The notes beneath the pieces are model-generated. The model did not search any database. It saw only the letters and a program-made list of their open reading frames with translations, and was not told the origin of the DNA. 59,175 nucleotides of DNA from an uncultured Clostridia bacterium (lineage in GTDB: Bacteria; Bacillota; Clostridia; TANB77; CAG-508), in the NCBI GenBank assembly GCA_963559365.1, contig CAUWKC010000006.1, forward strand, positions 1 to 59,175, written 5' to 3'. Positions 1 through 59,175 of the stretch are shown piece after piece; the stretch's first letter is position 1, and every line of letters starts with the position of its first letter. The position numbers were made by a program, and so were the translations under genes.

Positions 1-175
1 CACAAAATCCTCTATTATTTATATAGATAGATGCCAAACCCTTTATATCCCAAGTCATACACCAGTTACGCCTTTCTAAAACCATTATATAGTAACAAAA
101 AAAGTTGTTTTTTATATTGAAAATATTTTTATAACAAGATATAATGTAAAAAAATAAAGAAAAAGGATGATAAGA

Positions 176-685
176 ATGAAAAATAAAGAAAGAGGAGTTA
201 CATTAGTGACATTAGCTGTAACAGTTACAATATTAATAATTATTGCAGGAATTTCCATTTATAGTGGAAAAGATACAATAAAGAAAGCAGAATTAGAAGA
301 ATTAAAAACTAACATGTTATTAATAGAGGCAAAAGCAAGAGAATATGTAGAAGATGCAACTTTTAAAATGGGAATAAATCCAACAGAAGATAAAAAAACA
401 GAAGTAAGAAAAAAAGTTTATGAAGGAAATGGAGAAGAAGGTGCACAACTAGCAGCAGGTAATACCTATCCAATTCCAAGTGAATTTGGAATAACAGATC
501 AATCTACTTGTTATTGGCTAACACCAGAAGCACAAGCAAAATGGGGATTAGATAAAATAAAATTAGGAACTAATGAAAAATATCTAATTAGATTTGACGA
601 ACAAAATGTAACAGTAGAAATATATAATACAAAAGGATATCAAGGAAAATATTCTTTAACAGAAATAGAGAAAATCAAACAATAA
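176..685 (+). CDS. Type IV pilin-like protein (prepilin N-terminal motif, no Glu5)
   Basis: MKNKERG|VTLVTLAVTVTILIIIAGISI class III signal-like N-terminus; ORF track starts at 167, and ATG 176 is better spaced from the AAGGA RBS. Confidence 0.7.
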   Translation: MKNKERGVTLVTLAVTVTILIIIAGISIYSGKDTIKKAELEELKTNMLLIEAKAREYVEDATFKMGINPTEDKKTEVRKKVYEGNGEEGAQLAAGNTYPIPSEFGITDQSTCYWLTPEAQAKWGLDKIKLGTNEKYLIRFDEQNVTVEIYNTKGYQGKYSLTEIEKIKQ

Positions 686-711
686 TAAATAAGCAAAAAA
701 AGAGGAAATAA

Positions 712-1338
712 ATGAAAGAAAAAGAAAAAGAACGATTAAAAGAACTAAAAAAAATAGAAAAAGAGTTATACCAAAAAGGATTTCAAAAAATAGCAGGAAT
801 AGACGAAGCAGGAAGAGGACCTTTAGCAGGACCAGTAGTAGTAGCAGGAGTTATCATGCCACAAGACTCTATGATAGAAGGAGTAAACGATTCAAAAAAA
901 GTATCAGAAAAAAAGAGAGAAAAATTATATGACTTAATATTAGAAGAAGCTATAAGTTATTCAGTAGCAATAATAGAGCAGGACACCATAGACGAAATCA
1001 ACATATTAAATGCAACCAAACAAGGAGTAACAGAAGTAGTTGAAGGATTTGAAACCAAGCCAGACTTAATAATAGTAGATGCTTTAAACCATATAAACAC
1101 AAAAGGAATACCATATGACTCAATAATAAAAGGAGATGCAAAATGTTATAACATAGCAGCAGCATCCATCATAGCCAAAGTAACAAGAGATAGAATAATG
1201 AGGCAATGGGACGAAATATATCCACAATACGGTTTTGCTACACACAAAGGATATGGTACTGCCAAGCACATAGAAGCCATTCGTGAATGTGGACTATGTC
1301 CAATTCACAGAAGAAGTTTTACAAAAAAATTCAATTGA
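712..1338 (+). CDS. rnhB: Ribonuclease HII
   Basis: GIDEAGRGPLAGPV, DSKK, KGD, IAAASIIAKVTRD, HRRSF motifs. Confidence 0.97.
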   Translation: MKEKEKERLKELKKIEKELYQKGFQKIAGIDEAGRGPLAGPVVVAGVIMPQDSMIEGVNDSKKVSEKKREKLYDLILEEAISYSVAIIEQDTIDEINILNATKQGVTEVVEGFETKPDLIIVDALNHINTKGIPYDSIIKGDAKCYNIAAASIIAKVTRDRIMRQWDEIYPQYGFATHKGYGTAKHIEAIRECGLCPIHRRSFTKKFN

Positions 1339-1360
1339 GACAATGGGGACGGTTCCAAAA
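1336..1360 (+). repeat. Single (partial) REP copy, family 1, overlapping the rnhB stop codon
   Basis: TGAGACAATGGGGACGGTTCC resembles the TGAGACAAYAGGGACAGTTC unit flanking the RAYT. Confidence 0.65.
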
Positions 1361-1400
1361 GTTGTAAAAAGTTAAAATTTAAGTTAGAGAGGATAAAAAA

Positions 1401-2714
1401 ATGAATATAATTGATATTATAGAGAAGAAGAGAGATAAAGAAGAATTAAGTAAAGAAGAAATCGAATTTTTTGTTTCAGGATATACAAAAGGAAGTATAG
1501 AAGATTATCAAGCAGCAGCTTTTATTATGGCTGTTTTTCTAAATGGAATGACAAACCAAGAAACAACAAACTTAACTCTAGCTATGGCAAATTCTGGTGA
1601 AATCCTAGATTTATCCCCATTAGGAGAAGTGATTGTGGATAAACATTCCACAGGTGGAGTAGGAGATAAAGTTTCATTAATTCTATTGCCATTAGTGAGT
1701 TCTTGTGGTGTACCTGTAGCTAAAATGTCAGGAAGAGGATTAGGATTTACAGGAGGAACTGTGGATAAATTAGAATCTATACCTGGTTACCAAACTTCTA
1801 TTGAAATGGATGAATTTATAAAAAATGTACAAGAAATTGGAATTAGTTTAATTTCGCAAACCTTAAATTTAGCACCAGCAGATAAAAAAATATATGCATT
1901 AAGAGATAGTATTTCTTGTGTAGAAAATATTCCGTTAATTGCTTCTAGCATCATGAGTAAAAAAATAGCTAGTGGAGCACAAAAAATTGTTTTAGATGTA
2001 ACTGTTGGAAAAGGTGCTTTTATGAAAAACATAGAAGAAGCGAGAAAACTAGCAAATACAATGATACAAATTGGAAAATTGGCTAATCGAGAAACAGTTT
2101 GTGTTTTGACAAATATGGATGAACCCTTAGGATATGCTGTAGGAAATTCTTTAGAAGTTAAAGAAGCAGTTAAATTTTTAAGAGGAGATATGCCAGAAGA
2201 CGTACAACAAGTAGTATTAGAATTAGGAAGCTATATGTTAAAATTAGCAGGAAAAGGAGAAAATTTAGAAGAAAATAAAAATAAATTATTAGAAAATATC
2301 AATAATGGAAAAGCTTATTATAAATTCTTAGAATTAGTAAAAAAACAAGGTGGAGATATATCTTATTTAGAAGATTTAGAAAAATTTCCAAAAGCTATTT
2401 ATATCGAACCTCTTTATAGTGAACAAGATGGAATTATACAAGAGATAGATAGCAAAAAAGTAGGAAAATTAGCTAGTACATTGGGTGCTGGAAGAGAAAA
2501 AAAAGAAGACTCTATTGATTTTTCTGTTGGAATTGTATTAGAAAAAAAGGTAGCTTGTCAGGTGAAAAAAGGAGATATATTAGCTTATATACATGCAAAT
2601 GATGAGAAAAAGCTAGATTTTGTAAAAAAAGAATTGAAACAAGTAATTAAAATAGATGACAAAAAAATAGAAAAAGAAAAAGTGATTTTGGAAATAAAGA
2701 CAAAAAACAATTGA
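1401..2714 (+). CDS. pdp: Pyrimidine-nucleoside (thymidine) phosphorylase
   Basis: DKHSTGGVGDK, KMSGRGLGFTGGT, SIMSKK motifs. Confidence 0.96.
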   Translation: MNIIDIIEKKRDKEELSKEEIEFFVSGYTKGSIEDYQAAAFIMAVFLNGMTNQETTNLTLAMANSGEILDLSPLGEVIVDKHSTGGVGDKVSLILLPLVSSCGVPVAKMSGRGLGFTGGTVDKLESIPGYQTSIEMDEFIKNVQEIGISLISQTLNLAPADKKIYALRDSISCVENIPLIASSIMSKKIASGAQKIVLDVTVGKGAFMKNIEEARKLANTMIQIGKLANRETVCVLTNMDEPLGYAVGNSLEVKEAVKFLRGDMPEDVQQVVLELGSYMLKLAGKGENLEENKNKLLENINNGKAYYKFLELVKKQGGDISYLEDLEKFPKAIYIEPLYSEQDGIIQEIDSKKVGKLASTLGAGREKKEDSIDFSVGIVLEKKVACQVKKGDILAYIHANDEKKLDFVKKELKQVIKIDDKKIEKEKVILEIKTKNN

Positions 2715-2774
2715 AAAATTAATAAGATGTGATATAATAATAAGTAGTAATAATTAAAGAAAGGACAGATAAAA

Positions 2775-2918
2775 ATGAAAAATAAGCAACAAAAAGTAAA
2801 AACAACAAAAAAAGCATATGATAAAGGGCAAGTATTTGTAAAAATTATGGCAGGAATATTAGCACTTTTAATGGTAGCTGGAACAGGAATAACACTTGTA
2901 TATGCTTTAATGGCATAA
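2775..2918 (+). CDS. Small single-pass membrane protein (47 aa, DUF4044-like)
   Basis: Not in ORF track; AAGGA RBS; MKNKQQKVKTTKKAYDKGQVFVKIMAGILALLMVAGTGITLVYALMA with basic N-terminus and one TM helix. Confidence 0.65.
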   Translation: MKNKQQKVKTTKKAYDKGQVFVKIMAGILALLMVAGTGITLVYALMA

Positions 2919-2933
2919 AAAAAGGAGTAGCAA

Positions 2934-3875
2934 ATGATAATAAATTTAGGAATGAATTGGGAAAATTTTTATAGAGACAATATAATGTCTTATATAAAAT
3001 CATTACAACAAAATCCATTTGAATTAGTAACATTATTATTAGATTTAGCAATTGTTATTTTTTTGATTTACTGTTTTTTTAGAGTAGTAAAAGGCTCTAG
3101 GGCTTGGCAATTAATTAAAGGAATTGCATTATTGATTATAGCAACATGGGTTAGTGGATTATTTAATTTAAAAATATTAAATTGGATTTTAACAGGAATT
3201 ATGAATTTAGGAGTAATAGCCATTATTGTTATTTTCCAACCAGAATTGCGAAGAGCATTAGAACAGTTAGGAACAAATAAATTAACAAAATTTTTTGGAA
3301 TAGATAAAGATGTTTCAACAAAGACAAAAGAAGATATTTATAAAATAGTAATTGCAGCAACAGAACTTTCAAAAACAAAAACAGGAGCATTAATTGTAAT
3401 TGAGAGAGATATAAAAATACAAGATATAATTTCAACAGGAATACCTATGAATGCAGAAGTATCGCCACAATTATTAGTTAATATTTTTGAACCAAAAACA
3501 CCATTACATGATGGAGCAGTTGTTATTGCAGGAAACAAAATAGCAGCAGCAGCATGTGTACTACCATTGGCAGATGACAAAGATATTGCAAAAGAATTAG
3601 GGACTAGACATAGAGCTGCAATTGGAATTTCTAAACAATCAGATAGTATTGTTGTAGTTGTTTCAGAAGAAACTGGAAAAATGTCAGTAGCAAAAGATGG
3701 AACATTAATTGCTGATGTAAGAGAAGATGTTTTGAAAAAAATCTTAATTAGTAATATTGTAACAAAAAGATTTGCTATCGAGAAAAAAGAAAGAAAAAAT
3801 AGATTAAAAGAAATTAGAGATAAAATTAAAAAAAATAAAAAAGAAAATCAAACAAAAGAAGAACAAACAAAGTAA
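2934..3875 (+). CDS. cdaA: Diadenylate cyclase CdaA
   Basis: Three N-terminal TM helices, FQPELRRALE, PLHDGA, GTRHRAA. Confidence 0.95.
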   Translation: MIINLGMNWENFYRDNIMSYIKSLQQNPFELVTLLLDLAIVIFLIYCFFRVVKGSRAWQLIKGIALLIIATWVSGLFNLKILNWILTGIMNLGVIAIIVIFQPELRRALEQLGTNKLTKFFGIDKDVSTKTKEDIYKIVIAATELSKTKTGALIVIERDIKIQDIISTGIPMNAEVSPQLLVNIFEPKTPLHDGAVVIAGNKIAAAACVLPLADDKDIAKELGTRHRAAIGISKQSDSIVVVVSEETGKMSVAKDGTLIADVREDVLKKILISNIVTKRFAIEKKERKNRLKEIRDKIKKNKKENQTKEEQTK

Positions 3876-3901
3876 GTCGCTTAAAATAGCGACTTTTGTT
3901 T
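3874..3901 (+). terminator. Intrinsic terminator after cdaA
   Basis: AAGTCGC-ttaaaata-GCGACTT followed by TTGTTT. Confidence 0.7.
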
Positions 3902-3930
3902 ATTGATAATTACAATAAAAGGAGAAAAAA

Positions 3931-4671
3931 ATGCGAAATATAAAACTAACAATAGAATATGATGGAAAAGACTTTAATGGATGGCAAAAACAGCCTAATA
4001 AATTGAATATACAAGGAACAATAGAAAAGGCAATAGAAGAAATAACAGGAGAAAAAATAGAACTTTCAGCATCAGGAAGAACAGATAGTGGAGTGCATGC
4101 ATTGGGGCAAGTTGCTAATTTTAAAACAAATTCTACAATTCCAATAGAAAAATTTCCAATTGCTATCAACAGTAAAATAAAAAAATCAATTGTAATAAAA
4201 TCAGCAGAAGAAGTAGAAGAAAGATTTCATAGTAGACTTTGTTGTAAAAAGAAAACATATCGTTATATTATAAACAATACTAAAGAGGGGACTGCTATTT
4301 ACCGTAATTTAGAAACCCATATTCCAATAAAATTAGATGTTAATAAAATGAAACAAGCTATTTCTTATTTTGAAGGAGAACATGATTTTAAAGCTTTTAA
4401 AGCAAGTGGAACTAGTTCTAAAAGTAGTGTTAGAACAATTTACAAAGCAGAATTGATAGAAAAAGAAAATAATAAAATTTGGATAGAACTAACAGGAAAT
4501 GGATTTTTATATAATATGGTAAGAATTATAGTAGGAACATTAGTAGATGTAGGCTTAGGAAAAATAGAACCAGAAGAAATAAAAAAAATAATAGAAGAAA
4601 AAGATAGAGCAAAAGCAGGAAAAACATTACCACCACAAGGGTTGTATTTAGTAAAAGTAGAATATGAATAA
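3931..4671 (+). CDS. truA: tRNA pseudouridine(38-40) synthase
   Basis: YDGKDFNGWQ, SGRTDSGVHA, GNGFLYNMVRIIVG. Confidence 0.97.
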   Translation: MRNIKLTIEYDGKDFNGWQKQPNKLNIQGTIEKAIEEITGEKIELSASGRTDSGVHALGQVANFKTNSTIPIEKFPIAINSKIKKSIVIKSAEEVEERFHSRLCCKKKTYRYIINNTKEGTAIYRNLETHIPIKLDVNKMKQAISYFEGEHDFKAFKASGTSSKSSVRTIYKAELIEKENNKIWIELTGNGFLYNMVRIIVGTLVDVGLGKIEPEEIKKIIEEKDRAKAGKTLPPQGLYLVKVEYE

Positions 4672-4730
4672 AATTAACAAATAGAATAATAAAGGCATAA
4701 AATATAGTAAAAATGAAAAGGAGAAAAGTT

Positions 4731-5129
4731 ATGAATAATTTACTTATATTTTTTGCCTTGCCAGTGGCAGTAATTATTATATCAATTGCTTTACAAAAAG
4801 TTTTAAAATGTCCTGCTTTAGTGGCTGGAGTTATTTTTTCTATTTTTTTAATAGTAACTTTTGTTGTTAACAATATAATATTTTTGATAGCTACTATAGT
4901 ATATACAATTCTTAGCTTTATTACAGCTTATTTAATGTGTGTAATAGTAAAAATTTTAGAAAGAACAAGAAGAACAAATGAAAAATGTTGTTGTAGTCAA
5001 CCTCAAGTTGTAGAAGAACGAAATTCGCAAGGATGTACTTATCAAATTACTAATTCAGACGGTGTAAGTGCAAGAATAAATATTGTTCCTAATACAGGTA
5101 ATAATAGTTGTTCCTGTAGAAGAAGATAA
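4731..5129 (+). CDS. YbeF/DUF2651-like membrane protein with Cys-rich tail
   Basis: Three hydrophobic segments (LLIFFALP...), C-terminal CCC/CSC; AAGGAG RBS before ATG 4731. Confidence 0.55.
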   Translation: MNNLLIFFALPVAVIIISIALQKVLKCPALVAGVIFSIFLIVTFVVNNIIFLIATIVYTILSFITAYLMCVIVKILERTRRTNEKCCCSQPQVVEERNSQGCTYQITNSDGVSARINIVPNTGNNSCSCRRR

Positions 5130-5199
5130 TTTAATATTACTTGAAAAAAAAGGAAATATATGTTATGATAAAAAAACAAAATAAAAAGGAGAAGAAACA

Positions 5200-6051
5200 A
5201 TGTTAGAAATAGTATTAGATGCAATAATAGATAGCATAAAATTACTTCCATTTTTATTAATTACATATTTAATCATGGAATATATAGAACACAAAACAAA
5301 AGACAAAACAAAAGAAGCAATAAAAAAATCAGGAAAATTTGGACCATTAATAGGAAGTATACTAGGAGTTTTTCCACAATGTGGTTTTTCCGTTTCAGCA
5401 ACAAATTTATATGCAGGTAGAGTTATTACATTAGGAACTTTGATAGCAGTATATCTTTCAACATCAGATGAAATGTTACCTATTTTTTTATCAGAAGCAG
5501 TACCAATTACAACTATTTTATCCATTCTTGGCATTAAATTAGCAATAGGAATGATAGCAGGTTTTGTAATAGACTTTGTAATAAGATTAAGAAAAAAAGA
5601 AGAAAAAGAAGACAAAATTGTAGATTTATGTCAAAAAGAAAATTGCCATTGTGAACATGGAATTGTAAAATCAGCATTGATACATACAATACGTATTTTT
5701 ATATTTATTTTAATAGTAACAACTATTGTAAATTTAATAATTTTTTGGGTAGGAGAAGAATCAATAGCAGGATTTTTACAAAATCAACCAATATTTGGTC
5801 CTGTGATAGCAGGGATAATAGGTTTAATTCCTAATTGTGCAGCGTCAGTTATTTTAACACAATTATATTTAGAAAATATAATTTCTGTCGCTACTATGAT
5901 ATCAGGATTACTAGTAGGAGCGGGAGTAGGATTAGCTGTTTTATTTAAAATGAACAAAGGAATAAAACAAAATATAAAAATTGTGGCATTATTATATGCA
6001 ATTGGTGTAATATCAGGAATTTTCATTGAAATAATCGGAATACAATTTTAA
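5200..6051 (+). CDS. Putative metal (Mn/As) transporter, multi-pass membrane protein
   Basis: Repeated PQCG/PNCA motifs, STSDE, central CHCEH loop, about 8 TM segments. Confidence 0.65.
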   Translation: MLEIVLDAIIDSIKLLPFLLITYLIMEYIEHKTKDKTKEAIKKSGKFGPLIGSILGVFPQCGFSVSATNLYAGRVITLGTLIAVYLSTSDEMLPIFLSEAVPITTILSILGIKLAIGMIAGFVIDFVIRLRKKEEKEDKIVDLCQKENCHCEHGIVKSALIHTIRIFIFILIVTTIVNLIIFWVGEESIAGFLQNQPIFGPVIAGIIGLIPNCAASVILTQLYLENIISVATMISGLLVGAGVGLAVLFKMNKGIKQNIKIVALLYAIGVISGIFIEIIGIQF

Positions 6052-6053
6052 TC

Positions 6054-6098
6054 AAAAAAAGAAATTGAATTTTTATAAATAACTCAATTTCTTTTTTT
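6054..6098. terminator. Bidirectional terminator between convergent genes
   Basis: AAAAAAGAAATTGA...TCAATTTCTTTTTTT inverted repeat. Confidence 0.7.
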
Positions 6099-6115
6099 AT
6101 TATATAAATTTATTA

Positions 6116-8440
6116 TTATTTCTTTTTCTTGAAATTTACGATAATAGCATCTTCATTGTCAAATAGATATTTTGAATCAGTTACATCTGTTTGAACAGGA
6201 TTAAATTCATCTCTTTCATCAATAAAATCAAGATTTTTTAAATCAAATTTCTTTTTAGTATTTGAACTAGTATCATCTTCTGTTGCTGTTGTAACACCAT
6301 CAGAATATTTACCAAAATCATAATTTTTAATTTTTTGTGGTTCTTTGTAACGTGATTCCAAGAATTTCAATAGTCCACATCCAGCTTGCAATTTTCCTTT
6401 ATCTCCTCTGATTAAATATGCACATTTTGTTAATGTTAAAGCTTGTAATTTACCAATCTTTAATGTAGTAATATATTTCCATTCAACATTACCTACTTTA
6501 GAATCATATTCTAGTTTTTCCATATTCATAGAGTTTGAAAATTTCCATTCTCTGTGGGTACCAAATTCATTTGACCACCATTCAATTTCATCATGTTCAG
6601 CATTACCTGTAAAGATTTTATTAGTACAGTTAGATAAGATAAGAGATCTAAAGTTTTCTTTTTGTCCGTGTGCTTCAAGTTGTGATAAACTTTGTACTGA
6701 AATGACAGATCCTACTTTGAATTTTCTATACAAGGTAAACATTGGCTCTGTTGCTTTACAAATGAAATCAGCGAATTCATCTACATAGATAAAGTGAGGA
6801 ATACGTGTTGCTTCAATTCCTGGTCTTCTTAGTACAGCATTTTGCATAGAAATTAAATAAAATAATCCAAATGCTCTGTGACCAGAAGCTCCTAAATCAC
6901 CTCGTCTAGTACAAATAAATATAACTTTTCCTTCTTTTAAAGCATCATCAAAATTTATATTGTTATGTCTATTACATAAAATTGGTTTAATACCTGGAAT
7001 TCTTAGTAAATTGTCTAATTGACTGATAGTACTATAAATGTATCTTTCCATTAGATTTTTGCCAGGTGCATTTTGATAAAAGTTCTTTTTGAAATAGGTT
7101 AATTGTATTTTATATTTTTCTCTTAACTCTTCATTATGTGCCATAATTTCACACATTTTTTCTATTAATTCAAAATTAGTGAATAAGCTTAGTAAGTCTT
7201 CCATATTAGGAAGTGCTCCTTCATTCATTCTTGGGTACATTTCTTTTAATAATATAGCAACATTTTCAATAGCTTGTGTTGAAATATCTTCTCTATAGGC
7301 TTGTTCTGTACCATTAGGAGAAACTAGATATGTAGATTTTAGAACAGATGAGATTGTAACAGCAATTTTTGATGGGTCTTCATATACAAAAGGATTTAAT
7401 CCAATTGAACTGTTATTAGATGGATCAATCATTTCATAAGGAATACCAAAATTTTCACAAACTTCTGTCATATGGCTAATAACTTCATAATCAGGAGCCA
7501 TTAATGTAATTCCTAAATCACGGTAAACCATTTCTCCATTTATGCTACCTAAAGCCATTTTCTTTAAATAAGCATTAAAAACAGATTCTTTTCCACTTAC
7601 TGGTGTTAGCATATTTAAATTAAAATTTTTGTTTAGATAATCATTATTATATGGTTTATTTAGTGTTGCAATTTTTGTTTTTAAAGCTGTAAAACCTAAT
7701 TCTTTAGAAGCTTCTTTAAAGAAATGTTTTCTTTCAATGTCTTTAGCTATTAATGGTTCATATATTAAAGATGTTTTTCCAGTTCCAGAACCACCACAAA
7801 CAAATAAAGATTGATAACGAGAGGTTTCTGGCATAGTAATTTTACGACCATATTCATCATCAGTACAAATGTAAACATCACAAGTATAAGGTCCATGGTC
7901 TTTTTTTGAATCGGCTAAGCTTATTCCACGGAAATCCCAGATAGAACGTAGGTAAAGTGGATTATCATTAATACCGAAATATAACCATTTAAAGAAAGGA
8001 TATACAGTAAGTAATGGTAAATATAATGAAATACTAATAAAAGCAGGTGTTACTAAGTCTGAAAATTCAGAAATTAATTCTGTATAGTTTGGAATTGATA
8101 AAAATAGTAACCATGCTCCCATGTTAAGCCATTGAGTAAACATGGAAAGAGTAATAATATAAAAACCAATACTGAATAGATAGAATAATGTTATCTTATA
8201 GGCTTTGTTTTTAGAAAATTTAGAAGTAGGGGAAAAAGCAAAAGCAAAAACTGGACAGGCTAATGCAAAAAGATATGTAATTGGTCCCCAATAAGAATAA
8301 GAAACACCAGTAAAAATCATAAGTAACATTTCTACAAGTCTATCTACACATAGATAGACAGTTATTAAGGTTAAAATATAAGTAGCAAATGTGTTTCTAT
8401 CTGTATTTAATTTTTTTAGTAATTTATCGATATATTTCAT
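6116..8440 (-). CDS. VirD4/TraD-like coupling protein (membrane-anchored P-loop ATPase)
   Basis: N-terminal TM helices, Walker A GGSGTGKT, Walker B YVDEF, RKFKVG..SVQSLSQL and ILSNCTNKI typical of T4CP C-terminal domain. Confidence 0.75.
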   Translation of the reverse strand: MKYIDKLLKKLNTDRNTFATYILTLITVYLCVDRLVEMLLMIFTGVSYSYWGPITYLFALACPVFAFAFSPTSKFSKNKAYKITLFYLFSIGFYIITLSMFTQWLNMGAWLLFLSIPNYTELISEFSDLVTPAFISISLYLPLLTVYPFFKWLYFGINDNPLYLRSIWDFRGISLADSKKDHGPYTCDVYICTDDEYGRKITMPETSRYQSLFVCGGSGTGKTSLIYEPLIAKDIERKHFFKEASKELGFTALKTKIATLNKPYNNDYLNKNFNLNMLTPVSGKESVFNAYLKKMALGSINGEMVYRDLGITLMAPDYEVISHMTEVCENFGIPYEMIDPSNNSSIGLNPFVYEDPSKIAVTISSVLKSTYLVSPNGTEQAYREDISTQAIENVAILLKEMYPRMNEGALPNMEDLLSLFTNFELIEKMCEIMAHNEELREKYKIQLTYFKKNFYQNAPGKNLMERYIYSTISQLDNLLRIPGIKPILCNRHNNINFDDALKEGKVIFICTRRGDLGASGHRAFGLFYLISMQNAVLRRPGIEATRIPHFIYVDEFADFICKATEPMFTLYRKFKVGSVISVQSLSQLEAHGQKENFRSLILSNCTNKIFTGNAEHDEIEWWSNEFGTHREWKFSNSMNMEKLEYDSKVGNVEWKYITTLKIGKLQALTLTKCAYLIRGDKGKLQAGCGLLKFLESRYKEPQKIKNYDFGKYSDGVTTATEDDTSSNTKKKFDLKNLDFIDERDEFNPVQTDVTDSKYLFDNEDAIIVNFKKKK

Positions 8441-8618
8441 GTAAAAGAATCCCTTTCTTCATTATAATCATACATATATATTATCCTACAAAATCATGAA
8501 AAAAACAAGGGGTTTAGTCAAATTAATTGCTAAATTCAAGAAAAAATGTGATTGTTTGGAATAAAAAATGATAATCAGAATATAATAAAGATAAAGTTTC
8601 ATAAAAAGGAGTTATTTT

Positions 8619-8906
8619 ATGCAAAATGATTATTATATAAGAGAAGAAAAAATAATAGAAAAAACGGAAATTGAAAAAGAAAAAGATCTTATAAGAATGA
8701 TTATCAAAACAAGAGAAGAATTAAAAGCAGCAAATAAAAATTTTGAATATGCTCAAGATGAATTAGTAGATTATTATACTTATCAAATTAAAGCTAATCA
8801 AGCAAAACTAGATTACTTAATTAAACTAGCAAAAACAAAAGGAATTGAAGTAGATATGATTGGTGATATGCAATTTACGTTATGGGATGAAGAAGAAGCA
8901 GGATAA
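8619..8906 (+). CDS. YaaL/DUF2508 family protein
   Basis: NFEYAQDELVDYYTYQIKANQAKLDYLIKLAK; lies directly upstream of bofA as in Firmicutes. Confidence 0.85.
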   Translation: MQNDYYIREEKIIEKTEIEKEKDLIRMIIKTREELKAANKNFEYAQDELVDYYTYQIKANQAKLDYLIKLAKTKGIEVDMIGDMQFTLWDEEEAG

Positions 8907-8983
8907 GTAATATTTGTCCAATTTTTAACATAGAAATGGTAATAAGAAAAAACACCATTTTACATGATAGGAGTTGGACGAAA

Positions 8984-9248
8984 ATGGATTTAAATATAAT
9001 TACATATTTGACTTGTATTTGCTTGCTTTTTATATTTGGAAGAATTTTTATAATTCCTTTAAAAAAAATATTAAAATTAATTATGAATTCTATTTTTGGT
9101 GGCATTTGTATTTATGTAATTAATTTAATTGGTTCTAGCTTTGGATTTCATATTGGTTTAAATTTTTTTACAAGTATTTTAATTCGGATTATTAGGATTA
9201 CCAGGTGCTGTTTGCTTAATTGTTGTAAAACTATTAATTGGAACATAA
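8984..9248 (+). CDS. bofA: Pro-sigmaK processing inhibitor BofA (87 aa after +1 shift at CGG 9185-9187)
   Basis: ...HIGLNFFTSILI then ATT-C-GGA-TTA-TTA-GGA-TTA-CCA-GGT gives conserved GLLGLPG and ends at TAA 9248 before a terminator. Confidence 0.85.
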
Positions 9249-9277
9249 AAAACAACCGCTATATACGGTTGTTTTTG
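9247..9277. terminator. Bidirectional terminator bofA/glmS
   Basis: AAAAACAACCG-ctatata-CGGTTGTTTTT. Confidence 0.85.
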
Positions 9278-9279
9278 TA

Positions 9280-11118
9280 TTATTCTACAGTTACAGATTT
9301 AGCAAGATTTCTAGGTTTATCAACATCTAATCCTTTTTCTTTAGCAATATAATAAGCTAATAATTGTAAAGGAATAATCGACAAGATAGGAGAGACAATA
9401 GGATTTGTTTTTGGAATTTTAATTGTCATATCAAATCGATTTTCATCTATATCTTGGTTAGTAATAACTAATGTTTTTGCACCACGTGTTACAACTTCTT
9501 GAATATTACTAATCATTTTTTCTACTAATTTTTCATCTGTAATGGTGCTAATAACAGTGATATCATTTTCAATTAAGGCTATAGGTCCATGTTTTAATTC
9601 TCCTGCTGCATAACTTTCAGAATGGATGTAAGAAATTTCTTTTAATTTTAAAGAACCTTCTCTAGAAACAGTTTCATCAATACCTCTGCCTAAAAAGAAA
9701 ATGTCTTTTTCTTGATATATTTTTTTCGCAAATTTTATAATTGGTTCTGATAATTTTAAAGTTTCTTCTACTTTTTTTGGTAATTCTATAATATCCTTTT
9801 TTAACATAGAAACTGTTTTTGTATTAGTTTCTAATATTTCAGCAAAATAAATAGCCAATATAGTAATTAATATAACTTGAGAAGTGTAGGCTTTTGTAGA
9901 AGCAACTGCTATTTCAGGTCCAGCATGTGTGTAAATAGAATAATCTGCTTCTCTAGTAATAGAACTTCCAATAACATTACTGATAGCCAAAGTTTTTGCT
10001 CCTTTTTCTTTGCAAAGTTTTAAAGCAGCAATTGTATCAGCTGTTTCTCCAGATTGAGAAATAAAGATACATAGAGTTTTTTCATCAACTAAAGGATCTC
10101 TATAACGAAATTCAGAAGCGATATCTACTTCTGTAGTAATACCACAAAGTTTTTCTATGGCATTTTTTCCTGATAATCCAGCATGCATAGCAGTACCACA
10201 GGCAACAATATATATTTTACTAAGACTATTTAAATAATCTTTTGTGAAATTTAATTCATCAAATTCACATTTAGAAGAATTGCTAAATTTTGCTCCTATA
10301 GTTTCTCTAATAGCATTAGGTTGTTCATTAATTTCTTTTAACATAAAATCTTCATATCCATCTTTTTCAGCACTAGAAGCATTCCATTCAATTATTTGAG
10401 CTTCTTTTTCAATTTGTTTTAAGTCTTTATCATAAAATTTGATATCATTTCTAGCTAAAACAGCTAATTCAGAATCATTTAATAAATAGAAGTTTCTAGT
10501 AAAAGAAAGGATTGCTGGAATATCAGAAGAAATATAGTTTTCATCTTCTCCTTTTCCAATAACAAGAGGGTTATCTTTTCTTGTAACAATCATATTGTCA
10601 GGGAAATCTTTACAAATAATTTCTATTGCGTAACTTCCTTTAAAATCATAACATGCTTTTTGAACAGCACGTAAAAAACTTAATTCATCTTTTTTCTCAT
10701 CTTTTGAATAATAATAATGAACTAAATTTGGGATAACTTCAGTATCTGTTTGTGAATAAAAAGTATATCCATTTTCAGTTAAGAAATTTCTTAATTCATG
10801 ATAATTTTCTATAATTCCATTATGAACAACACTAAAAGTTTTACTATTATCCATATGTGGATGAGAATTTTCTTGTGATGGTTTTCCATGTGTTGCCCAT
10901 CTGGTATGAGCAATACCAATGGTTCCTGTTAAATCATCGATTCCTTTCAAATTATATAAATTTTTAACTCTTCCTTTATCTTTCATAAGAGAAAGACCAT
11001 TTTTTTCGATTGTTGAAATACCAGCAGAGTCATATCCTCTGTATTCTAATCGAATTAACCCATTTATTAGTATTGGGCTTGCTTTTTTTGTTCCTATGTA
11101 ACCTACAATTCCACACAT
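9280..11118 (-). CDS. glmS: Glutamine--fructose-6-phosphate transaminase
   Basis: MCGIVG, EYRGYDSAG, HTRWATHG, SQSGETADT, PRNLAKSVTVE. Confidence 0.99.
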   Translation of the reverse strand: MCGIVGYIGTKKASPILINGLIRLEYRGYDSAGISTIEKNGLSLMKDKGRVKNLYNLKGIDDLTGTIGIAHTRWATHGKPSQENSHPHMDNSKTFSVVHNGIIENYHELRNFLTENGYTFYSQTDTEVIPNLVHYYYSKDEKKDELSFLRAVQKACYDFKGSYAIEIICKDFPDNMIVTRKDNPLVIGKGEDENYISSDIPAILSFTRNFYLLNDSELAVLARNDIKFYDKDLKQIEKEAQIIEWNASSAEKDGYEDFMLKEINEQPNAIRETIGAKFSNSSKCEFDELNFTKDYLNSLSKIYIVACGTAMHAGLSGKNAIEKLCGITTEVDIASEFRYRDPLVDEKTLCIFISQSGETADTIAALKLCKEKGAKTLAISNVIGSSITREADYSIYTHAGPEIAVASTKAYTSQVILITILAIYFAEILETNTKTVSMLKKDIIELPKKVEETLKLSEPIIKFAKKIYQEKDIFFLGRGIDETVSREGSLKLKEISYIHSESYAAGELKHGPIALIENDITVISTITDEKLVEKMISNIQEVVTRGAKTLVITNQDIDENRFDMTIKIPKTNPIVSPILSIIPLQLLAYYIAKEKGLDVDKPRNLAKSVTVE

Positions 11119-11174
11119 AGTAAATCCTCCTTAAAATAAAATTTTGTTGGAATTGAAAGTATGCAAATAAAAGC

Positions 11175-11317
11175 TTAAATCTATTAATGTTTGTTACAGT
11201 ATTACTACTGATTTTTAAGTTAATAGTATGACTTTAAGCTAAAGCCACTAAGGCATCCGCCGAATTTTTCGATTACCCTAGACCTCGTCAACACAAGTGG
11301 TGTTCAGGCGCTTTATA
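11175..11317 (-). ncRNA. glmS ribozyme/riboswitch
   Basis: Minus strand AAAGCGCCTGAACAC...TGTTGACGAGG...ATCGAAAAATTCGGCGGATGCC upstream of glmS; predicted cleavage A|GCGCC at 11312/11311; 3' boundary approximate. Confidence 0.92.
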
Positions 11318-11486
11318 AAAAATTAATATCCTCCTTCTTTAGAAAATAATTTGCATGTCTTCCAATTTACGTTATTATATTACAATAAAAAGTAAAAAGA
11401 AGCAAGTACTAGCAAAAAAAAAATAAAGGATTGAATTAAAAAGAAATTTATTATATAATCAAAGCATAATAAAAGGGGGGATTAGG

Positions 11487-12179
11487 ATGCAAGAAATAGG
11501 AATAATTGTAGCAATGGATGAAGAAAGAGAAGCCATAATAAATATTATGACAGATGTAACAGTAGAACGAATTTATAATTTAAGATTTTTAAAAGGAAAA
11601 ATACAAGGGAAAAAATGTATTTTAGTAAAAAGTGGAGTAGGAAAAGTAAATGCAGCTAGAACTACTCAAATAATGATTTCTAAATTTAATATATCATATA
11701 TAATTAATTTAGGAGCAGGAGCATCCATCCATAGATTATTAAATATAGGAGATGTAGTCATTGGAAAAAAAGTAGTACAACATGACTTTGATATTACAGC
11801 ATTTGGACATAGTAAAGGATATATAACAGGAGTAGGAGATAGTATTATTTGTGATAGAGACTTAGTAAATGAATTAGAACAAATAGTACAATCTTTTCCA
11901 GAAAGAAATTACAATATTAGGATAGGAACCATAGCAACAGGGGATATTTTTTGTACAGAATCATGGATGAAAGATAAAATAAGAGCTAAATTTGATGCAG
12001 ATGTAGTAGATATGGAATGTGGAGCTATTGGGCAAGTATGTTATTTAGACAACATACCATTTGTAGTAATTAGAAGTATATCTGACACACCAAATGGAAA
12101 TAATGCAACAACATTTGATGAAAATTTAAAATTAGCATCTAAACGTTGTGCAAATCTATTAAAAGAATTTCTAAGCTAA
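11487..12179 (+). CDS. mtnN: 5'-methylthioadenosine/S-adenosylhomocysteine nucleosidase
   Basis: IGIIVAMDEE, SGVGKVNAA, TGDIF, VDME, IRSISD. Confidence 0.93.
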   Translation: MQEIGIIVAMDEEREAIINIMTDVTVERIYNLRFLKGKIQGKKCILVKSGVGKVNAARTTQIMISKFNISYIINLGAGASIHRLLNIGDVVIGKKVVQHDFDITAFGHSKGYITGVGDSIICDRDLVNELEQIVQSFPERNYNIRIGTIATGDIFCTESWMKDKIRAKFDADVVDMECGAIGQVCYLDNIPFVVIRSISDTPNGNNATTFDENLKLASKRCANLLKEFLS

Positions 12180-12185
12180 ACGGTC

Positions 12186-12207
12186 TTTTTTGGGACGGAG
12201 AAAAAAA
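12186..12207 (+). repeat. Single copy of REP family 2
   Basis: TTTTTTGGGACGGAGAAAAAAA matches the unit at 49870-49995. Confidence 0.6.
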
Positions 12208-12287
12208 CTGTTATACTAAATTTTTTGTATTTGTGTATAATTTTTTAAAATTAGTGTATAATCTAAGAAATAGAAAGGAGAGATTTT

Positions 12288-13364
12288 ATGGATAGAAAAA
12301 TTAAAGTAGTACAATATGGAGTAGGAAAAATGAGTGTCTATACTATGAGATATGTTTATGAAAAAGGAGCAGAAATAGTCGGAGCAATTGATTTAAATCC
12401 TGATTTGATTGGAAAAGATATAGGAGACATCATGGGAACTGAACAAAAAGGAGTAAAAGTAGTTTCCTTAGAAGAAGCAGAAGCTATGATGAAAGAAACA
12501 AAACCAGATGTAGCGATTGTTACCACTATGAGTTTAATTCGTGATGTAGAAGATGCATTAACATTATGTGCAAAATTAGGAATAAATGCTATTACTACTT
12601 GTGAAGAAGCATTTTATCCAGCTAATTCAAACCCTAGTATAACAGAAAAAATTGACGAAATAGCAAAAAAGACGAACTGTACAATAACAGGAAGTGGTTA
12701 TCAAGACATATACTGGGGACAATTAATTTCTAGTATTGCAGGCTCCACACAAACCATTAAAAAAATCAAAGGAAGTTCAAGTTATAATGTAGAGGATTAT
12801 GGGATTGCATTAGCACAAGCTCATGGAGCAGGATTAACATTAGAAGACTTTGACAAACAAGTAGCATCTGTAGATAGAATCACAGATGAAGAAAGACAAG
12901 CTATGATTGAAAAAGGAGAATACTTACCATCTTATATGTGGAATGTAAATGGATGGTTATGTGATAAATTAGGATTAAAAGTAAAAAGGCAAACACAAAA
13001 AACAGTACCACAAACCCACACAGAAGATATTGAATCTTCTACATTAGGAATGACAGTAAAAGCAGGAATGGCAACAGGTATGAGTGCTGTTGTTACAACT
13101 GAAACAGAAGAAGGAATTATAATTGAAAGCGAGTGTATTGGTAAAGTATACTCAAAGGAAGATTTTGATAAAAATGAATGGACAGTAATAGGAGAGCCAG
13201 AAACGACATTAATTATCAATAGACCATCTACAGTTGAATTGACTTGTGCATCTGTTGTAAACCGCATACCAGATGTTATAAACAGTAAATCAGGTTATGT
13301 TCCAACAGAAGAAATGGGAGAATTAAATTATAAAGTGAAACCTCTAAATGAATATGTAAAATAA
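12288..13364 (+). CDS. NAD(P)-dependent dehydrogenase, 2,4-diaminopentanoate/amine dehydrogenase (DapB-like N-domain) family
   Basis: Rossmann VVQYGVGKM, NAITTCEE, VNRIPDVINSKSG C-terminus. Confidence 0.7.
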   Translation: MDRKIKVVQYGVGKMSVYTMRYVYEKGAEIVGAIDLNPDLIGKDIGDIMGTEQKGVKVVSLEEAEAMMKETKPDVAIVTTMSLIRDVEDALTLCAKLGINAITTCEEAFYPANSNPSITEKIDEIAKKTNCTITGSGYQDIYWGQLISSIAGSTQTIKKIKGSSSYNVEDYGIALAQAHGAGLTLEDFDKQVASVDRITDEERQAMIEKGEYLPSYMWNVNGWLCDKLGLKVKRQTQKTVPQTHTEDIESSTLGMTVKAGMATGMSAVVTTETEEGIIIESECIGKVYSKEDFDKNEWTVIGEPETTLIINRPSTVELTCASVVNRIPDVINSKSGYVPTEEMGELNYKVKPLNEYVK

Positions 13365-13444
13365 GCTAGTACCTAAAAAATGGAAAAAGAACTTGATTTT
13401 CAAGTTCTTTTATGCTATAATAGTAATGTATGAGGTGAAAAAAA

Positions 13445-13761
13445 TGCAATTACAAGAAAATAATGTAAAAACAAATAGAAAATTTTCAGAAGTAATAAAA
13501 GGGATATTATTGAACCCAATTATTTTTCTTGGGAAAATGTCAGGAGAAGGCTTTGGGGTGGAAGAAGACGAAGTTGACTTACCAAAAGAATTACAAGAAG
13601 TAAGTGATAAAATAACCAAAAAGGGAATTGCCATGAATGAAAGCTATGGTTTAAATGATTATAAAAAAGCTTTAAAGAAAGATATTCAGGTAACAAAATC
13701 TCCAAAAGTTGAAAAAACAGAACATAATAAAACAATAAAATTAGAAGATAAAGAAAGATAA
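13445..13761 (+). CDS. Hypothetical protein
   Basis: GAGGTG RBS before ATG near 13444-13446 (MQLQENN...); ORF track 13393..13761; no recognisable family. Confidence 0.55.
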
Positions 13762-13796
13762 AAACACAAGAAAATAAAATTTCTTGTATTTTTATC

Positions 13797-13825
13797 TTGA
13801 CAAATTGAAAAACTACCTTTATAAT
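13797..13825 (+). promoter_or_regulatory. SigA promoter of tRNA gene
   Basis: TTGACA-17 nt-TATAAT. Confidence 0.8.
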
Positions 13826-13845
13826 AAATAACGTCGTAGAAATAT

Positions 13846-13922
13846 GGCGAAGTAGCTCAGTTGGCTAGAGCATTCGGTTCATACCCGAAGGGTCATGTGT
13901 TCGAATCACATCTTCGCTACCA
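13846..13922 (+). tRNA. tRNA-Met (CAT), elongator type
   Basis: GGCGAAG acceptor stem, TAGCTCAGTTGGCTAGAGC D arm, TTCGG-TTCATAC-CCGAA anticodon arm, TTCGAA T loop, encoded CCA. Confidence 0.95.
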
Positions 13923-14182
13923 AGAAAAAAATACTGAAAGTAGCTTATATCTAAAGATATAGGCTATTTTATTTTTTTGGTTAATAGATTATGGAACATT
14001 TTTAAATTGTATAAATCTTAAAGGAGATATTGATTTGAATAATATTACATATATTGGAAATTATATATGATGTATTAGTACTGGTATTTATCCAGTACTT
14101 TTTTGCACTTGAAATATTTTATAAAAACATAAAAATCACTTATAAAGAAAAAATAAAAAAGAAATAAAATCTTAAAAATATT

Positions 14183-14247
14183 TTTCGTAAAACAAAAAGA
14201 CTATTTCGTAAAAGTAATGAATAAAATAAAAACAAAGATGATATTAT
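14183..14247 (+). promoter_or_regulatory. LytTR (AgrA)-type tandem boxes and extended -10 of agrBD
   Basis: TTTCGTAAAA at 14183 and 14204 (21-bp period), TGaTATTAT at 14239-14247. Confidence 0.7.
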
Positions 14248-14271
14248 CATAACAGATAATGAGGTGAAGAA

Positions 14272-14898
14272 ATGATAGATAAATTCTGTATGTTTCTAAC
14301 CAATAAAATTAGAAAAGAAATGCCAGAAATTAATGATGAAAAAGCAGAAGTCATTAATTATGGACTTCAAAATATTATTGGAGAATTACCAAAAACATTT
14401 TTAGTATTAATTATTGCTTTGTTTTTAGGAATATGGAAAGAAACTTTATTAACTTTTTTCTTATTAATACCATATAAAAATGCATCTGGTGGATTTCACT
14501 TAAAAACGCATTTAGGATGTATTATAGGAACAACGCTTTTTTATTGTGGAATAGCAATACTTTCGAAATCAATTATATTAACAGAAATTATAAAATATAT
14601 TTTAATAGGTTGCATATGGATTTTTGGAATGATAATGATAAAACTATATGCACCAGCAGACACTGAAAATGTTCCAATTTTAACAAAAAAAGAAAGAAAA
14701 AAGAATCAAATAATTTCTTATATTACATTTACAATTGGATTATTAATAGCAGGACTTATTAAAAATCAAATAATTTCTAATATTATTATATTTGGTTACC
14801 TATTACAAACTCTAACAATAACAAAATTAGCATATAGATTAACAAATAATAAATATGGATATGAAGTATATACAAATACTTCAACAGAAAATGCTTAA
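14272..14898 (+). CDS. agrB: Accessory gene regulator B (AIP-processing peptidase)
   Basis: YGLQ, SGGFH...C catalytic motif, YAPADT..VPI. Confidence 0.92.
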   Translation: MIDKFCMFLTNKIRKEMPEINDEKAEVINYGLQNIIGELPKTFLVLIIALFLGIWKETLLTFFLLIPYKNASGGFHLKTHLGCIIGTTLFYCGIAILSKSIILTEIIKYILIGCIWIFGMIMIKLYAPADTENVPILTKKERKKNQIISYITFTIGLLIAGLIKNQIISNIIIFGYLLQTLTITKLAYRLTNNKYGYEVYTNTSTENA

Positions 14899-14960
14899 TA
14901 TAAAACATAAGCCGGCATGTTTTGTGTTATATAAATTACTAAAGAGGGGGAGATTTTAAT

Positions 14961-15080
14961 ATGTTAAAATTCTTAGCAAAAGTAGCAGAAAAATATGCAA
15001 CTTCAACCAATACAGCTTGTAGAGTAATTTGGATATTCCATCAACCAAAAATGCCAGCAAGTTTAATTAAAAAAGATTAA
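14961..15080 (+). CDS. agrD: AgrD cyclic autoinducing peptide precursor (39 aa)
   Basis: Not in ORF track; GAGGGGGAG RBS; MLKFLAKVAEKYATSTNTACRVIWIFHQPKMPASLIKKD with clostridial C...HQPKxP signature right after agrB. Confidence 0.9.
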   Translation: MLKFLAKVAEKYATSTNTACRVIWIFHQPKMPASLIKKD

Positions 15081-15160
15081 TAAATTTGCATTGGTAAAAA
15101 TAGGACGAAATATTATTTTTACCAATGATGTAACTTAAAAGTTATATTTATACAATCCAA

Positions 15161-15193
15161 CAAAAAAACAGCTTTTTTCAAAGCTGTTTTTTT
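15161..15193. terminator. Bidirectional terminator agrD/agrC
   Basis: CAAAAAAACAGCTTT-tttc-AAAGCTGTTTTTTTG. Confidence 0.85.
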
Positions 15194-15203
15194 GTATAAA
15201 AAA

Positions 15204-16548
15204 TTAATAAATTTCTAATTGTTGAGAGAAGAATTTATTAGTTTTTGAGGTATATAAATTAACATTTGAATTTTTCTTTATAATTTTTCGTACTTCCCAT
15301 AAACCTAATCCAGTATGATTTTCTTTTTCAGTATTTCCCTTTTCAAATATTGTTTCTGTATTAATTTCTTTATTTTTGTAGGTGTTTTCAATTATTATTA
15401 GTTGTCTATTGTTTTTATTATCATTTCTAAAAGTAATATTAATAATTTTTTCATTACATTCTAAGCTAGCTTCAATGGCATTATCTAATAAAATACCTAA
15501 AATTCTAGCAAATTCATAAATTTTCATTTTTAGAGTTTGTAAATCTAGTAAAAATGTCATATTAATTTTTATATTTTTAGATTCTGCTTGATGATATTTA
15601 TTAGTAAGTAGATTATATATACCGTGGATTGTTTACGATTTCAGGATTTAATAAATATAAATTGTTTACTTTTTGACAATCATCTTCTAGCTGTAAGTAA
15701 TAGTTTTTTAAACCTTCTATATCCTCTGTACGGATATATCCACCAATAGTTGTAACAATATTATCAAAATCATGTTTAAAACCGCGAACATTATCATGTA
15801 AAATATGTAAAGTTTTGTTATACTCTTCTGCACTTTCTAATTTTTTAGTTGTTAGTGTTAATTTCATTATACTAGTTAAGCTATATACACTAATTATAAA
15901 ATAAGCTAGTAAGGATATAAAACTTAAAAAAGTAATAATCATTGGTAAAGTGTCTACATAATAAAATAGAATAAAAGTTTGTACAATTAAAGCAATTATT
16001 CCAAAAATGAAATTTGATACTAGAGTCATTTTACTTTTTTTATCTATGTCATCATAGAAAGTTATTTGTAAATTTCTATGATTGAATATTAAAATTAATA
16101 AATAAGTAACTAAATATATTGTCATTGTATAAAGAAAATTATAAATAGGGATATTAGCTAATTCATCAGTTGTTATATGGAAGATATTTAAGTAAGGACT
16201 TAAAATCAAACTACCTATTAAAGCAATTATCAATAAAGAAGATACAGTAGAAATTAAAGTTTTTAAAATAGATGCTTTAAAGATAAATAATGCTAATATA
16301 AAGAAAATAAGGTAATTAAAAAATAAATTATATGGTTCAGGAACAATGTAGCTAACAATAATAGTTGGAATAGTGTATAAAACAACATAGTATATTTTAC
16401 TTATCTTAGTTGATTGGATGTTTAAAATAGTAAGAAATAACATCATCGATAAATAAACTTCCAAAAAAGTTAAAGGCAACATAATTAATTCTGTTATAAA
16501 TTCATTTGAAGTAGTTAATAAACTCCATATATTGTTAAAAATTTCCAT
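15204..16548 (-). CDS. agrC: AgrC-type sensor histidine kinase (447 aa after +1 shift at CGG 15624-15622)
   Basis: TM region, H-box RGFKHDFDN, then CCA-C-GGT-ATA-TAT joins NNPGIYNLLTNK to the GHKL domain (GILLDNAIEA, HTGLGL). Confidence 0.88.
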
Positions 16549-17245
16549 AATTTTTTAAAACCTCCATAAAATCTCTTTTGTATTTAGGACCAATATCACA
16601 GGTATTACCATCTTTAAAAGTAATTGTACCAGAAACAGGTTCCACATCTTTAATCTGACTTAAATTAGCAATATAAGATTTATGACATCTAATATAAGTA
16701 TCAGGTAATTTATCTTGAAACTTATTAAAAGAGCTATAAGTATCATAATCACGAGAAGAAGTATGGAAAACCAACTTCATTCCATCTCTTTTAACATATT
16801 GAATTTCAGCTTCATCAATAATAGTATTTTTATTATCAATTTTAATATATCGTTTACTTACCTCATTAGCATCTTCAAATAAACGATTTACAGTTTCCTC
16901 TAATCGGTCATAAGTAATTGGTTTAGCAAGATAATCAAAAGTCTTGTATTTATAAGCAACCATAGCATACTCCAGATGTCCAGTTGTAAAAATAATATAA
17001 GAATTTTTCTTTCTCTTTCTAATTTCTTCAGCTAACTCTAAGCCACTTTTGTTAGACTTTAAATTAATATCCAATAATAAAACATCAACAACATTATTAT
17101 CAATATAACTTAAAATATCATCACTATTATCTGATTTAAACACGACAGAAGCATTATAATTATTTTTAGTAAAAATAGATTCTAACATTTTTCCTAATCG
17201 GTCTAAAATATTTAAATTATCATCGCAAATTACGAAATTTAGCAT
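16535..17245 (-). CDS. agrA: AgrA-type LytTR response regulator
   Basis: MLNFVICDDN, LLDI, FDYLAKP receiver domain; IRCHKSYIAN LytTR domain; ORF track start 17254. Confidence 0.92.
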   Translation of the reverse strand: MLNFVICDDNLNILDRLGKMLESIFTKNNYNASVVFKSDNSDDILSYIDNNVVDVLLLDINLKSNKSGLELAEEIRKRKKNSYIIFTTGHLEYAMVAYKYKTFDYLAKPITYDRLEETVNRLFEDANEVSKRYIKIDNKNTIIDEAEIQYVKRDGMKLVFHTSSRDYDTYSSFNKFQDKLPDTYIRCHKSYIANLSQIKDVEPVSGTITFKDGNTCDIGPKYKRDFMEVLKNYGNF

Positions 17246-17560
17246 GTTACACACCCTTTATTTTTATGATAGAAAAAAATATGGAAACAAGGTTTGACAA
17301 AATATATCAAATTACCTTAATTTTCCAGACATACTAACAATATAATCTAAAAAGTGAAACTTGTCAATAGTAATTTACAAAATTATCCAGTTAGTAAAAC
17401 GATTAATATTACTAAAACACGCCGTAAGAACTTAAAATATGACAAAGAAAAATAAACTTAAAATGTTATATAAAAAGGTAGATATAAAAAATACAAAAAC
17501 TTAAAAATAAAAAATGTTGAATTATAAAAAAAAATAGTATATAATAAAAACACAAATAAT

Positions 17561-17700
17561 TGAGACAACAGGGACAGTTCAAATTTGTCTCACGAATTTA
17601 GTAGATTAAAGTTGAAAAATGTCGAAACACTTTACTTAAGCAAAATTCGACAAAAAAAGATAAAAAAGTGAGACAAATTTGAACTGTCCCTGTTGTCTCA
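17561..17700. repeat. REPIN-like doublet (family 1) upstream of pdaA
   Basis: 33-bp perfect inverted arms TGAGACAACAGGGACAGTTCAAATTTGTCTCAC at 17561-17593 and 17668-17700. Confidence 0.9.
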
Positions 17701-17791
17701 TCTTCAAAAACTGGCTTGCCATTTTTATTAATATAGTTATTTTTTTAAAGATAAAAACATAAATATTATAAAGAAATGGGGAGGAATTAGA

Positions 17792-18208
17792 ATGAAGAAA
17801 GTTATAGTAATAACATTGTTGATGATATTAGTTTTTTCTTTAAGTGTTATTGAAATGAATCATAAAGATAATACAGCTATAAAAACTAATGTAGAAAATG
17901 GTATAAGTAACAAAAAAATAGGATGGGGTATAAAAAGAAACAATAATCATGAACAGCCAGATGTAGGAACTTATAATAAAAAAGTATTAGAAGAAAATGA
18001 AGGAATTTGTTTAGGAAATTCAGAAAAAAAAGTAATTTATTTAACTTTTGATCAAGGATATGAAGCTGGTTATACACCACAATTACTAGAAATATTAAAA
18101 GAAAATCAAATAAAAGCAACATTTTTTTTAACAGCTCACTATGTAAATACACAACCAGATTTAGTTAAACAAATGATAAACGAAGGGCATATTGTAGGAA
18201 ATCATACA
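17792..18208 (+). CDS. pdaA: PdaA-like polysaccharide deacetylase, 5' part (interrupted by recombinase element)
   Basis: IYLTFDQGYEAGYT, KATFF, MINEGHIVGNHT; homology stops at att core. Confidence 0.88.
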
Positions 18209-18278
18209 CCTAACGCTTTAATGTCTTAAATATTTATAACATACTAATAAATAATTAATAAAATGTGGAGAAAGAGAT

Positions 18279-18887
18279 ATGAAAAATATAAGTAAAATAA
18301 TAACAAATATAGTAAGAATCAGTATAATATTAATTGGATTTTTATTGATTTTTAAACAAGAATATAAAAATATAGGAATTTTAGTATTAACTTTTTTATT
18401 AACTTTTTATGATAAAGTAGTAGAAAGAATTTTAAAAATAAAATTAGATGAAAAACTAAAAATTTCATTAATACTATTCATTTTTGGTGCACAATGTTTA
18501 GGTACAGTTTTAGGATTTTATCATAAATTTTTATGGTGGGATACAATGCTACATACTTTATCTGGAATTATCTTCTTTTTAGTAGGACAAGAAGTCATAA
18601 AACAATTAGATAGTAGTAATAAATTAAACAGTAAAATAATTATAGCATTTGGAATTTGTTTTTCTTTATCAACAGGAGTTATTTGGGAAATATTTGAATT
18701 TTTAGTTGATAGTTTTTTAGGGCAAAACATGCAAGTTGCTAGAGATGGTATAGGAAGAGAGGCTCTTATGGATACAATGGTAGATTTAATTTCAGTAACT
18801 GTGGGAACATTAATTATAGTAGTTATTAAAGTTTTAAAAAATAAAATAAAAAAAGGAGAAAAAAATGAAAAAAGCAAGAACATATAG
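18279..18887 (+). CDS. DUF2238-like integral membrane protein
   Basis: WWDTMLHTLSG, WEIFEF, DTMVDL motifs, multiple TM segments. Confidence 0.7.
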   Translation: MKNISKIITNIVRISIILIGFLLIFKQEYKNIGILVLTFLLTFYDKVVERILKIKLDEKLKISLILFIFGAQCLGTVLGFYHKFLWWDTMLHTLSGIIFFLVGQEVIKQLDSSNKLNSKIIIAFGICFSLSTGVIWEIFEFLVDSFLGQNMQVARDGIGREALMDTMVDLISVTVGTLIIVVIKVLKNKIKKGEKNEKSKNI

Positions 18888-19665
18888 AAAAAGAGATTTA
18901 ACAGTATATATAGTATTAAGAATATTAGTAATTATAACAATTGTAGTACAAGCACTTAGAGGAAATTTTGAAAATGTATTTTTAGGAATATTAACCTTGA
19001 TTTTATTTACAATTCCTTCAATTATAGATAAAAAATTAAATATAAAATTACCAAATGCATTAGAAACAGTTATATTACTTTTTATCTTTTCAGCAGAAAT
19101 ATTAGGAGAAATACAAAATTTTTATGGAATTTTTAAATTTTGGGATACTATGTTACATACAATTAATGGGTTCTTATGTGCAGCAATTGGATTTTCTCTT
19201 ATTGATATTTTAAATAGAAGCCCTAAATTTCATATGAAAATGTCACCAATTTTTGTAGCTTTAGTAGCATTTTGTTTTTCAATGACAATAGGAATTTTAT
19301 GGGAATTTTTTGAATTTGGTTCAGATATTTTTTTCAGAACAGATATGCAAAAAGATAGAATTACATCATCAGTATCTTCTGTGTTAATAAATGAAAAAGG
19401 AGAAAATGTGCCTGTTAAGATAGATAATATAAAAGAAACAACTTTAACTTATGAAGAAAATGGATACAATAAAGAATTGGTAATTAAAGGTGGTAATTTA
19501 GATATAGGGCTAAAAGACACTATGAAAGATTTAATAGTAAATTTTCTTGGGGCAATAGTATTTTCTATTATAGGACTTTTATACATAAAAAATAGAGATG
19601 AATATAAATTTGCAGAAAACTTTATTCCTATCATTAAAGATAAAGAAAAGGATGTAGACGATTAA
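18865..19665 (+). CDS. DUF2238-like integral membrane protein (paralogue of upstream gene)
   Basis: FWDTMLHTING, WEFFEF, DTMKDL. Confidence 0.7.
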   Translation: MKKARTYRKRDLTVYIVLRILVIITIVVQALRGNFENVFLGILTLILFTIPSIIDKKLNIKLPNALETVILLFIFSAEILGEIQNFYGIFKFWDTMLHTINGFLCAAIGFSLIDILNRSPKFHMKMSPIFVALVAFCFSMTIGILWEFFEFGSDIFFRTDMQKDRITSSVSSVLINEKGENVPVKIDNIKETTLTYEENGYNKELVIKGGNLDIGLKDTMKDLIVNFLGAIVFSIIGLLYIKNRDEYKFAENFIPIIKDKEKDVDD

Positions 19666-19682
19666 ATTAGAAGGAGATTATT

Positions 19683-20789
19683 ATGGCAAATATATTTGAT
19701 TATATAAAATGGAGAGGAGATTTAAGCTTACAAAAAGATGAATTCAATGAAATAGATAATTTAATTTTATCGAGATTTTCATATTTTCCTTTTGATAAAA
19801 TAATAAAAGAAAATGAAGTAGTGACAATAAAAGAATTAAGCAAGAGATTTCAAGAAAATGATGTAAAAAAGATGGCTATCCTATGGAAAGATGACATTAA
19901 GCTATTTCCACAAATGGGAATGTCAAAAAGATTTGGGGAAATGAGAGCAACCAAATATGTAAATAAAATAAATATAGAACAAGAAAAGCAATTTTCAGCT
20001 ATAACAATAATAATGCCAGATGATACAATATATGTATCATATAGAGGTACAGACAATACAGTAATAGGATGGAAAGAGGATTTTAATATAGCATTTAGAA
20101 GTCATATACCATCTCAATTAGATGCACTTAAATATTTAGAAGAAATAGCTGAAAAATATCCTAATAAACTAAGAATAGGGGGACATTCAAAAGGTGGAAA
20201 TCTTGCAGTATATGCATCAGTATTTGCAAATAAAAATTTGAAAGATAGAATAATAAATATTTATAATAATGATGGTCCAGGATTTAATGATGAAATAATT
20301 GAAAAAGAAGAATATAAAGAAATCATAAAAAAAGTAAACACATATATACCACAAGATTCTATATTTGGAAGATTATTAAATCATGAAGAAAAATATACAG
20401 TTGTAAAAAGTACTCAAAAAGGTCTTATGCAACATGATTTGTACAGTTGGCAACTGATAGGTAAGAAATTTATATCTTTAAAAGAAGTTACAAATGGAAG
20501 TAAGTTTATAGATAAATCAATAAAAGACTGGTTTGAGCAAATAGATATAAATCAGAGAGAGCAAGTGATAGATATAATTTTTCAAATTATAAATACTACA
20601 AAAATAGAAACAATTTTAGATTTAAAAAATAACTGGTTTTCAAACGCAAGAATAATATTAAATTCATATAAAATGATTGATCCAGAAAGTAAAAAGATGA
20701 TTTTAGAAACTTTATCTGCTTTATTTAAAATTGTAAAAGATAACTTTTTGGAAGAACATCCAAGGTTAAAAATAAAAGAAAAAAATTAA
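19683..20789 (+). CDS. DUF2974/Mbeg1-like alpha/beta hydrolase
   Basis: YRGTD..IGWKEDF, GHSKGG nucleophile elbow, DGPGF, QHDLYSW. Confidence 0.88.
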   Translation: MANIFDYIKWRGDLSLQKDEFNEIDNLILSRFSYFPFDKIIKENEVVTIKELSKRFQENDVKKMAILWKDDIKLFPQMGMSKRFGEMRATKYVNKINIEQEKQFSAITIIMPDDTIYVSYRGTDNTVIGWKEDFNIAFRSHIPSQLDALKYLEEIAEKYPNKLRIGGHSKGGNLAVYASVFANKNLKDRIINIYNNDGPGFNDEIIEKEEYKEIIKKVNTYIPQDSIFGRLLNHEEKYTVVKSTQKGLMQHDLYSWQLIGKKFISLKEVTNGSKFIDKSIKDWFEQIDINQREQVIDIIFQIINTTKIETILDLKNNWFSNARIILNSYKMIDPESKKMILETLSALFKIVKDNFLEEHPRLKIKEKN

Positions 20790-20798
20790 TGCTATTAA

Positions 20799-21293
20799 AT
20801 GTTATGGGAGATAATGATGAATTTTTTAATGTCTTTAATATTTTGTATAATATTAATTTTAACAATTTTTATACCATATATGATTTTTGTGGCAATATTT
20901 GCTGTGCTAATTTGGGCAATAACTACAAAAAAGATTGCTAGTAAAGCACTTAAAACTTTAATAATTATAGTTGTTTTACTTTATGGAACTATAATAATAG
21001 GTAGCTTTAAAACTGAAACACCTGATAATTTATATACAAAAATTAAAGAAATGAATGATAGTAAAAGTCTTATAGGATTAAATTCAGAAGAAGTTATCAA
21101 ATTATTAGGAAAGCCAGAAGATGAATATAATAGTAGGGACAATGAAAAAAATTATGTATATTATGCAGGGGAAATACTAAAAAAATCATATTGGGGCTAT
21201 TCTTATACTCATGAATATTATAAAATTAATATATCTTTTGATGAAAATGATAAAGTAGAAGATACGGTAATGAAACTGCTTCCTTCAAGTTGA
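20799..21293 (+). CDS. Hypothetical membrane protein
   Basis: Two N-terminal TM segments, GLNSEEVIKLLGKP repeat-like motif; start may be 20814. Confidence 0.6.
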   Translation: MLWEIMMNFLMSLIFCIILILTIFIPYMIFVAIFAVLIWAITTKKIASKALKTLIIIVVLLYGTIIIGSFKTETPDNLYTKIKEMNDSKSLIGLNSEEVIKLLGKPEDEYNSRDNEKNYVYYAGEILKKSYWGYSYTHEYYKINISFDENDKVEDTVMKLLPSS

Positions 21294-21431
21294 ACAATAG
21301 TAAAATGATGATAAGCAGACGTGGTTTTGCCACCAATTTTTATGAATATTTAAATATTTATTGTTAGATGATATATGAAAGAAAAATAATATTAGATAAA
21401 AGCAATACAATGGAGGGAGAAGAAACAAAAT

Positions 21432-22533
21432 ATGGCGTATTCGTTGGAATTAAAAGAGAAAGTATTAATGAAAATAGAAAATGGAGAAAAAATAAAAGAT
21501 ATTTCAGATGATATAGGAATTAGTAAGTCAACATTATACAAATGGGTAAAAGAAATGGAAGATAAAAATATAACTGTTCAAAAGCAAAAAGTATTTATGA
21601 AGAAGAGAATAATATGTATATAGAAGAAAAAATGACAAGTAAAGAACAATCAAAAAAAATAAAAACTTTAATAAAAAGAAGACAATTTCAAGAAGCAAAG
21701 GAAATAGGAGAAAAATTTATAGATAATGCACCAATACAATCGCAAATGGTAACAATAGCAATAAGAGAAGGCGATAAAGAAGAAACAAAAGAATACTGGA
21801 AAGAAGAAAAACAACAAACAATCAAAAATATAATAAAGACAAAAATATATTGGGATAAAATAACTGGCGAAGTTGTAGACGAAATAAACAATAATAATAA
21901 TGGATTAACGGAATATGAGAAAACAATAATGATGTTAGCAATATGTCAAAAAAACAATTAAGTAAAAGAATAGTACAAATCATATCGTCTACTAAAGGAA
22001 AGTTTACACATGAACAACAGAAGGTGCTTTCACAAATTTTAGATAAGAGTAAATCAAAAAGAAAAACTATTTTTGATATGACATTTTATGATGAAATTTT
22101 AAAATGGAATTTTGATGAAAAATTGAATCAACAATATATTGAAGAAGAAAGAGAAGAAATAAGAAAGAAGAAAATGGAAGAAGAAAAAAGAGAAGAAATA
22201 AGAAAGAAAAAAGAGGAAGAAGAAAAAAGAGAAGAAATAAGAAAAAGAAAAGTGGGAGAAGAAACAGGGAAAATAAAAGAATATAAACAAAATATAAAAA
22301 AAGATGTGAAAAATAAAAAAATTAGTTATATATTAAATTATTTTGATAAGCTGAAACTGAAAGTGTATTGTGAAATGCAATCAGTAAATTATAAAAAACA
22401 AAAAAATGCTATTAAAAAATGGGATGAAATAGAAAATGTAATAGAAAAACTAAAAAATAATCCTAATGATATAGAAGTGGAAAAATTGTATGCAAAAATT
22501 AAAATGATAACAGAAAATGATTTAGAAAAATAA
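21432..22533 (+). pseudogene. HTH-containing gene fragmented by two frameshifts near A-runs
   Basis: N-terminal MAYSLELKEKV...GISKSTLYKW HTH; overlapping ORFs 21432-21623, 21614-21961, 21943-22533. Confidence 0.55.
22141..22250 (+). repeat. Three-copy ~36-bp coding tandem repeat
   Basis: GAAGAAGAAA(AA)AGAGAAGAAATAAGAAA units encoding EEEKREEIRKKK. Confidence 0.75.
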
Positions 22534-22737
22534 TATTGATTAAAATTATATGAATTTATTATAAATAAAATTAAAGATAATGATATGTAACTAAAGGGGA
22601 GAAGATATAAATCAATGTCAAAATTATTCAATGTAGCAGACAGGTTATGGTGGTGGCATAAAAAATAAAGTGGAATTATTAAAATTAGAAGGAAATGATA
22701 TGAGTGAATTTTTTACTCCTAAAAGAGGTACAGTATT

Positions 22738-23280
22738 ATGAAAAGGTGCAAATGGTGTAATTTAAAAAATGAATTGTATGTAAAGTACCATGATAAAGAA
22801 TGGTGTAAGTTAAATTTAGAGGATAAATACTTATTTGAAATGCTAATATTAGAGTCTTTTCAAGCTGGACTTTCTTGGGAATGTGTGCTAAACAAAAGAG
22901 AAAGTTTTAGACAAGCATTTGATAATTTTGATATAGATATAATTTGTAATTATGATGATAATAAAATACAAGAATTATTACAAAATAAAAATATCATAAG
23001 AAATAAATTAAAAATAAAGGCAACTATAAATAATAGTAAAATTTTCAAAAATATACAAAGTCAATATGGTTCTTTTCATAATTATTTAAAAACATTTACG
23101 AAAGATACCATTATTTATGAAACAGATAAAACTACAAATGAGTTATCAGATACAATTTCAAAAGATTTACAAAAAAGAGGGATGAAATTTGTGGGTAGTA
23201 CAATAATTTATTCTTATTTACAAGCAATAGGAATTATATACTCACATGAAAAACAATGCTTTTTGTATAAAAATAGTTGA
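22738..23280 (+). CDS. tag: DNA-3-methyladenine glycosylase I
   Basis: RCKW, YHDKEW, LESFQAGLSW, IIRNKLKI, GMKFVG, H..C. Confidence 0.93.
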   Translation: MKRCKWCNLKNELYVKYHDKEWCKLNLEDKYLFEMLILESFQAGLSWECVLNKRESFRQAFDNFDIDIICNYDDNKIQELLQNKNIIRNKLKIKATINNSKIFKNIQSQYGSFHNYLKTFTKDTIIYETDKTTNELSDTISKDLQKRGMKFVGSTIIYSYLQAIGIIYSHEKQCFLYKNS

Positions 23281-23436
23281 AGTGACAAATTACAATTAAT
23301 ACTTTAAAGATATTAAGAAATTAATATCTCTTTTTTTATTCATTTCGATATGTTAAAACGTTTTTAATAATAGGAGTAATACTTTTAAAGATGAATTCAT
23401 AAAATTAAACAAAAACTTAAAAGGAGAAAAACTATT

Positions 23437-23553
23437 ATGAAAAACAAAGAAAACATAAATATTAAAATACAATATGGAGAGCAAGATTTAAAAGAAATAA
23501 TAGTAGAACTACTAAAGCAAAAATATATAGAATATATAACTATTTGCTCTTGA
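23437..23553 (+). CDS. Small protein (38 aa) directly upstream of recombinase; candidate directionality factor
   Basis: Not in ORF track; AAGGAG RBS; MKNKENINIKIQYGEQDLKEIIVELLKQKYIEYITICS. Confidence 0.5.
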   Translation: MKNKENINIKIQYGEQDLKEIIVELLKQKYIEYITICS

Positions 23554-23562
23554 AAAAGGAGA

Positions 23563-25173
23563 GTGATAAAAATTAATCAAGTAAATAGTTATAGAAATGT
23601 AAGAGTAGCCAAATACATACGTTTATCTCGTGAAGACGGAGATGACCGAGAAAGTGAAAGTGTAGAAAATCAAAGAGATATTATAGACAATTATATACAA
23701 GAGCATAAAGAATTAATAGAAGTAGGAGAATATGTTGATGATGGATATACAGGTACAAATTTTAATAGACCGGGATTTCAGAAAATGTTAAAAGATATAG
23801 AAAATGAAAAAATAGATTGTATCATAACAAAAGATTTATCAAGATTTGGAAGAGATCATATAGATACAGGTTATTACTTAGAAAGGTATTTGCCAACAAA
23901 TAATATTAGATACATAGCAATTGGAGACAATGTAGATACATTAAAATCAGATGGATTGCAGTTTTTAACATTTAAGCTTAGCTTTAATGATTATTATGCA
24001 CAAGATATATCAAATAAAATAAAAAGTGTAAAACAAAGAAAAATAGAAAAGGGAGAATATCAAGCAGGAATACCACCATATGGATACAAAAAAGATACAG
24101 AGCAAAAAAATCATTTAATACCAGATGAATATAGTTCACAAATTGTAAAAGAAATATTTGAAATGTATGTAAAAAAAGGAATGTCAACAATTAAAATTGC
24201 CGATGAGTTAAATAAAAGAGAGATAGAACCACCAGCAATATATTTAAAAATTCCAACATATATGAAAAGAAAAAGTGCAAATCCTAGTGGAAAATATGTA
24301 TGGTTAAGGGCACAAATAGGAAAAATTTTAAGAAATGAAGTTTATTTAGGAAATGTAGTTGGAAGAAAATTTCAAAAAGTTAGCCATAAAATAGCAAAAG
24401 TAAGATGTACCAAAAAAGAAGAACACATTGTGCTAGAAAATATGCATGAGCCAATTATAGACATTGAAACTTGGAATAAGGCACAAGAAAAATTAAATGG
24501 ATATACAAAAACAAGAAAAAGAAAATATGACCACATATTAAAAGGAGTAGTATATTGTGGAGAATGTGGCAATAAAGCAACTTTAAGATGTAGAGAAGAA
24601 AAAAGAAAAAACGGAAATGTATGGAAAGCAACATATTTTATTTGTTCGAAAAGAAATAATTATAGTGGATTATGTGATAACAAACAAATATCAGCAAATT
24701 TAATTGAAGAAGTCATTATTAGTAAAATAAAAGAAGAAATAAAAAAAATAAATTTATCAGAAAAAGAAATAAAAGAAATATATGAACAAGCCAAAAAAGA
24801 ATCTAAAAGCAAATGTAACCTATTACAAACAAAACTACAAGAATTAAAACATACATTACAAAATATAGAAAATGCAATTGAAGAAATTTATCAAGATAAA
24901 ATAAATAAAATAATACAAGTAGAAGACTTTAAAATAATTTATGAAAAAAAACAAAAAGAAAGAAATAAAGTTATAGGAGAGATTAATAAAATAGAAAAAG
25001 AACTAAAAAATATTAATAATAAGCAACCAAAAATTGATTTTGAAGAAATAAAACAAATTACAGAAAAGTTCTTAAATATGAAGGAGCCTAATAAAATGAT
25101 ATTAGAAAAGTTAATCGAAAAAATTGAATTTGATAAAGATAAAAATATAAAAATTAAATTTAATTTTTTTTAA
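23563..25173 (+). CDS. Large serine recombinase (SpoIVCA/CisA-like)
   Basis: YIRLSRED catalytic Ser, DDGYTG..RPGF, KDLSRFGR, PYGY, Zn ribbon CGECG...C, coiled coil. Confidence 0.96.
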   Translation: MIKINQVNSYRNVRVAKYIRLSREDGDDRESESVENQRDIIDNYIQEHKELIEVGEYVDDGYTGTNFNRPGFQKMLKDIENEKIDCIITKDLSRFGRDHIDTGYYLERYLPTNNIRYIAIGDNVDTLKSDGLQFLTFKLSFNDYYAQDISNKIKSVKQRKIEKGEYQAGIPPYGYKKDTEQKNHLIPDEYSSQIVKEIFEMYVKKGMSTIKIADELNKREIEPPAIYLKIPTYMKRKSANPSGKYVWLRAQIGKILRNEVYLGNVVGRKFQKVSHKIAKVRCTKKEEHIVLENMHEPIIDIETWNKAQEKLNGYTKTRKRKYDHILKGVVYCGECGNKATLRCREEKRKNGNVWKATYFICSKRNNYSGLCDNKQISANLIEEVIISKIKEEIKKINLSEKEIKEIYEQAKKESKSKCNLLQTKLQELKHTLQNIENAIEEIYQDKINKIIQVEDFKIIYEKKQKERNKVIGEINKIEKELKNINNKQPKIDFEEIKQITEKFLNMKEPNKMILEKLIEKIEFDKDKNIKIKFNFF

Positions 25174-25198
25174 CATTAAGAAAATAGGAAATCATACA

Positions 25199-25582
25199 GT
25201 AAACCATAAAAGTATGCCAGAAATAACAGAAGAAGAAATAAGAACAGAAATAATGAACCTACACCAAACAATACAAGAAAAATTCAATTATGAAATGAAA
25301 TATATAAGACCACCAAAAGGAGAATATAGTGAAAAAACATTAAAAATTACTAACCAATTAGGATATAAAACAGTCATGTGGTCATTTGCATATGAAGACT
25401 GGAATGAAGACAAACAACCAGAAGAAGAAGCAGCTAAGAAAAAAATAATAGAAAATTTACATCCAGGAGAAATAATGTTACTACATGGAAATTCAAAAAC
25501 CAATACAAAAATATTAAACAATATTATAAAAGAAGCAAAAGCTATAGGTTATGAATTTAAATCACTTGAAGAATTCGAGTGA
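25199..25582 (+). CDS. pdaA: PdaA-like polysaccharide deacetylase, 3' part
   Basis: VNHKSMP, YIRPPKGEYS, MWSFAYEDW, HPGEIMLLH; joined protein is 266 aa. Confidence 0.88.
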   Translation, partial: VNHKSMPEITEEEIRTEIMNLHQTIQEKFNYEMKYIRPPKGEYSEKTLKITNQLGYKTVMWSFAYEDWNEDKQPEEEAAKKKIIENLHPGEIMLLHGNSKTNTKILNNIIKEAKAIGYEFKSLEEFE

Positions 25583-25707
25583 GACAACAGGGACAGTTCC
25601 AAAATGTCTCACAAATTGTGCTGAAAAAAGTCGAAAAAAGTAAAAAACAAGAAGCGACAAAAAATGACAAAAAAGTGAGACATTTTGGAACTGTCCCTAT
25701 TGTCTCA
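25580..25707. repeat. REPIN-like doublet (family 1) between pdaA and yqfC
   Basis: 33-bp inverted arms 25580-25612 and 25675-25707 with one mismatch; the left arm supplies the pdaA TGA. Confidence 0.9.
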
Positions 25708-25720
25708 GAAAGGAAGAGCA

Positions 25721-26011
25721 ATGAGAAAAAAACGAAGTGTTGGGAGTTATAGTAAGTTGGATAAGATATTGGAAATGCCTCAAGAGGTTTGTTCGGAAGT
25801 TCCTAAGATTGTTATTACAGGTTTTGATGAGATGATTATTGAGAATTTTAAAGGGATTTTAGAGTATGAGGAGTTTTTTGTTAGGATTAATACTCATATT
25901 GGTATTGTTAATGTTAATGGGTTTGATTTGAATTTGGAAAATATGACAAATGATGATATTAAAGTTACAGGGAAGATTGAGAGTGTGGATATGGAGAGAA
26001 TTACAGATTGA
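25721..26011 (+). CDS. yqfC: YabP/YqfC family sporulation protein
   Basis: LEMPQEV..PKIVITG..MIIENFKGILEY; upstream of yqfD; AAGGAAG RBS. Confidence 0.85.
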   Translation: MRKKRSVGSYSKLDKILEMPQEVCSEVPKIVITGFDEMIIENFKGILEYEEFFVRINTHIGIVNVNGFDLNLENMTNDDIKVTGKIESVDMERITD

Positions 26012-26025
26012 AAGGGTTTTGGTAA

Positions 26026-27210
26026 ATGCTGATTAAAAGGGTGTTTAGTTATATTATAGGTTATTTGCAAATTACTATAGAGGGATATTATATTGAGAGG
26101 TTTATTAATTTATGCCGTAATTATAAAATTGATATTTGGCATTTAAAGCGAAAAGAGGAAATTAAGTTAGTGGCTAGGATAGGTGTGCATGATTTTAAGA
26201 AGGTCTGCCAAATAGCTAAAAAAACACGTTGTAAAGTGAAAATAGAGAGGAAAAGGGGATTGCCTTTTTTCTTAAATCGATATAAAAAAAGAAAGATATT
26301 TTTTCTGTTTTTATTGTTTATATTGATTTTGATTTTCTTATCTTCTAATTTTGTATGGAATGTGGATATTCGAGAAGAAAATGGTAAAGTTCTGGAAAAT
26401 ATAGAAAATGATATTAAAAATGCTGGATTAGTTATAGGAACGTGGAAAGAAAAAGTAAATAGGAAAGAGATTATTAATAAAATTCGATTGGAAAGAAATG
26501 ATATTGCTTGGATGGGGATAGAATTGAAGGGAACTAATGCTATTGTGAAAATAGTTAAAGCTGAAGAAAAACCAGAAATTATTGATGAAGGAGAATATTG
26601 TAGTATTGTTTCGGATAAAGTAGGAATTATTACAAAAATTAATGCTCAAAGTGGAACTGCTAATGTGAAAGTAGGAGATACAGTTAATGTGGGAGAAACG
26701 TTGATAAATGGTTGGATGGAAGGAAAATATACTGGGATTCGATATGTTCATGCTAAAGGAGAAGTTGAAGCAAAGGTGTGGCATACAAAATATGTAAATG
26801 TACCATATCAATCAAATGAAAGAATAGAAACAGGGAAAGTAGAAAATCAATATACAATAAAATTAAATAATTTTAAAATAAATTTGCATAAAGGGGTTTC
26901 AAAATTCAAAATTTATGATACAATAGAAACGGAAAACAAAATGAGGTTATTTTCGGACTTTTATTTGCCAATTTCAATTCTAAAAGTAACCAATAAAGAA
27001 ATAGAAGAAAAACCAAAAAATTATGAAATAGAAGAAGCTAAAAACATAGGGATACAACAATTAGAAAAAGAATTAGAACAAGAAATTGATAACAAAGAAG
27101 CAATTGTGGGGAAAAATATCAATACTTATGAAAAAGAAGATAGTATTGATGTATATGTCACATACGAAGTTTTAGAAAATATAGGGACAAATGAGAAAAT
27201 TGTATTTTGA
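26026..27210 (+). CDS. yqfD: Sporulation protein YqfD
   Basis: GY..IEG..IERFINLC, GLPF, TM segment, VKVGDTV..GETLING, HAKGEV.AKVW. Confidence 0.92.
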   Translation: MLIKRVFSYIIGYLQITIEGYYIERFINLCRNYKIDIWHLKRKEEIKLVARIGVHDFKKVCQIAKKTRCKVKIERKRGLPFFLNRYKKRKIFFLFLLFILILIFLSSNFVWNVDIREENGKVLENIENDIKNAGLVIGTWKEKVNRKEIINKIRLERNDIAWMGIELKGTNAIVKIVKAEEKPEIIDEGEYCSIVSDKVGIITKINAQSGTANVKVGDTVNVGETLINGWMEGKYTGIRYVHAKGEVEAKVWHTKYVNVPYQSNERIETGKVENQYTIKLNNFKINLHKGVSKFKIYDTIETENKMRLFSDFYLPISILKVTNKEIEEKPKNYEIEEAKNIGIQQLEKELEQEIDNKEAIVGKNINTYEKEDSIDVYVTYEVLENIGTNEKIVF

Positions 27211-27223
27211 AGGGATGATCTAA

Positions 27224-28426
27224 ATGGAAGAAAGAAGCCTTAGGATAACAGGTACAGATAAAACATTTTTTAATAAAATTACAAACACATTAACTAAAAT
27301 ATTAATACCAACTAGAATCGGAATTAATGGTATGTTAATTGCGAGAAAAAGAAATAATGTAATAAAAGCATTTGAAAATTATATAGAAAACGAAGAATAT
27401 GATAAAGAAGCAATAGAAAAAAAATATGACTCAGCATATGAAGCATATTTAACATCATTAGACAAATATGTGATGGATTCAATATATAAAAAAGTAAAAA
27501 ATAATACAGCATCTGAATTTGAAAAAAATGCATTATCTAAATATTATGAAGTAACAAGCTTAAAAGAAAGCGAATATATCGAATACAAAAACAGAAAACA
27601 AAAATATTTAATCGAATTAGACTATGAAGGAATTAAAGTAGATGGAAAAGAAAAAGTATTAGAAAGATACAATAAATTTTATGTATCAAAAATGGATTCT
27701 TTATATAAAGCTATCTTAAAAAACTATTCTATAAAAGTAGCGGATAATACAAATGCGTATGATTCTACTAAAGAATGGATTTACACAAAAATATTTTACA
27801 CACTAGAAGAATACATACAAAATATCTTATCATTAAAAATAGAAATAAACTATGACGAAAACATTAAAAATCTAGTATCAGACTATGAAAAATATGAATC
27901 ATATTTAGTAGGAAAATTAGATACAAGAGATAATATTGAAAAAAACATGGTATTACTTGGCATTAGTAGAAAATTATTTACACATAGTTTACCACTGGTA
28001 GTAGCAGAACAATGTTATGAAAAATTATTAAAAGATGCAAGAGTTTTAGTACAAGACACTAAAATGGCAGGAAAAAGAGAAAGAGCGTATTCAATGTTAA
28101 TTAATCTAATAGAAGATTATAATGTAAAATTATTATCTACAAAAGTATATTGGAATTCGCCAAAAGAAAGAGAAGAATATAAAACTTTCTGGAAATCTTA
28201 TCAAGAAATTGCAAAATTGAAAGAAAACGATTTTATCGAATATATTAAGCAAAAAGAAATTTTATTCATTAAGAACGATATGAAGAAATTAAGAGAAACC
28301 AAAACAGATTATTCTAAAATTATAAAATACTATAAAAGAAAATTAGTAGACTATGGAGCTATGAAACAAATTAGAAATACTTATAAATCAAATGGAAAAT
28401 ACATAAAAATAAAGGAAGTTGCTTAA
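27224..28426 (+). CDS. Hypothetical alpha-helical protein (400 aa)
   Basis: Long ORF with RBS and normal codon usage, no recognisable motif. Confidence 0.75.
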   Translation: MEERSLRITGTDKTFFNKITNTLTKILIPTRIGINGMLIARKRNNVIKAFENYIENEEYDKEAIEKKYDSAYEAYLTSLDKYVMDSIYKKVKNNTASEFEKNALSKYYEVTSLKESEYIEYKNRKQKYLIELDYEGIKVDGKEKVLERYNKFYVSKMDSLYKAILKNYSIKVADNTNAYDSTKEWIYTKIFYTLEEYIQNILSLKIEINYDENIKNLVSDYEKYESYLVGKLDTRDNIEKNMVLLGISRKLFTHSLPLVVAEQCYEKLLKDARVLVQDTKMAGKRERAYSMLINLIEDYNVKLLSTKVYWNSPKEREEYKTFWKSYQEIAKLKENDFIEYIKQKEILFIKNDMKKLRETKTDYSKIIKYYKRKLVDYGAMKQIRNTYKSNGKYIKIKEVA

Positions 28427-28427
28427 T

Positions 28428-28901
28428 ATGTATGAAATCATATATCAAGAAATAGAAGAAAAAAAAGAATATGAAAAAATTATTAAGAAGGTACTAGAAC
28501 AGTGTTTTAAAGAAGAAAAGTTGGAAAAGGCAAAATTATGTATTACAGTTACTTTAACAACACCTCAAGTGATTCGAGAAATTAATAAAACGTATCGAAA
28601 CATAGAAAAAGAAACTGATGTACTTTCTTTTCCTATGTTTGAAAAGGACGAGTTAGACAAAAAAATATTAGAAAATGATTTTAAATATGAAGATATGCTA
28701 GGAGATATTGTTATCTGTATAGAAAAAGTAGAAGAACAAGCTAAAGAATATGGACATAGTTTTGCAAGAGAATTAAGCTATATGTTAGTTCATGGATTTT
28801 ATCATTTAATGGGTTATGACCATATAAAAGAAGAGGACAAGATAAAAATGAGACCAAAAGAAGAAAAAATATTAGCAGACTTAAAAATAAATAGAGATTA
28901 G
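28428..28901 (+). CDS. ybeY: rRNA maturation RNase YbeY
   Basis: TDVLSFP, LGDIVI, HGFYHLMGYDH. Confidence 0.96.
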   Translation: MYEIIYQEIEEKKEYEKIIKKVLEQCFKEEKLEKAKLCITVTLTTPQVIREINKTYRNIEKETDVLSFPMFEKDELDKKILENDFKYEDMLGDIVICIEKVEEQAKEYGHSFARELSYMLVHGFYHLMGYDHIKEEDKIKMRPKEEKILADLKINRD

Positions 28902-28917
28902 AAAGGAGAAGATTTTA

Positions 28918-30016
28918 ATGTCAAAACGAAAACAAAAAGCTCGGAGGAAATGGAGTAAAAGGACTAATAATAGTTTTAGTAATTTTAATTATTGTAGCAG
29001 GAGGAGTATTGGTATATAAAATTGTAAAAGATAGAGAAAACAGTGAAACGTCAGTAGCAGAAGAAAATACTTTTATAAAGAAAGAAGAAAAAACTGTTCA
29101 AATCTTTAAAGGAAATGATAGACCTATTGCTGTTATGATTGATAACCATAGTGATGCTTGGCCACAAGGAGGATTACAAGATGCTTATATGGTATATGAA
29201 ATAATTGCAGAAGGTGGAGAAACAAGATTAATGGCATTATTTAAAGGTGCTAATATCGAAAAAATTGGACCAGTAAGAAGTGCTAGACATTATTTCTTAG
29301 ACTATGCTATGGAAAATGATGCTATTTATACACACTTTGGAGAAAGCCCACAAGCAAAGAGTGATATTAAAAAATACAATATTAATGAAATTGATGGAAT
29401 TACAGAAGATGGAACTACATTTTGGCGTGTAAAAGATAAAGCAGCACCACATAATGCAGCAACTTCTACAGCTAAATTAATTGAATCAGCAAAAAATAAA
29501 AAATATAGAATGACTTCTAATGAAAAAAGTGTTTTAAACTATACAGTAGATGAAGTGAACTTAGAAGAAGGACAAGGAGCAGTAAGTGTAACTATACCAC
29601 ATTCTCAATTACAAACAGTAAAATATGAATATGATGAAGAAAATAAAGTATATAAAAGATATGCTAGAGGAAAAGAACAAAAAGATTGGACAACAGGAAA
29701 AACTGTAACAGCAAAAAACATTATTATAACATTTTGTGACAACTATACACTAAGTGATAAAGAAAATAAAGGAAGACAAGGACTAAAAAACATAGGAACA
29801 TTTGATGGTTATTATATTACAAATGGAAAAGCAATAAAAATAAAATGTATTAAAAATGCAAGAGACGAAAAAACAACATATCAAGATTTACAAGGAAATG
29901 AAATCAAAGTTAATGATGGAAATACTTTTGTAAATATTTGTCCAGTAGCAGCAAGAGTTATTTTAGAAGCACCAACAACTAATGAAACTGTTGAAACTAA
30001 TACTACTAATCAATAA
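28918..30016 (+). CDS. DUF3048 (YerB-like) membrane-anchored protein (365 aa after +1 shift at CGG 28942-28944)
   Basis: AAGGAG RBS and ATG 28918; GCT-C-GGA-GGA joins MSKRKQKA to TM anchor GGNGVKGLIIVLVILIIVAGG and domain RPIAVMIDN, AEGGETR, GPVRSAR. Confidence 0.85.
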
Positions 30017-30033
30017 AAATGGAGGAAGTAAAA

Positions 30034-30369
30034 ATGAATATTTATGATACTGCTAATCGCTTAGCACAAGAAATTAAACAATCAGAAGAATATAACAATT
30101 ACAAAATGGCAAAACAAGCCTTAAATTTAAATACAAGTCTAAAAGAAAAAATGGCAGAATTTGAAAAAATGCGTTATGAAGTACAATTAATTGCAATGCA
30201 AACAGGAAAACAAGAAGAAGAAAAATTTAAAAAAGTGCAAGATTTATATTCAGAATTGATAGAAATTGATGATGCTAAAAAATACTTTGAAGCGGAAACA
30301 AAATTTAATATTGTAATAGCAGATGTTAATAAAATTATCGGAGAAGCAATTCGTGATGTAATGCAATAA
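30034..30369 (+). CDS. YlbF/YmcA family regulator
   Basis: MNIYDTANRLAQEIKQSEEY...YFEAE; GGAGG RBS. Confidence 0.85.
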   Translation: MNIYDTANRLAQEIKQSEEYNNYKMAKQALNLNTSLKEKMAEFEKMRYEVQLIAMQTGKQEEEKFKKVQDLYSELIEIDDAKKYFEAETKFNIVIADVNKIIGEAIRDVMQ

Positions 30370-30386
30370 ATTAAGAAGGAAGTTTT

Positions 30387-31076
30387 ATGGAATATATTAT
30401 AATAGGAATTGTTATATTAATACTAACCGTTATTTTGGAATATATGGTAGAGTATAACAAAAAGCAAATTGAGCATTTAGGAGAAAATAAAGAACTAGAT
30501 GAATTAGCCAAATCTTATCCAAGCAATGTAGAAATGTGCAAAGATTATTTGAAAAAACTAAATAATGAGACAGTTACAATAGAAGAAAACAAAGGAGCAG
30601 AAGCGAGTTTGTATATAGCAATTACGAATAAAATTTTAATTGCTGATATTCAAGATAGTTATACAAGGATTCAAACTATTGCTCATGAATGTTTACATTC
30701 TATTCAAAGTAAGAAATTATTATTATTTAATTTTATATTTTCTAATTTATATTTTTTATATTTTATAGTAATTTGTGCTTTGATAGTTTTGAAAATGTTA
30801 CCATATAAAATGATGTTCTTAGTTATATTACTACTTTTTAGTATGGTATATTATATGGTAAGAGTTTATTTAGAAAATGATGCTATGATAAAGGCCAGAT
30901 ATTTAGCAAAAGAGTATATGGAAGACAAGAAAATATCTTCAAAACAAGAAATTGAAAAAATAGTAGCAGAATTTGATAAAATCAATAATATAGGAATTAA
31001 ATATATAAATTTTCATTTCTTTTTAGGGATTATGATGAGAGTGTTTGTTTTCACAACTTTATGTTTAATTTTTTAA
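30387..31076 (+). CDS. Membrane zinc metallopeptidase (YugP-like)
   Basis: AHECLHSIQ HExxH motif, downstream ENDA, TM segments. Confidence 0.7.
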   Translation: MEYIIIGIVILILTVILEYMVEYNKKQIEHLGENKELDELAKSYPSNVEMCKDYLKKLNNETVTIEENKGAEASLYIAITNKILIADIQDSYTRIQTIAHECLHSIQSKKLLLFNFIFSNLYFLYFIVICALIVLKMLPYKMMFLVILLLFSMVYYMVRVYLENDAMIKARYLAKEYMEDKKISSKQEIEKIVAEFDKINNIGIKYINFHFFLGIMMRVFVFTTLCLIF

Positions 31077-31089
31077 TAAAAAGGAAACT

Positions 31090-31653
31090 CTATGAGTCTC
31101 CTTTTTTTGTATTATCTTGTAAAAGCATATTTAAAATTTGTGGATAAAGAGTATTTGCGTTTTGTTTCCAATTTTCCACAATACGTTTTGCTCTTTCACG
31201 AGAGCCAGCAAAAGTTTTTACTTCAAAAATTGATTCGTTATTTTCAATAATTTTACATTTAATAGTATATTCATTTTCACTTTTTGGAATGAATTCAGCA
31301 GTAATAGAAGAAGCTTCTTCTATATTAGAAAATTCTTTTTCGAAAATGTTATCTGCTTTTAATTTTATGATTCCTGGTAAAACATCTTTTGTAAGAAGGT
31401 ATGCGTTTTTTCCTTCAGAGGTAATTCTAATTACTGGTTCTTCTTTCGTATAAGTACCTACTAAATTGGAATCTATTAAATCTGTCAATACTTGTTTAAA
31501 ATAAAAATAGTTAATATTGTTGATGGGAGAAATAAGTTTGTATAAATCATCTTGACGAATTTCTCCTTGAATGAGATTTAATAGGTATAAGATTAATACC
31601 TTATTTTCAGCCAAAGTAGTAGCATTATCTGAATTTGACATATTCAATAGCAC
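31090..31653 (-). CDS. DUF4364 family protein
   Basis: LAENKVLILY, NYFYFKQ.L..L, ITSEG, NW...A..LY. Confidence 0.8.
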   Translation of the reverse strand: MLLNMSNSDNATTLAENKVLILYLLNLIQGEIRQDDLYKLISPINNINYFYFKQVLTDLIDSNLVGTYTKEEPVIRITSEGKNAYLLTKDVLPGIIKLKADNIFEKEFSNIEEASSITAEFIPKSENEYTIKCKIIENNESIFEVKTFAGSRERAKRIVENWKQNANTLYPQILNMLLQDNTKKGDS

Positions 31654-31775
31654 TCCTTACTTTGTGATTTTTTGTGATTATATCATAAAAAATGGAAAAA
31701 GTAAAATAATTAATTGAAAAAATTTAAAATGATGGTATAATAAAAAATAATGAAAAAGAAAGGAGAGAAATAAAA

Positions 31776-32708
31776 ATGAAAAAAGGAAAGGTAGTTTTAG
31801 TAGGAACAGGCTTTGTTGGAATGAGTATGGCATATTCTATGCTAAATAGAGGTGGAATTGAAGAATTAGTATTAATTGATATAGATAAAGAAAAAACAAT
31901 TGGAGAAGAAATGGATTTATCACATGGATTACCATATGCTCCACAAAAAATGGTAATTAAAGCAGGTGAATATGGAGAATGTAAAGATGCACAAATTGTT
32001 GTAATTACAGCTGGATTAGCACAAAAGCCAGGACAAACAAGATTAGAATTAGCAGAAGCCAATGCTAATATTATGAAACAAATTACAAATTCTATAATGG
32101 CAAGTGGATTTAATGGAATTATTATTGTAGCAAGTAATCCAGTAGACTTAATGACTTATGTAGTATGGAAAGAATCAGGATTGCCAAAAAATAAAGTTAT
32201 AGGTTCAGGAACTGTTTTAGACACAGCAAGACTACGTTATTTAATGGCAGATTATTTAAAAATATCAAGTAAAAATATTCATGCTTACATTATGGGAGAA
32301 CATGGTGATTCTTCATTTGTACCTTGGGAACATGCTTATGTAGGATGCAAAAAAGTAAAAGATATTATGAAAGATAATCATCATCCAATGGAACATCTAA
32401 ACAAAATACATGAAGGAGTAGTAAATGCAGCATATGAAATAATAGCGAAGAAAAAAGCAACATATTATGGAATTGGAATGGCATTAAATCGTTTAGTAAG
32501 AGCAATAATAGATGACGAGAATTCAATATTAACAGTTTCAGCATATTTAGAAAACCAATATGGACAAAATGATATTTATATTGGAGTACCAGCTGTTTTG
32601 AATAGAAACGGAGTTAGAGAACTAATAGAATTAAATTTAAATGAAGAAGAACAAGAAAAATTAAATAAAAGTTGTCAATTACTTAAAGAAATGAGAAAAA
32701 AAATATAA
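31776..32708 (+). CDS. ldh: L-lactate dehydrogenase
   Basis: VGTGFVG, ITAG.AQKPGQTRL, NPVD, GTVLDTAR, GEHGDS. Confidence 0.95.
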   Translation: MKKGKVVLVGTGFVGMSMAYSMLNRGGIEELVLIDIDKEKTIGEEMDLSHGLPYAPQKMVIKAGEYGECKDAQIVVITAGLAQKPGQTRLELAEANANIMKQITNSIMASGFNGIIIVASNPVDLMTYVVWKESGLPKNKVIGSGTVLDTARLRYLMADYLKISSKNIHAYIMGEHGDSSFVPWEHAYVGCKKVKDIMKDNHHPMEHLNKIHEGVVNAAYEIIAKKKATYYGIGMALNRLVRAIIDDENSILTVSAYLENQYGQNDIYIGVPAVLNRNGVRELIELNLNEEEQEKLNKSCQLLKEMRKKI

Positions 32709-32743
32709 AAAAATATAAAAAAATATAAAAAAATATAAAAAAA
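32698..32743 (+). repeat. Four-copy 10-bp tandem repeat AAAAAAATAT upstream of S10 promoter
   Basis: aaatataaaa x4 at 32701-32740. Confidence 0.85.
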
Positions 32744-32755
32744 CCCAAAAACCTG

Positions 32756-32784
32756 TTGACATACGGGCAGAAGCATTGTATAAT
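32756..32784 (+). promoter_or_regulatory. SigA promoter of S10 operon
   Basis: TTGACA-17 nt-TATAAT. Confidence 0.85.
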
Positions 32785-32790
32785 AGATAG

Positions 32791-33025
32791 GCATGAATAA
32801 AGCGTTGAAGCCAAATGTGGCTACACTCTTACGGACACGTTGAGTGGAGGGAACTTTGGTGGAGTATGTTATGGCAAAGACCAGGCGGTAAGAAATGTAC
32901 TTATCCCAGAATTATCATGCACGTTTTGGGTTTTTATATAGGTGATATTCGAAACACCAGAGTACGTTTTAACTTGCCAAGGTAATTTCGATAGCAAATA
33001 AAGCTATCTCCGGCAAAAGCCGAAA
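32791..33025 (+). ncRNA. Structured 5' leader of rpsJ (probable ribosomal-protein leader)
   Basis: GC-richer ~260-nt UTR; GCATGAATAA near 32792 can pair with TTATCATGC near 32912-32920; boundaries approximate. Confidence 0.5.
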
Positions 33026-33056
33026 AAAGAAAAATAAAAAAGGAGGGAAAATTACA

Positions 33057-33380
33057 ATGGCAAACACAGTAGCAACAAGTGAAAAAATCAGAATAAGACT
33101 AAAAGCATATGACCATGTAGTTTTAGATCAGTCTGCTGAAAAGATAGTAGATACTGCTAAAAAAACAGGAGCAAAGGTTTCAGGTCCTATTCCATTACCA
33201 ACACAAAAAGAAATCGTAACAATTTTACGTTCTCCACACAAATACAAAGATTCAAGAGAACAATTCGAAATGAGAACACATAAAAGAGTAATCGATATCT
33301 TATATCCAACACAAAAAACAGTAGATAGTCTAATGAAATTAGAACTACCAGCTGGTGTTGATATAGAAATTAAGCTATAA
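33057..33380 (+). CDS. rpsJ: 30S ribosomal protein S10
   Basis: [28 protein letters not shown]. Confidence 0.99.
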
Positions 33381-33444
33381 ATATAAAAAATAGCAGCAAC
33401 CAAGCTGGCGAAGGTCAGCCAATAGTTAAGGAGGAAAAAGAAAA

Positions 33445-34080
33445 ATGAAAAAAGGAATTATCGGAAAAAAAATCGGTATGACACAAATCTTCGACGAAAA
33501 AGGAAATGTAATTCCAGTAACAGTTATCGAAACAGAAGGAAACATTGTAACACAAATTAAAACAGTAGAAACTGATGGATATAACAGCATTCAATTAGGA
33601 TACGGAGAAATAAAAGACAAACATATTAATAAACCAGAAGCAGGACATTTTGCAAAAGCAAAATTAGCTAACAAAAAACACTTAAGAGAATTCAGAATAG
33701 ATTCTGTAGAAGAATATAAAGTTGGAGACGAAGTAAAAGCAGACATCTTCGAAGCAGGAGAAAAAGTAGATGTACAAGGAACATCAAAAGGAAAAGGATT
33801 CCAAGGTGTTATCAAAAGACATGGACAACATAGAGGACCAATGGGACATGGTTCTATGTATCATAGAAGACCAGGTTCAATGGGAGCAACATCAACACCA
33901 GGTAGAGTATTTAAAGGTAAAAAACTACCAGGACATATGGGAAGAGTTACAATTACAATTCAAAATTTAGATGTTGTAAGAGTTGACATGGACAAAAATG
34001 TAATATTAGTAAAAGGAAGCGTTCCAGGAGCAAAAGGAGCAATTCTAAAAGTAAAATCAGCTGTAAAGGCTACGAAATAG
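33445..34080 (+). CDS. rplC: 50S ribosomal protein L3
   Basis: [22 protein letters not shown]. Confidence 0.99.
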
Positions 34081-34101
34081 AAGGAAGGAGGAAATACGAA
34101 A

Positions 34102-34725
34102 ATGCCAAAAGTAGACGTATATGATTTAAAAGGTAAAAAAGTAAGTGATATCGAATTAGCTGAAAACGTATTTGGAATAGAACCAAATGAAAATATTGTA
34201 CATAGTGTACTTGTAAACTATTTAGCTAATCAAAGACAAGGTACACAAAGTACCAAAACAAGAGCAGAAGTTTCTGGTGGTGGTAGAAAACCATGGAGAC
34301 AAAAAGGAACAGGTAGAGCAAGACAAGGTTCAACAAGAAGCCCACAATGGATTAAAGGTGGAATCGCATTAGGACCAAAACCACGTTCATACCGTTATAC
34401 AGTTAATAAAAAAGAAAGAAGATTAGCAATTAAATCAATCTTAAGTTCTAAAGTATTAGAAAAAGAATTAACAGTAGTAGATAAATTAGAAGTAAAAGAA
34501 ATCAAAACAAAAACAATGGCAAAAGCTTTAACAGACTTAAAAGTAGAAGGAAAAACATTAATCGTTCTTCCAGAAAACAATAAAAATGTTTATATGTCAA
34601 CAAGAAACATTGAAGGTGTTAAAACAATTGCAGCAAACAATATCAATGTATTTGATTTATTAAAATATACAAATCTAATTTTATCAGTAGACACTGTTAA
34701 AAAATTAGAGGAGGTGTACGCTTAA
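34102..34725 (+). CDS. rplD: 50S ribosomal protein L4
   Basis: [28 protein letters not shown]. Confidence 0.99.
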
Positions 34726-34726
34726 T

Positions 34727-35074
34727 ATGAAACCAGAAGAAATTATAATCGCACCAGTTGTTACTGAAAAAAGTAATGACGAATTACAAGAAGGGAAATA
34801 CACTTTCAAAGTAAACAAAAAAGCTACAAAAGTTGAAATTGCAAAAGCAATTGAAAAACTTTTTGAAGTAAAAGTAATAAAAGTAAATACAATGAATGTA
34901 AATGGAAAGAAGAAAAGAGTTGGTTACCACGTAGGAAAAACTTCAGATTGGAAAAAAGCAATTGTAACAATTGATACTAATCCAGAAGAAACAACATATT
35001 TAACGAAAGGTGGAAAATCAACAAAAACTTCTAAAAAATACAAAGACTCAATTGAAGCTTTTATGGGAGCTTAA
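34727..35074 (+). CDS. rplW: 50S ribosomal protein L23 (C-terminally extended)
   Basis: PVVTEKS, YTFKV, WKKAIVT. Confidence 0.97.
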
Positions 35075-35092
35075 TTTAAGAGGTAATGTATC

Positions 35093-35443
35093 ATGAATAG
35101 AAAAGAACTTTTTAAAGTAATTGATGGAGGACTTCCAAGTGAAAAGCAAATGAGAAGAGAACTTCCAAGTCAATTTAAAGAATTAAACGAAAAGTTAGAA
35201 AAGGTAAAAAAATATCAATGGCAAGTATTAGATGATATACGACACGGTGTAGAAGAATATTGTAGAAAATATGGAAATAACTTAGAAGATATATATCTAA
35301 TACCAGATAAAGATTTGAAAGTACTATATAATAAATTAAACAAAATATGGTTACCAAATGTAAGTATTGCCATTCAAATGCAAGCCAATGAAAAAAGAAA
35401 AATAAGAGAAGAAAGAAATATCGGGATAGAACCCGGAGAATAA
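35093..35443 (+). CDS. Hypothetical protein inserted between rplW and rplB
   Basis: GAGGT RBS, 116-aa ORF that fills the gap; no ribosomal homology recognised. Confidence 0.7.
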   Translation: MNRKELFKVIDGGLPSEKQMRRELPSQFKELNEKLEKVKKYQWQVLDDIRHGVEEYCRKYGNNLEDIYLIPDKDLKVLYNKLNKIWLPNVSIAIQMQANEKRKIREERNIGIEPGE

Positions 35444-35464
35444 ATAAAAAGGAGAGAAAGAAAA

Positions 35465-36292
35465 ATGGGAATGAAACACTTCAAACCATATACACCATCA
35501 AGAAGAAATATGACAGTTTCTGATTTCGCAGAAATCACAAAGAAAACTCCTGAAAAATCTTTATTAGCAAAGAAAAAGAAAAATGCAGGAAGAAACTCAT
35601 ATGGAAGAATCACTGTAAGACATCAAGGTGGTGGAAACAGACAAAAATATAGAATTATAGATTTTAAAAGAAGAAAAGATGATATAACAGCAACTGTTAT
35701 AGGAATCGAATATGATCCAAATAGAAGTGCTAACATTGCTTTAATTCAATACGAAGATGGAGAAAAAGCATATATTTTAGCCCCACAAGGATTAAAAGAT
35801 GGAGATAAAGTTGTATCTGGAGAATCTGCAGATATTAAACCAGGAAACTGTATGCCAATTAGTAGTATTCCAGTTGGTACTTTAATTCATAATATAGAAT
35901 TAAATCCAAAACAAGGTGGAAAATTAGTAAAAGCTGCTGGACAAAGTGCTCAATTAATGGCAAAAGAAGGAAAGTATGCACATGTTAGACTTCCTTCAGG
36001 AGAAATGAGATTAATTTTAGCAACTTGTAGAGCAACAATTGGAGTTATCGGAAACAGTGACCATGAAAATGTTAAAATTGGTAAAGCTGGTAGAACAAGA
36101 CATATGGGAATCAGACCAACTGTAAGAGGATCTGTTATGAACCCAGTAGATCACCCTCATGGTGGTGGTGAAGGTAGAGCACCAGTAGGACACGCTGGAC
36201 CAATGACACCTTGGGGTAAACCAGCTCTTGGATACAAAACAAGAAATAAGAAAAAACAATCTAATAAATTTATTGTTAAGAGAAGAAAATAA
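35465..36292 (+). CDS. rplB: 50S ribosomal protein L2
   Basis: [25 protein letters not shown]. Confidence 0.99.
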
Positions 36293-36306
36293 GGAGGAGA
36301 AATTTA

Positions 36307-36582
36307 ATGTCAAGATCAAGCAAGAAAAAACCATATGTAGCGCCTGAACTACTTAAAAGAGTAGAAGCTATGAATGAATCTGGAAATAAAGAAGTTTTAA
36401 AGACATGGTCTAGAGCTTCTACAATTTATCCACAAATGGTTGGTCATACAATCGCTGTACATGATGGAAGAAAACACGTTCCAATCTATATAGCAGAAGA
36501 AATGATTGGTCATAAATTAGGTGAATTTGCTCCTACAAGAACTTTTAAAGGTCATGCAGGAGACAAAAAGACAAAGAAATAG
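36307..36582 (+). CDS. rpsS: 30S ribosomal protein S19
   Basis: [17 protein letters not shown]. Confidence 0.99.
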
Positions 36583-36595
36583 GAGGTAAAGGAAA

Positions 36596-36958
36596 GTGCA
36601 AAAGCAAGAAACAGCCGTTATAAATGAAGCAAGAGCAACCTTAAAATATGCTAGAATTTCAGCTAGAAAAGTTAAAATTGTAGCAGATTTAATTAGAGGA
36701 AAAGAAGTAGATGAAGCTCTAGCTATTGTAAAATTTACACCAAAAGCGTCATCAGAAATTATTGAAAAATTGTTAAAATCAGCTATTGCAAATGCTGAAA
36801 ACAATCATCAAATGAAACATGAAGCATTATATGTTGCTGAAATCTATGCAAATCAAGGTCCAACTTTAAAAAGAATTAGACCAGCAGCAAAAGGTTCAGC
36901 AGTTAGAATTAGAAAAAGAACAAGTCATATAACAATTGTTCTAAAGGAGAAAGAATAG
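36596..36958 (+). CDS. rplV: 50S ribosomal protein L22
   Basis: [21 protein letters not shown]. Confidence 0.98.
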
Positions 36959-36980
36959 AGAAAAGGAGGACTCGTTAAAG

Positions 36981-37637
36981 ATGGGACAAAAAGTACACCC
37001 AACAGGAGTAAGAGTTGGAATTATCAAAGACTGGAACTCTAAATGGTATGCAGACTCTAAAAACTTTGCAGATTATTTAGTAGAAGACCAAAAAATCCGT
37101 AAATTTTTGAAGAAAAAATTATATCTTGCTGGAATTTCTAAAATCGAAATCGAAAGAACAGCAAAAGCTATCAAAGTTAATCTATATACAGCAAAACCAG
37201 GAATTGTAATTGGAAAAGGTGGAGCAGGAGTAGAAACAGTTAAAAACGAATTAGCAAAATTAATTAATAAAGATGTTAATTTAAATATCGTAGAAGTTAA
37301 AAATGCAGATGTAGATGCTCAATTAGTAGCAGAAAACATTGCAGGACAATTAGAAAGAAGAATTTCATTTAGAAGAGCTATGAAACAATGTATGCAAAAA
37401 TCTATGAAATCAGGTGCATTAGGAATTAAAACTGCTGTATCTGGAAGATTAGGTGGAGCTGACATGGCTAGAACTGAATTCTATAAAGAAGGAAATATTC
37501 CATTACAAACTTTAAGAGCTGATATTGACTATGGATTTGCAGAAGCAGATACCACTTATGGAAAAATCGGTGTTAAAGTTTGGATTTATAAAGGAGAAGT
37601 TCTTCCAGAGAAGAAAATGGAAGGAGGAGACAAATAA
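36981..37637 (+). CDS. rpsC: 30S ribosomal protein S3
   Basis: [25 protein letters not shown]. Confidence 0.99.
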
Positions 37638-38080
37638 TGCCATTAATGCCAAAAAGAACAAAACATAGAAAAGTACAAAAAGGTAGAATGAGAGGAAAAG
37701 CAACAAGAGGAAATAAAGTAACAGAAGGAGAATACGGAATTCAAGCTGTAACAGCAGGTTTAATTACAGGTAACCAAATTGAAGCAGCACGTATTGCTAT
37801 GACTCGTTATATAAAAAGAGGTGGAAAAGTTTGGATTAAAATCTTTCCAGACAAACCAATTTCTGCAAAACCAATCGGTACTCGTATGGGTAAAGGAAAA
37901 GGAGCTCCAGAATATTGGGTAGCTGTTGTAAAACCTGGTAGAGTTATGTTTGAAATAGCTGGTGTACCAGAAGAAACAGCTAGAGAAGCCTTAAGACTTG
38001 CTATGAACAAACTACCTAACAAAACAAAATTTGTAGCAAGAGAAACAGAAAAGGTAGGTGAAAATGATGAAGATAAATAA
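37637..38080 (+). CDS. rplP: 50S ribosomal protein L16
   Basis: [22 protein letters not shown]. Confidence 0.99.
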
Positions 38081-38273
38081 AATAAGAGAAATGTCTTCAC
38101 CAGATTTAGAGAAAGAATTAGGTGAACTAAAAACAGAATTGTTCAAATTAAAATTTAGTTTAGCTACAAATGGATTAGATAACCCTATGAAAATAAAAGA
38201 AGTAAAAAGGGATATAGCTAAAATAAATACAGTATTAACAGAAAGAAAAATTGCAGAAACTAAAAAAGCATAA
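38067..38273 (+). CDS. rpmC: 50S ribosomal protein L29
   Basis: ELFKLKF...KRDIAKINT; start may be 38058 or 38064. Confidence 0.95.
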
Positions 38274-38313
38274 TAATTTAGAAGAGACATATCGAAAGAA
38301 AGGAGAAATCTAA

Positions 38314-38577
38314 ATGGAAGAAAGAAATCTTCGTAAAGTTATGATTGGTACAGTAACTTCTGATAAAATGGATAAAACAGTAGTTGTAGCAGTTGAAACA
38401 AGTGTTAGTCATAAAGTATATGGTAAAACAGTAAAAAGAACTTACAAATTAAAAGCACATGATGAAGAAAATATTTGCCAAATCGGTGATAAAGTAAAAG
38501 TAATGGAAACAAGACCACTTTCAAAAGATAAAAGATGGAGAGTAGTGGAAGTTGTAAAAAAAGCCGATATTAAATAA
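38314..38577 (+). CDS. rpsQ: 30S ribosomal protein S17
   Basis: [21 protein letters not shown]. Confidence 0.99.
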
Positions 38578-38639
38578 AAATCATATCTAAGGGGAAGTAT
38601 GTCCCTAGACATTAGAAAAAAGAAAGGAGGAACCATAAA

Positions 38640-39008
38640 ATGATACAACAACAATCAAGATTAAAAGTAGCAGATAATACAGGTGCAAAGGAAATCATGT
38701 GTATTAGATGTTTAGGAGGATCATTTAGAAAAACATCTAATATAGGAGATGTAATTATAGCTTCTGTTAAATCAGCAACACCAGGTGGCGTTGTTAAAAA
38801 AGGAGACGTTGTAAAAGCTGTTATCGTAAGATCTAAAAGTGGATTAAGAAGAGCAGATGGTTCATATATAAAATTTGATGAAAATGCAGCCGTAATAATC
38901 AAAGAAGACGGAACACCAAAAGGAACACGTATCTTTGGGCCGGTAGCAAGAGAATTAAGAGAGAAGGAGTATATGAAGATATTATCATTAGCTCCAGAAG
39001 TTCTTTAA
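38640..39008 (+). CDS. rplN: 50S ribosomal protein L14
   Basis: [20 protein letters not shown]. Confidence 0.99.
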
Positions 39009-39067
39009 AACAAATTCTAATTTGTTTTATAAAGAGAAAAAATAAGCAAAGAAGGAGGAAACTCTAA

Positions 39068-39376
39068 ATGAGAATCAAAAAAGGTGACAATGTCCAAGTT
39101 TTATCAGGAAATGATAAAGGGACAAAAGGTGAAGTACTAGAAGTAAATCCAAAAACTGATAAAATCATTGTAAAAGGTGTTAATGTTAGAAAAAAACACG
39201 TAAAAGCTAGAAAACAAGGAGACGAAAGTGGTATTTTATCAGTAGAATGTGCTATTCCAAGTTCAAAAGTAAATGTAGTATGTGCTAAATGTGGAAAAGC
39301 TACAAGAGTAGGATATAGTATAGAAAAAGATAAAAAAGTACGTATTTGTAAAAAATGCGGTGCTAAATTAAAATAG
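39068..39376 (+). CDS. rplX: 50S ribosomal protein L24
   Basis: KKGDNVQVLSGNDKG KOW motif. Confidence 0.98.
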   Translation: MRIKKGDNVQVLSGNDKGTKGEVLEVNPKTDKIIVKGVNVRKKHVKARKQGDESGILSVECAIPSSKVNVVCAKCGKATRVGYSIEKDKKVRICKKCGAKLK

Positions 39377-39404
39377 AAGTAATAGAAAGGAGGATTAGCC
39401 ATCC

Positions 39405-39953
39405 ATGGAAAAGTTAAGAGAACAATATGAAAAAGAAGTAATTCCAGCATTAATGAAAAAATTTGAATATAAATCAGTTATGCAAGTTCCAAAACTTGAT
39501 AAAATTGTTATCAATATAGGATTAGGAGATTTAAAAGAAAATCCAAAAGCATTAGAAAATGCAATGAATGATTTAATGCAAATTACAGGTCAAAAACCAG
39601 TAATTACAAAAGCAAAAAAATCAATTGCAGCATTTAAATTAAGAGAAGGAGTAAACATTGGATGTAAAGTAACTTTAAGAGCAGATAAAATGTACGATTT
39701 TGCTTATAAATTATTCAATGTAGCTCTTCCAAGAGTAAGAGATTTCAGAGGAGTGTCAGCAAATTCTTTTGATGGTAGAGGAAATTACTCTATGGGTATA
39801 AAAGAACAATTAATATTCCCAGAAATTGAATATGATAAAGTTGATAAATTAAGAGGTATGGATATTATATTTGTAACAACTGCTAAAACAGATGAAGAAT
39901 CTAAAGCATTGTTAGAATTATTAGGAATGCCATTTAAATCAGCTGCTGTATAA
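39405..39953 (+). CDS. rplE: 50S ribosomal protein L5
   Basis: [19 protein letters not shown]. Confidence 0.99.
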
Positions 39954-39981
39954 TACTTTAAGTAATGAAAGGAGTAAAATT

Positions 39982-40167
39982 ATGGCTAAAAAGTCAATGA
40001 AAATAAAACAAGCTAGACCACAAAAATATAGCACAAGAGAATACAATAGATGTAAATTATGTGGTAGACCACATAGCTATATTAGAAAATATGGTATATG
40101 TCGTGTATGTTTTAGAGAATTAGCACATAAGGGAGAGATACCAGGGGTTAAGAAGGCTAGCTGGTAA
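39982..40167 (+). CDS. rpsN: 30S ribosomal protein S14 (Zn-binding, type Z)
   Basis: RCKLCGR...CRVCFRE, 61 aa. Confidence 0.98.
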
Positions 40168-40225
40168 AAACTGATTAAAAGAGAGAAAATTAAAGATAGA
40201 AAAAAGAAAAGGAGGTAAGTAATTA

Positions 40226-40624
40226 ATGAACATTACAGATCCAATAGCAGATATGTTGACAAGAATTAGAAATGCAAATAGTTCAAAACATAAAACAGTA
40301 GATATTCCAGCTTCAAATATGAAATTAGGAATTGCTGAAATACTATATAGAGAAGGATATATCAAATCTTTTGAAGAAATTAAAGATAATGCACAAGGAA
40401 TTATTCGTGTTACTTTAAAATATGACGAAAAGGGAACAAGAGTAATTGATGGTTTAAAAAGAATTAGTAAACCAGGTTTAAGAGTATATGCCGCTAAGGA
40501 TGAATTACCAAAAGTATTAAATGGATTAGGTATTGCAATTATTTCTACATCAAAAGGTTTAAAAACAGATAAAGAAGCAAGAGAATTAGGAATTGGTGGA
40601 GAAGTATTAGCTTATATTTGGTAA
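40226..40624 (+). CDS. rpsH: 30S ribosomal protein S8
   Basis: [21 protein letters not shown]. Confidence 0.99.
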
Positions 40625-40651
40625 AAACAGAAAAAGGAGGGAAAACGTAAC

Positions 40652-41188
40652 ATGTCAAGAATAGGAAATAAACCTATTACAGTACCATCAGAAGTACAAA
40701 TAAAACTTGATGGACAAAAAATTACTGTAACAGGACCAAAAGGGACTTTAGAAAGAGAAATACATAAAAATATTTCAATTGAAATGGAAGAAAATACAAT
40801 TAAAGTAACAAGAATAAATGATGAACCTGCTAACAGAAGTTTACATGGTTTAACAAGAACTTTAATTAATAATATGATTGTTGGTGTAACAACTGGTTAT
40901 AGTAGAGAATTACAAATCAATGGAGTTGGATATAGAGTAGCAAAACAAGGTAATAACTTAAACTTAACTTTAGGTTATTCACATCCAGTTATTTTTGAAG
41001 CACCAGAAGGAATTGAGTTTGATGTTCCTAACCCAAATACAATTATTGTTAAAGGGATTGATAAAGAAGTTGTTGGTCAAACAGCAGCTGTTATCAGAAT
41101 GAAAAGACCACCTGAAGTTTATAGAGGTAAAGGTATTAAATATGCAGAAGAAGTTATTAGACGTAAGGAAGGTAAGACTGGAAAATAA
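40652..41188 (+). CDS. rplF: 50S ribosomal protein L6
   Basis: MSRIG, GVGYR, PEVYRGKGI. Confidence 0.99.
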   Translation: MSRIGNKPITVPSEVQIKLDGQKITVTGPKGTLEREIHKNISIEMEENTIKVTRINDEPANRSLHGLTRTLINNMIVGVTTGYSRELQINGVGYRVAKQGNNLNLTLGYSHPVIFEAPEGIEFDVPNPNTIIVKGIDKEVVGQTAAVIRMKRPPEVYRGKGIKYAEEVIRRKEGKTGK

Positions 41189-41247
41189 AGTAATTTTAAT
41201 GAAATTCAAATTATTGAAATAGAAACTTTTGTGAAAGGAGTAAGAAA

Positions 41248-41607
41248 ATGGTTAAAAAGACTGATAGAAAAATGGAAAGAACCAGAAGACATATTCGTGT
41301 TAGAAGAAAAATATCTGGAACAGCAGAAAGACCAAGATTATGTGTATATAGAAGTAATACTAATTTATATGTACAAATTATCGATGATGTGGCAGCAAAT
41401 ACAATCGTATCAGCTTCAACATTAGATAAAGAAATCAAGACAAAACATGCCAATAAAGAAGCAGCAAAAGAATTAGGTGCTTTAATCGCAAAAAAAGCAT
41501 TAGATAAAAAAATTGAAACTGTAGTTTTTGATCGTGGTGGATACATTTATCATGGTGTTATAAAAGAATTAGCAGAAGCTGCAAGAGAAGGCGGATTGAA
41601 ATTTTAA
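41248..41607 (+). CDS. rplR: 50S ribosomal protein L18
   Basis: [25 protein letters not shown]. Confidence 0.99.
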
Positions 41608-41630
41608 AAAAGGAGGATAAACAAAAACCT

Positions 41631-42116
41631 ATGGAAGAAAAAAATGAATTAAAGGAAAAAGTTGTTGCTATTAACAGAGTTGCTAAAGTTGTTAAAGGTG
41701 GTAGAACTTTTAGATTTAGTGCAGTAGTAGTAGTAGGAGACGAAAATGGTCATGTAGGTGTAGGTAATGGTAAAGCAGCAGAAGTTCCAGAAGCTATTAG
41801 AAAAGCAATTCAAGAAGCTAAAAAGAACTTAGTAGAAGTACCAATCGTTGAAACAACTGTACCTCATGAATATATAGGAACTTTTGGAAGTGCTAGAGTT
41901 ATGTTAAAACCAGCAGCAGTTGGTACTGGTATTATCGCAGGAGGAAGCGTAAGACCAGTTATGGAATTAGCAGGATATAAAAATATTAGAACAAAAGTTA
42001 TTGGAACAAATAATCCAAGAAACGTAGTATATGCTACAATTGAAGGATTAAAAGCAATGCAAACAGTTGAAGCTGTTGCTAAAAAAAGAGGAAAAAAAGT
42101 AGAAGAAATCTTATAA
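41631..42116 (+). CDS. rpsE: 30S ribosomal protein S5
   Basis: [19 protein letters not shown]. Confidence 0.99.
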
Positions 42117-42175
42117 ATTTATAAGGGACCAAAGAAAATCCCTTGTCAAAAAAAGAAGGAGGTGCGAAGTACAAA

Positions 42176-42610
42176 ATGAAACTAGATGAATTAAAACCAG
42201 CGGTAAAAAAAGTAAAAAGAAATAGAGTAGGACGTGGAATGGCTTCTGGTAATGGTAAAACATCAGGAAGAGGTCATAAAGGTCAAAAAGCAAGAAGTGG
42301 TGGAGGAGTAAGAAGAGGTTTCGAAGGTGGTCAAACACCACTATATAGAAGATTACCAAAAAGAGGATTCACTAATATTCATGCTAAAACTTATACAGAG
42401 GTAACTTTAAAAATGTTAAGTAAATCTAAAGCTACTGATGTTACAGCAGAAACTTTATTAGAAGAAGGTATTATCGGAAAAATTAATGATGGTATCGTAG
42501 TATTAGCAACTGGAAAATTAGATAAAAAATTAAACGTAAAAGCAAAAAGATTTACAGCGAAAGCAAAAGAAGAAATTGAAGCTTTAGGCGGAAAGGCTGA
42601 GGTGATTTAA
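42176..42610 (+). CDS. rplO: 50S ribosomal protein L15
   Basis: [30 protein letters not shown]; ATG 42176 follows AGGAGG. Confidence 0.98.
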
Positions 42611-43930
42611 TTGTTTAAAACAATCAAAAATGCATTAAAGACACCAGAAGTTAGAAAAAGATTATTATATACATTGGTATTAATTGTTGTATTTAGATTT
42701 GGATGTTATATTACTGTACCAGGTGTAAACAGTATAGCATTAAACGAAGCAATGGGAAATACTAATGGATTTGCAGGATTAATTGACATGATTTCAGGAG
42801 GTGCTTTTTCAAGATTTTCTGTTTTTGCTATGTCAATTACTCCTTACATTACAGCCTCTATTGTTATCCAATTATTGGCTATGATTATTCCTTCTTTAGA
42901 GAGATTAACTAAAGAAGGTGGAGAAGAAGGAAGACAAAAAATTAACCGATATACAAAAATGTTAACAGTTGTATTAGCATTAGTAGAAGGAATTGGATTA
43001 TATTTGTCTTACAAATCTGCAGGAATATTTGTAAATCCAAGCTTTTTAACAGGTGCATTAGTTGTCGTTGGATTAATGGCAGGTACTTCTATTCTTATGT
43101 GGTTAGGAGACCAAATTACTAATAAAGGAATTGGAAATGGAATTTCATTATTAATTTTTATAGGAATTATTTCTCGTTTACCATCAGGAGTTACAACTTT
43201 ATGGAGAATTATGATAGGAGAAACTGGTTTTAGTACAGTTGGATTATTAACAGCTATTGCTGTTGTAATTGGATCATTAATTTTAGTTATGGGAGTAATA
43301 TTTGTACAACAAGCAGAAAGAAAAGTTCCTGTACAATATTCTAAAAAAGTAGTAGGAAGAAAAATGGTAGGAGCACAAAATACACACATTCCTCTAAAAC
43401 TTGCTATGGCAGGTGTAATGCCAGTTATTTTTGCATCATCATTTATGACATTTCCAGCTATGATCATACAAATTTTTGTACCAGATATTGCAAATCAAAC
43501 AGGATTTTTAGCAGGACTATATAATTTCTCAATTGCTACTTCTACATCTAATGTAGCAATTGGTTATTCAATAGCAAATGCAATTGTTTATTTATTGTTA
43601 ATTATAGGATTCACATTTTTCTATACTTATGCTACATTTAATCCAGCAGAAGTATCTAATAATATTAAGAAAAATGGAGGGTTTATACCAGGTATTAGAG
43701 CAGGTAAACCAACAACAGAATATTTATCATCAATTATATCAAAATTGACATGGTTTGGAGGATTCTTCTTAGCATTGATAGCAATTCTTCCAATGTTATT
43801 AAGATTTACAAACCTAAATATTGCTTTTGGTGGTACATCTATCCTAATCGTTGTAGGTGTTGCACTAGAAACAGTACAACAATTAGAATCTCAATTAGCA
43901 ATGAGACATTATAAAGGATTTTTAGAATAA
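42611..43930 (+). CDS. secY: Protein translocase subunit SecY
   Basis: PYITASI, GIGNGISL, GVMPVIFA, IPGIRAG, GGTSILI. Confidence 0.99.
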   Translation: MFKTIKNALKTPEVRKRLLYTLVLIVVFRFGCYITVPGVNSIALNEAMGNTNGFAGLIDMISGGAFSRFSVFAMSITPYITASIVIQLLAMIIPSLERLTKEGGEEGRQKINRYTKMLTVVLALVEGIGLYLSYKSAGIFVNPSFLTGALVVVGLMAGTSILMWLGDQITNKGIGNGISLLIFIGIISRLPSGVTTLWRIMIGETGFSTVGLLTAIAVVIGSLILVMGVIFVQQAERKVPVQYSKKVVGRKMVGAQNTHIPLKLAMAGVMPVIFASSFMTFPAMIIQIFVPDIANQTGFLAGLYNFSIATSTSNVAIGYSIANAIVYLLLIIGFTFFYTYATFNPAEVSNNIKKNGGFIPGIRAGKPTTEYLSSIISKLTWFGGFFLALIAILPMLLRFTNLNIAFGGTSILIVVGVALETVQQLESQLAMRHYKGFLE

Positions 43931-43961
43931 AAATAGGAGGACATAGGTCTTCTTATTTTTT
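43930..43961 (+). terminator. Terminator after secY
   Basis: AAAATAGGAGGAC-atag-GTCTTCTTATTTTTT. Confidence 0.65.
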
Positions 43962-44108
43962 GCTTTTTAATAAGTTCCCCCTGCTATGATAACATTTTAT
44001 CCTAGCAGGGAGAACTTATTAAAAAACGTAAATTATTAGTAAAACCTTGATAAATTCATATTTTTATAGTAAAATAGGAAATGTAAAAAAACAAAGGAGA
44101 GAGAGAAT

Positions 44109-44768
44109 ATGATTATTATTATGTTAGGAGCACCTGGAACAGGGAAAGGCACAGTAGCAAGTATTTTAACAAAAGACCTTGGAGTACCACAAGTTTCAAC
44201 AGGAGATATTTTTAGAAAAAATTTAGCAGAAGGAACAGAACTAGGAAAATTAGCAGAAAGCTATATGACAGCAGGAAAATTAGTACCAGATGAAGTAACA
44301 ATTGATTTAGTTAGAGATAGACTAAAACAAGAAGATGTACAAAACGGCATTATTTTAGATGGCTTTCCAAGAACAGTAAAACAAGCAGAAGCATTAGATA
44401 CTATGTTAAAAGAGCAAGGAAAAGAAATTGATATGGTAATCAATTTAACAACACCAAGAGAAGAAATATTTGAAAGGTTAGTAAATAGAAGAGTTTGTGG
44501 AAACTGTAAAACAATTTATAACATTGTATTAAATCCACCAAAAAAAGAAGGAATTTGCGATAAATGCGGTAGTGAATTAATACACAGAAAAGATGATACA
44601 AAAGAGACATTAGAAGCAAGATTAGAAGACTACGAAAAAACCACAAGTCCTTTAGTAGATTATTATGAAGCAAAAGGAAAATTACGTACAGAAGTAGTAA
44701 GTCAATCTATTAATCATTTAGGAAAAGATGTGGCAGAAGATATTATAAAAATTTTTAAAAAGGATTAA
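44109..44768 (+). CDS. adk: Adenylate kinase
   Basis: GAPGTGKGT, STGDIFR, LDGFPRT, Zn lid CxxC...CxxC. Confidence 0.98.
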   Translation: MIIIMLGAPGTGKGTVASILTKDLGVPQVSTGDIFRKNLAEGTELGKLAESYMTAGKLVPDEVTIDLVRDRLKQEDVQNGIILDGFPRTVKQAEALDTMLKEQGKEIDMVINLTTPREEIFERLVNRRVCGNCKTIYNIVLNPPKKEGICDKCGSELIHRKDDTKETLEARLEDYEKTTSPLVDYYEAKGKLRTEVVSQSINHLGKDVAEDIIKIFKKD

Positions 44769-44784
44769 GAGGAGACGAATTCAA

Positions 44785-45555
44785 TTGGTAACAATTAAAT
44801 CAAAAAAAGAAATAGAACTTATGAAAGAAGTATGTAAAGTAGTAGCTTTAACATACCAAGAAATAGAAGAAAAAATAAAACCAGGAATGTCAACCTGGGA
44901 ATTAGACCAAATAGCAGAAAAAAAGATGAGAAGTTTAGGAGCCATTCCAGCAGAAAAAGGATATGACATAGGAATTAGAGGAGTGCCTCCTTTTCCTGCT
45001 TCTATTTGTGTATCTATTAATGATGAAGTAATTCATGGAATTCCTTCAAAAAATAGGTTTCTAAAAGAAGGAGATATAGTAAGTATTGATACAGTAGCCC
45101 TAAAAAATGGATATAATGGAGATGCAGCAAGAACATTCATCGTAGGAAAAGGAACAAAAGAAGCAGAAAACCTTGTACAAGTGACAAAACAAGCTTTTTT
45201 TGAAGGAATTAAATATGCTAAAGCAGGAAATAGAATTGGAGATGTATGTCATGCAATTGGAGAATATGTACATTCACAAGGATATTCTGTAATTAGAGAA
45301 TTTCAAGGACATGGCATTGGAAAAGAAATGCATGAAGATCCAGGAATTCCAAACTATGGAAAAGCAGGAAGAGGAATTCGTTTAGAACCAGGAATGACAT
45401 TAGCAATAGAACCAATGGTAATACAAGGAAAACCTAACATTTTAGAATTAGATGATGGATGGACAATCATAACAGAAGATGGAAGTTTATCAGCACATTA
45501 TGAAAATACAATTTTAATTACAGAAAAAGAGCCAGAAATATTGACAATACTATAA
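44785..45555 (+). CDS. map: Methionine aminopeptidase type I
   Basis: SINDEVIHGIP, GHGIG..MHEDP, AIEPM, SAHYENT. Confidence 0.98.
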   Translation: MVTIKSKKEIELMKEVCKVVALTYQEIEEKIKPGMSTWELDQIAEKKMRSLGAIPAEKGYDIGIRGVPPFPASICVSINDEVIHGIPSKNRFLKEGDIVSIDTVALKNGYNGDAARTFIVGKGTKEAENLVQVTKQAFFEGIKYAKAGNRIGDVCHAIGEYVHSQGYSVIREFQGHGIGKEMHEDPGIPNYGKAGRGIRLEPGMTLAIEPMVIQGKPNILELDDGWTIITEDGSLSAHYENTILITEKEPEILTIL

Positions 45556-45642
45556 AATTGTAGTATAATACAATAGTTATTATGCAAAATAGCAATATTT
45601 TGCTCAAAAATCAATAAAAAGCTCTTTAAGGAGGGAAAAAAA

Positions 45643-45861
45643 TTGGCAAAAGAAGATGTAATTGAAGTAGAAGGAACGGTTGTTGAAACCTTACCAAATA
45701 CAAATTTCAAGGTAGAACTTGAAAATGGACATCAAATATTAGCTCATATATCTGGAAAGCTAAGAATGAACTATATCAAAATTTTACCAGGAGACAAAGT
45801 AAAAGTAGAATTATCACCTTATGACTTAACCAGAGGAAGAATTACTTGGAGAGCAAAATAA
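45643..45861 (+). CDS. infA: Translation initiation factor IF-1
   Basis: [27 protein letters not shown]. Confidence 0.99.
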
Positions 45862-45912
45862 AATAGTTAAAAATTAACCCATGATATACAAAAAAAACGG
45901 GAGGTGCAAAAA

Positions 45913-46026
45913 ATGAAAGTAAGACCATCAGTAAAACCAATATGTGACAAATGCAAAGTAATAAAAAGAAAAGGTGTCATTAGAGTTATTTGTGAAAACC
46001 CTAAACACAAACAAAGACAAGGTTAA
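45913..46026 (+). CDS. rpmJ: 50S ribosomal protein L36
   Basis: Not in ORF track; [37 protein letters not shown]. Confidence 0.98.
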
Positions 46027-46225
46027 TATCCTTATATTGTTAATAACACAAATTAGGTAGCGGCTGTGAATTCCTAAAAAGGGAGTTACATATCAAATTT
46101 GTGTTTATATATATGTTTTAAGATGTTTAAAGAGGCTAGAGTAAACGCTAGTGCATTTCACCTTTAAACCATTTTAGGACAAACAAATAAAATAAAGAAT
46201 TATAATTTTGGAGGTGCAAAAAAAT

Positions 46226-46594
46226 ATGGCTCGTATAGCAGGAGTAGATTTACCAAAGGAAAAAAGAGTAGAAATAGGACTTACATATATTTATGGAATA
46301 GGAGTATCAAGTTCTAAAAAAATTCTTGAAAAAGCTGGAATTAATCCAGACACTAGAGTAAAAGACTTAACAGACGAACAAGTAAATGATATTAGAAAAG
46401 TTATAGACGAATCTTATACTGTAGAAGGTGATTTAAGAAGAGAAGTAGCTCTTAACATCAAAAGACTTACAGAAATCGGATGCTACAGAGGATTAAGACA
46501 TAGAAGAGGTCTTCCAGTTAGAGGACAAAGAACAAAAACAAATGCTAGAACTAGAAAAGGTCCTAGGAAGTTAGTTAGTAAATCTAAAAAATAG
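46226..46594 (+). CDS. rpsM: 30S ribosomal protein S13
   Basis: [30 protein letters not shown]. Confidence 0.99.
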
Positions 46595-46783
46595 AAAAAT
46601 CAATGAAAATCAGCATCTTGCACATTTTTAATATCTCAATTAAACTTCGACGTACCAACGTACGCCATCAGCTTAATTAAGCTATTAAAAATGCACAATA
46701 TACTAATTTTGATTGATTTATAGAAATTGAAGAATGAAAAATGAAATCAAAACCAAATTTCGAATAGAGGAGGAAAAAGCGAA

Positions 46784-47179
46784 ATGGCTAAAAATGTGAC
46801 AACAAAAAAAGTTGCTAGAAGAAATAGAAAAAACATTGAAAAAGGAGCAGCACATATTCATTCTAGCTTTAATAATACAATTGTTACAATTACAGATACA
46901 CAAGGAAATGCAATTTCATGGGGAAGTGCTGGAGAATTAGGATTCAAAGGTTCTAGAAAAAGCACACCATATGCAGCAGGTCAAGTAGCAGAAACAGCTG
47001 CAAAAGCTGCTATGGAACATGGATTAAAATCAGTAGAAGTATTTGTAAAAGGTCCTGGTTCAGGAAGAGAAGCTGCAATACGTGCACTTCAAACAGCAGG
47101 ACTTGAATTAAGTAGTATAAAAGATGTAACACCAATACCACACAATGGATGTAGACCACCAAAAAGAAGAAGAGTATAA
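46784..47179 (+). CDS. rpsK: 30S ribosomal protein S11
   Basis: [28 protein letters not shown]. Confidence 0.99.
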
Positions 47180-47198
47180 TTGAAAGGAGTAAGAAATA

Positions 47199-47825
47199 AT
47201 GGCAAGATATAAAGACGAACAATGTCGTAGATGCCGTAGAGAAGGACAAAAATTGTTCTTAAAAGGTGACAGATGCTATACAGATAAATGTAGTATTTCA
47301 AGAAGAAATTATGCACCAGGACAACATGGACAAAAAAGAGCAAAACTTTCTGAATACGGAACACAATTAAGAGAAAAACAAAAAACAAAAGCATATTATG
47401 GAGTTGGAGAAAAACAATTCAGAAAATATTTTGAAATGGCTTCTAATAAAAAAGGAGTAACAGGTGAAAACTTATTACAAATATTAGAAAGCAGATTAGA
47501 TAATGTAGTATATAGATTAGGATATGGAACATCTAGAGCACAAGCTAGACAATTTGTAAACCATGCACAATTTGAAGTAAATGGTAAAAAAGTTGATATT
47601 CCATCTTACTTAGTAAAAGCAGGAGATGTAATTACAGTAAGAGAAAGCAAAAAAGATAATGCAACAATAAAAATAAATGTAGAAGAATCAAGCAAAAGAC
47701 CAGTACCAGCATGGTTAGAAAAAGACAATGAAAAATTAAGTGGTAAAGTAGTTCGATTAGCGTCTAGAGAAGACATTGATATTCCAATCGAAGAACATTT
47801 AATAGTAGAGCTTTACTCAAAATAA
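47199..47825 (+). CDS. rpsD: 30S ribosomal protein S4
   Basis: [31 protein letters not shown]. Confidence 0.99.
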
Positions 47826-47897
47826 TAATGGGTAGTACACAATCCATAAAGTTTTTAGAAAATTTGAGAAATATATTCTCAAAATTAGGAGGTAAAA

Positions 47898-48845
47898 ATG
47901 ATAGAATTTGAAAAGCCAAATATTGAATGTCTAGAGGTTGATGATACAAATAATTATGCAAAATTTGTATGTGAGCCATTAGAAAGAGGATATGGGGTAA
48001 CAATAGGAAATTCTTTAAGAAGAATTTTACTTTCATCACTTCCAGGTTGTAGCATAACAAGTGTAAAAATAGACGGAGTATTACATGAATTTTCTACCAT
48101 TCCAAATGTAGTAGAAGATGTACCAGAAATAATTGTTAACTTAAAAAACGTAAGACTAAAATTTGATGAAAATGAAGAAAAAGTCTTAAGAATTGATGTA
48201 AAAGGAGAAGGAGAAGTAACTGCAGGAGATATCATAACTGATGGAACTGTTGAAGTTTTAAATCCTGAATTACATATTGCTACCATTTCTGAAGGCGGAA
48301 GCTTAAAAATCGAAATGACAGCAGACAGAGGAAGAGGATATAACTCAGCAGAAAAAAATAAAAAACCAAATCAAGATATATCAGTACTTCCAATCGATTC
48401 TATCTATACACCAGTAAAAAAAGTTAACTATCAAGTAGAAAATACAAGAGTTGGACAAATGGTAGATTATGATAAACTAGTAATTGAAGTATGGACAGAC
48501 GGAAGTCTAAAAGCACATGAAGCATTAAGCTTAGCAGCCAAAGTTATGACAGGACACTTAGAATTATTCATTGATTTATCAGAAGCAACAAAAAATACAC
48601 AAGTAATGATAGAAAAAGAAGAATCTAAAAAAGAAAAAGTACTAGAAATGTCAATTGAAGAACTAGAATTATCTGTTAGATCATTCAACTGTTTAAAAAG
48701 AGCAGGAATTGCAACAGTAGAAGACCTAACAAATAAATCTGAAACAGACATGATGAAAGTAAGAAATCTAGGAAAAAAATCATTTGACGAAGTAACCGCA
48801 AAATTACACTCATTAGGACTAGACTTTGCAAGTGAAGACGAATAG
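47898..48845 (+). CDS. rpoA: RNA polymerase subunit alpha
   Basis: [29 protein letters not shown]. Confidence 0.99.
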
Positions 48846-48878
48846 AAGAGAAAAAGAAAAATAAGGAAGGTGAAAAAA

Positions 48879-49406
48879 TTGGCTACAAATAGAAAGTTAG
48901 GAAGAACAACAGACATAAGAATGGCAATGTTAAAAACATTAACAACAGACTTAATCTTACATGGAAAAGTTGAAACAACATTAGCAAGAGCAAAAGAAGT
49001 AAAAGCCATTGCTGATAGCTTAATTTCACTTGCCATCAAAGAAAAAGACAACTTTGAAATGGTAGAAGTTAAAGTTATAAAAGCGAAATTAGATGCCAAA
49101 GGAAACAAAGAAACAGAATTAGTAAAAAGCAAAAATGGAAAAGAATATCTAAAAGTAGTAAAAGAAGAAAAAATAGAAAAAAGACAAAAAGACATGCCAA
49201 GTAGATTAAACGCAAGAAGAAAAATGATGAAAACAATCAACAAAGTAAAAGACAGCGAAGGAAACAACGTTGATTTACCATCAAAACTATTCAACGAAAT
49301 CGCTCCAAAATATGCTGGTAAAAACGTAGGAGGATATACACGTATTATCAAAGCAGGACCTAGAAGAGGAGACGGAGCAGAAGTTGCAATATTACAACTA
49401 ATATAA
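48879..49406 (+). CDS. rplQ: 50S ribosomal protein L17 with internal insertion
   Basis: RKLGR, ETTLARAKE, GGYTRI, RRGDGA; start TTG 48879 or GTG 48870. Confidence 0.95.
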   Translation: MATNRKLGRTTDIRMAMLKTLTTDLILHGKVETTLARAKEVKAIADSLISLAIKEKDNFEMVEVKVIKAKLDAKGNKETELVKSKNGKEYLKVVKEEKIEKRQKDMPSRLNARRKMMKTINKVKDSEGNNVDLPSKLFNEIAPKYAGKNVGGYTRIIKAGPRRGDGAEVAILQLI

Positions 49407-49413
49407 AACCAAA

Positions 49414-49444
49414 TGAGACATTAGGGACAGTCCAAAGTGTCTCA
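49414..49444. repeat. Single REP hairpin (family 1) after rplQ, may act as terminator
   Basis: TGAGACATTAGGGACAGTCCAAAGTGTCTCA followed by TTTTT. Confidence 0.8.
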
Positions 49445-49512
49445 TTTTTGATTTATAAGTATGTCACATAAAAAAGAAAAAATCATATAATAAAACCATA
49501 GGAGGCTAAAAA

Positions 49513-49866
49513 ATGACAGAATTTATATTAAATACCATTTTTTGGACATTGGCTCTTTATGGTTTTTTTGAAATTATAAAAAACATTATATACATATGTA
49601 CATATACTAAATTTCAATCAGACGGAATTTATTTAATAATAGCTGTAAAAAATCAAGAAGACAGAATAGAAGGATTTTTACGTTCAAGCTTATTTAAAAT
49701 TTTATATGGAAAAGAAGAATACTTGAAAAATATTATAGTAGCAGATTTAAAATCCACTGATAAAACCAAAGAAATTGCTAAAAAATTAGAAACAGAATAT
49801 GATTGTCTAAAAGTAACAAATTGGAAAGAATGTAAAGATATAATTGATAATGTAAACGAAACTTGA
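49513..49866 (+). CDS. Hypothetical protein (TM plus degenerate GT2-like segment)
   Basis: GGAGG RBS, N-terminal TM, IIAVKNQED.IEG, D..STDKT. Confidence 0.6.
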   Translation: MTEFILNTIFWTLALYGFFEIIKNIIYICTYTKFQSDGIYLIIAVKNQEDRIEGFLRSSLFKILYGKEEYLKNIIVADLKSTDKTKEIAKKLETEYDCLKVTNWKECKDIIDNVNET

Positions 49867-49869
49867 AAA

Positions 49870-49995
49870 TTTTGGGACGGAGAAGAAAACGACGGGATTT
49901 TTTGGGACGGAGAAGAAAATGACCATATGGATTTCAATCATATCATTTTCTTCTCCGTCCCAAAAAATCCCGTCGTTTTCTTCTCCGTCCCAAAA
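49870..49995. repeat. REPIN-like palindrome, family 2
   Basis: 53-bp perfect inverted arms (49870-49922, 49943-49995), each with two TTTGGGACGGAGAAGAAAA units. Confidence 0.9.
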
Positions 49996-50082
49996 ATGTT
50001 TCTTGAAAAAAAAGATATAATATGATACACTAAAAAAATAGAAAAGGTTTAAAATGAATTAATGCTTTAGAAAGGAATGTAA

Positions 50083-52312
50083 TTGAGAATGGAAATAACA
50101 GGACAAATAGAAGCGATTATTTATAAAAATGAAATAAATAGTTATACTATAGCAGAATTTGAAACAGAAGATGAAAGCACAACAGTAGTGGGTTATTTAC
50201 CATTTATAAATGTAGGAGATACATTAAGATTAGTAGGAAAATTTGTTGAACACAAAGAATATGGTCGACAATTTAAAATAGATACTTTTGAAAAGCTAAT
50301 GCCACAGACATTAGGAGCTTTAGAAAGATATTTAGCTAATGGAAATATAAAAGGAATAGGAGAGGCTTTAGCAAAAAGAATTGTAAACAAATTTGGAGAA
50401 GAAACCATTCATATTTTTAAATATGAGCCAAATAGATTAGCAGAAATAAAAGGAATCTCTCCTAATCGAGCTTTAGAAATGGCAGAAAATTTTGTGCAAA
50501 ACTGGGAAGTATGGCAAATCGTAGGATTTTTAGAGAGGTTTGGCATTGGTGCAGAACATGCAAAAAAAGTATTTGATTTGTTAGGAAGTAATGCAATTGA
50601 AGAAATAGAAGCAAATCCATATCTTTTAATTGATATAGCAAGAGGAGTTGACTTTAAGCAAATAGATAAAATGGCATTAAATTTAGGAATGGCATATGAT
50701 AACAGTAAAAGAGTAACAAGTGGTATAAAATATGGCCTAATTAGAAGTACTTACAACGGACATGCTTGTGTTTTAAAAACAAATTTAATTGAATTTGTTA
50801 TTAATCTTTTAGATGTTTCAACAGAAAATGTAGAAGATGGTCTAATTGAATTAAAAATGAAAGATGAAATTGTTATTGAAAAAAGAGAAGAAGAATATGT
50901 ATATTTATATGCATTTTTTCATGCAGAAGCAGAAATAGCAATTAGAATCAATAGATTACAAAAAGCTAAAAATATAAAAAAAATACAGAAAATAGAAGAA
51001 GAATTAAAAAAAGTAGAAGCTAATTCAAGTATAGAATTATCAGAAAAACAAAAAGAAGCTGTAAAACTAATTAATGAAAACAATGTAACAATTATTACAG
51101 GTGGTCCAGGAACAGGAAAGACAACAATTATCAAAAGTATTATAGATATCTATGAAGGAAAAGGAAAAAAAGTAGTATTATGTGCGCCAACAGGAAGGGC
51201 AGCTAAACGAATGACAGAGACAACAGGAAAAGAAGCATCAACATTACATCGATTATTAGAAATAGGAAAAATTGATGAAGACAGCTTATACAAAAGCACT
51301 TCTGATTATGATGGAACGCCAATAGATGGAGATTTTATTGTTGTAGATGAAATGTCAATGGTGGACATGTTCTTAATGAATTATTTATTAAAAAGTATCT
51401 ATCAAGGAACAAAATTAATATTAGTAGGAGATGAAGACCAATTAGCATCTGTAGGGCCTGGAAGCGTATTAAAAGATTTCATTCACTCTGAACAAATTGC
51501 AACTATACATTTAGACAAAATTTTCAGGCAAGCAGCAAAAAGTAAAATAATTATGAATGCCCATAGAGTAAATCAAGGAGAAACATTTTTAAAAAAAGAA
51601 GAAGCAGAAGAAATGAAAGAAGACTTCTTTTTTATAAAAGAATTATATCAAGAGCAAATGTTAGAACAAGTAATATCTCTATGTACAGGTAGACTACAAA
51701 AATATGGAAATTATGACTTTTTCCAAAATATGCAAGTACTAACACCAACAAAAAAAGGATTATTAGGAACAAAAGAATTAAACAAAGCATTGCAAGAAAA
51801 ACTAAATCCAAATCATGAAAACTTGCCAGAAAAAGCAAGTATGGGAGCTATCTATCGAGTAGGAGATAGAGTTATGCAAATAAAAAACAACTATGATATC
51901 TATTGGGAAAAGCAAGAAAATGGAAAAAAAGAAATAGGAACAGGAGTATTCAATGGAGAAATAGGAACAATAACAAAAATCGATGAAAAAGAAAAACAAA
52001 TAGAAATAAAATTTGATGACGAAAAAGTAGCAGAGTATGAATTTACCAATCTAGACCAAATCGAACACAGTTATGCCATAACAATCCATAAATCACAACG
52101 GAAGCGAATTTGACGTTGTAGTCATGGTATTACCACCAGCAGCGCCAATGTTAATAACTAGAAACCTGTTATACACGGGAATAACCAGAGCCAAAAAACT
52201 ATTAGTAATAGTAGGAATAGAAAAAGTTGTAGAACTCATGATACAAAATGTAGACATCAAAAAAAGAAACACAGGTTTAGAATTTAAAATGAGACAGTTG
52301 GGACAGTCCTAA
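50083..52312 (+). CDS. recD2: ATP-dependent RecD2-like helicase (~740 aa after +1 shift at CGG 52099-52101)
   Basis: GGPGTGKT, APTGRAA, DEMSM, GDEDQL; CAA-C-GGA-AGC-GAA-TTT restores YAITIHKSQGSEF and joins RNLLYTGITRAK. Confidence 0.92.
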
Positions 52313-53274
52313 TTTGTCTCACTTTTTTTGTCTATTCATGTCGTAATTAGTTATAATTTGCGACGAAAAAAAGTTTTAAATGAAGAAAATTTAAAAGAAG
52401 CTATTGAATTAACATAAAAAAGAAAGTATAATAATTAATAAAATAAGAAAAGGAGGAATTTTGTGCCTAGAAAAGCAAGAAAATTGTTGGGAAATATTAT
52501 TATACATAATATGGTTCAAGGAATTAATAAAGAGAAAATTTTTGACACTATTAAGCAAAAAGAAAAATATAAAAAGTTAATGAAAGAAGAAAGTGAAAAA
52601 CATCATACATTAATTATTGCTTACTGCATTATGGGGAATCATGTACATTTACTTACTTATTCACAAACCATAGATAATTTAAGTCAATTTATGAAAAGTA
52701 TTAATGGAAAATATGCACAATATTATAACAAATCCAATGAAAGAGTTGGTTATGTTTTTAGAAATCGATTTTATTCAAAACCAATTTTAGGTGAAGAACA
52801 ACTTTACAAATGTATCAAATATATTCACATGAATCCTGTAAAAGCAGGATTATGCTTAAAAGAAAATGATTATGAGTATTCTTCTTATCAAGAATATAAA
52901 GAAGAAAAAGAATTTATTAAATCTAAAATATATCAAATGATATTTCAATCTGATAAAAATTACTTTCAAAAATTAGAATCCACAAAATATGAATCTATGA
53001 AAATCCATAAAGAAAAATGTGATTTGAAAGAAATATTAAAAAAATATATTGCACAAAATAATATAGATTTTACTACAATACCTGTAGAACCTAAAGAAAT
53101 AAAAAAATTTATATTTTATTTAAAGACGAATGAATATGAATTTAGCAAAAATGAAATAGCAGAATTACTGCAAATAAGTAGAGCAAAATTATATAGAATA
53201 TTGAGAAAGGATGTCAAAAAATGATATTGTTCGACAAAAAAGTGAGACAAATTAGAACTGTCCCTATTGTCTCA
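52290..53274 (+). mobile_element. RAYT locus bracketed by ~42-bp inverted REP arms
   Basis: Arms 52290-52332 and 53233-53274 (TGAGACA.T.GGGACAGT.CTAATTTGTCTCACTTTTTT) around a Y1 HUH transposase. Confidence 0.85.
52463..53224 (+). CDS. REP-associated tyrosine transposase (Y1/HUH) with C-terminal HTH
   Basis: MPRKAR, YCIMGNHVHLL, GYVFRNRFYS, YIHMNPVKAG, YEYSSY. Confidence 0.9.
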   Translation: MPRKARKLLGNIIIHNMVQGINKEKIFDTIKQKEKYKKLMKEESEKHHTLIIAYCIMGNHVHLLTYSQTIDNLSQFMKSINGKYAQYYNKSNERVGYVFRNRFYSKPILGEEQLYKCIKYIHMNPVKAGLCLKENDYEYSSYQEYKEEKEFIKSKIYQMIFQSDKNYFQKLESTKYESMKIHKEKCDLKEILKKYIAQNNIDFTTIPVEPKEIKKFIFYLKTNEYEFSKNEIAELLQISRAKLYRILRKDVKK

Positions 53275-53913
53275 TTATTTTATCCACCGACTTGTGGTAT
53301 TTGTGGTAAGGTTAGTTCGAATTTTTTGTGTAATAAGTGTAAGTTATTATTGGATAAAGAGATGGTGTTAGGTTTAGAGAGTGGATTGGATTCTAAATTT
53401 TATTTTCAAGAATTTTTATATCTATTTTCATATCAGGGAATAATAAGAAAGATGATTTTGGATTATAAGTTTAATGATAAGTCGTATTTGTTTAGGTGTA
53501 TTGTGAATTTTTTGTTAAATAGTGAATTTTTATTTGAATTTTTGCAATCTTATGATAAAATAATACCAGTTCCGATTAGTAAGAAGAGGTATAAGGAAAG
53601 AGGTTATAATCAAAGTGCTTTGATTGCTAAAGGGATACAAAGAGATATGGCGATACATTTAAAATATGTAGATGATTGTATTTTTAAGGTTAAGGATATT
53701 ATTGAACAAAGTAAGTTAAATAAAGAGCAAAGACAAGATAATATAAAAAATGTGTATGTTTTGAATAATAATAAAATTAGTGAATTACAAAATAAGAAAT
53801 TATTATTAGTTGATGATGTTTTTACAACGGGAAGTACGGTAAATGAATGTTGTAGAATTTTGCAAAAAGCAAAACCTGAAAGAATAGGAGTTTTGGTATT
53901 GGCAAAAGATTAA
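53221..53913 (+). CDS. comF: ComF family protein (Zn finger plus PRTase)
   Basis: YPPTCGICG...C..C, PVP...RGYNQS, LLVDDVFTTGST; N-terminus encoded by REP arm so start uncertain. Confidence 0.9.
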   Translation: MILFDKKVRQIRTVPIVSLFYPPTCGICGKVSSNFLCNKCKLLLDKEMVLGLESGLDSKFYFQEFLYLFSYQGIIRKMILDYKFNDKSYLFRCIVNFLLNSEFLFEFLQSYDKIIPVPISKKRYKERGYNQSALIAKGIQRDMAIHLKYVDDCIFKVKDIIEQSKLNKEQRQDNIKNVYVLNNNKISELQNKKLLLVDDVFTTGSTVNECCRILQKAKPERIGVLVLAKD

Positions 53914-53948
53914 AAAATCAAATGATAAGGGGAATATAGGAGGATTAT

Positions 53949-55940
53949 ATGGAAGATTTAGTGGAAAGTATATTAGATTATGTGAGATCAGATTATACAG
54001 ATTATGCTATTATGATTAATGGAGAATGGGGCTCTGGAAAGACTCATTTTTGGAATAATAAAATTAGAAAGAAAATTGAGAGTTTACAATTAAATGGAAA
54101 AAGATATACAACAATTTATATGTCTTTATATGGAATTTCAAATTTAGAAGAAATTAGTAAAAAAATATTTATTGAAACAACTCAATTGATGGATAAAAAC
54201 TTAAGAAAATTCATGAATTCACATGGGCAAACTACAATTCCTGAATATGCAAAAACAGGAATTGACATGGCCAACTTTTTTGGTGTAACACAAAATGGTG
54301 ATAAAGTGGATTATGCTTCATTTTTTTCAACTGATGATAAAGTATTATGTTTTGATGACTTAGAAAGAGCTAATGTAGATGTTATTGATATATTGGGATA
54401 TATTAATAATTTTGTAGAACATGACCATATAAAAACTATAATTATATGTAATGAAAAAGAACTTTCTACAAAATTAAAGAGTTCTAATTTAGAGATGAAA
54501 ACTTTTATAGCAACTTATCTTTTAGACAAACAAGACGAATTAAATAAATCTGACAAGCCAATGGTAGAAAAAATCCAAAACAAAATTGAACATGTATTTG
54601 ATAAAGCTAATGATTATGAAAGAATAAAGGAAAAATTGATTGGTGAAACTTTTGAGTATGCACCAAAATTTGATTACATTATTAATGGTATTTTGATGAG
54701 ATATGAAAATAATCCAGATTTAATTCGTTTTTTAAGAGAAAATACCAGACTAATAATTTCTACATTTAATAAAAGTGGAACTAGAAACTTAAGAATATTA
54801 AAACATGCTTTAAACGATTTCAAAAAAATATATGAAATGGTAAATAAATCATATCCAAATACAAATCATAGAATAATGCAAACAATGCTTATATTTACTA
54901 TAGCAATATCTTTTGAAATTAAAGCTGGAAAAATAACAAAAGACAAATTTGTTAATATAAAAGATAATGAGGAATACAAATCCATTTTAGTATCTTCAAG
55001 AATATTAATGGATAATAGACAATTTTATATTAAAGAATTTGATAATAACTATTATTACAACTTTAAATCCGAATATCGTTTTTTCAAATTTGTTGAATAT
55101 TATGTAAGAACACGTATCTTTGATATGAAACTATTTAAAGAAAATATGGAAACAATTCGTAACACAATTGATACAGAAAATTTACCAGCTTATAAGAGGC
55201 TGTTAACAGAAGAATATTGGAAGATATCAGATGATCAATTTGATAATGTAATACAAGAAGTTCTTTCAGATGTAAAAGAAGGGAAAATAGCTTTAATAGA
55301 CATAGTAAAATTATTTGCTTATTTTAGTTATTTTTCCAGAAAAGGTTTAATAGAATATGATTTAAAAACTTTAAAAAGTATCTTTTTCAATGGTATGAAT
55401 ATATCATCATTATCATCTGAATATTGTGAAAAGCCAAAAGAAGAATTAGGAAAAATAGCCATAGAAGAAGTAGAAGAAGATATGGAAGAAATTTTAAAAC
55501 ATTTTAATATGTTAAATGAACAATTACTAGACAAAATGTATAGAGAAAAAGCAGAAGAAGTTATGAAATGCATTCCTATGAAAATGGAATTATTTTACGA
55601 AAAATTTGATAAAGAATGTATGGAAATTCCAATTTTTAAATATTATGATGCATTTCAATTATTCCAAAGAATTTCTTGTGCAAGCAATGAAGACATTGTT
55701 TTAATCAAAGAGAAGTTAATAGATAGAGCTAACCGTTATACAAAACAAATAGAACCAGAAATGAAAAATATAAAGCAATTAAAACAAATTATTGAAGATT
55801 ACTTAAAAGGAAAAGAACCAACCATAAAAACAGTTATGCTAAAAGAATTTGCAAAAGATATGGGATATATATTAGATAAATATAAAATTAGTTTTTTACC
55901 AAAAAAAGAAGAAAAATTAGCAGAAGCAATAGAAGAATAA
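53949..55940 (+). CDS. KAP-family P-loop NTPase
   Basis: AIMINGEWGSGKT, YMSLYG, CFDDLER, EKLIG, NLR. Confidence 0.8.
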   Translation: MEDLVESILDYVRSDYTDYAIMINGEWGSGKTHFWNNKIRKKIESLQLNGKRYTTIYMSLYGISNLEEISKKIFIETTQLMDKNLRKFMNSHGQTTIPEYAKTGIDMANFFGVTQNGDKVDYASFFSTDDKVLCFDDLERANVDVIDILGYINNFVEHDHIKTIIICNEKELSTKLKSSNLEMKTFIATYLLDKQDELNKSDKPMVEKIQNKIEHVFDKANDYERIKEKLIGETFEYAPKFDYIINGILMRYENNPDLIRFLRENTRLIISTFNKSGTRNLRILKHALNDFKKIYEMVNKSYPNTNHRIMQTMLIFTIAISFEIKAGKITKDKFVNIKDNEEYKSILVSSRILMDNRQFYIKEFDNNYYYNFKSEYRFFKFVEYYVRTRIFDMKLFKENMETIRNTIDTENLPAYKRLLTEEYWKISDDQFDNVIQEVLSDVKEGKIALIDIVKLFAYFSYFSRKGLIEYDLKTLKSIFFNGMNISSLSSEYCEKPKEELGKIAIEEVEEDMEEILKHFNMLNEQLLDKMYREKAEEVMKCIPMKMELFYEKFDKECMEIPIFKYYDAFQLFQRISCASNEDIVLIKEKLIDRANRYTKQIEPEMKNIKQLKQIIEDYLKGKEPTIKTVMLKEFAKDMGYILDKYKISFLPKKEEKLAEAIEE

Positions 55941-55953
55941 AAGGAAGTTATAA

Positions 55954-57915
55954 ATGGAAAATCAATACAACCAACAAAAATATTTAAAATTGTTGAGTAA
56001 AGAATATAAAAATAAAAATAAAGTAGCAGAAGAAATAATAAACTTACAAGCCATTATAAATTTGCCAAAAGGTACAGAAATGTTTTTAAGTGATATACAT
56101 GGTGAATATGAACCTTTTGTGCATATTTTAAATAATGGAGGAGGAATTATCAAAAGTAAAATTGAAGATATTTTTGGTCATTCAATTAGCAAAAAAGAAA
56201 GAGCAACATTAGCTACTTTGATTTATTATCCAGAAGAAAAATTAAAATTAATAAAAAAAGAAGAAAAAGATTTAGAAGAATGGTATACAATTACATTATA
56301 TAGATTAATAGAAGTAGCTAAAAAAGTAAGTTCAAAATATACACGTTCTAAAGTAAGAAAAGCAATTAACAATGGATTTACATATGTAATTGATGAATTG
56401 TTACATTCACAAGCCGGAAACGAAAAAGATAAAGAAACTTACTATAAAGCTATTATAAAAACGATTATTGACTTAAAACAAGCAGAAGGATTTATCATTG
56501 CAATTTCCGAACTAATAAAAAGAATGGCAATAGATCACTTACACATAATAGGAGACATCTATGATAGAGGAAGAAATCCTGATTTAGTTATAGAAAAACT
56601 AAAAAAATTCCACAGTTTAGATATGCAATGGGGAAACCATGATATTGAATGGATGGGAGCGGCTTGTGGAAATAAAGCTTGCATAGCAACAGTTATTCGA
56701 AACTGCGCTAGATATAATAATATGGCAGTTTTAGAAGAATCCTATGGAATTAACATCAGACCACTTTCTACCTTTGCTATGGAAACTTATGGAGATGATA
56801 ATTGTATTAATTTTATGCCAAAAGTTTATGACCAAAATAAATATGATAAAAATGATAAAGCAATAGTCGCTAAAATTCATAAAGCAATCACTATAATACA
56901 ATTCAAACTAGAAGGTCAATTAATAAAAAAACATCCAGAATATCATTTAGAAAATCGACTTTTACTCGATAAAATGAATTTGAAAAAGGGTTATGTAATA
57001 TTAGATGGAAAAAAATATATTTTAAAAGATACAAACTTTCCAACCATGTATCCAGAAAACCCATATCAACTAACAAAAGAAGAAGAATCTTTAATAGAGA
57101 GACTATGTGAATCATTTAAACATAGTCAAAAATTAAAAGACCATATGGAATTTATTTATCAAAAAGGAGAATTATATACAATTTTCAATAAAAACCTATT
57201 ATTTCATGCATGTATTCCTATGGAAGAAAATGGGGATTTTAAGGAAGTTGAATTTCTAGGGAAAAAAGTAAAAGGAAAAGATTATTTAGATTTAGTAAAT
57301 GACACAATAAAAAAAGTTTATTTTGCAAAGGAAAAAAATGAAGAAGAACTAGATATAATGTGGTTTTTATGGCTTTCACCCAACTCACCATTTTTTGGGA
57401 AAAGTAAAATGGCAACATTTGAAACATATTTCATAAAAGACCAAGAAACACATAAAGAAGAAAAAAATCCATATTTTTATTTATCTGGTCAAGAAAAAAT
57501 CGCGAACCAAATTCTACAAGAATTTGGACTAGAAGAAAAAGAATCACATATTGTAAATGGGCACATTCCAGTTAAAGCAAAAAATGGAGAAAGTCCTATA
57601 CGTGCAAACGGAAAATTACTGGTAATTGATGGAGGGTTTGCCAAAAGTTACCAAGAAAAAACCGGAAATGCTGGATATATATTAACATATAACTCTTATG
57701 GATTATTATTAAGTCAAAACAAACCATTTGAATCAGTAGAAAAAGCAATAGAAGAAGAAAAAGATATAATATCAGAAATAATAGTCAAGAAAACTGGAGT
57801 TACACGAAAAACAGTTGGAGATACTGACATAGGGAAGCGAATAAAAACGGAAATAGAAGACTTAACAGATTTAATGAAATTTTATGAAACAGGTCAATTA
57901 AAACAGATTTATTGA
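55954..57915 (+). CDS. fbp: Fructose-1,6-bisphosphatase class 3
   Basis: NLPKGTE.FLSDIHGEY, GDIYDRG, WGNHD, NGHIPVK, IDGGF. Confidence 0.96.
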   Translation: MENQYNQQKYLKLLSKEYKNKNKVAEEIINLQAIINLPKGTEMFLSDIHGEYEPFVHILNNGGGIIKSKIEDIFGHSISKKERATLATLIYYPEEKLKLIKKEEKDLEEWYTITLYRLIEVAKKVSSKYTRSKVRKAINNGFTYVIDELLHSQAGNEKDKETYYKAIIKTIIDLKQAEGFIIAISELIKRMAIDHLHIIGDIYDRGRNPDLVIEKLKKFHSLDMQWGNHDIEWMGAACGNKACIATVIRNCARYNNMAVLEESYGINIRPLSTFAMETYGDDNCINFMPKVYDQNKYDKNDKAIVAKIHKAITIIQFKLEGQLIKKHPEYHLENRLLLDKMNLKKGYVILDGKKYILKDTNFPTMYPENPYQLTKEEESLIERLCESFKHSQKLKDHMEFIYQKGELYTIFNKNLLFHACIPMEENGDFKEVEFLGKKVKGKDYLDLVNDTIKKVYFAKEKNEEELDIMWFLWLSPNSPFFGKSKMATFETYFIKDQETHKEEKNPYFYLSGQEKIANQILQEFGLEEKESHIVNGHIPVKAKNGESPIRANGKLLVIDGGFAKSYQEKTGNAGYILTYNSYGLLLSQNKPFESVEKAIEEEKDIISEIIVKKTGVTRKTVGDTDIGKRIKTEIEDLTDLMKFYETGQLKQIY

Positions 57916-57931
57916 AAATTAAAATTTTAAT

Positions 57932-57960
57932 GCATAATTTTTACCTTTTTTGTCATAATA
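57932..57960 (+). promoter_or_regulatory. SigG/SigF-type promoter of spoVT
   Basis: GCATA-17 nt-CATAATA upstream of spoVT, a SigG-regulated gene in Bacillus and Clostridioides. Confidence 0.55.
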
Positions 57961-57995
57961 ACAGTATAAACAAAAATATGACGAGGAGGAAAATT

Positions 57996-58551
57996 ATGAA
58001 AGCAACTGGAGTTGTAAGAAGAATAGATGATTTAGGAAGAGTAGTTATTCCAAAGGAAATAAGAAAAACTTTGAGAATCAAGGAAGGAGATCCATTAGAA
58101 ATATTTACAGATAGAGAAGGACAAGTAATTCTAAAAAAATATTCTCCTATTGGTGAACTTTCAGAATTTGCAGCAGGTTATGCAGAAACCTTATCAAAAA
58201 CAACTGGACACATAGCATGTATTACAGATAAAGATTCCATAATAGCAGTATCTGGTCGGATCTAAGAAGGAATTTTTAGAACAAGATATAAGTAAAGAGC
58301 TAGAACAATTAATGGAAGATAAAGAAGTATACACAAGTAAAGAAAATAGTGATATTGCTATGCCAATTACGAAAAATGATAATAGAGAAAGAAAGAACAA
58401 TGCTCAAGTAGTGTATCCTATTGTTTCTAATGGTGACACAATAGGGACAGTAATCTTAATGGCAAAAGAGCCAACTGGTAAAATGAATGATGTAGAGAAA
58501 AAAGTAGCACAATCAGCAGCAGCTTTTTTAGGAAGTCAAATGGATATATAA
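57996..58551 (+). CDS. spoVT: Stage V sporulation protein T (184 aa after +1 shift at CGG 58257-58259)
   Basis: MKATGVVRRIDDLGRVVIPKEIR AbrB domain; GGT-C-GGA-TCT-AAG gives IAVSGGSKKEF and joins the GAF domain ending AAAFLGSQMDI. Confidence 0.92.
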
Positions 58552-58592
58552 TAAAAAAACAAGTTAATAATTTTATAATTTAATAAAAATTA

Positions 58593-58802
58593 TCAACTTG
58601 TTTTTTTGTTACTTAAACCAACAATGTAATCAACAGAGGTACCATAAAATTTAGCTAAAGTAATTAAATGTTGAATTGGCATTGTTCTATTTCCTTTTTC
58701 ATATTCAGAATAATATTGTTGTGAAATACCTAATAAAGAAGCAATGTCTTTTTGTAATTTATCATGATCTTCTCTTAAATCTTTCAATCTTTTAAATTCC
58801 AT
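58593..58802 (-). CDS. XRE-family HTH transcriptional regulator
   Basis: RLKDLRED...QKDIA..LGISQQYYSEYEKG...SVDYIVG. Confidence 0.88.
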   Translation of the reverse strand: MEFKRLKDLREDHDKLQKDIASLLGISQQYYSEYEKGNRTMPIQHLITLAKFYGTSVDYIVGLSNKKTS

Positions 58803-59005
58803 TATTTCCTCCTATTTATACTTATGAGTATAATTATAACAAAAATAGATGTAAAAGCATTTTTTTACATCACAAATTATGTATTAATGAAATATTACAT
58901 AAAAATAACAATTTTGTTACAATCTATTTTTTTATTGAAAAATATACTATTCTATAGTATATTTATAATAAATACATAAAAAATTATGTTTAAAAGGAGA
59001 GGGAA

Positions 59006-59175
59006 ATGAAGAGAAATATATCTGGAATAACATTAATAACATTAGTAATAACAATAATTGTACTTTTAATTCTTGCAGGAGTAACAATAGCAATGTTAAT
59101 GGGAGAAAATGGATTGCTAACACAAGCAAGTAAAGCGAAAGAAAAAACAAACAAATCTCAAAGTGAAGAAGAATC
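59006..59175 (+). CDS. Type IV pilin-like protein, partial (runs off window)
   Basis: AAGGAG RBS; MKRNISG|ITLITLVITIIVLLILAGVTIAMLMGENG. Confidence 0.75.
   Translation, partial: MKRNISGITLITLVITIIVLLILAGVTIAMLMGENGLLTQASKAKEKTNKSQSEEE

Follow-up and report, generated by a model that had tools for sequence, protein, structure and literature searches.

Why should two neighbouring genes, separated only by a short repeated element, end their codons in opposite pairs of bases? The question arises in a 59,175-nucleotide stretch of DNA from an uncultured Clostridia bacterium (contig CAUWKC010000006.1; hereafter the window), where pdaA ends and yqfC begins on either side of a REPIN. Against a genome baseline of 0.425 for G+T at third codon positions, the C-terminal part of pdaA is depleted and yqfC is enriched (Table). 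Third positions of yqfC comprise 51 T, 28 G, 18 A and no C; there are eight GAG and three GAA codons, and its six Gly codons are four GGG and two GGT, with no GGA. The hand counts for yqfC in an earlier note on this DNA proved exact on recount. That note had also described G/T-ending codons in genes downstream of such elements, fading with distance, and A/C-ending codons in genes upstream, and both patterns were recovered: G+T falls along yqfD and comF, and is low in pdaA, recD2, rnhB and rplQ (0.21 in the last). Gene identities in the flanks were verified with Pfam. We refer to this flanking asymmetry as a halo.

The REPIN between pdaA and yqfC consists of two inverted 33-nt arms (97% complementary) and a 62-nt spacer, 128 bp in total. 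Its left arm is predicted to fold into a hairpin of -8.1 kcal/mol (z -2.64), and the whole doublet into a structure of -36.2 kcal/mol (z -11.9). The TGA of the left arm doubles as the pdaA stop codon, and position-wise conservation among the arms of this family, F1, begins exactly at TGAGACA. Other elements in the window also carry halos. The arm just past rplQ (hairpin -8.8 kcal/mol) has a halo to its left only (about 48870-49413). Left of the REPIN at 17561..17700, a minus-strand response-regulator gene (16535-17254) has a third-position G+T of 0.68, and the N-terminal part of pdaA, to its right, 0.44. In the left halo of the REPtron, G+T on the outward strand is 0.74 vs 0.575 expected. The F2 REPIN is a perfect inverted repeat (I1, 53 nt, 100% complementary) with a fold of -68.3 kcal/mol.

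Table. Elements, halos and associated genes in the window (position 3, third codon position)
Feature	Position	Strand	Remarks
rnhB	712-1338		carries halo of arm 1336..1355; G+T at position 3 = 0.22
Solo truncated F1 arm past rnhB	1336..1355	+	outward 0.74, inner 0.46
F1 REPIN	17561..17700	.	inverted repeat I5; halo left, none right
Serine recombinase gene			3' end in left halo; G+T 0.34 (codons 361-537), 0.35 (181-360), 0.41 (1-180)
Left halo	24640..25579	.	+ strand A- and C-rich at silent sites
pdaA, C-terminal part	25214-25582		in left halo; G+T at position 3 = 0.27
Left F1 REP arm	25580..25612	+	TGAGACA-RTAG-GGACAG...TGTCTCAC hairpin
Right F1 REP arm, inverted copy	25675..25707	-	inverted repeat I10
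Right halo	25708..26450	.	+ strand A- and C-poor at silent sites; yqfC and 5' part of yqfD
yqfC	25721-26011		inside right halo; G+T at position 3 = 0.82
yqfD	from 26026		codons 1-125 G+T 0.66; remainder 0.48
Solo F1 arm just past rplQ	49414..49444	+	outward side 0.81, inner side 0.40
F2 REPIN	49870..49995	.	GGGACGGAG loop; second RAYT-linked family, weaker halo
REPtron left halo	51514..52289	.	recD2 3' part; G+T at position 3 = 0.28, last 200 codons
F1 REPtron	52290..53274	+	RAYT gene between inverted F1 arms
REPtron F1 arms	52290-52328; 53236-53274	+; -	inverted repeat I4, 41 nt, 93% complementary
RAYT gene	52463-53224		Pfam Y1_Tnp, E 2.6e-11, 44.1 bits, cut-off 23
REPtron right halo	53275..53700	.	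comF (53221-53913): G+T 0.74 for 53281-53700, remainder 0.52

F1 numbers 97 arms in the 1.39-Mb genome, including 24 doublets, mostly of 107-155 bp, and it fits the REP/REPIN class: a short imperfect palindrome with many extragenic copies and spaced inverted doublets. The RTAG tetranucleotide is conserved across 95 arms (position 7, A in 54 and G in 32; position 8, T in 72; position 9, A in 71; position 10, G in all 95) and sits within the outer stem just ahead of GGAC rather than where the outer hairpin has its foot. The identification of these repeats as REP/REPIN elements with cognate RAYTs was upheld by the profile match and the flanking inverted arms. The translation of the F1 RAYT, a protein of 253 aa, carries HVH and YIHMNP motifs, hence both the HUH signature and the catalytic tyrosine of the Y1/HUH fold; it scored 75.9 bits against NCBIfam REP_Tyr_transpos (cut-off 80) and 23.7 bits against transpos_IS200 (cut-off 55), and no PDB sequence matched it at E <= 0.01. 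In the sections available of PMC3116915, PMC3337134, PMC5581495 and PMC8266576, RAYT/REP systems likewise have an HUH/Y1 protein between inverted REPs, and their REPs and REPINs are short extragenic hairpins of high copy number, present as inverted doublets and singlets, with a conserved xTAG tetranucleotide beside the recognised core. F1 is unlike them in that its RTAG-GGGAC core lies in the loop of a larger 7-8-bp stem. The genome is also unlike them in holding three RAYT/REP pairs at once: each of its three RAYTs is bordered by inverted REPs of its own family, F1, F2 (C9) or F3 (C16).

Plotting skew against distance over all F1 copies, as the earlier note had proposed, confirmed that the halo beside F1 REPs is real and of whole-genome scale. 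Scored at third codon positions on the strand reading away from the arm, the G+T excess outward from the 5' foot was +0.166 (0-600 bp, baseline-corrected) and was positive at 87 of 95 arms, whereas 970 sides of 485 element-free intergenic gaps had a mean of -0.005 (sd 0.084). Eight of the 95 arms, such as the right arm at 17700, had no positive excess. Genes oriented away from an arm showed G+T of 0.60-0.65 at 0-500 bp and returned to baseline by about 1.2-1.4 kb, and genes oriented toward an arm showed 0.24-0.27; the excess formed a plateau to about 400 bp, with a midpoint at 743 bp, and reached zero by about 1.4 kb. The same signal was present when gene calls were ignored and all positions were used (+0.074, positive at 78/91 arms). 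A low-threshold skew scan, in which 430 of 531 segments did not adjoin an F1 arm, was too noisy, being dominated by gene-to-gene codon bias, and was replaced by a test of extreme 120-codon windows. Among those with G+T of at least 0.70, 34 of 49 adjoined an arm with the matching polarity (7.0% expected by geometry), as did 44 of 51 with G+T of 0.18 or less (12.2% expected).

On the 3' side of an arm the excess was only +0.032 (positive at 34/54). Each REP arm is a polar anchor whose halo, about 0.75 kb long, lies 5' of the arm on the strand bearing RTAG-GGGAC. The mirror symmetry around elements claimed in the earlier note therefore stands for inverted doublets, where it arises from two one-sided halos, and fails for the individual arm. 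Solo and paired arms had equal halos (0.166 and 0.165). Neither gene orientation (+0.195 away, +0.151 toward) nor a leading-strand proxy (0.160 vs 0.177) determined the strength of the halo, and models based on Okazaki priming or on the lagging strand alone are disfavoured, the halo being as strong in one orientation to the G-rich strand as in the other. Halo strength against arm divergence gave rho -0.20 (p=0.052), and family age could account for differences in halo strength as well as activity could.

It is most improbable that no local mutagenesis took place and that the elements merely mark pre-existing composition switches, foreign flanks, an assembly chimera or gene-end codon usage. In favour of this explanation, there is some preference for A/C-ending codons in highly expressed genes, and weak A/C-rich segments are numerous away from the arms, but the element-free gaps show no switches, the flanks are conserved housekeeping genes, and the shift, which is limited to silent sites, is graded with distance. 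A chimera is contradicted by a contig from an independent run (X13), which spans 25297-26255 across the REPIN with 0 differences. The stretch was found in 20 of 24 listed public runs. These came from 10 studies and each bore the label gut, feces or metagenome of animals; run contigs differed from the stretch at 561 places. Strains of the four runs compared (X6, X13, X15, X17) have the REPIN, although contigs of X15 and X6 break off within its arms, and no REP-free allele of the locus was seen among these four.

Orthologues gave a further check. The prediction that copies of yqfC without a REP would lack the bias was borne out: across 20 element-free species representatives third-position G+T averaged 0.415 (range 0.26-0.53), and for 70 loci free of the element the mean was 0.443 (sd 0.068). 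In a set of 87 related loci, the presence of a GTCCC element upstream was not significantly associated with yqfC bias (baseline-corrected delta 0.073 vs 0.043, p=0.54). The closest relatives on metagenome contigs reached a YqfD identity of only 71%, a distance at which silent sites have diverged too far to yield a fine spectrum, and the 80 metagenome loci were used for composition only. The explanation without local mutagenesis is largely refuted.

What kind of change produced the halo? On the outward-reading strand A is replaced by G or T and C by T, and T and G are spared. Near F1 arms, G/(A+G) at silent sites was 0.36 vs 0.098, and T/(C+T) was 0.546 vs 0.84 on the other strand. When yqfC was polarised against 19 element-free orthologues, 21 of 29 ancestral silent A had been lost (13 A>G, 8 A>T) and none of 15 ancestral silent T. 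Within 1.1 kb, the same comparison found 52 of 113 ancestral A sites changed, to G or T, and one of 44 T sites; polarised changes at yqfC/yqfD were solely A>G and A>T, with A>T transversions making up nearly half, and A>C was absent (0/58 A-site changes). Two-fold and four-fold silent sites shift strongly and codon positions 1 and 2 barely, which argues for mutation rather than selection, and the analysis supports a footprint left in the silent sites of host genes over selection on proteins. Every neighbour context was affected (odds ratios 1.4 to 6.9); the lack of a strong context argues against a motif-specific deaminase, which is disfavoured.

Outward transcription from the REP, acting through damage to the non-template strand or transcription-coupled repair, would make the non-template strand the gainer of G+T and so fits the polarity. 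However, a promoter scan of 25400-25900 returned two sites, both outside the element, where 1.5 were expected, and G+T in the ribosomal-protein cluster, which is highly expressed, lies below the genome average rather than above it (0.370 vs 0.425). The halo is also equally strong where transcription would have to run antisense into the 3' end of the upstream gene. With no promoter-like site in the element and this composition of the ribosomal cluster, transcription was rejected as the cause and appears very unlikely.

We favour the reading, with a probability of about 0.55, that the halo is the mutational footprint of strand-specific excision and resynthesis begun at the REP, probably by its RAYT, and repeated in the course of evolution. 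Judging from composition, the F1 RAYT, as an HUH tyrosine nuclease, would nick the strand with the motif at the hairpin's 5' foot and leave a free 3'-OH on the flank. The nicked flank strand would then be unwound or degraded backwards for some hundred bases and re-copied from its complement, so that the outward-reading strand would serve as template in every round. Lesions on that template, of the type expected in exposed or unrepaired DNA (deamination of C, deamination of A and depurination of A), would be fixed, and those on the replaced strand erased. The large share of A>T is not what simple deamination gives. In the available part of PMC8266576, TnpAREP is reported to bind the REP strand and to cut it on either the 5' or the 3' side of the hairpin, yielding Tyr-5'P together with a free 3'-OH; in the E. 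coli system it neither binds nor cleaves the complementary iREP. The earlier note had attributed the footprint to RAYT nicking followed by resection or resynthesis. Its silent-site footprint and link with RAYT families were retained; simple 5'->3' resection in which the surviving 3' tail is then damaged, reasoned from the skew, predicts the opposite polarity and was rejected. A resection model fits only if the resected strand acquires errors during resynthesis, or if it is the other strand that is removed.

Low-fidelity synthesis primed at the REP is an unlikely, though not negligible, alternative. Here the outward strand would be nicked at the element boundary and its element-side 3'-OH extended outward by nick translation or abortive rolling-circle-type displacement, with typical misinsertions opposite T and G that would show up as A>G, A>T and C>T in the new outward strand. 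Polarity, one-sidedness and tract length would all match, the A-specific loss to G and T resembles copying errors opposite template T, and HUH enzymes are reported to leave a 3'-OH able to prime (PMC8266576, available part). It requires, however, a cut on the complement of RTAG-GGGAC or 3' of the complementary hairpin, and the corresponding iREP is uncut in E. coli according to the same part of that source. Furthermore, no error-prone polymerase is linked to the elements; one Y-family polymerase gene lies elsewhere in the genome. This variant is the one nearest to the error-prone resynthesis of the earlier note.

The same strand preference could arise if a lasting nick at the REP directed MutS/MutL excision always to one strand over about 1 kb, erasing errors of the nicked strand and fixing replication errors of the other. 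Excision tracts in mismatch repair are of similar length to the halo, the genome has MutS and MutS2 genes, and the equilibrium is seen to shift both ways, with more A>G on one strand and fewer on the other. Repair-induced flanking mutagenesis is known in human cells (PMC3999860, in the part available). Nevertheless, such a bias does not readily explain the A>T transversions that abound at yqfC/yqfD, and we regard it as quite improbable.

The preferred reading, excision and resynthesis begun at the REP, ties the halo to RAYT-linked families, and their distribution was assessed with G000 covered whole and 390 kb of congener G055 and 398 kb of congener G046 sampled. All three RAYT-linked families here have the same halo polarity, the 5'-side excess being weak for F2 (+0.061, positive at 53/71) and F3 (+0.066, p=0.067). 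In G055 the sole family with a halo (Gb; +0.113 and +0.094, 10/11 positive) borders, with inverted arms, the sole RAYT found there; families Ga (32 copies), Gc, Gd, Ge and Gf showed no halo and no detected RAYT, although the assembly is 77% complete and their RAYTs may have been missed. RAYT-linked families H1 (+0.127, 10/11 positive) and H2 (+0.12, 5/5 positive) of G046 have halos, the F1-like H4 a weak one (+0.045 and +0.038), and H5 none (n=3). In H1-H3 and H5 the RAYT is bordered by its own inverted REPs; at H4 a contig end cuts the locus and only same-orientation arms are visible. In addition, 195 REPs of E. coli K-12, in which a RAYT is present, have no halo. Hairpins as such are ruled out as the cause by these E. 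coli REPs and the halo-free families of G055. Presence of a RAYT is not sufficient, given the weak H4, F2 and F3 and the absent H5, and the halo is specific to some families, not a general property of REPs. It goes with RAYT-linked families in three species, and its dependence on RAYT is correlative.

The skew around F1 arms has the polarity of a replication origin, and related asymmetries are known. Replication leaves a G+T excess on the leading strand, and in vertebrate mitochondrial DNA A>G and C>T form a gradient with the time spent single-stranded. These share with the halo the same pair of transitions on the strand running 5'->3' from a start point. The halo differs in its scale, about 1 kb rather than a replichore, its anchor on a mobile hairpin at about 100 places, its independence of the replication-strand proxy and its large A>T component. 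Diversity-generating retroelements use reverse transcription of a template repeat to rewrite a defined variable repeat of about 100 bp, changing A to any base. Loss of A dominates there too, but the halo has no template repeat and lacks A>C, and it includes C>T and strikes unrelated housekeeping targets. The second phase of somatic hypermutation is patch-repair mutagenesis around a nick or mismatch. Patch-repair mutagenesis, both in somatic hypermutation and as described in the available part of PMC3999860, resembles the halo in strand-biased mutations at A:T pairs within about a kb of the lesion and in excision with resynthesis; these systems are eukaryotic, somatic and triggered by a deaminated base, whereas the halo is a bacterial footprint formed in evolution, with a transposase recognition hairpin as its anchor. 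Our literature search found no precedent for a repeat-anchored, strand-specific halo, and the available portions of the REP/RAYT papers searched report no flanking compositional footprint.

A bolder view, which we consider doubtful, is that each RAYT-linked REP may be a start point for one-directional DNA processing, the RAYT acting like a rolling-circle initiator or programmed nickase so that about a kb of host DNA is repeatedly unwound and re-copied from one strand. The halo would then reflect skew within some hundred micro-replicons or repair tracts, and REP/RAYT modules would act as local, polar mutators, reshaping the genes next to them and at times damaging them. RAYTs are treated as domesticated, single-copy, vertically inherited transposases in the sections available of PMC3116915, PMC3337134 and PMC5581495. 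Their activity in vivo has so far been hard to see, and a polar, kb-long footprint would be a natural record of it, at about 100 places in one genome and recurring in related species. The footprint would show the processed side of the hairpin, the tract length and the candidate strands, and could guide nick mapping and cleavage assays. In addition, mobile repeats would influence how neighbouring genes evolve, as the replacement of 21 of 29 ancestral silent A in yqfC and the slight shift at codon positions 1 and 2 illustrate. Per-gene codon statistics, detectors of horizontal transfer and gene finders will misjudge genes within halos; for example, yqfC and comF had coding scores of 7 and 19, vs 39-339 for window genes of comparable or greater length.

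The repeats beside the skewed genes had been taken for REP elements of a RAYT system, and sequence comparison agrees. The window is a complete contig (C6) of a 1.39-Mb genome (27% G+C, 57 contigs), and its F1 family includes the doublet at 25580-25707. By folding, each arm of this doublet is predicted to form a hairpin (stem GTGAGACA/TGTCTCAC, -8.1 kcal/mol), and the two arms together a single long hairpin (-36.2 kcal/mol, z -11.9). The product of a gene lying between F1 arms matched Pfam Y1_Tnp (E 2.6e-11) and NCBIfam REP_Tyr_transpos (75.9 bits, cut-off 80), scoring just 23.7 bits with the IS200 model. On these sequence grounds we take the F1 repeats, single and paired, for the REP hairpins and REPINs that go with a RAYT. 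A search of the whole genome, allowing <=4 mismatches, found 97 arms (24 doublets and 49 singlets). F1 is near species-specific: its exact pattern had 62 matches in this genome, 1-6 in five of 18 congeners, and none among 12 sampled genomes of the order's other families. The arm edge is sharp, conservation beginning at the T of TGAGACA. In 28 of the 97 arms (e.g., 25580-25582) the gene upstream takes its stop codon from the arm's opening TGA, and eight more arms lie three bases away from this position; F1 arms therefore abut or replace gene ends.

F1 elements, the RAYT gene and third-position G+T of neighboring genes
Feature	Position	Description	Third-position G+T
F1 arm pair (REPIN)	25580-25707	2 x 33 nt, 97% complementary, spacing 62 nt	
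Second F1 doublet	17561-17700	arms as at 25580-25707	
985-bp unit	52290-53274	bracketed by F1 arms	
RAYT gene	52463-53224	253 aa, in 985-bp unit	
F1 singlet arms	1336 and 49414		
yqfC			0.82
yqfD codons 1-125			0.66
yqfD remainder			0.48
comF 5' part	53281-53700		0.74
pdaA C-terminal part		upstream of arm	0.27
rplQ		upstream of arm	0.21
recD2 last 200 codons		upstream of arm	0.28
rnhB		upstream of arm	0.22
Genome baseline			0.425

Pfam supported the names that the earlier note had given to the adjoining genes (yqfC, yqfD, comF, rnhB, rplQ, recD2 and the C-terminal part of pdaA); the pdaA part is a polysaccharide deacetylase, yqfC belongs to the YabP family, and comF is a phosphoribosyltransferase with a zinc ribbon. 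The note's hand counts for yqfC (8 GAG versus 3 GAA, no GGA among 6 Gly codons, no C-ending codon) were exact on recount, and both the reported switch to G/T-ending codons downstream of doublets and the enrichment of A/C-ending codons upstream of arms are evident in the table. To the left of the 25580-25707 doublet, the gradient extends into a serine recombinase gene (0.34, 0.35 and 0.41 with rising distance).

The skew was present genome-wide. Using 1332 genes from our own ORF and codon-score caller (89% coding), third positions were pooled by outward distance from the TGAGACA end of each F1 arm, with genome means as baselines. Genes reading away from F1 arms had G+T of 0.60-0.65 over 0-500 bp and reached baseline by 1.2-1.4 kb; genes reading toward them had 0.24-0.27, climbing to baseline by about 1.5-1.9 kb. 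Corrected for gene orientation, the G+T excess on the outward-reading strand formed a plateau of +0.16 to +0.19 out to 400 bp, with a midpoint at 743 bp and a bootstrap interval that took in zero from about 1.3-1.4 kb. The earlier note had proposed plotting skew against distance from every REP copy, and the outcome was positive: over 0-600 bp the mean excess per F1 arm was +0.166, positive in 87 of 95 arms (Wilcoxon p 5.5e-16), versus -0.005 (sd 0.084) for 970 control sides, taken from 485 intergenic gaps that lie more than 2.5 kb from any element. An all-position version independent of gene calls gave +0.074 (78 of 91 arms positive). Arms of the right polarity also adjoined most extreme 120-codon windows, 34 of 49 at G+T >= 0.70 (7.0% expected) and 44 of 51 at G+T <= 0.18 (12.2% expected), and some of the unexplained windows adjoin divergent arms outside the search pattern (e.g., contig C4 near 34473).

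The halo, as we call this skewed stretch, had been described as mirror-symmetric about the element. This is true of doublets but not of individual arms, whose halo occupies the 5' side only: the 3' side of F1 arms averaged +0.032 (34/54 positive), and the inner side of singlet arms was at baseline. Because each arm's halo is one-sided, mirror symmetry is a property of doublets and not of the process. Solo and paired arms had the same excess (0.166 vs 0.165). Neither a replication-strand proxy (0.160 where the motif strand, carrying RTAG-GGGAC, was the contig's G-rich, gene-rich strand, vs 0.177 on the other strand) nor gene orientation (+0.195 away, +0.151 toward) had an effect. The right arm of the 17561-17700 doublet is among the 8 of 95 arms with no positive excess (17701-18229, N-terminal part of pdaA, 0.44); its left arm has a halo (0.68). 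At C19:9154-9776, a lone detected F1 arm (9757-9776, minus) shows strong skew on both sides (for a gene reading away, 0.78 outward and 0.74 inner); it may have a degenerate partner that escaped detection, or the hairpin may work both ways.

Silent sites changed in a consistent direction. In genes reading away, over 0-250 bp, G/(A+G) at two-fold purine sites was 0.36 versus 0.098 in the background, and T/(C+T) at two-fold pyrimidine sites was 0.935 versus 0.84; four-fold sites had A 0.374, C 0.012, G 0.159 and T 0.455, against background values of 0.593, 0.040, 0.042 and 0.325. Genes reading toward an arm showed the complementary shift (G/(A+G) 0.038 and T/(C+T) 0.546; four-fold A 0.700, C 0.114, G 0.028, T 0.158). 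Since silent sites shift strongly and codon positions 1 and 2 by only 0.02-0.04, the spectrum bears the mark of biased mutation, with selection on proteins acting as the filter. Neighboring bases matter little (halo/background odds ratio 1.4-6.9 across all 16 contexts). Silent changes were also polarized against 19 species representatives lacking the element at the 25580-25707 locus. In yqfC, ancestral A had changed at 21 of 29 sites (13 A>G, 8 A>T) and ancestral T at 0 of 15; in codons 1-130, 131-260 and 261-394 of yqfD, the corresponding fractions were 11/31, 20/53 and 6/43 for A, and 1/16, 0/13 and 4/24 for T. No A>C change was found on the yqfC-yqfD side, where ancestral C sites were too few, so the C>T component rests on genome-wide figures. 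On the other side, in the pdaA part, 3 of 13 T sites show T>C and 4 of 42 A sites are changed, small numbers in the expected direction. The sole UDG-family (PF03167) match in the genome (C2:65367-65806) lies in pieces in different frames with stop codons (best open frame 111 aa; profile positions 23-101 of 141) and adjoins an F1-like element at C2:65904-65919; the uracil-DNA glycosylase may thus be broken, which would bear on C>T mutagenesis.

The earlier note had named the same bias in REP-free orthologues as evidence against its claim. Such orthologues do not share it: third-position G+T of yqfC was 0.82 here versus a mean of 0.415 (0.26-0.53) in 20 same-genus representatives without an upstream GTCCC/GGGAC, and when 80 metagenome-contig loci were added, 70 element-free loci averaged 0.443 (sd 0.068). 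Nine representatives with such an upstream element averaged 0.597 (0.50-0.76). After correction by the yqfD 3' part of each locus, loci with (n=16) and without (n=70) an element, all of them kin, had 0.073 and 0.043 (p=0.54), a small and nonsignificant difference; in relatives, therefore, some elements have a strong effect and others have none. These figures are compositional biases rather than rates and come from relatives that are not independent samples, the closest having 78% protein identity. The element-free gaps of the genome-wide test, the element-free orthologues and an independent contig identical across 25297-26255 exclude insertion preference, foreign origin and an assembly artefact.

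The strand gaining G and T runs 5'->3' away from the arm. By reasoning, this polarity would be shared by a leading strand as it leaves an origin, the non-template strand of a transcript running outward, and a strand that a nick leaves displaced or exposed on its downstream side. Outward transcription is unlikely, because the element contains no promoter-like site and the ribosomal-protein cluster has a G+T of 0.370, below average. The earlier note had suggested nicking followed by resection or error-prone resynthesis. If 5'->3' resection of a break were followed by damage to the remaining 3' tail, the polarity would be the opposite, and this version is rejected; a model in which the outward strand is nicked and then extended outward with low fidelity survives as a doubtful rival, and nick-directed mismatch repair, a further variant, seems quite improbable. 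According to an excerpt of PMC8266576, TnpAREP binds the folded REP strand and not its complement, cuts on either the 5' or the 3' side of the hairpin, attaches itself to the 5' phosphate and leaves a free 3'-OH. The model we favor, with a probability of roughly 0.55, is inferred from composition: the F1 RAYT would cut the RTAG-GGGAC strand at its 5' foot, so that the upstream flank ends in a 3'-OH, and this flank strand would be removed backwards and re-copied. The outward strand would then be the template each time. Deamination of C and of A on it would become fixed as C>T and A>G, and depurination of A as A>T; lesions on the replaced strand would be erased. Re-copying matches both directions of the two-fold-site shift.

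Other families were compared in this genome (whole), in 390 kb and 398 kb of two congeners (G055 and G046), and in 1.2 Mb of E. coli K-12 (NC_000913). Our genome has three RAYT genes (contigs C6, C9 and C16), each with inverted copies of its cognate family (F1, F2 or F3) on both sides, and one IS200-type transposase. In all families GGGAC follows an xTxG tetranucleotide in the hairpin loop, and halo polarity was everywhere alike, on the 5' side of the GGGAC strand. F2 and F3 had a 5'-side excess of +0.061 (53/71, p 2.6e-6) and +0.066 (8/11, p 0.067), respectively, and none on their 3' sides. In G055, the closest species sampled (YqfD 78% identical), family Gb, which brackets the only RAYT found in the 390 kb, had +0.113 and +0.094 (10/11). 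Families Ga (32 copies), Gc, Gd, Ge (F1-like) and Gf showed no clear halo within 600 bp in these 390 kb, and no RAYT was found for them in this assembly, which is 77% complete. Five RAYTs were present in G046; of the families linked to them, H1 had +0.127 (10/11) and +0.111 (11/12), H2 +0.070 and +0.120 (5/5), H4 (F1-like) +0.045 and +0.038, H3 a weak excess and H5 none (n=3). The 195 classical, RAYT-linked REPs of E. coli had no halo (-0.017 and -0.019 on the 5' side of the GTAG strand). Because these REPs and the G055 families with no detected RAYT lack it, the halo is not general to hairpins or REPs; it goes with some RAYT-linked families in the genus. The presence of a RAYT looks necessary in this small sample, and not sufficient; family age may account for differing halo strength. 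The 3' side of E. coli REPs gave -0.048 at 0-300 bp (19/74 positive), a raw value that may include gene-end effects.

In the literature covered (open-access papers and bioRxiv, mostly abstracts), we found no compositional or mutational footprint flanking REP, REPIN or RAYT elements. The elements themselves belong to a known kind; what is new is the halo, observed here in three species within a single genus.

Several further features were observed. Many contigs end in F2 arrays (TTTTTGGGACGGAGAAGRAAA, about 30-bp period; e.g., C19, C24, C28, C29, C39-C42, C46, C49, C50, C52 and C56), which are therefore a main cause of breaks in the assembly, and F2 copies are undercounted. The pdaA gene is in two pieces: 17783-18214 corresponds to residues 3-146 of a full-length orthologue, and 25184-25579 to residues 140-271. 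Between them lies an insert of about 7 kb (18215-25183), which ends with the gene of a large serine recombinase (23563-25173; domains Resolvase, Recombinase and Zn_ribbon_recom). The insert resembles the intervening elements that are excised from sporulation-related genes during sporulation. The gene at 21943-22533 contains three to four 39-bp tandem repeats (22114-22269) encoding a Glu/Lys/Arg-rich stretch. Finally, recD2 is broken by an extra C near 52099 (52090-52125), within a conserved ...HKSQ|GSEFD... stretch that lies in the halo, about 190 bp from an F1 arm; this could be a true frameshift or a sequencing error. Read across the +1 shift, recD2 has a normal C-terminus, ending within the F1 arm at 52312.
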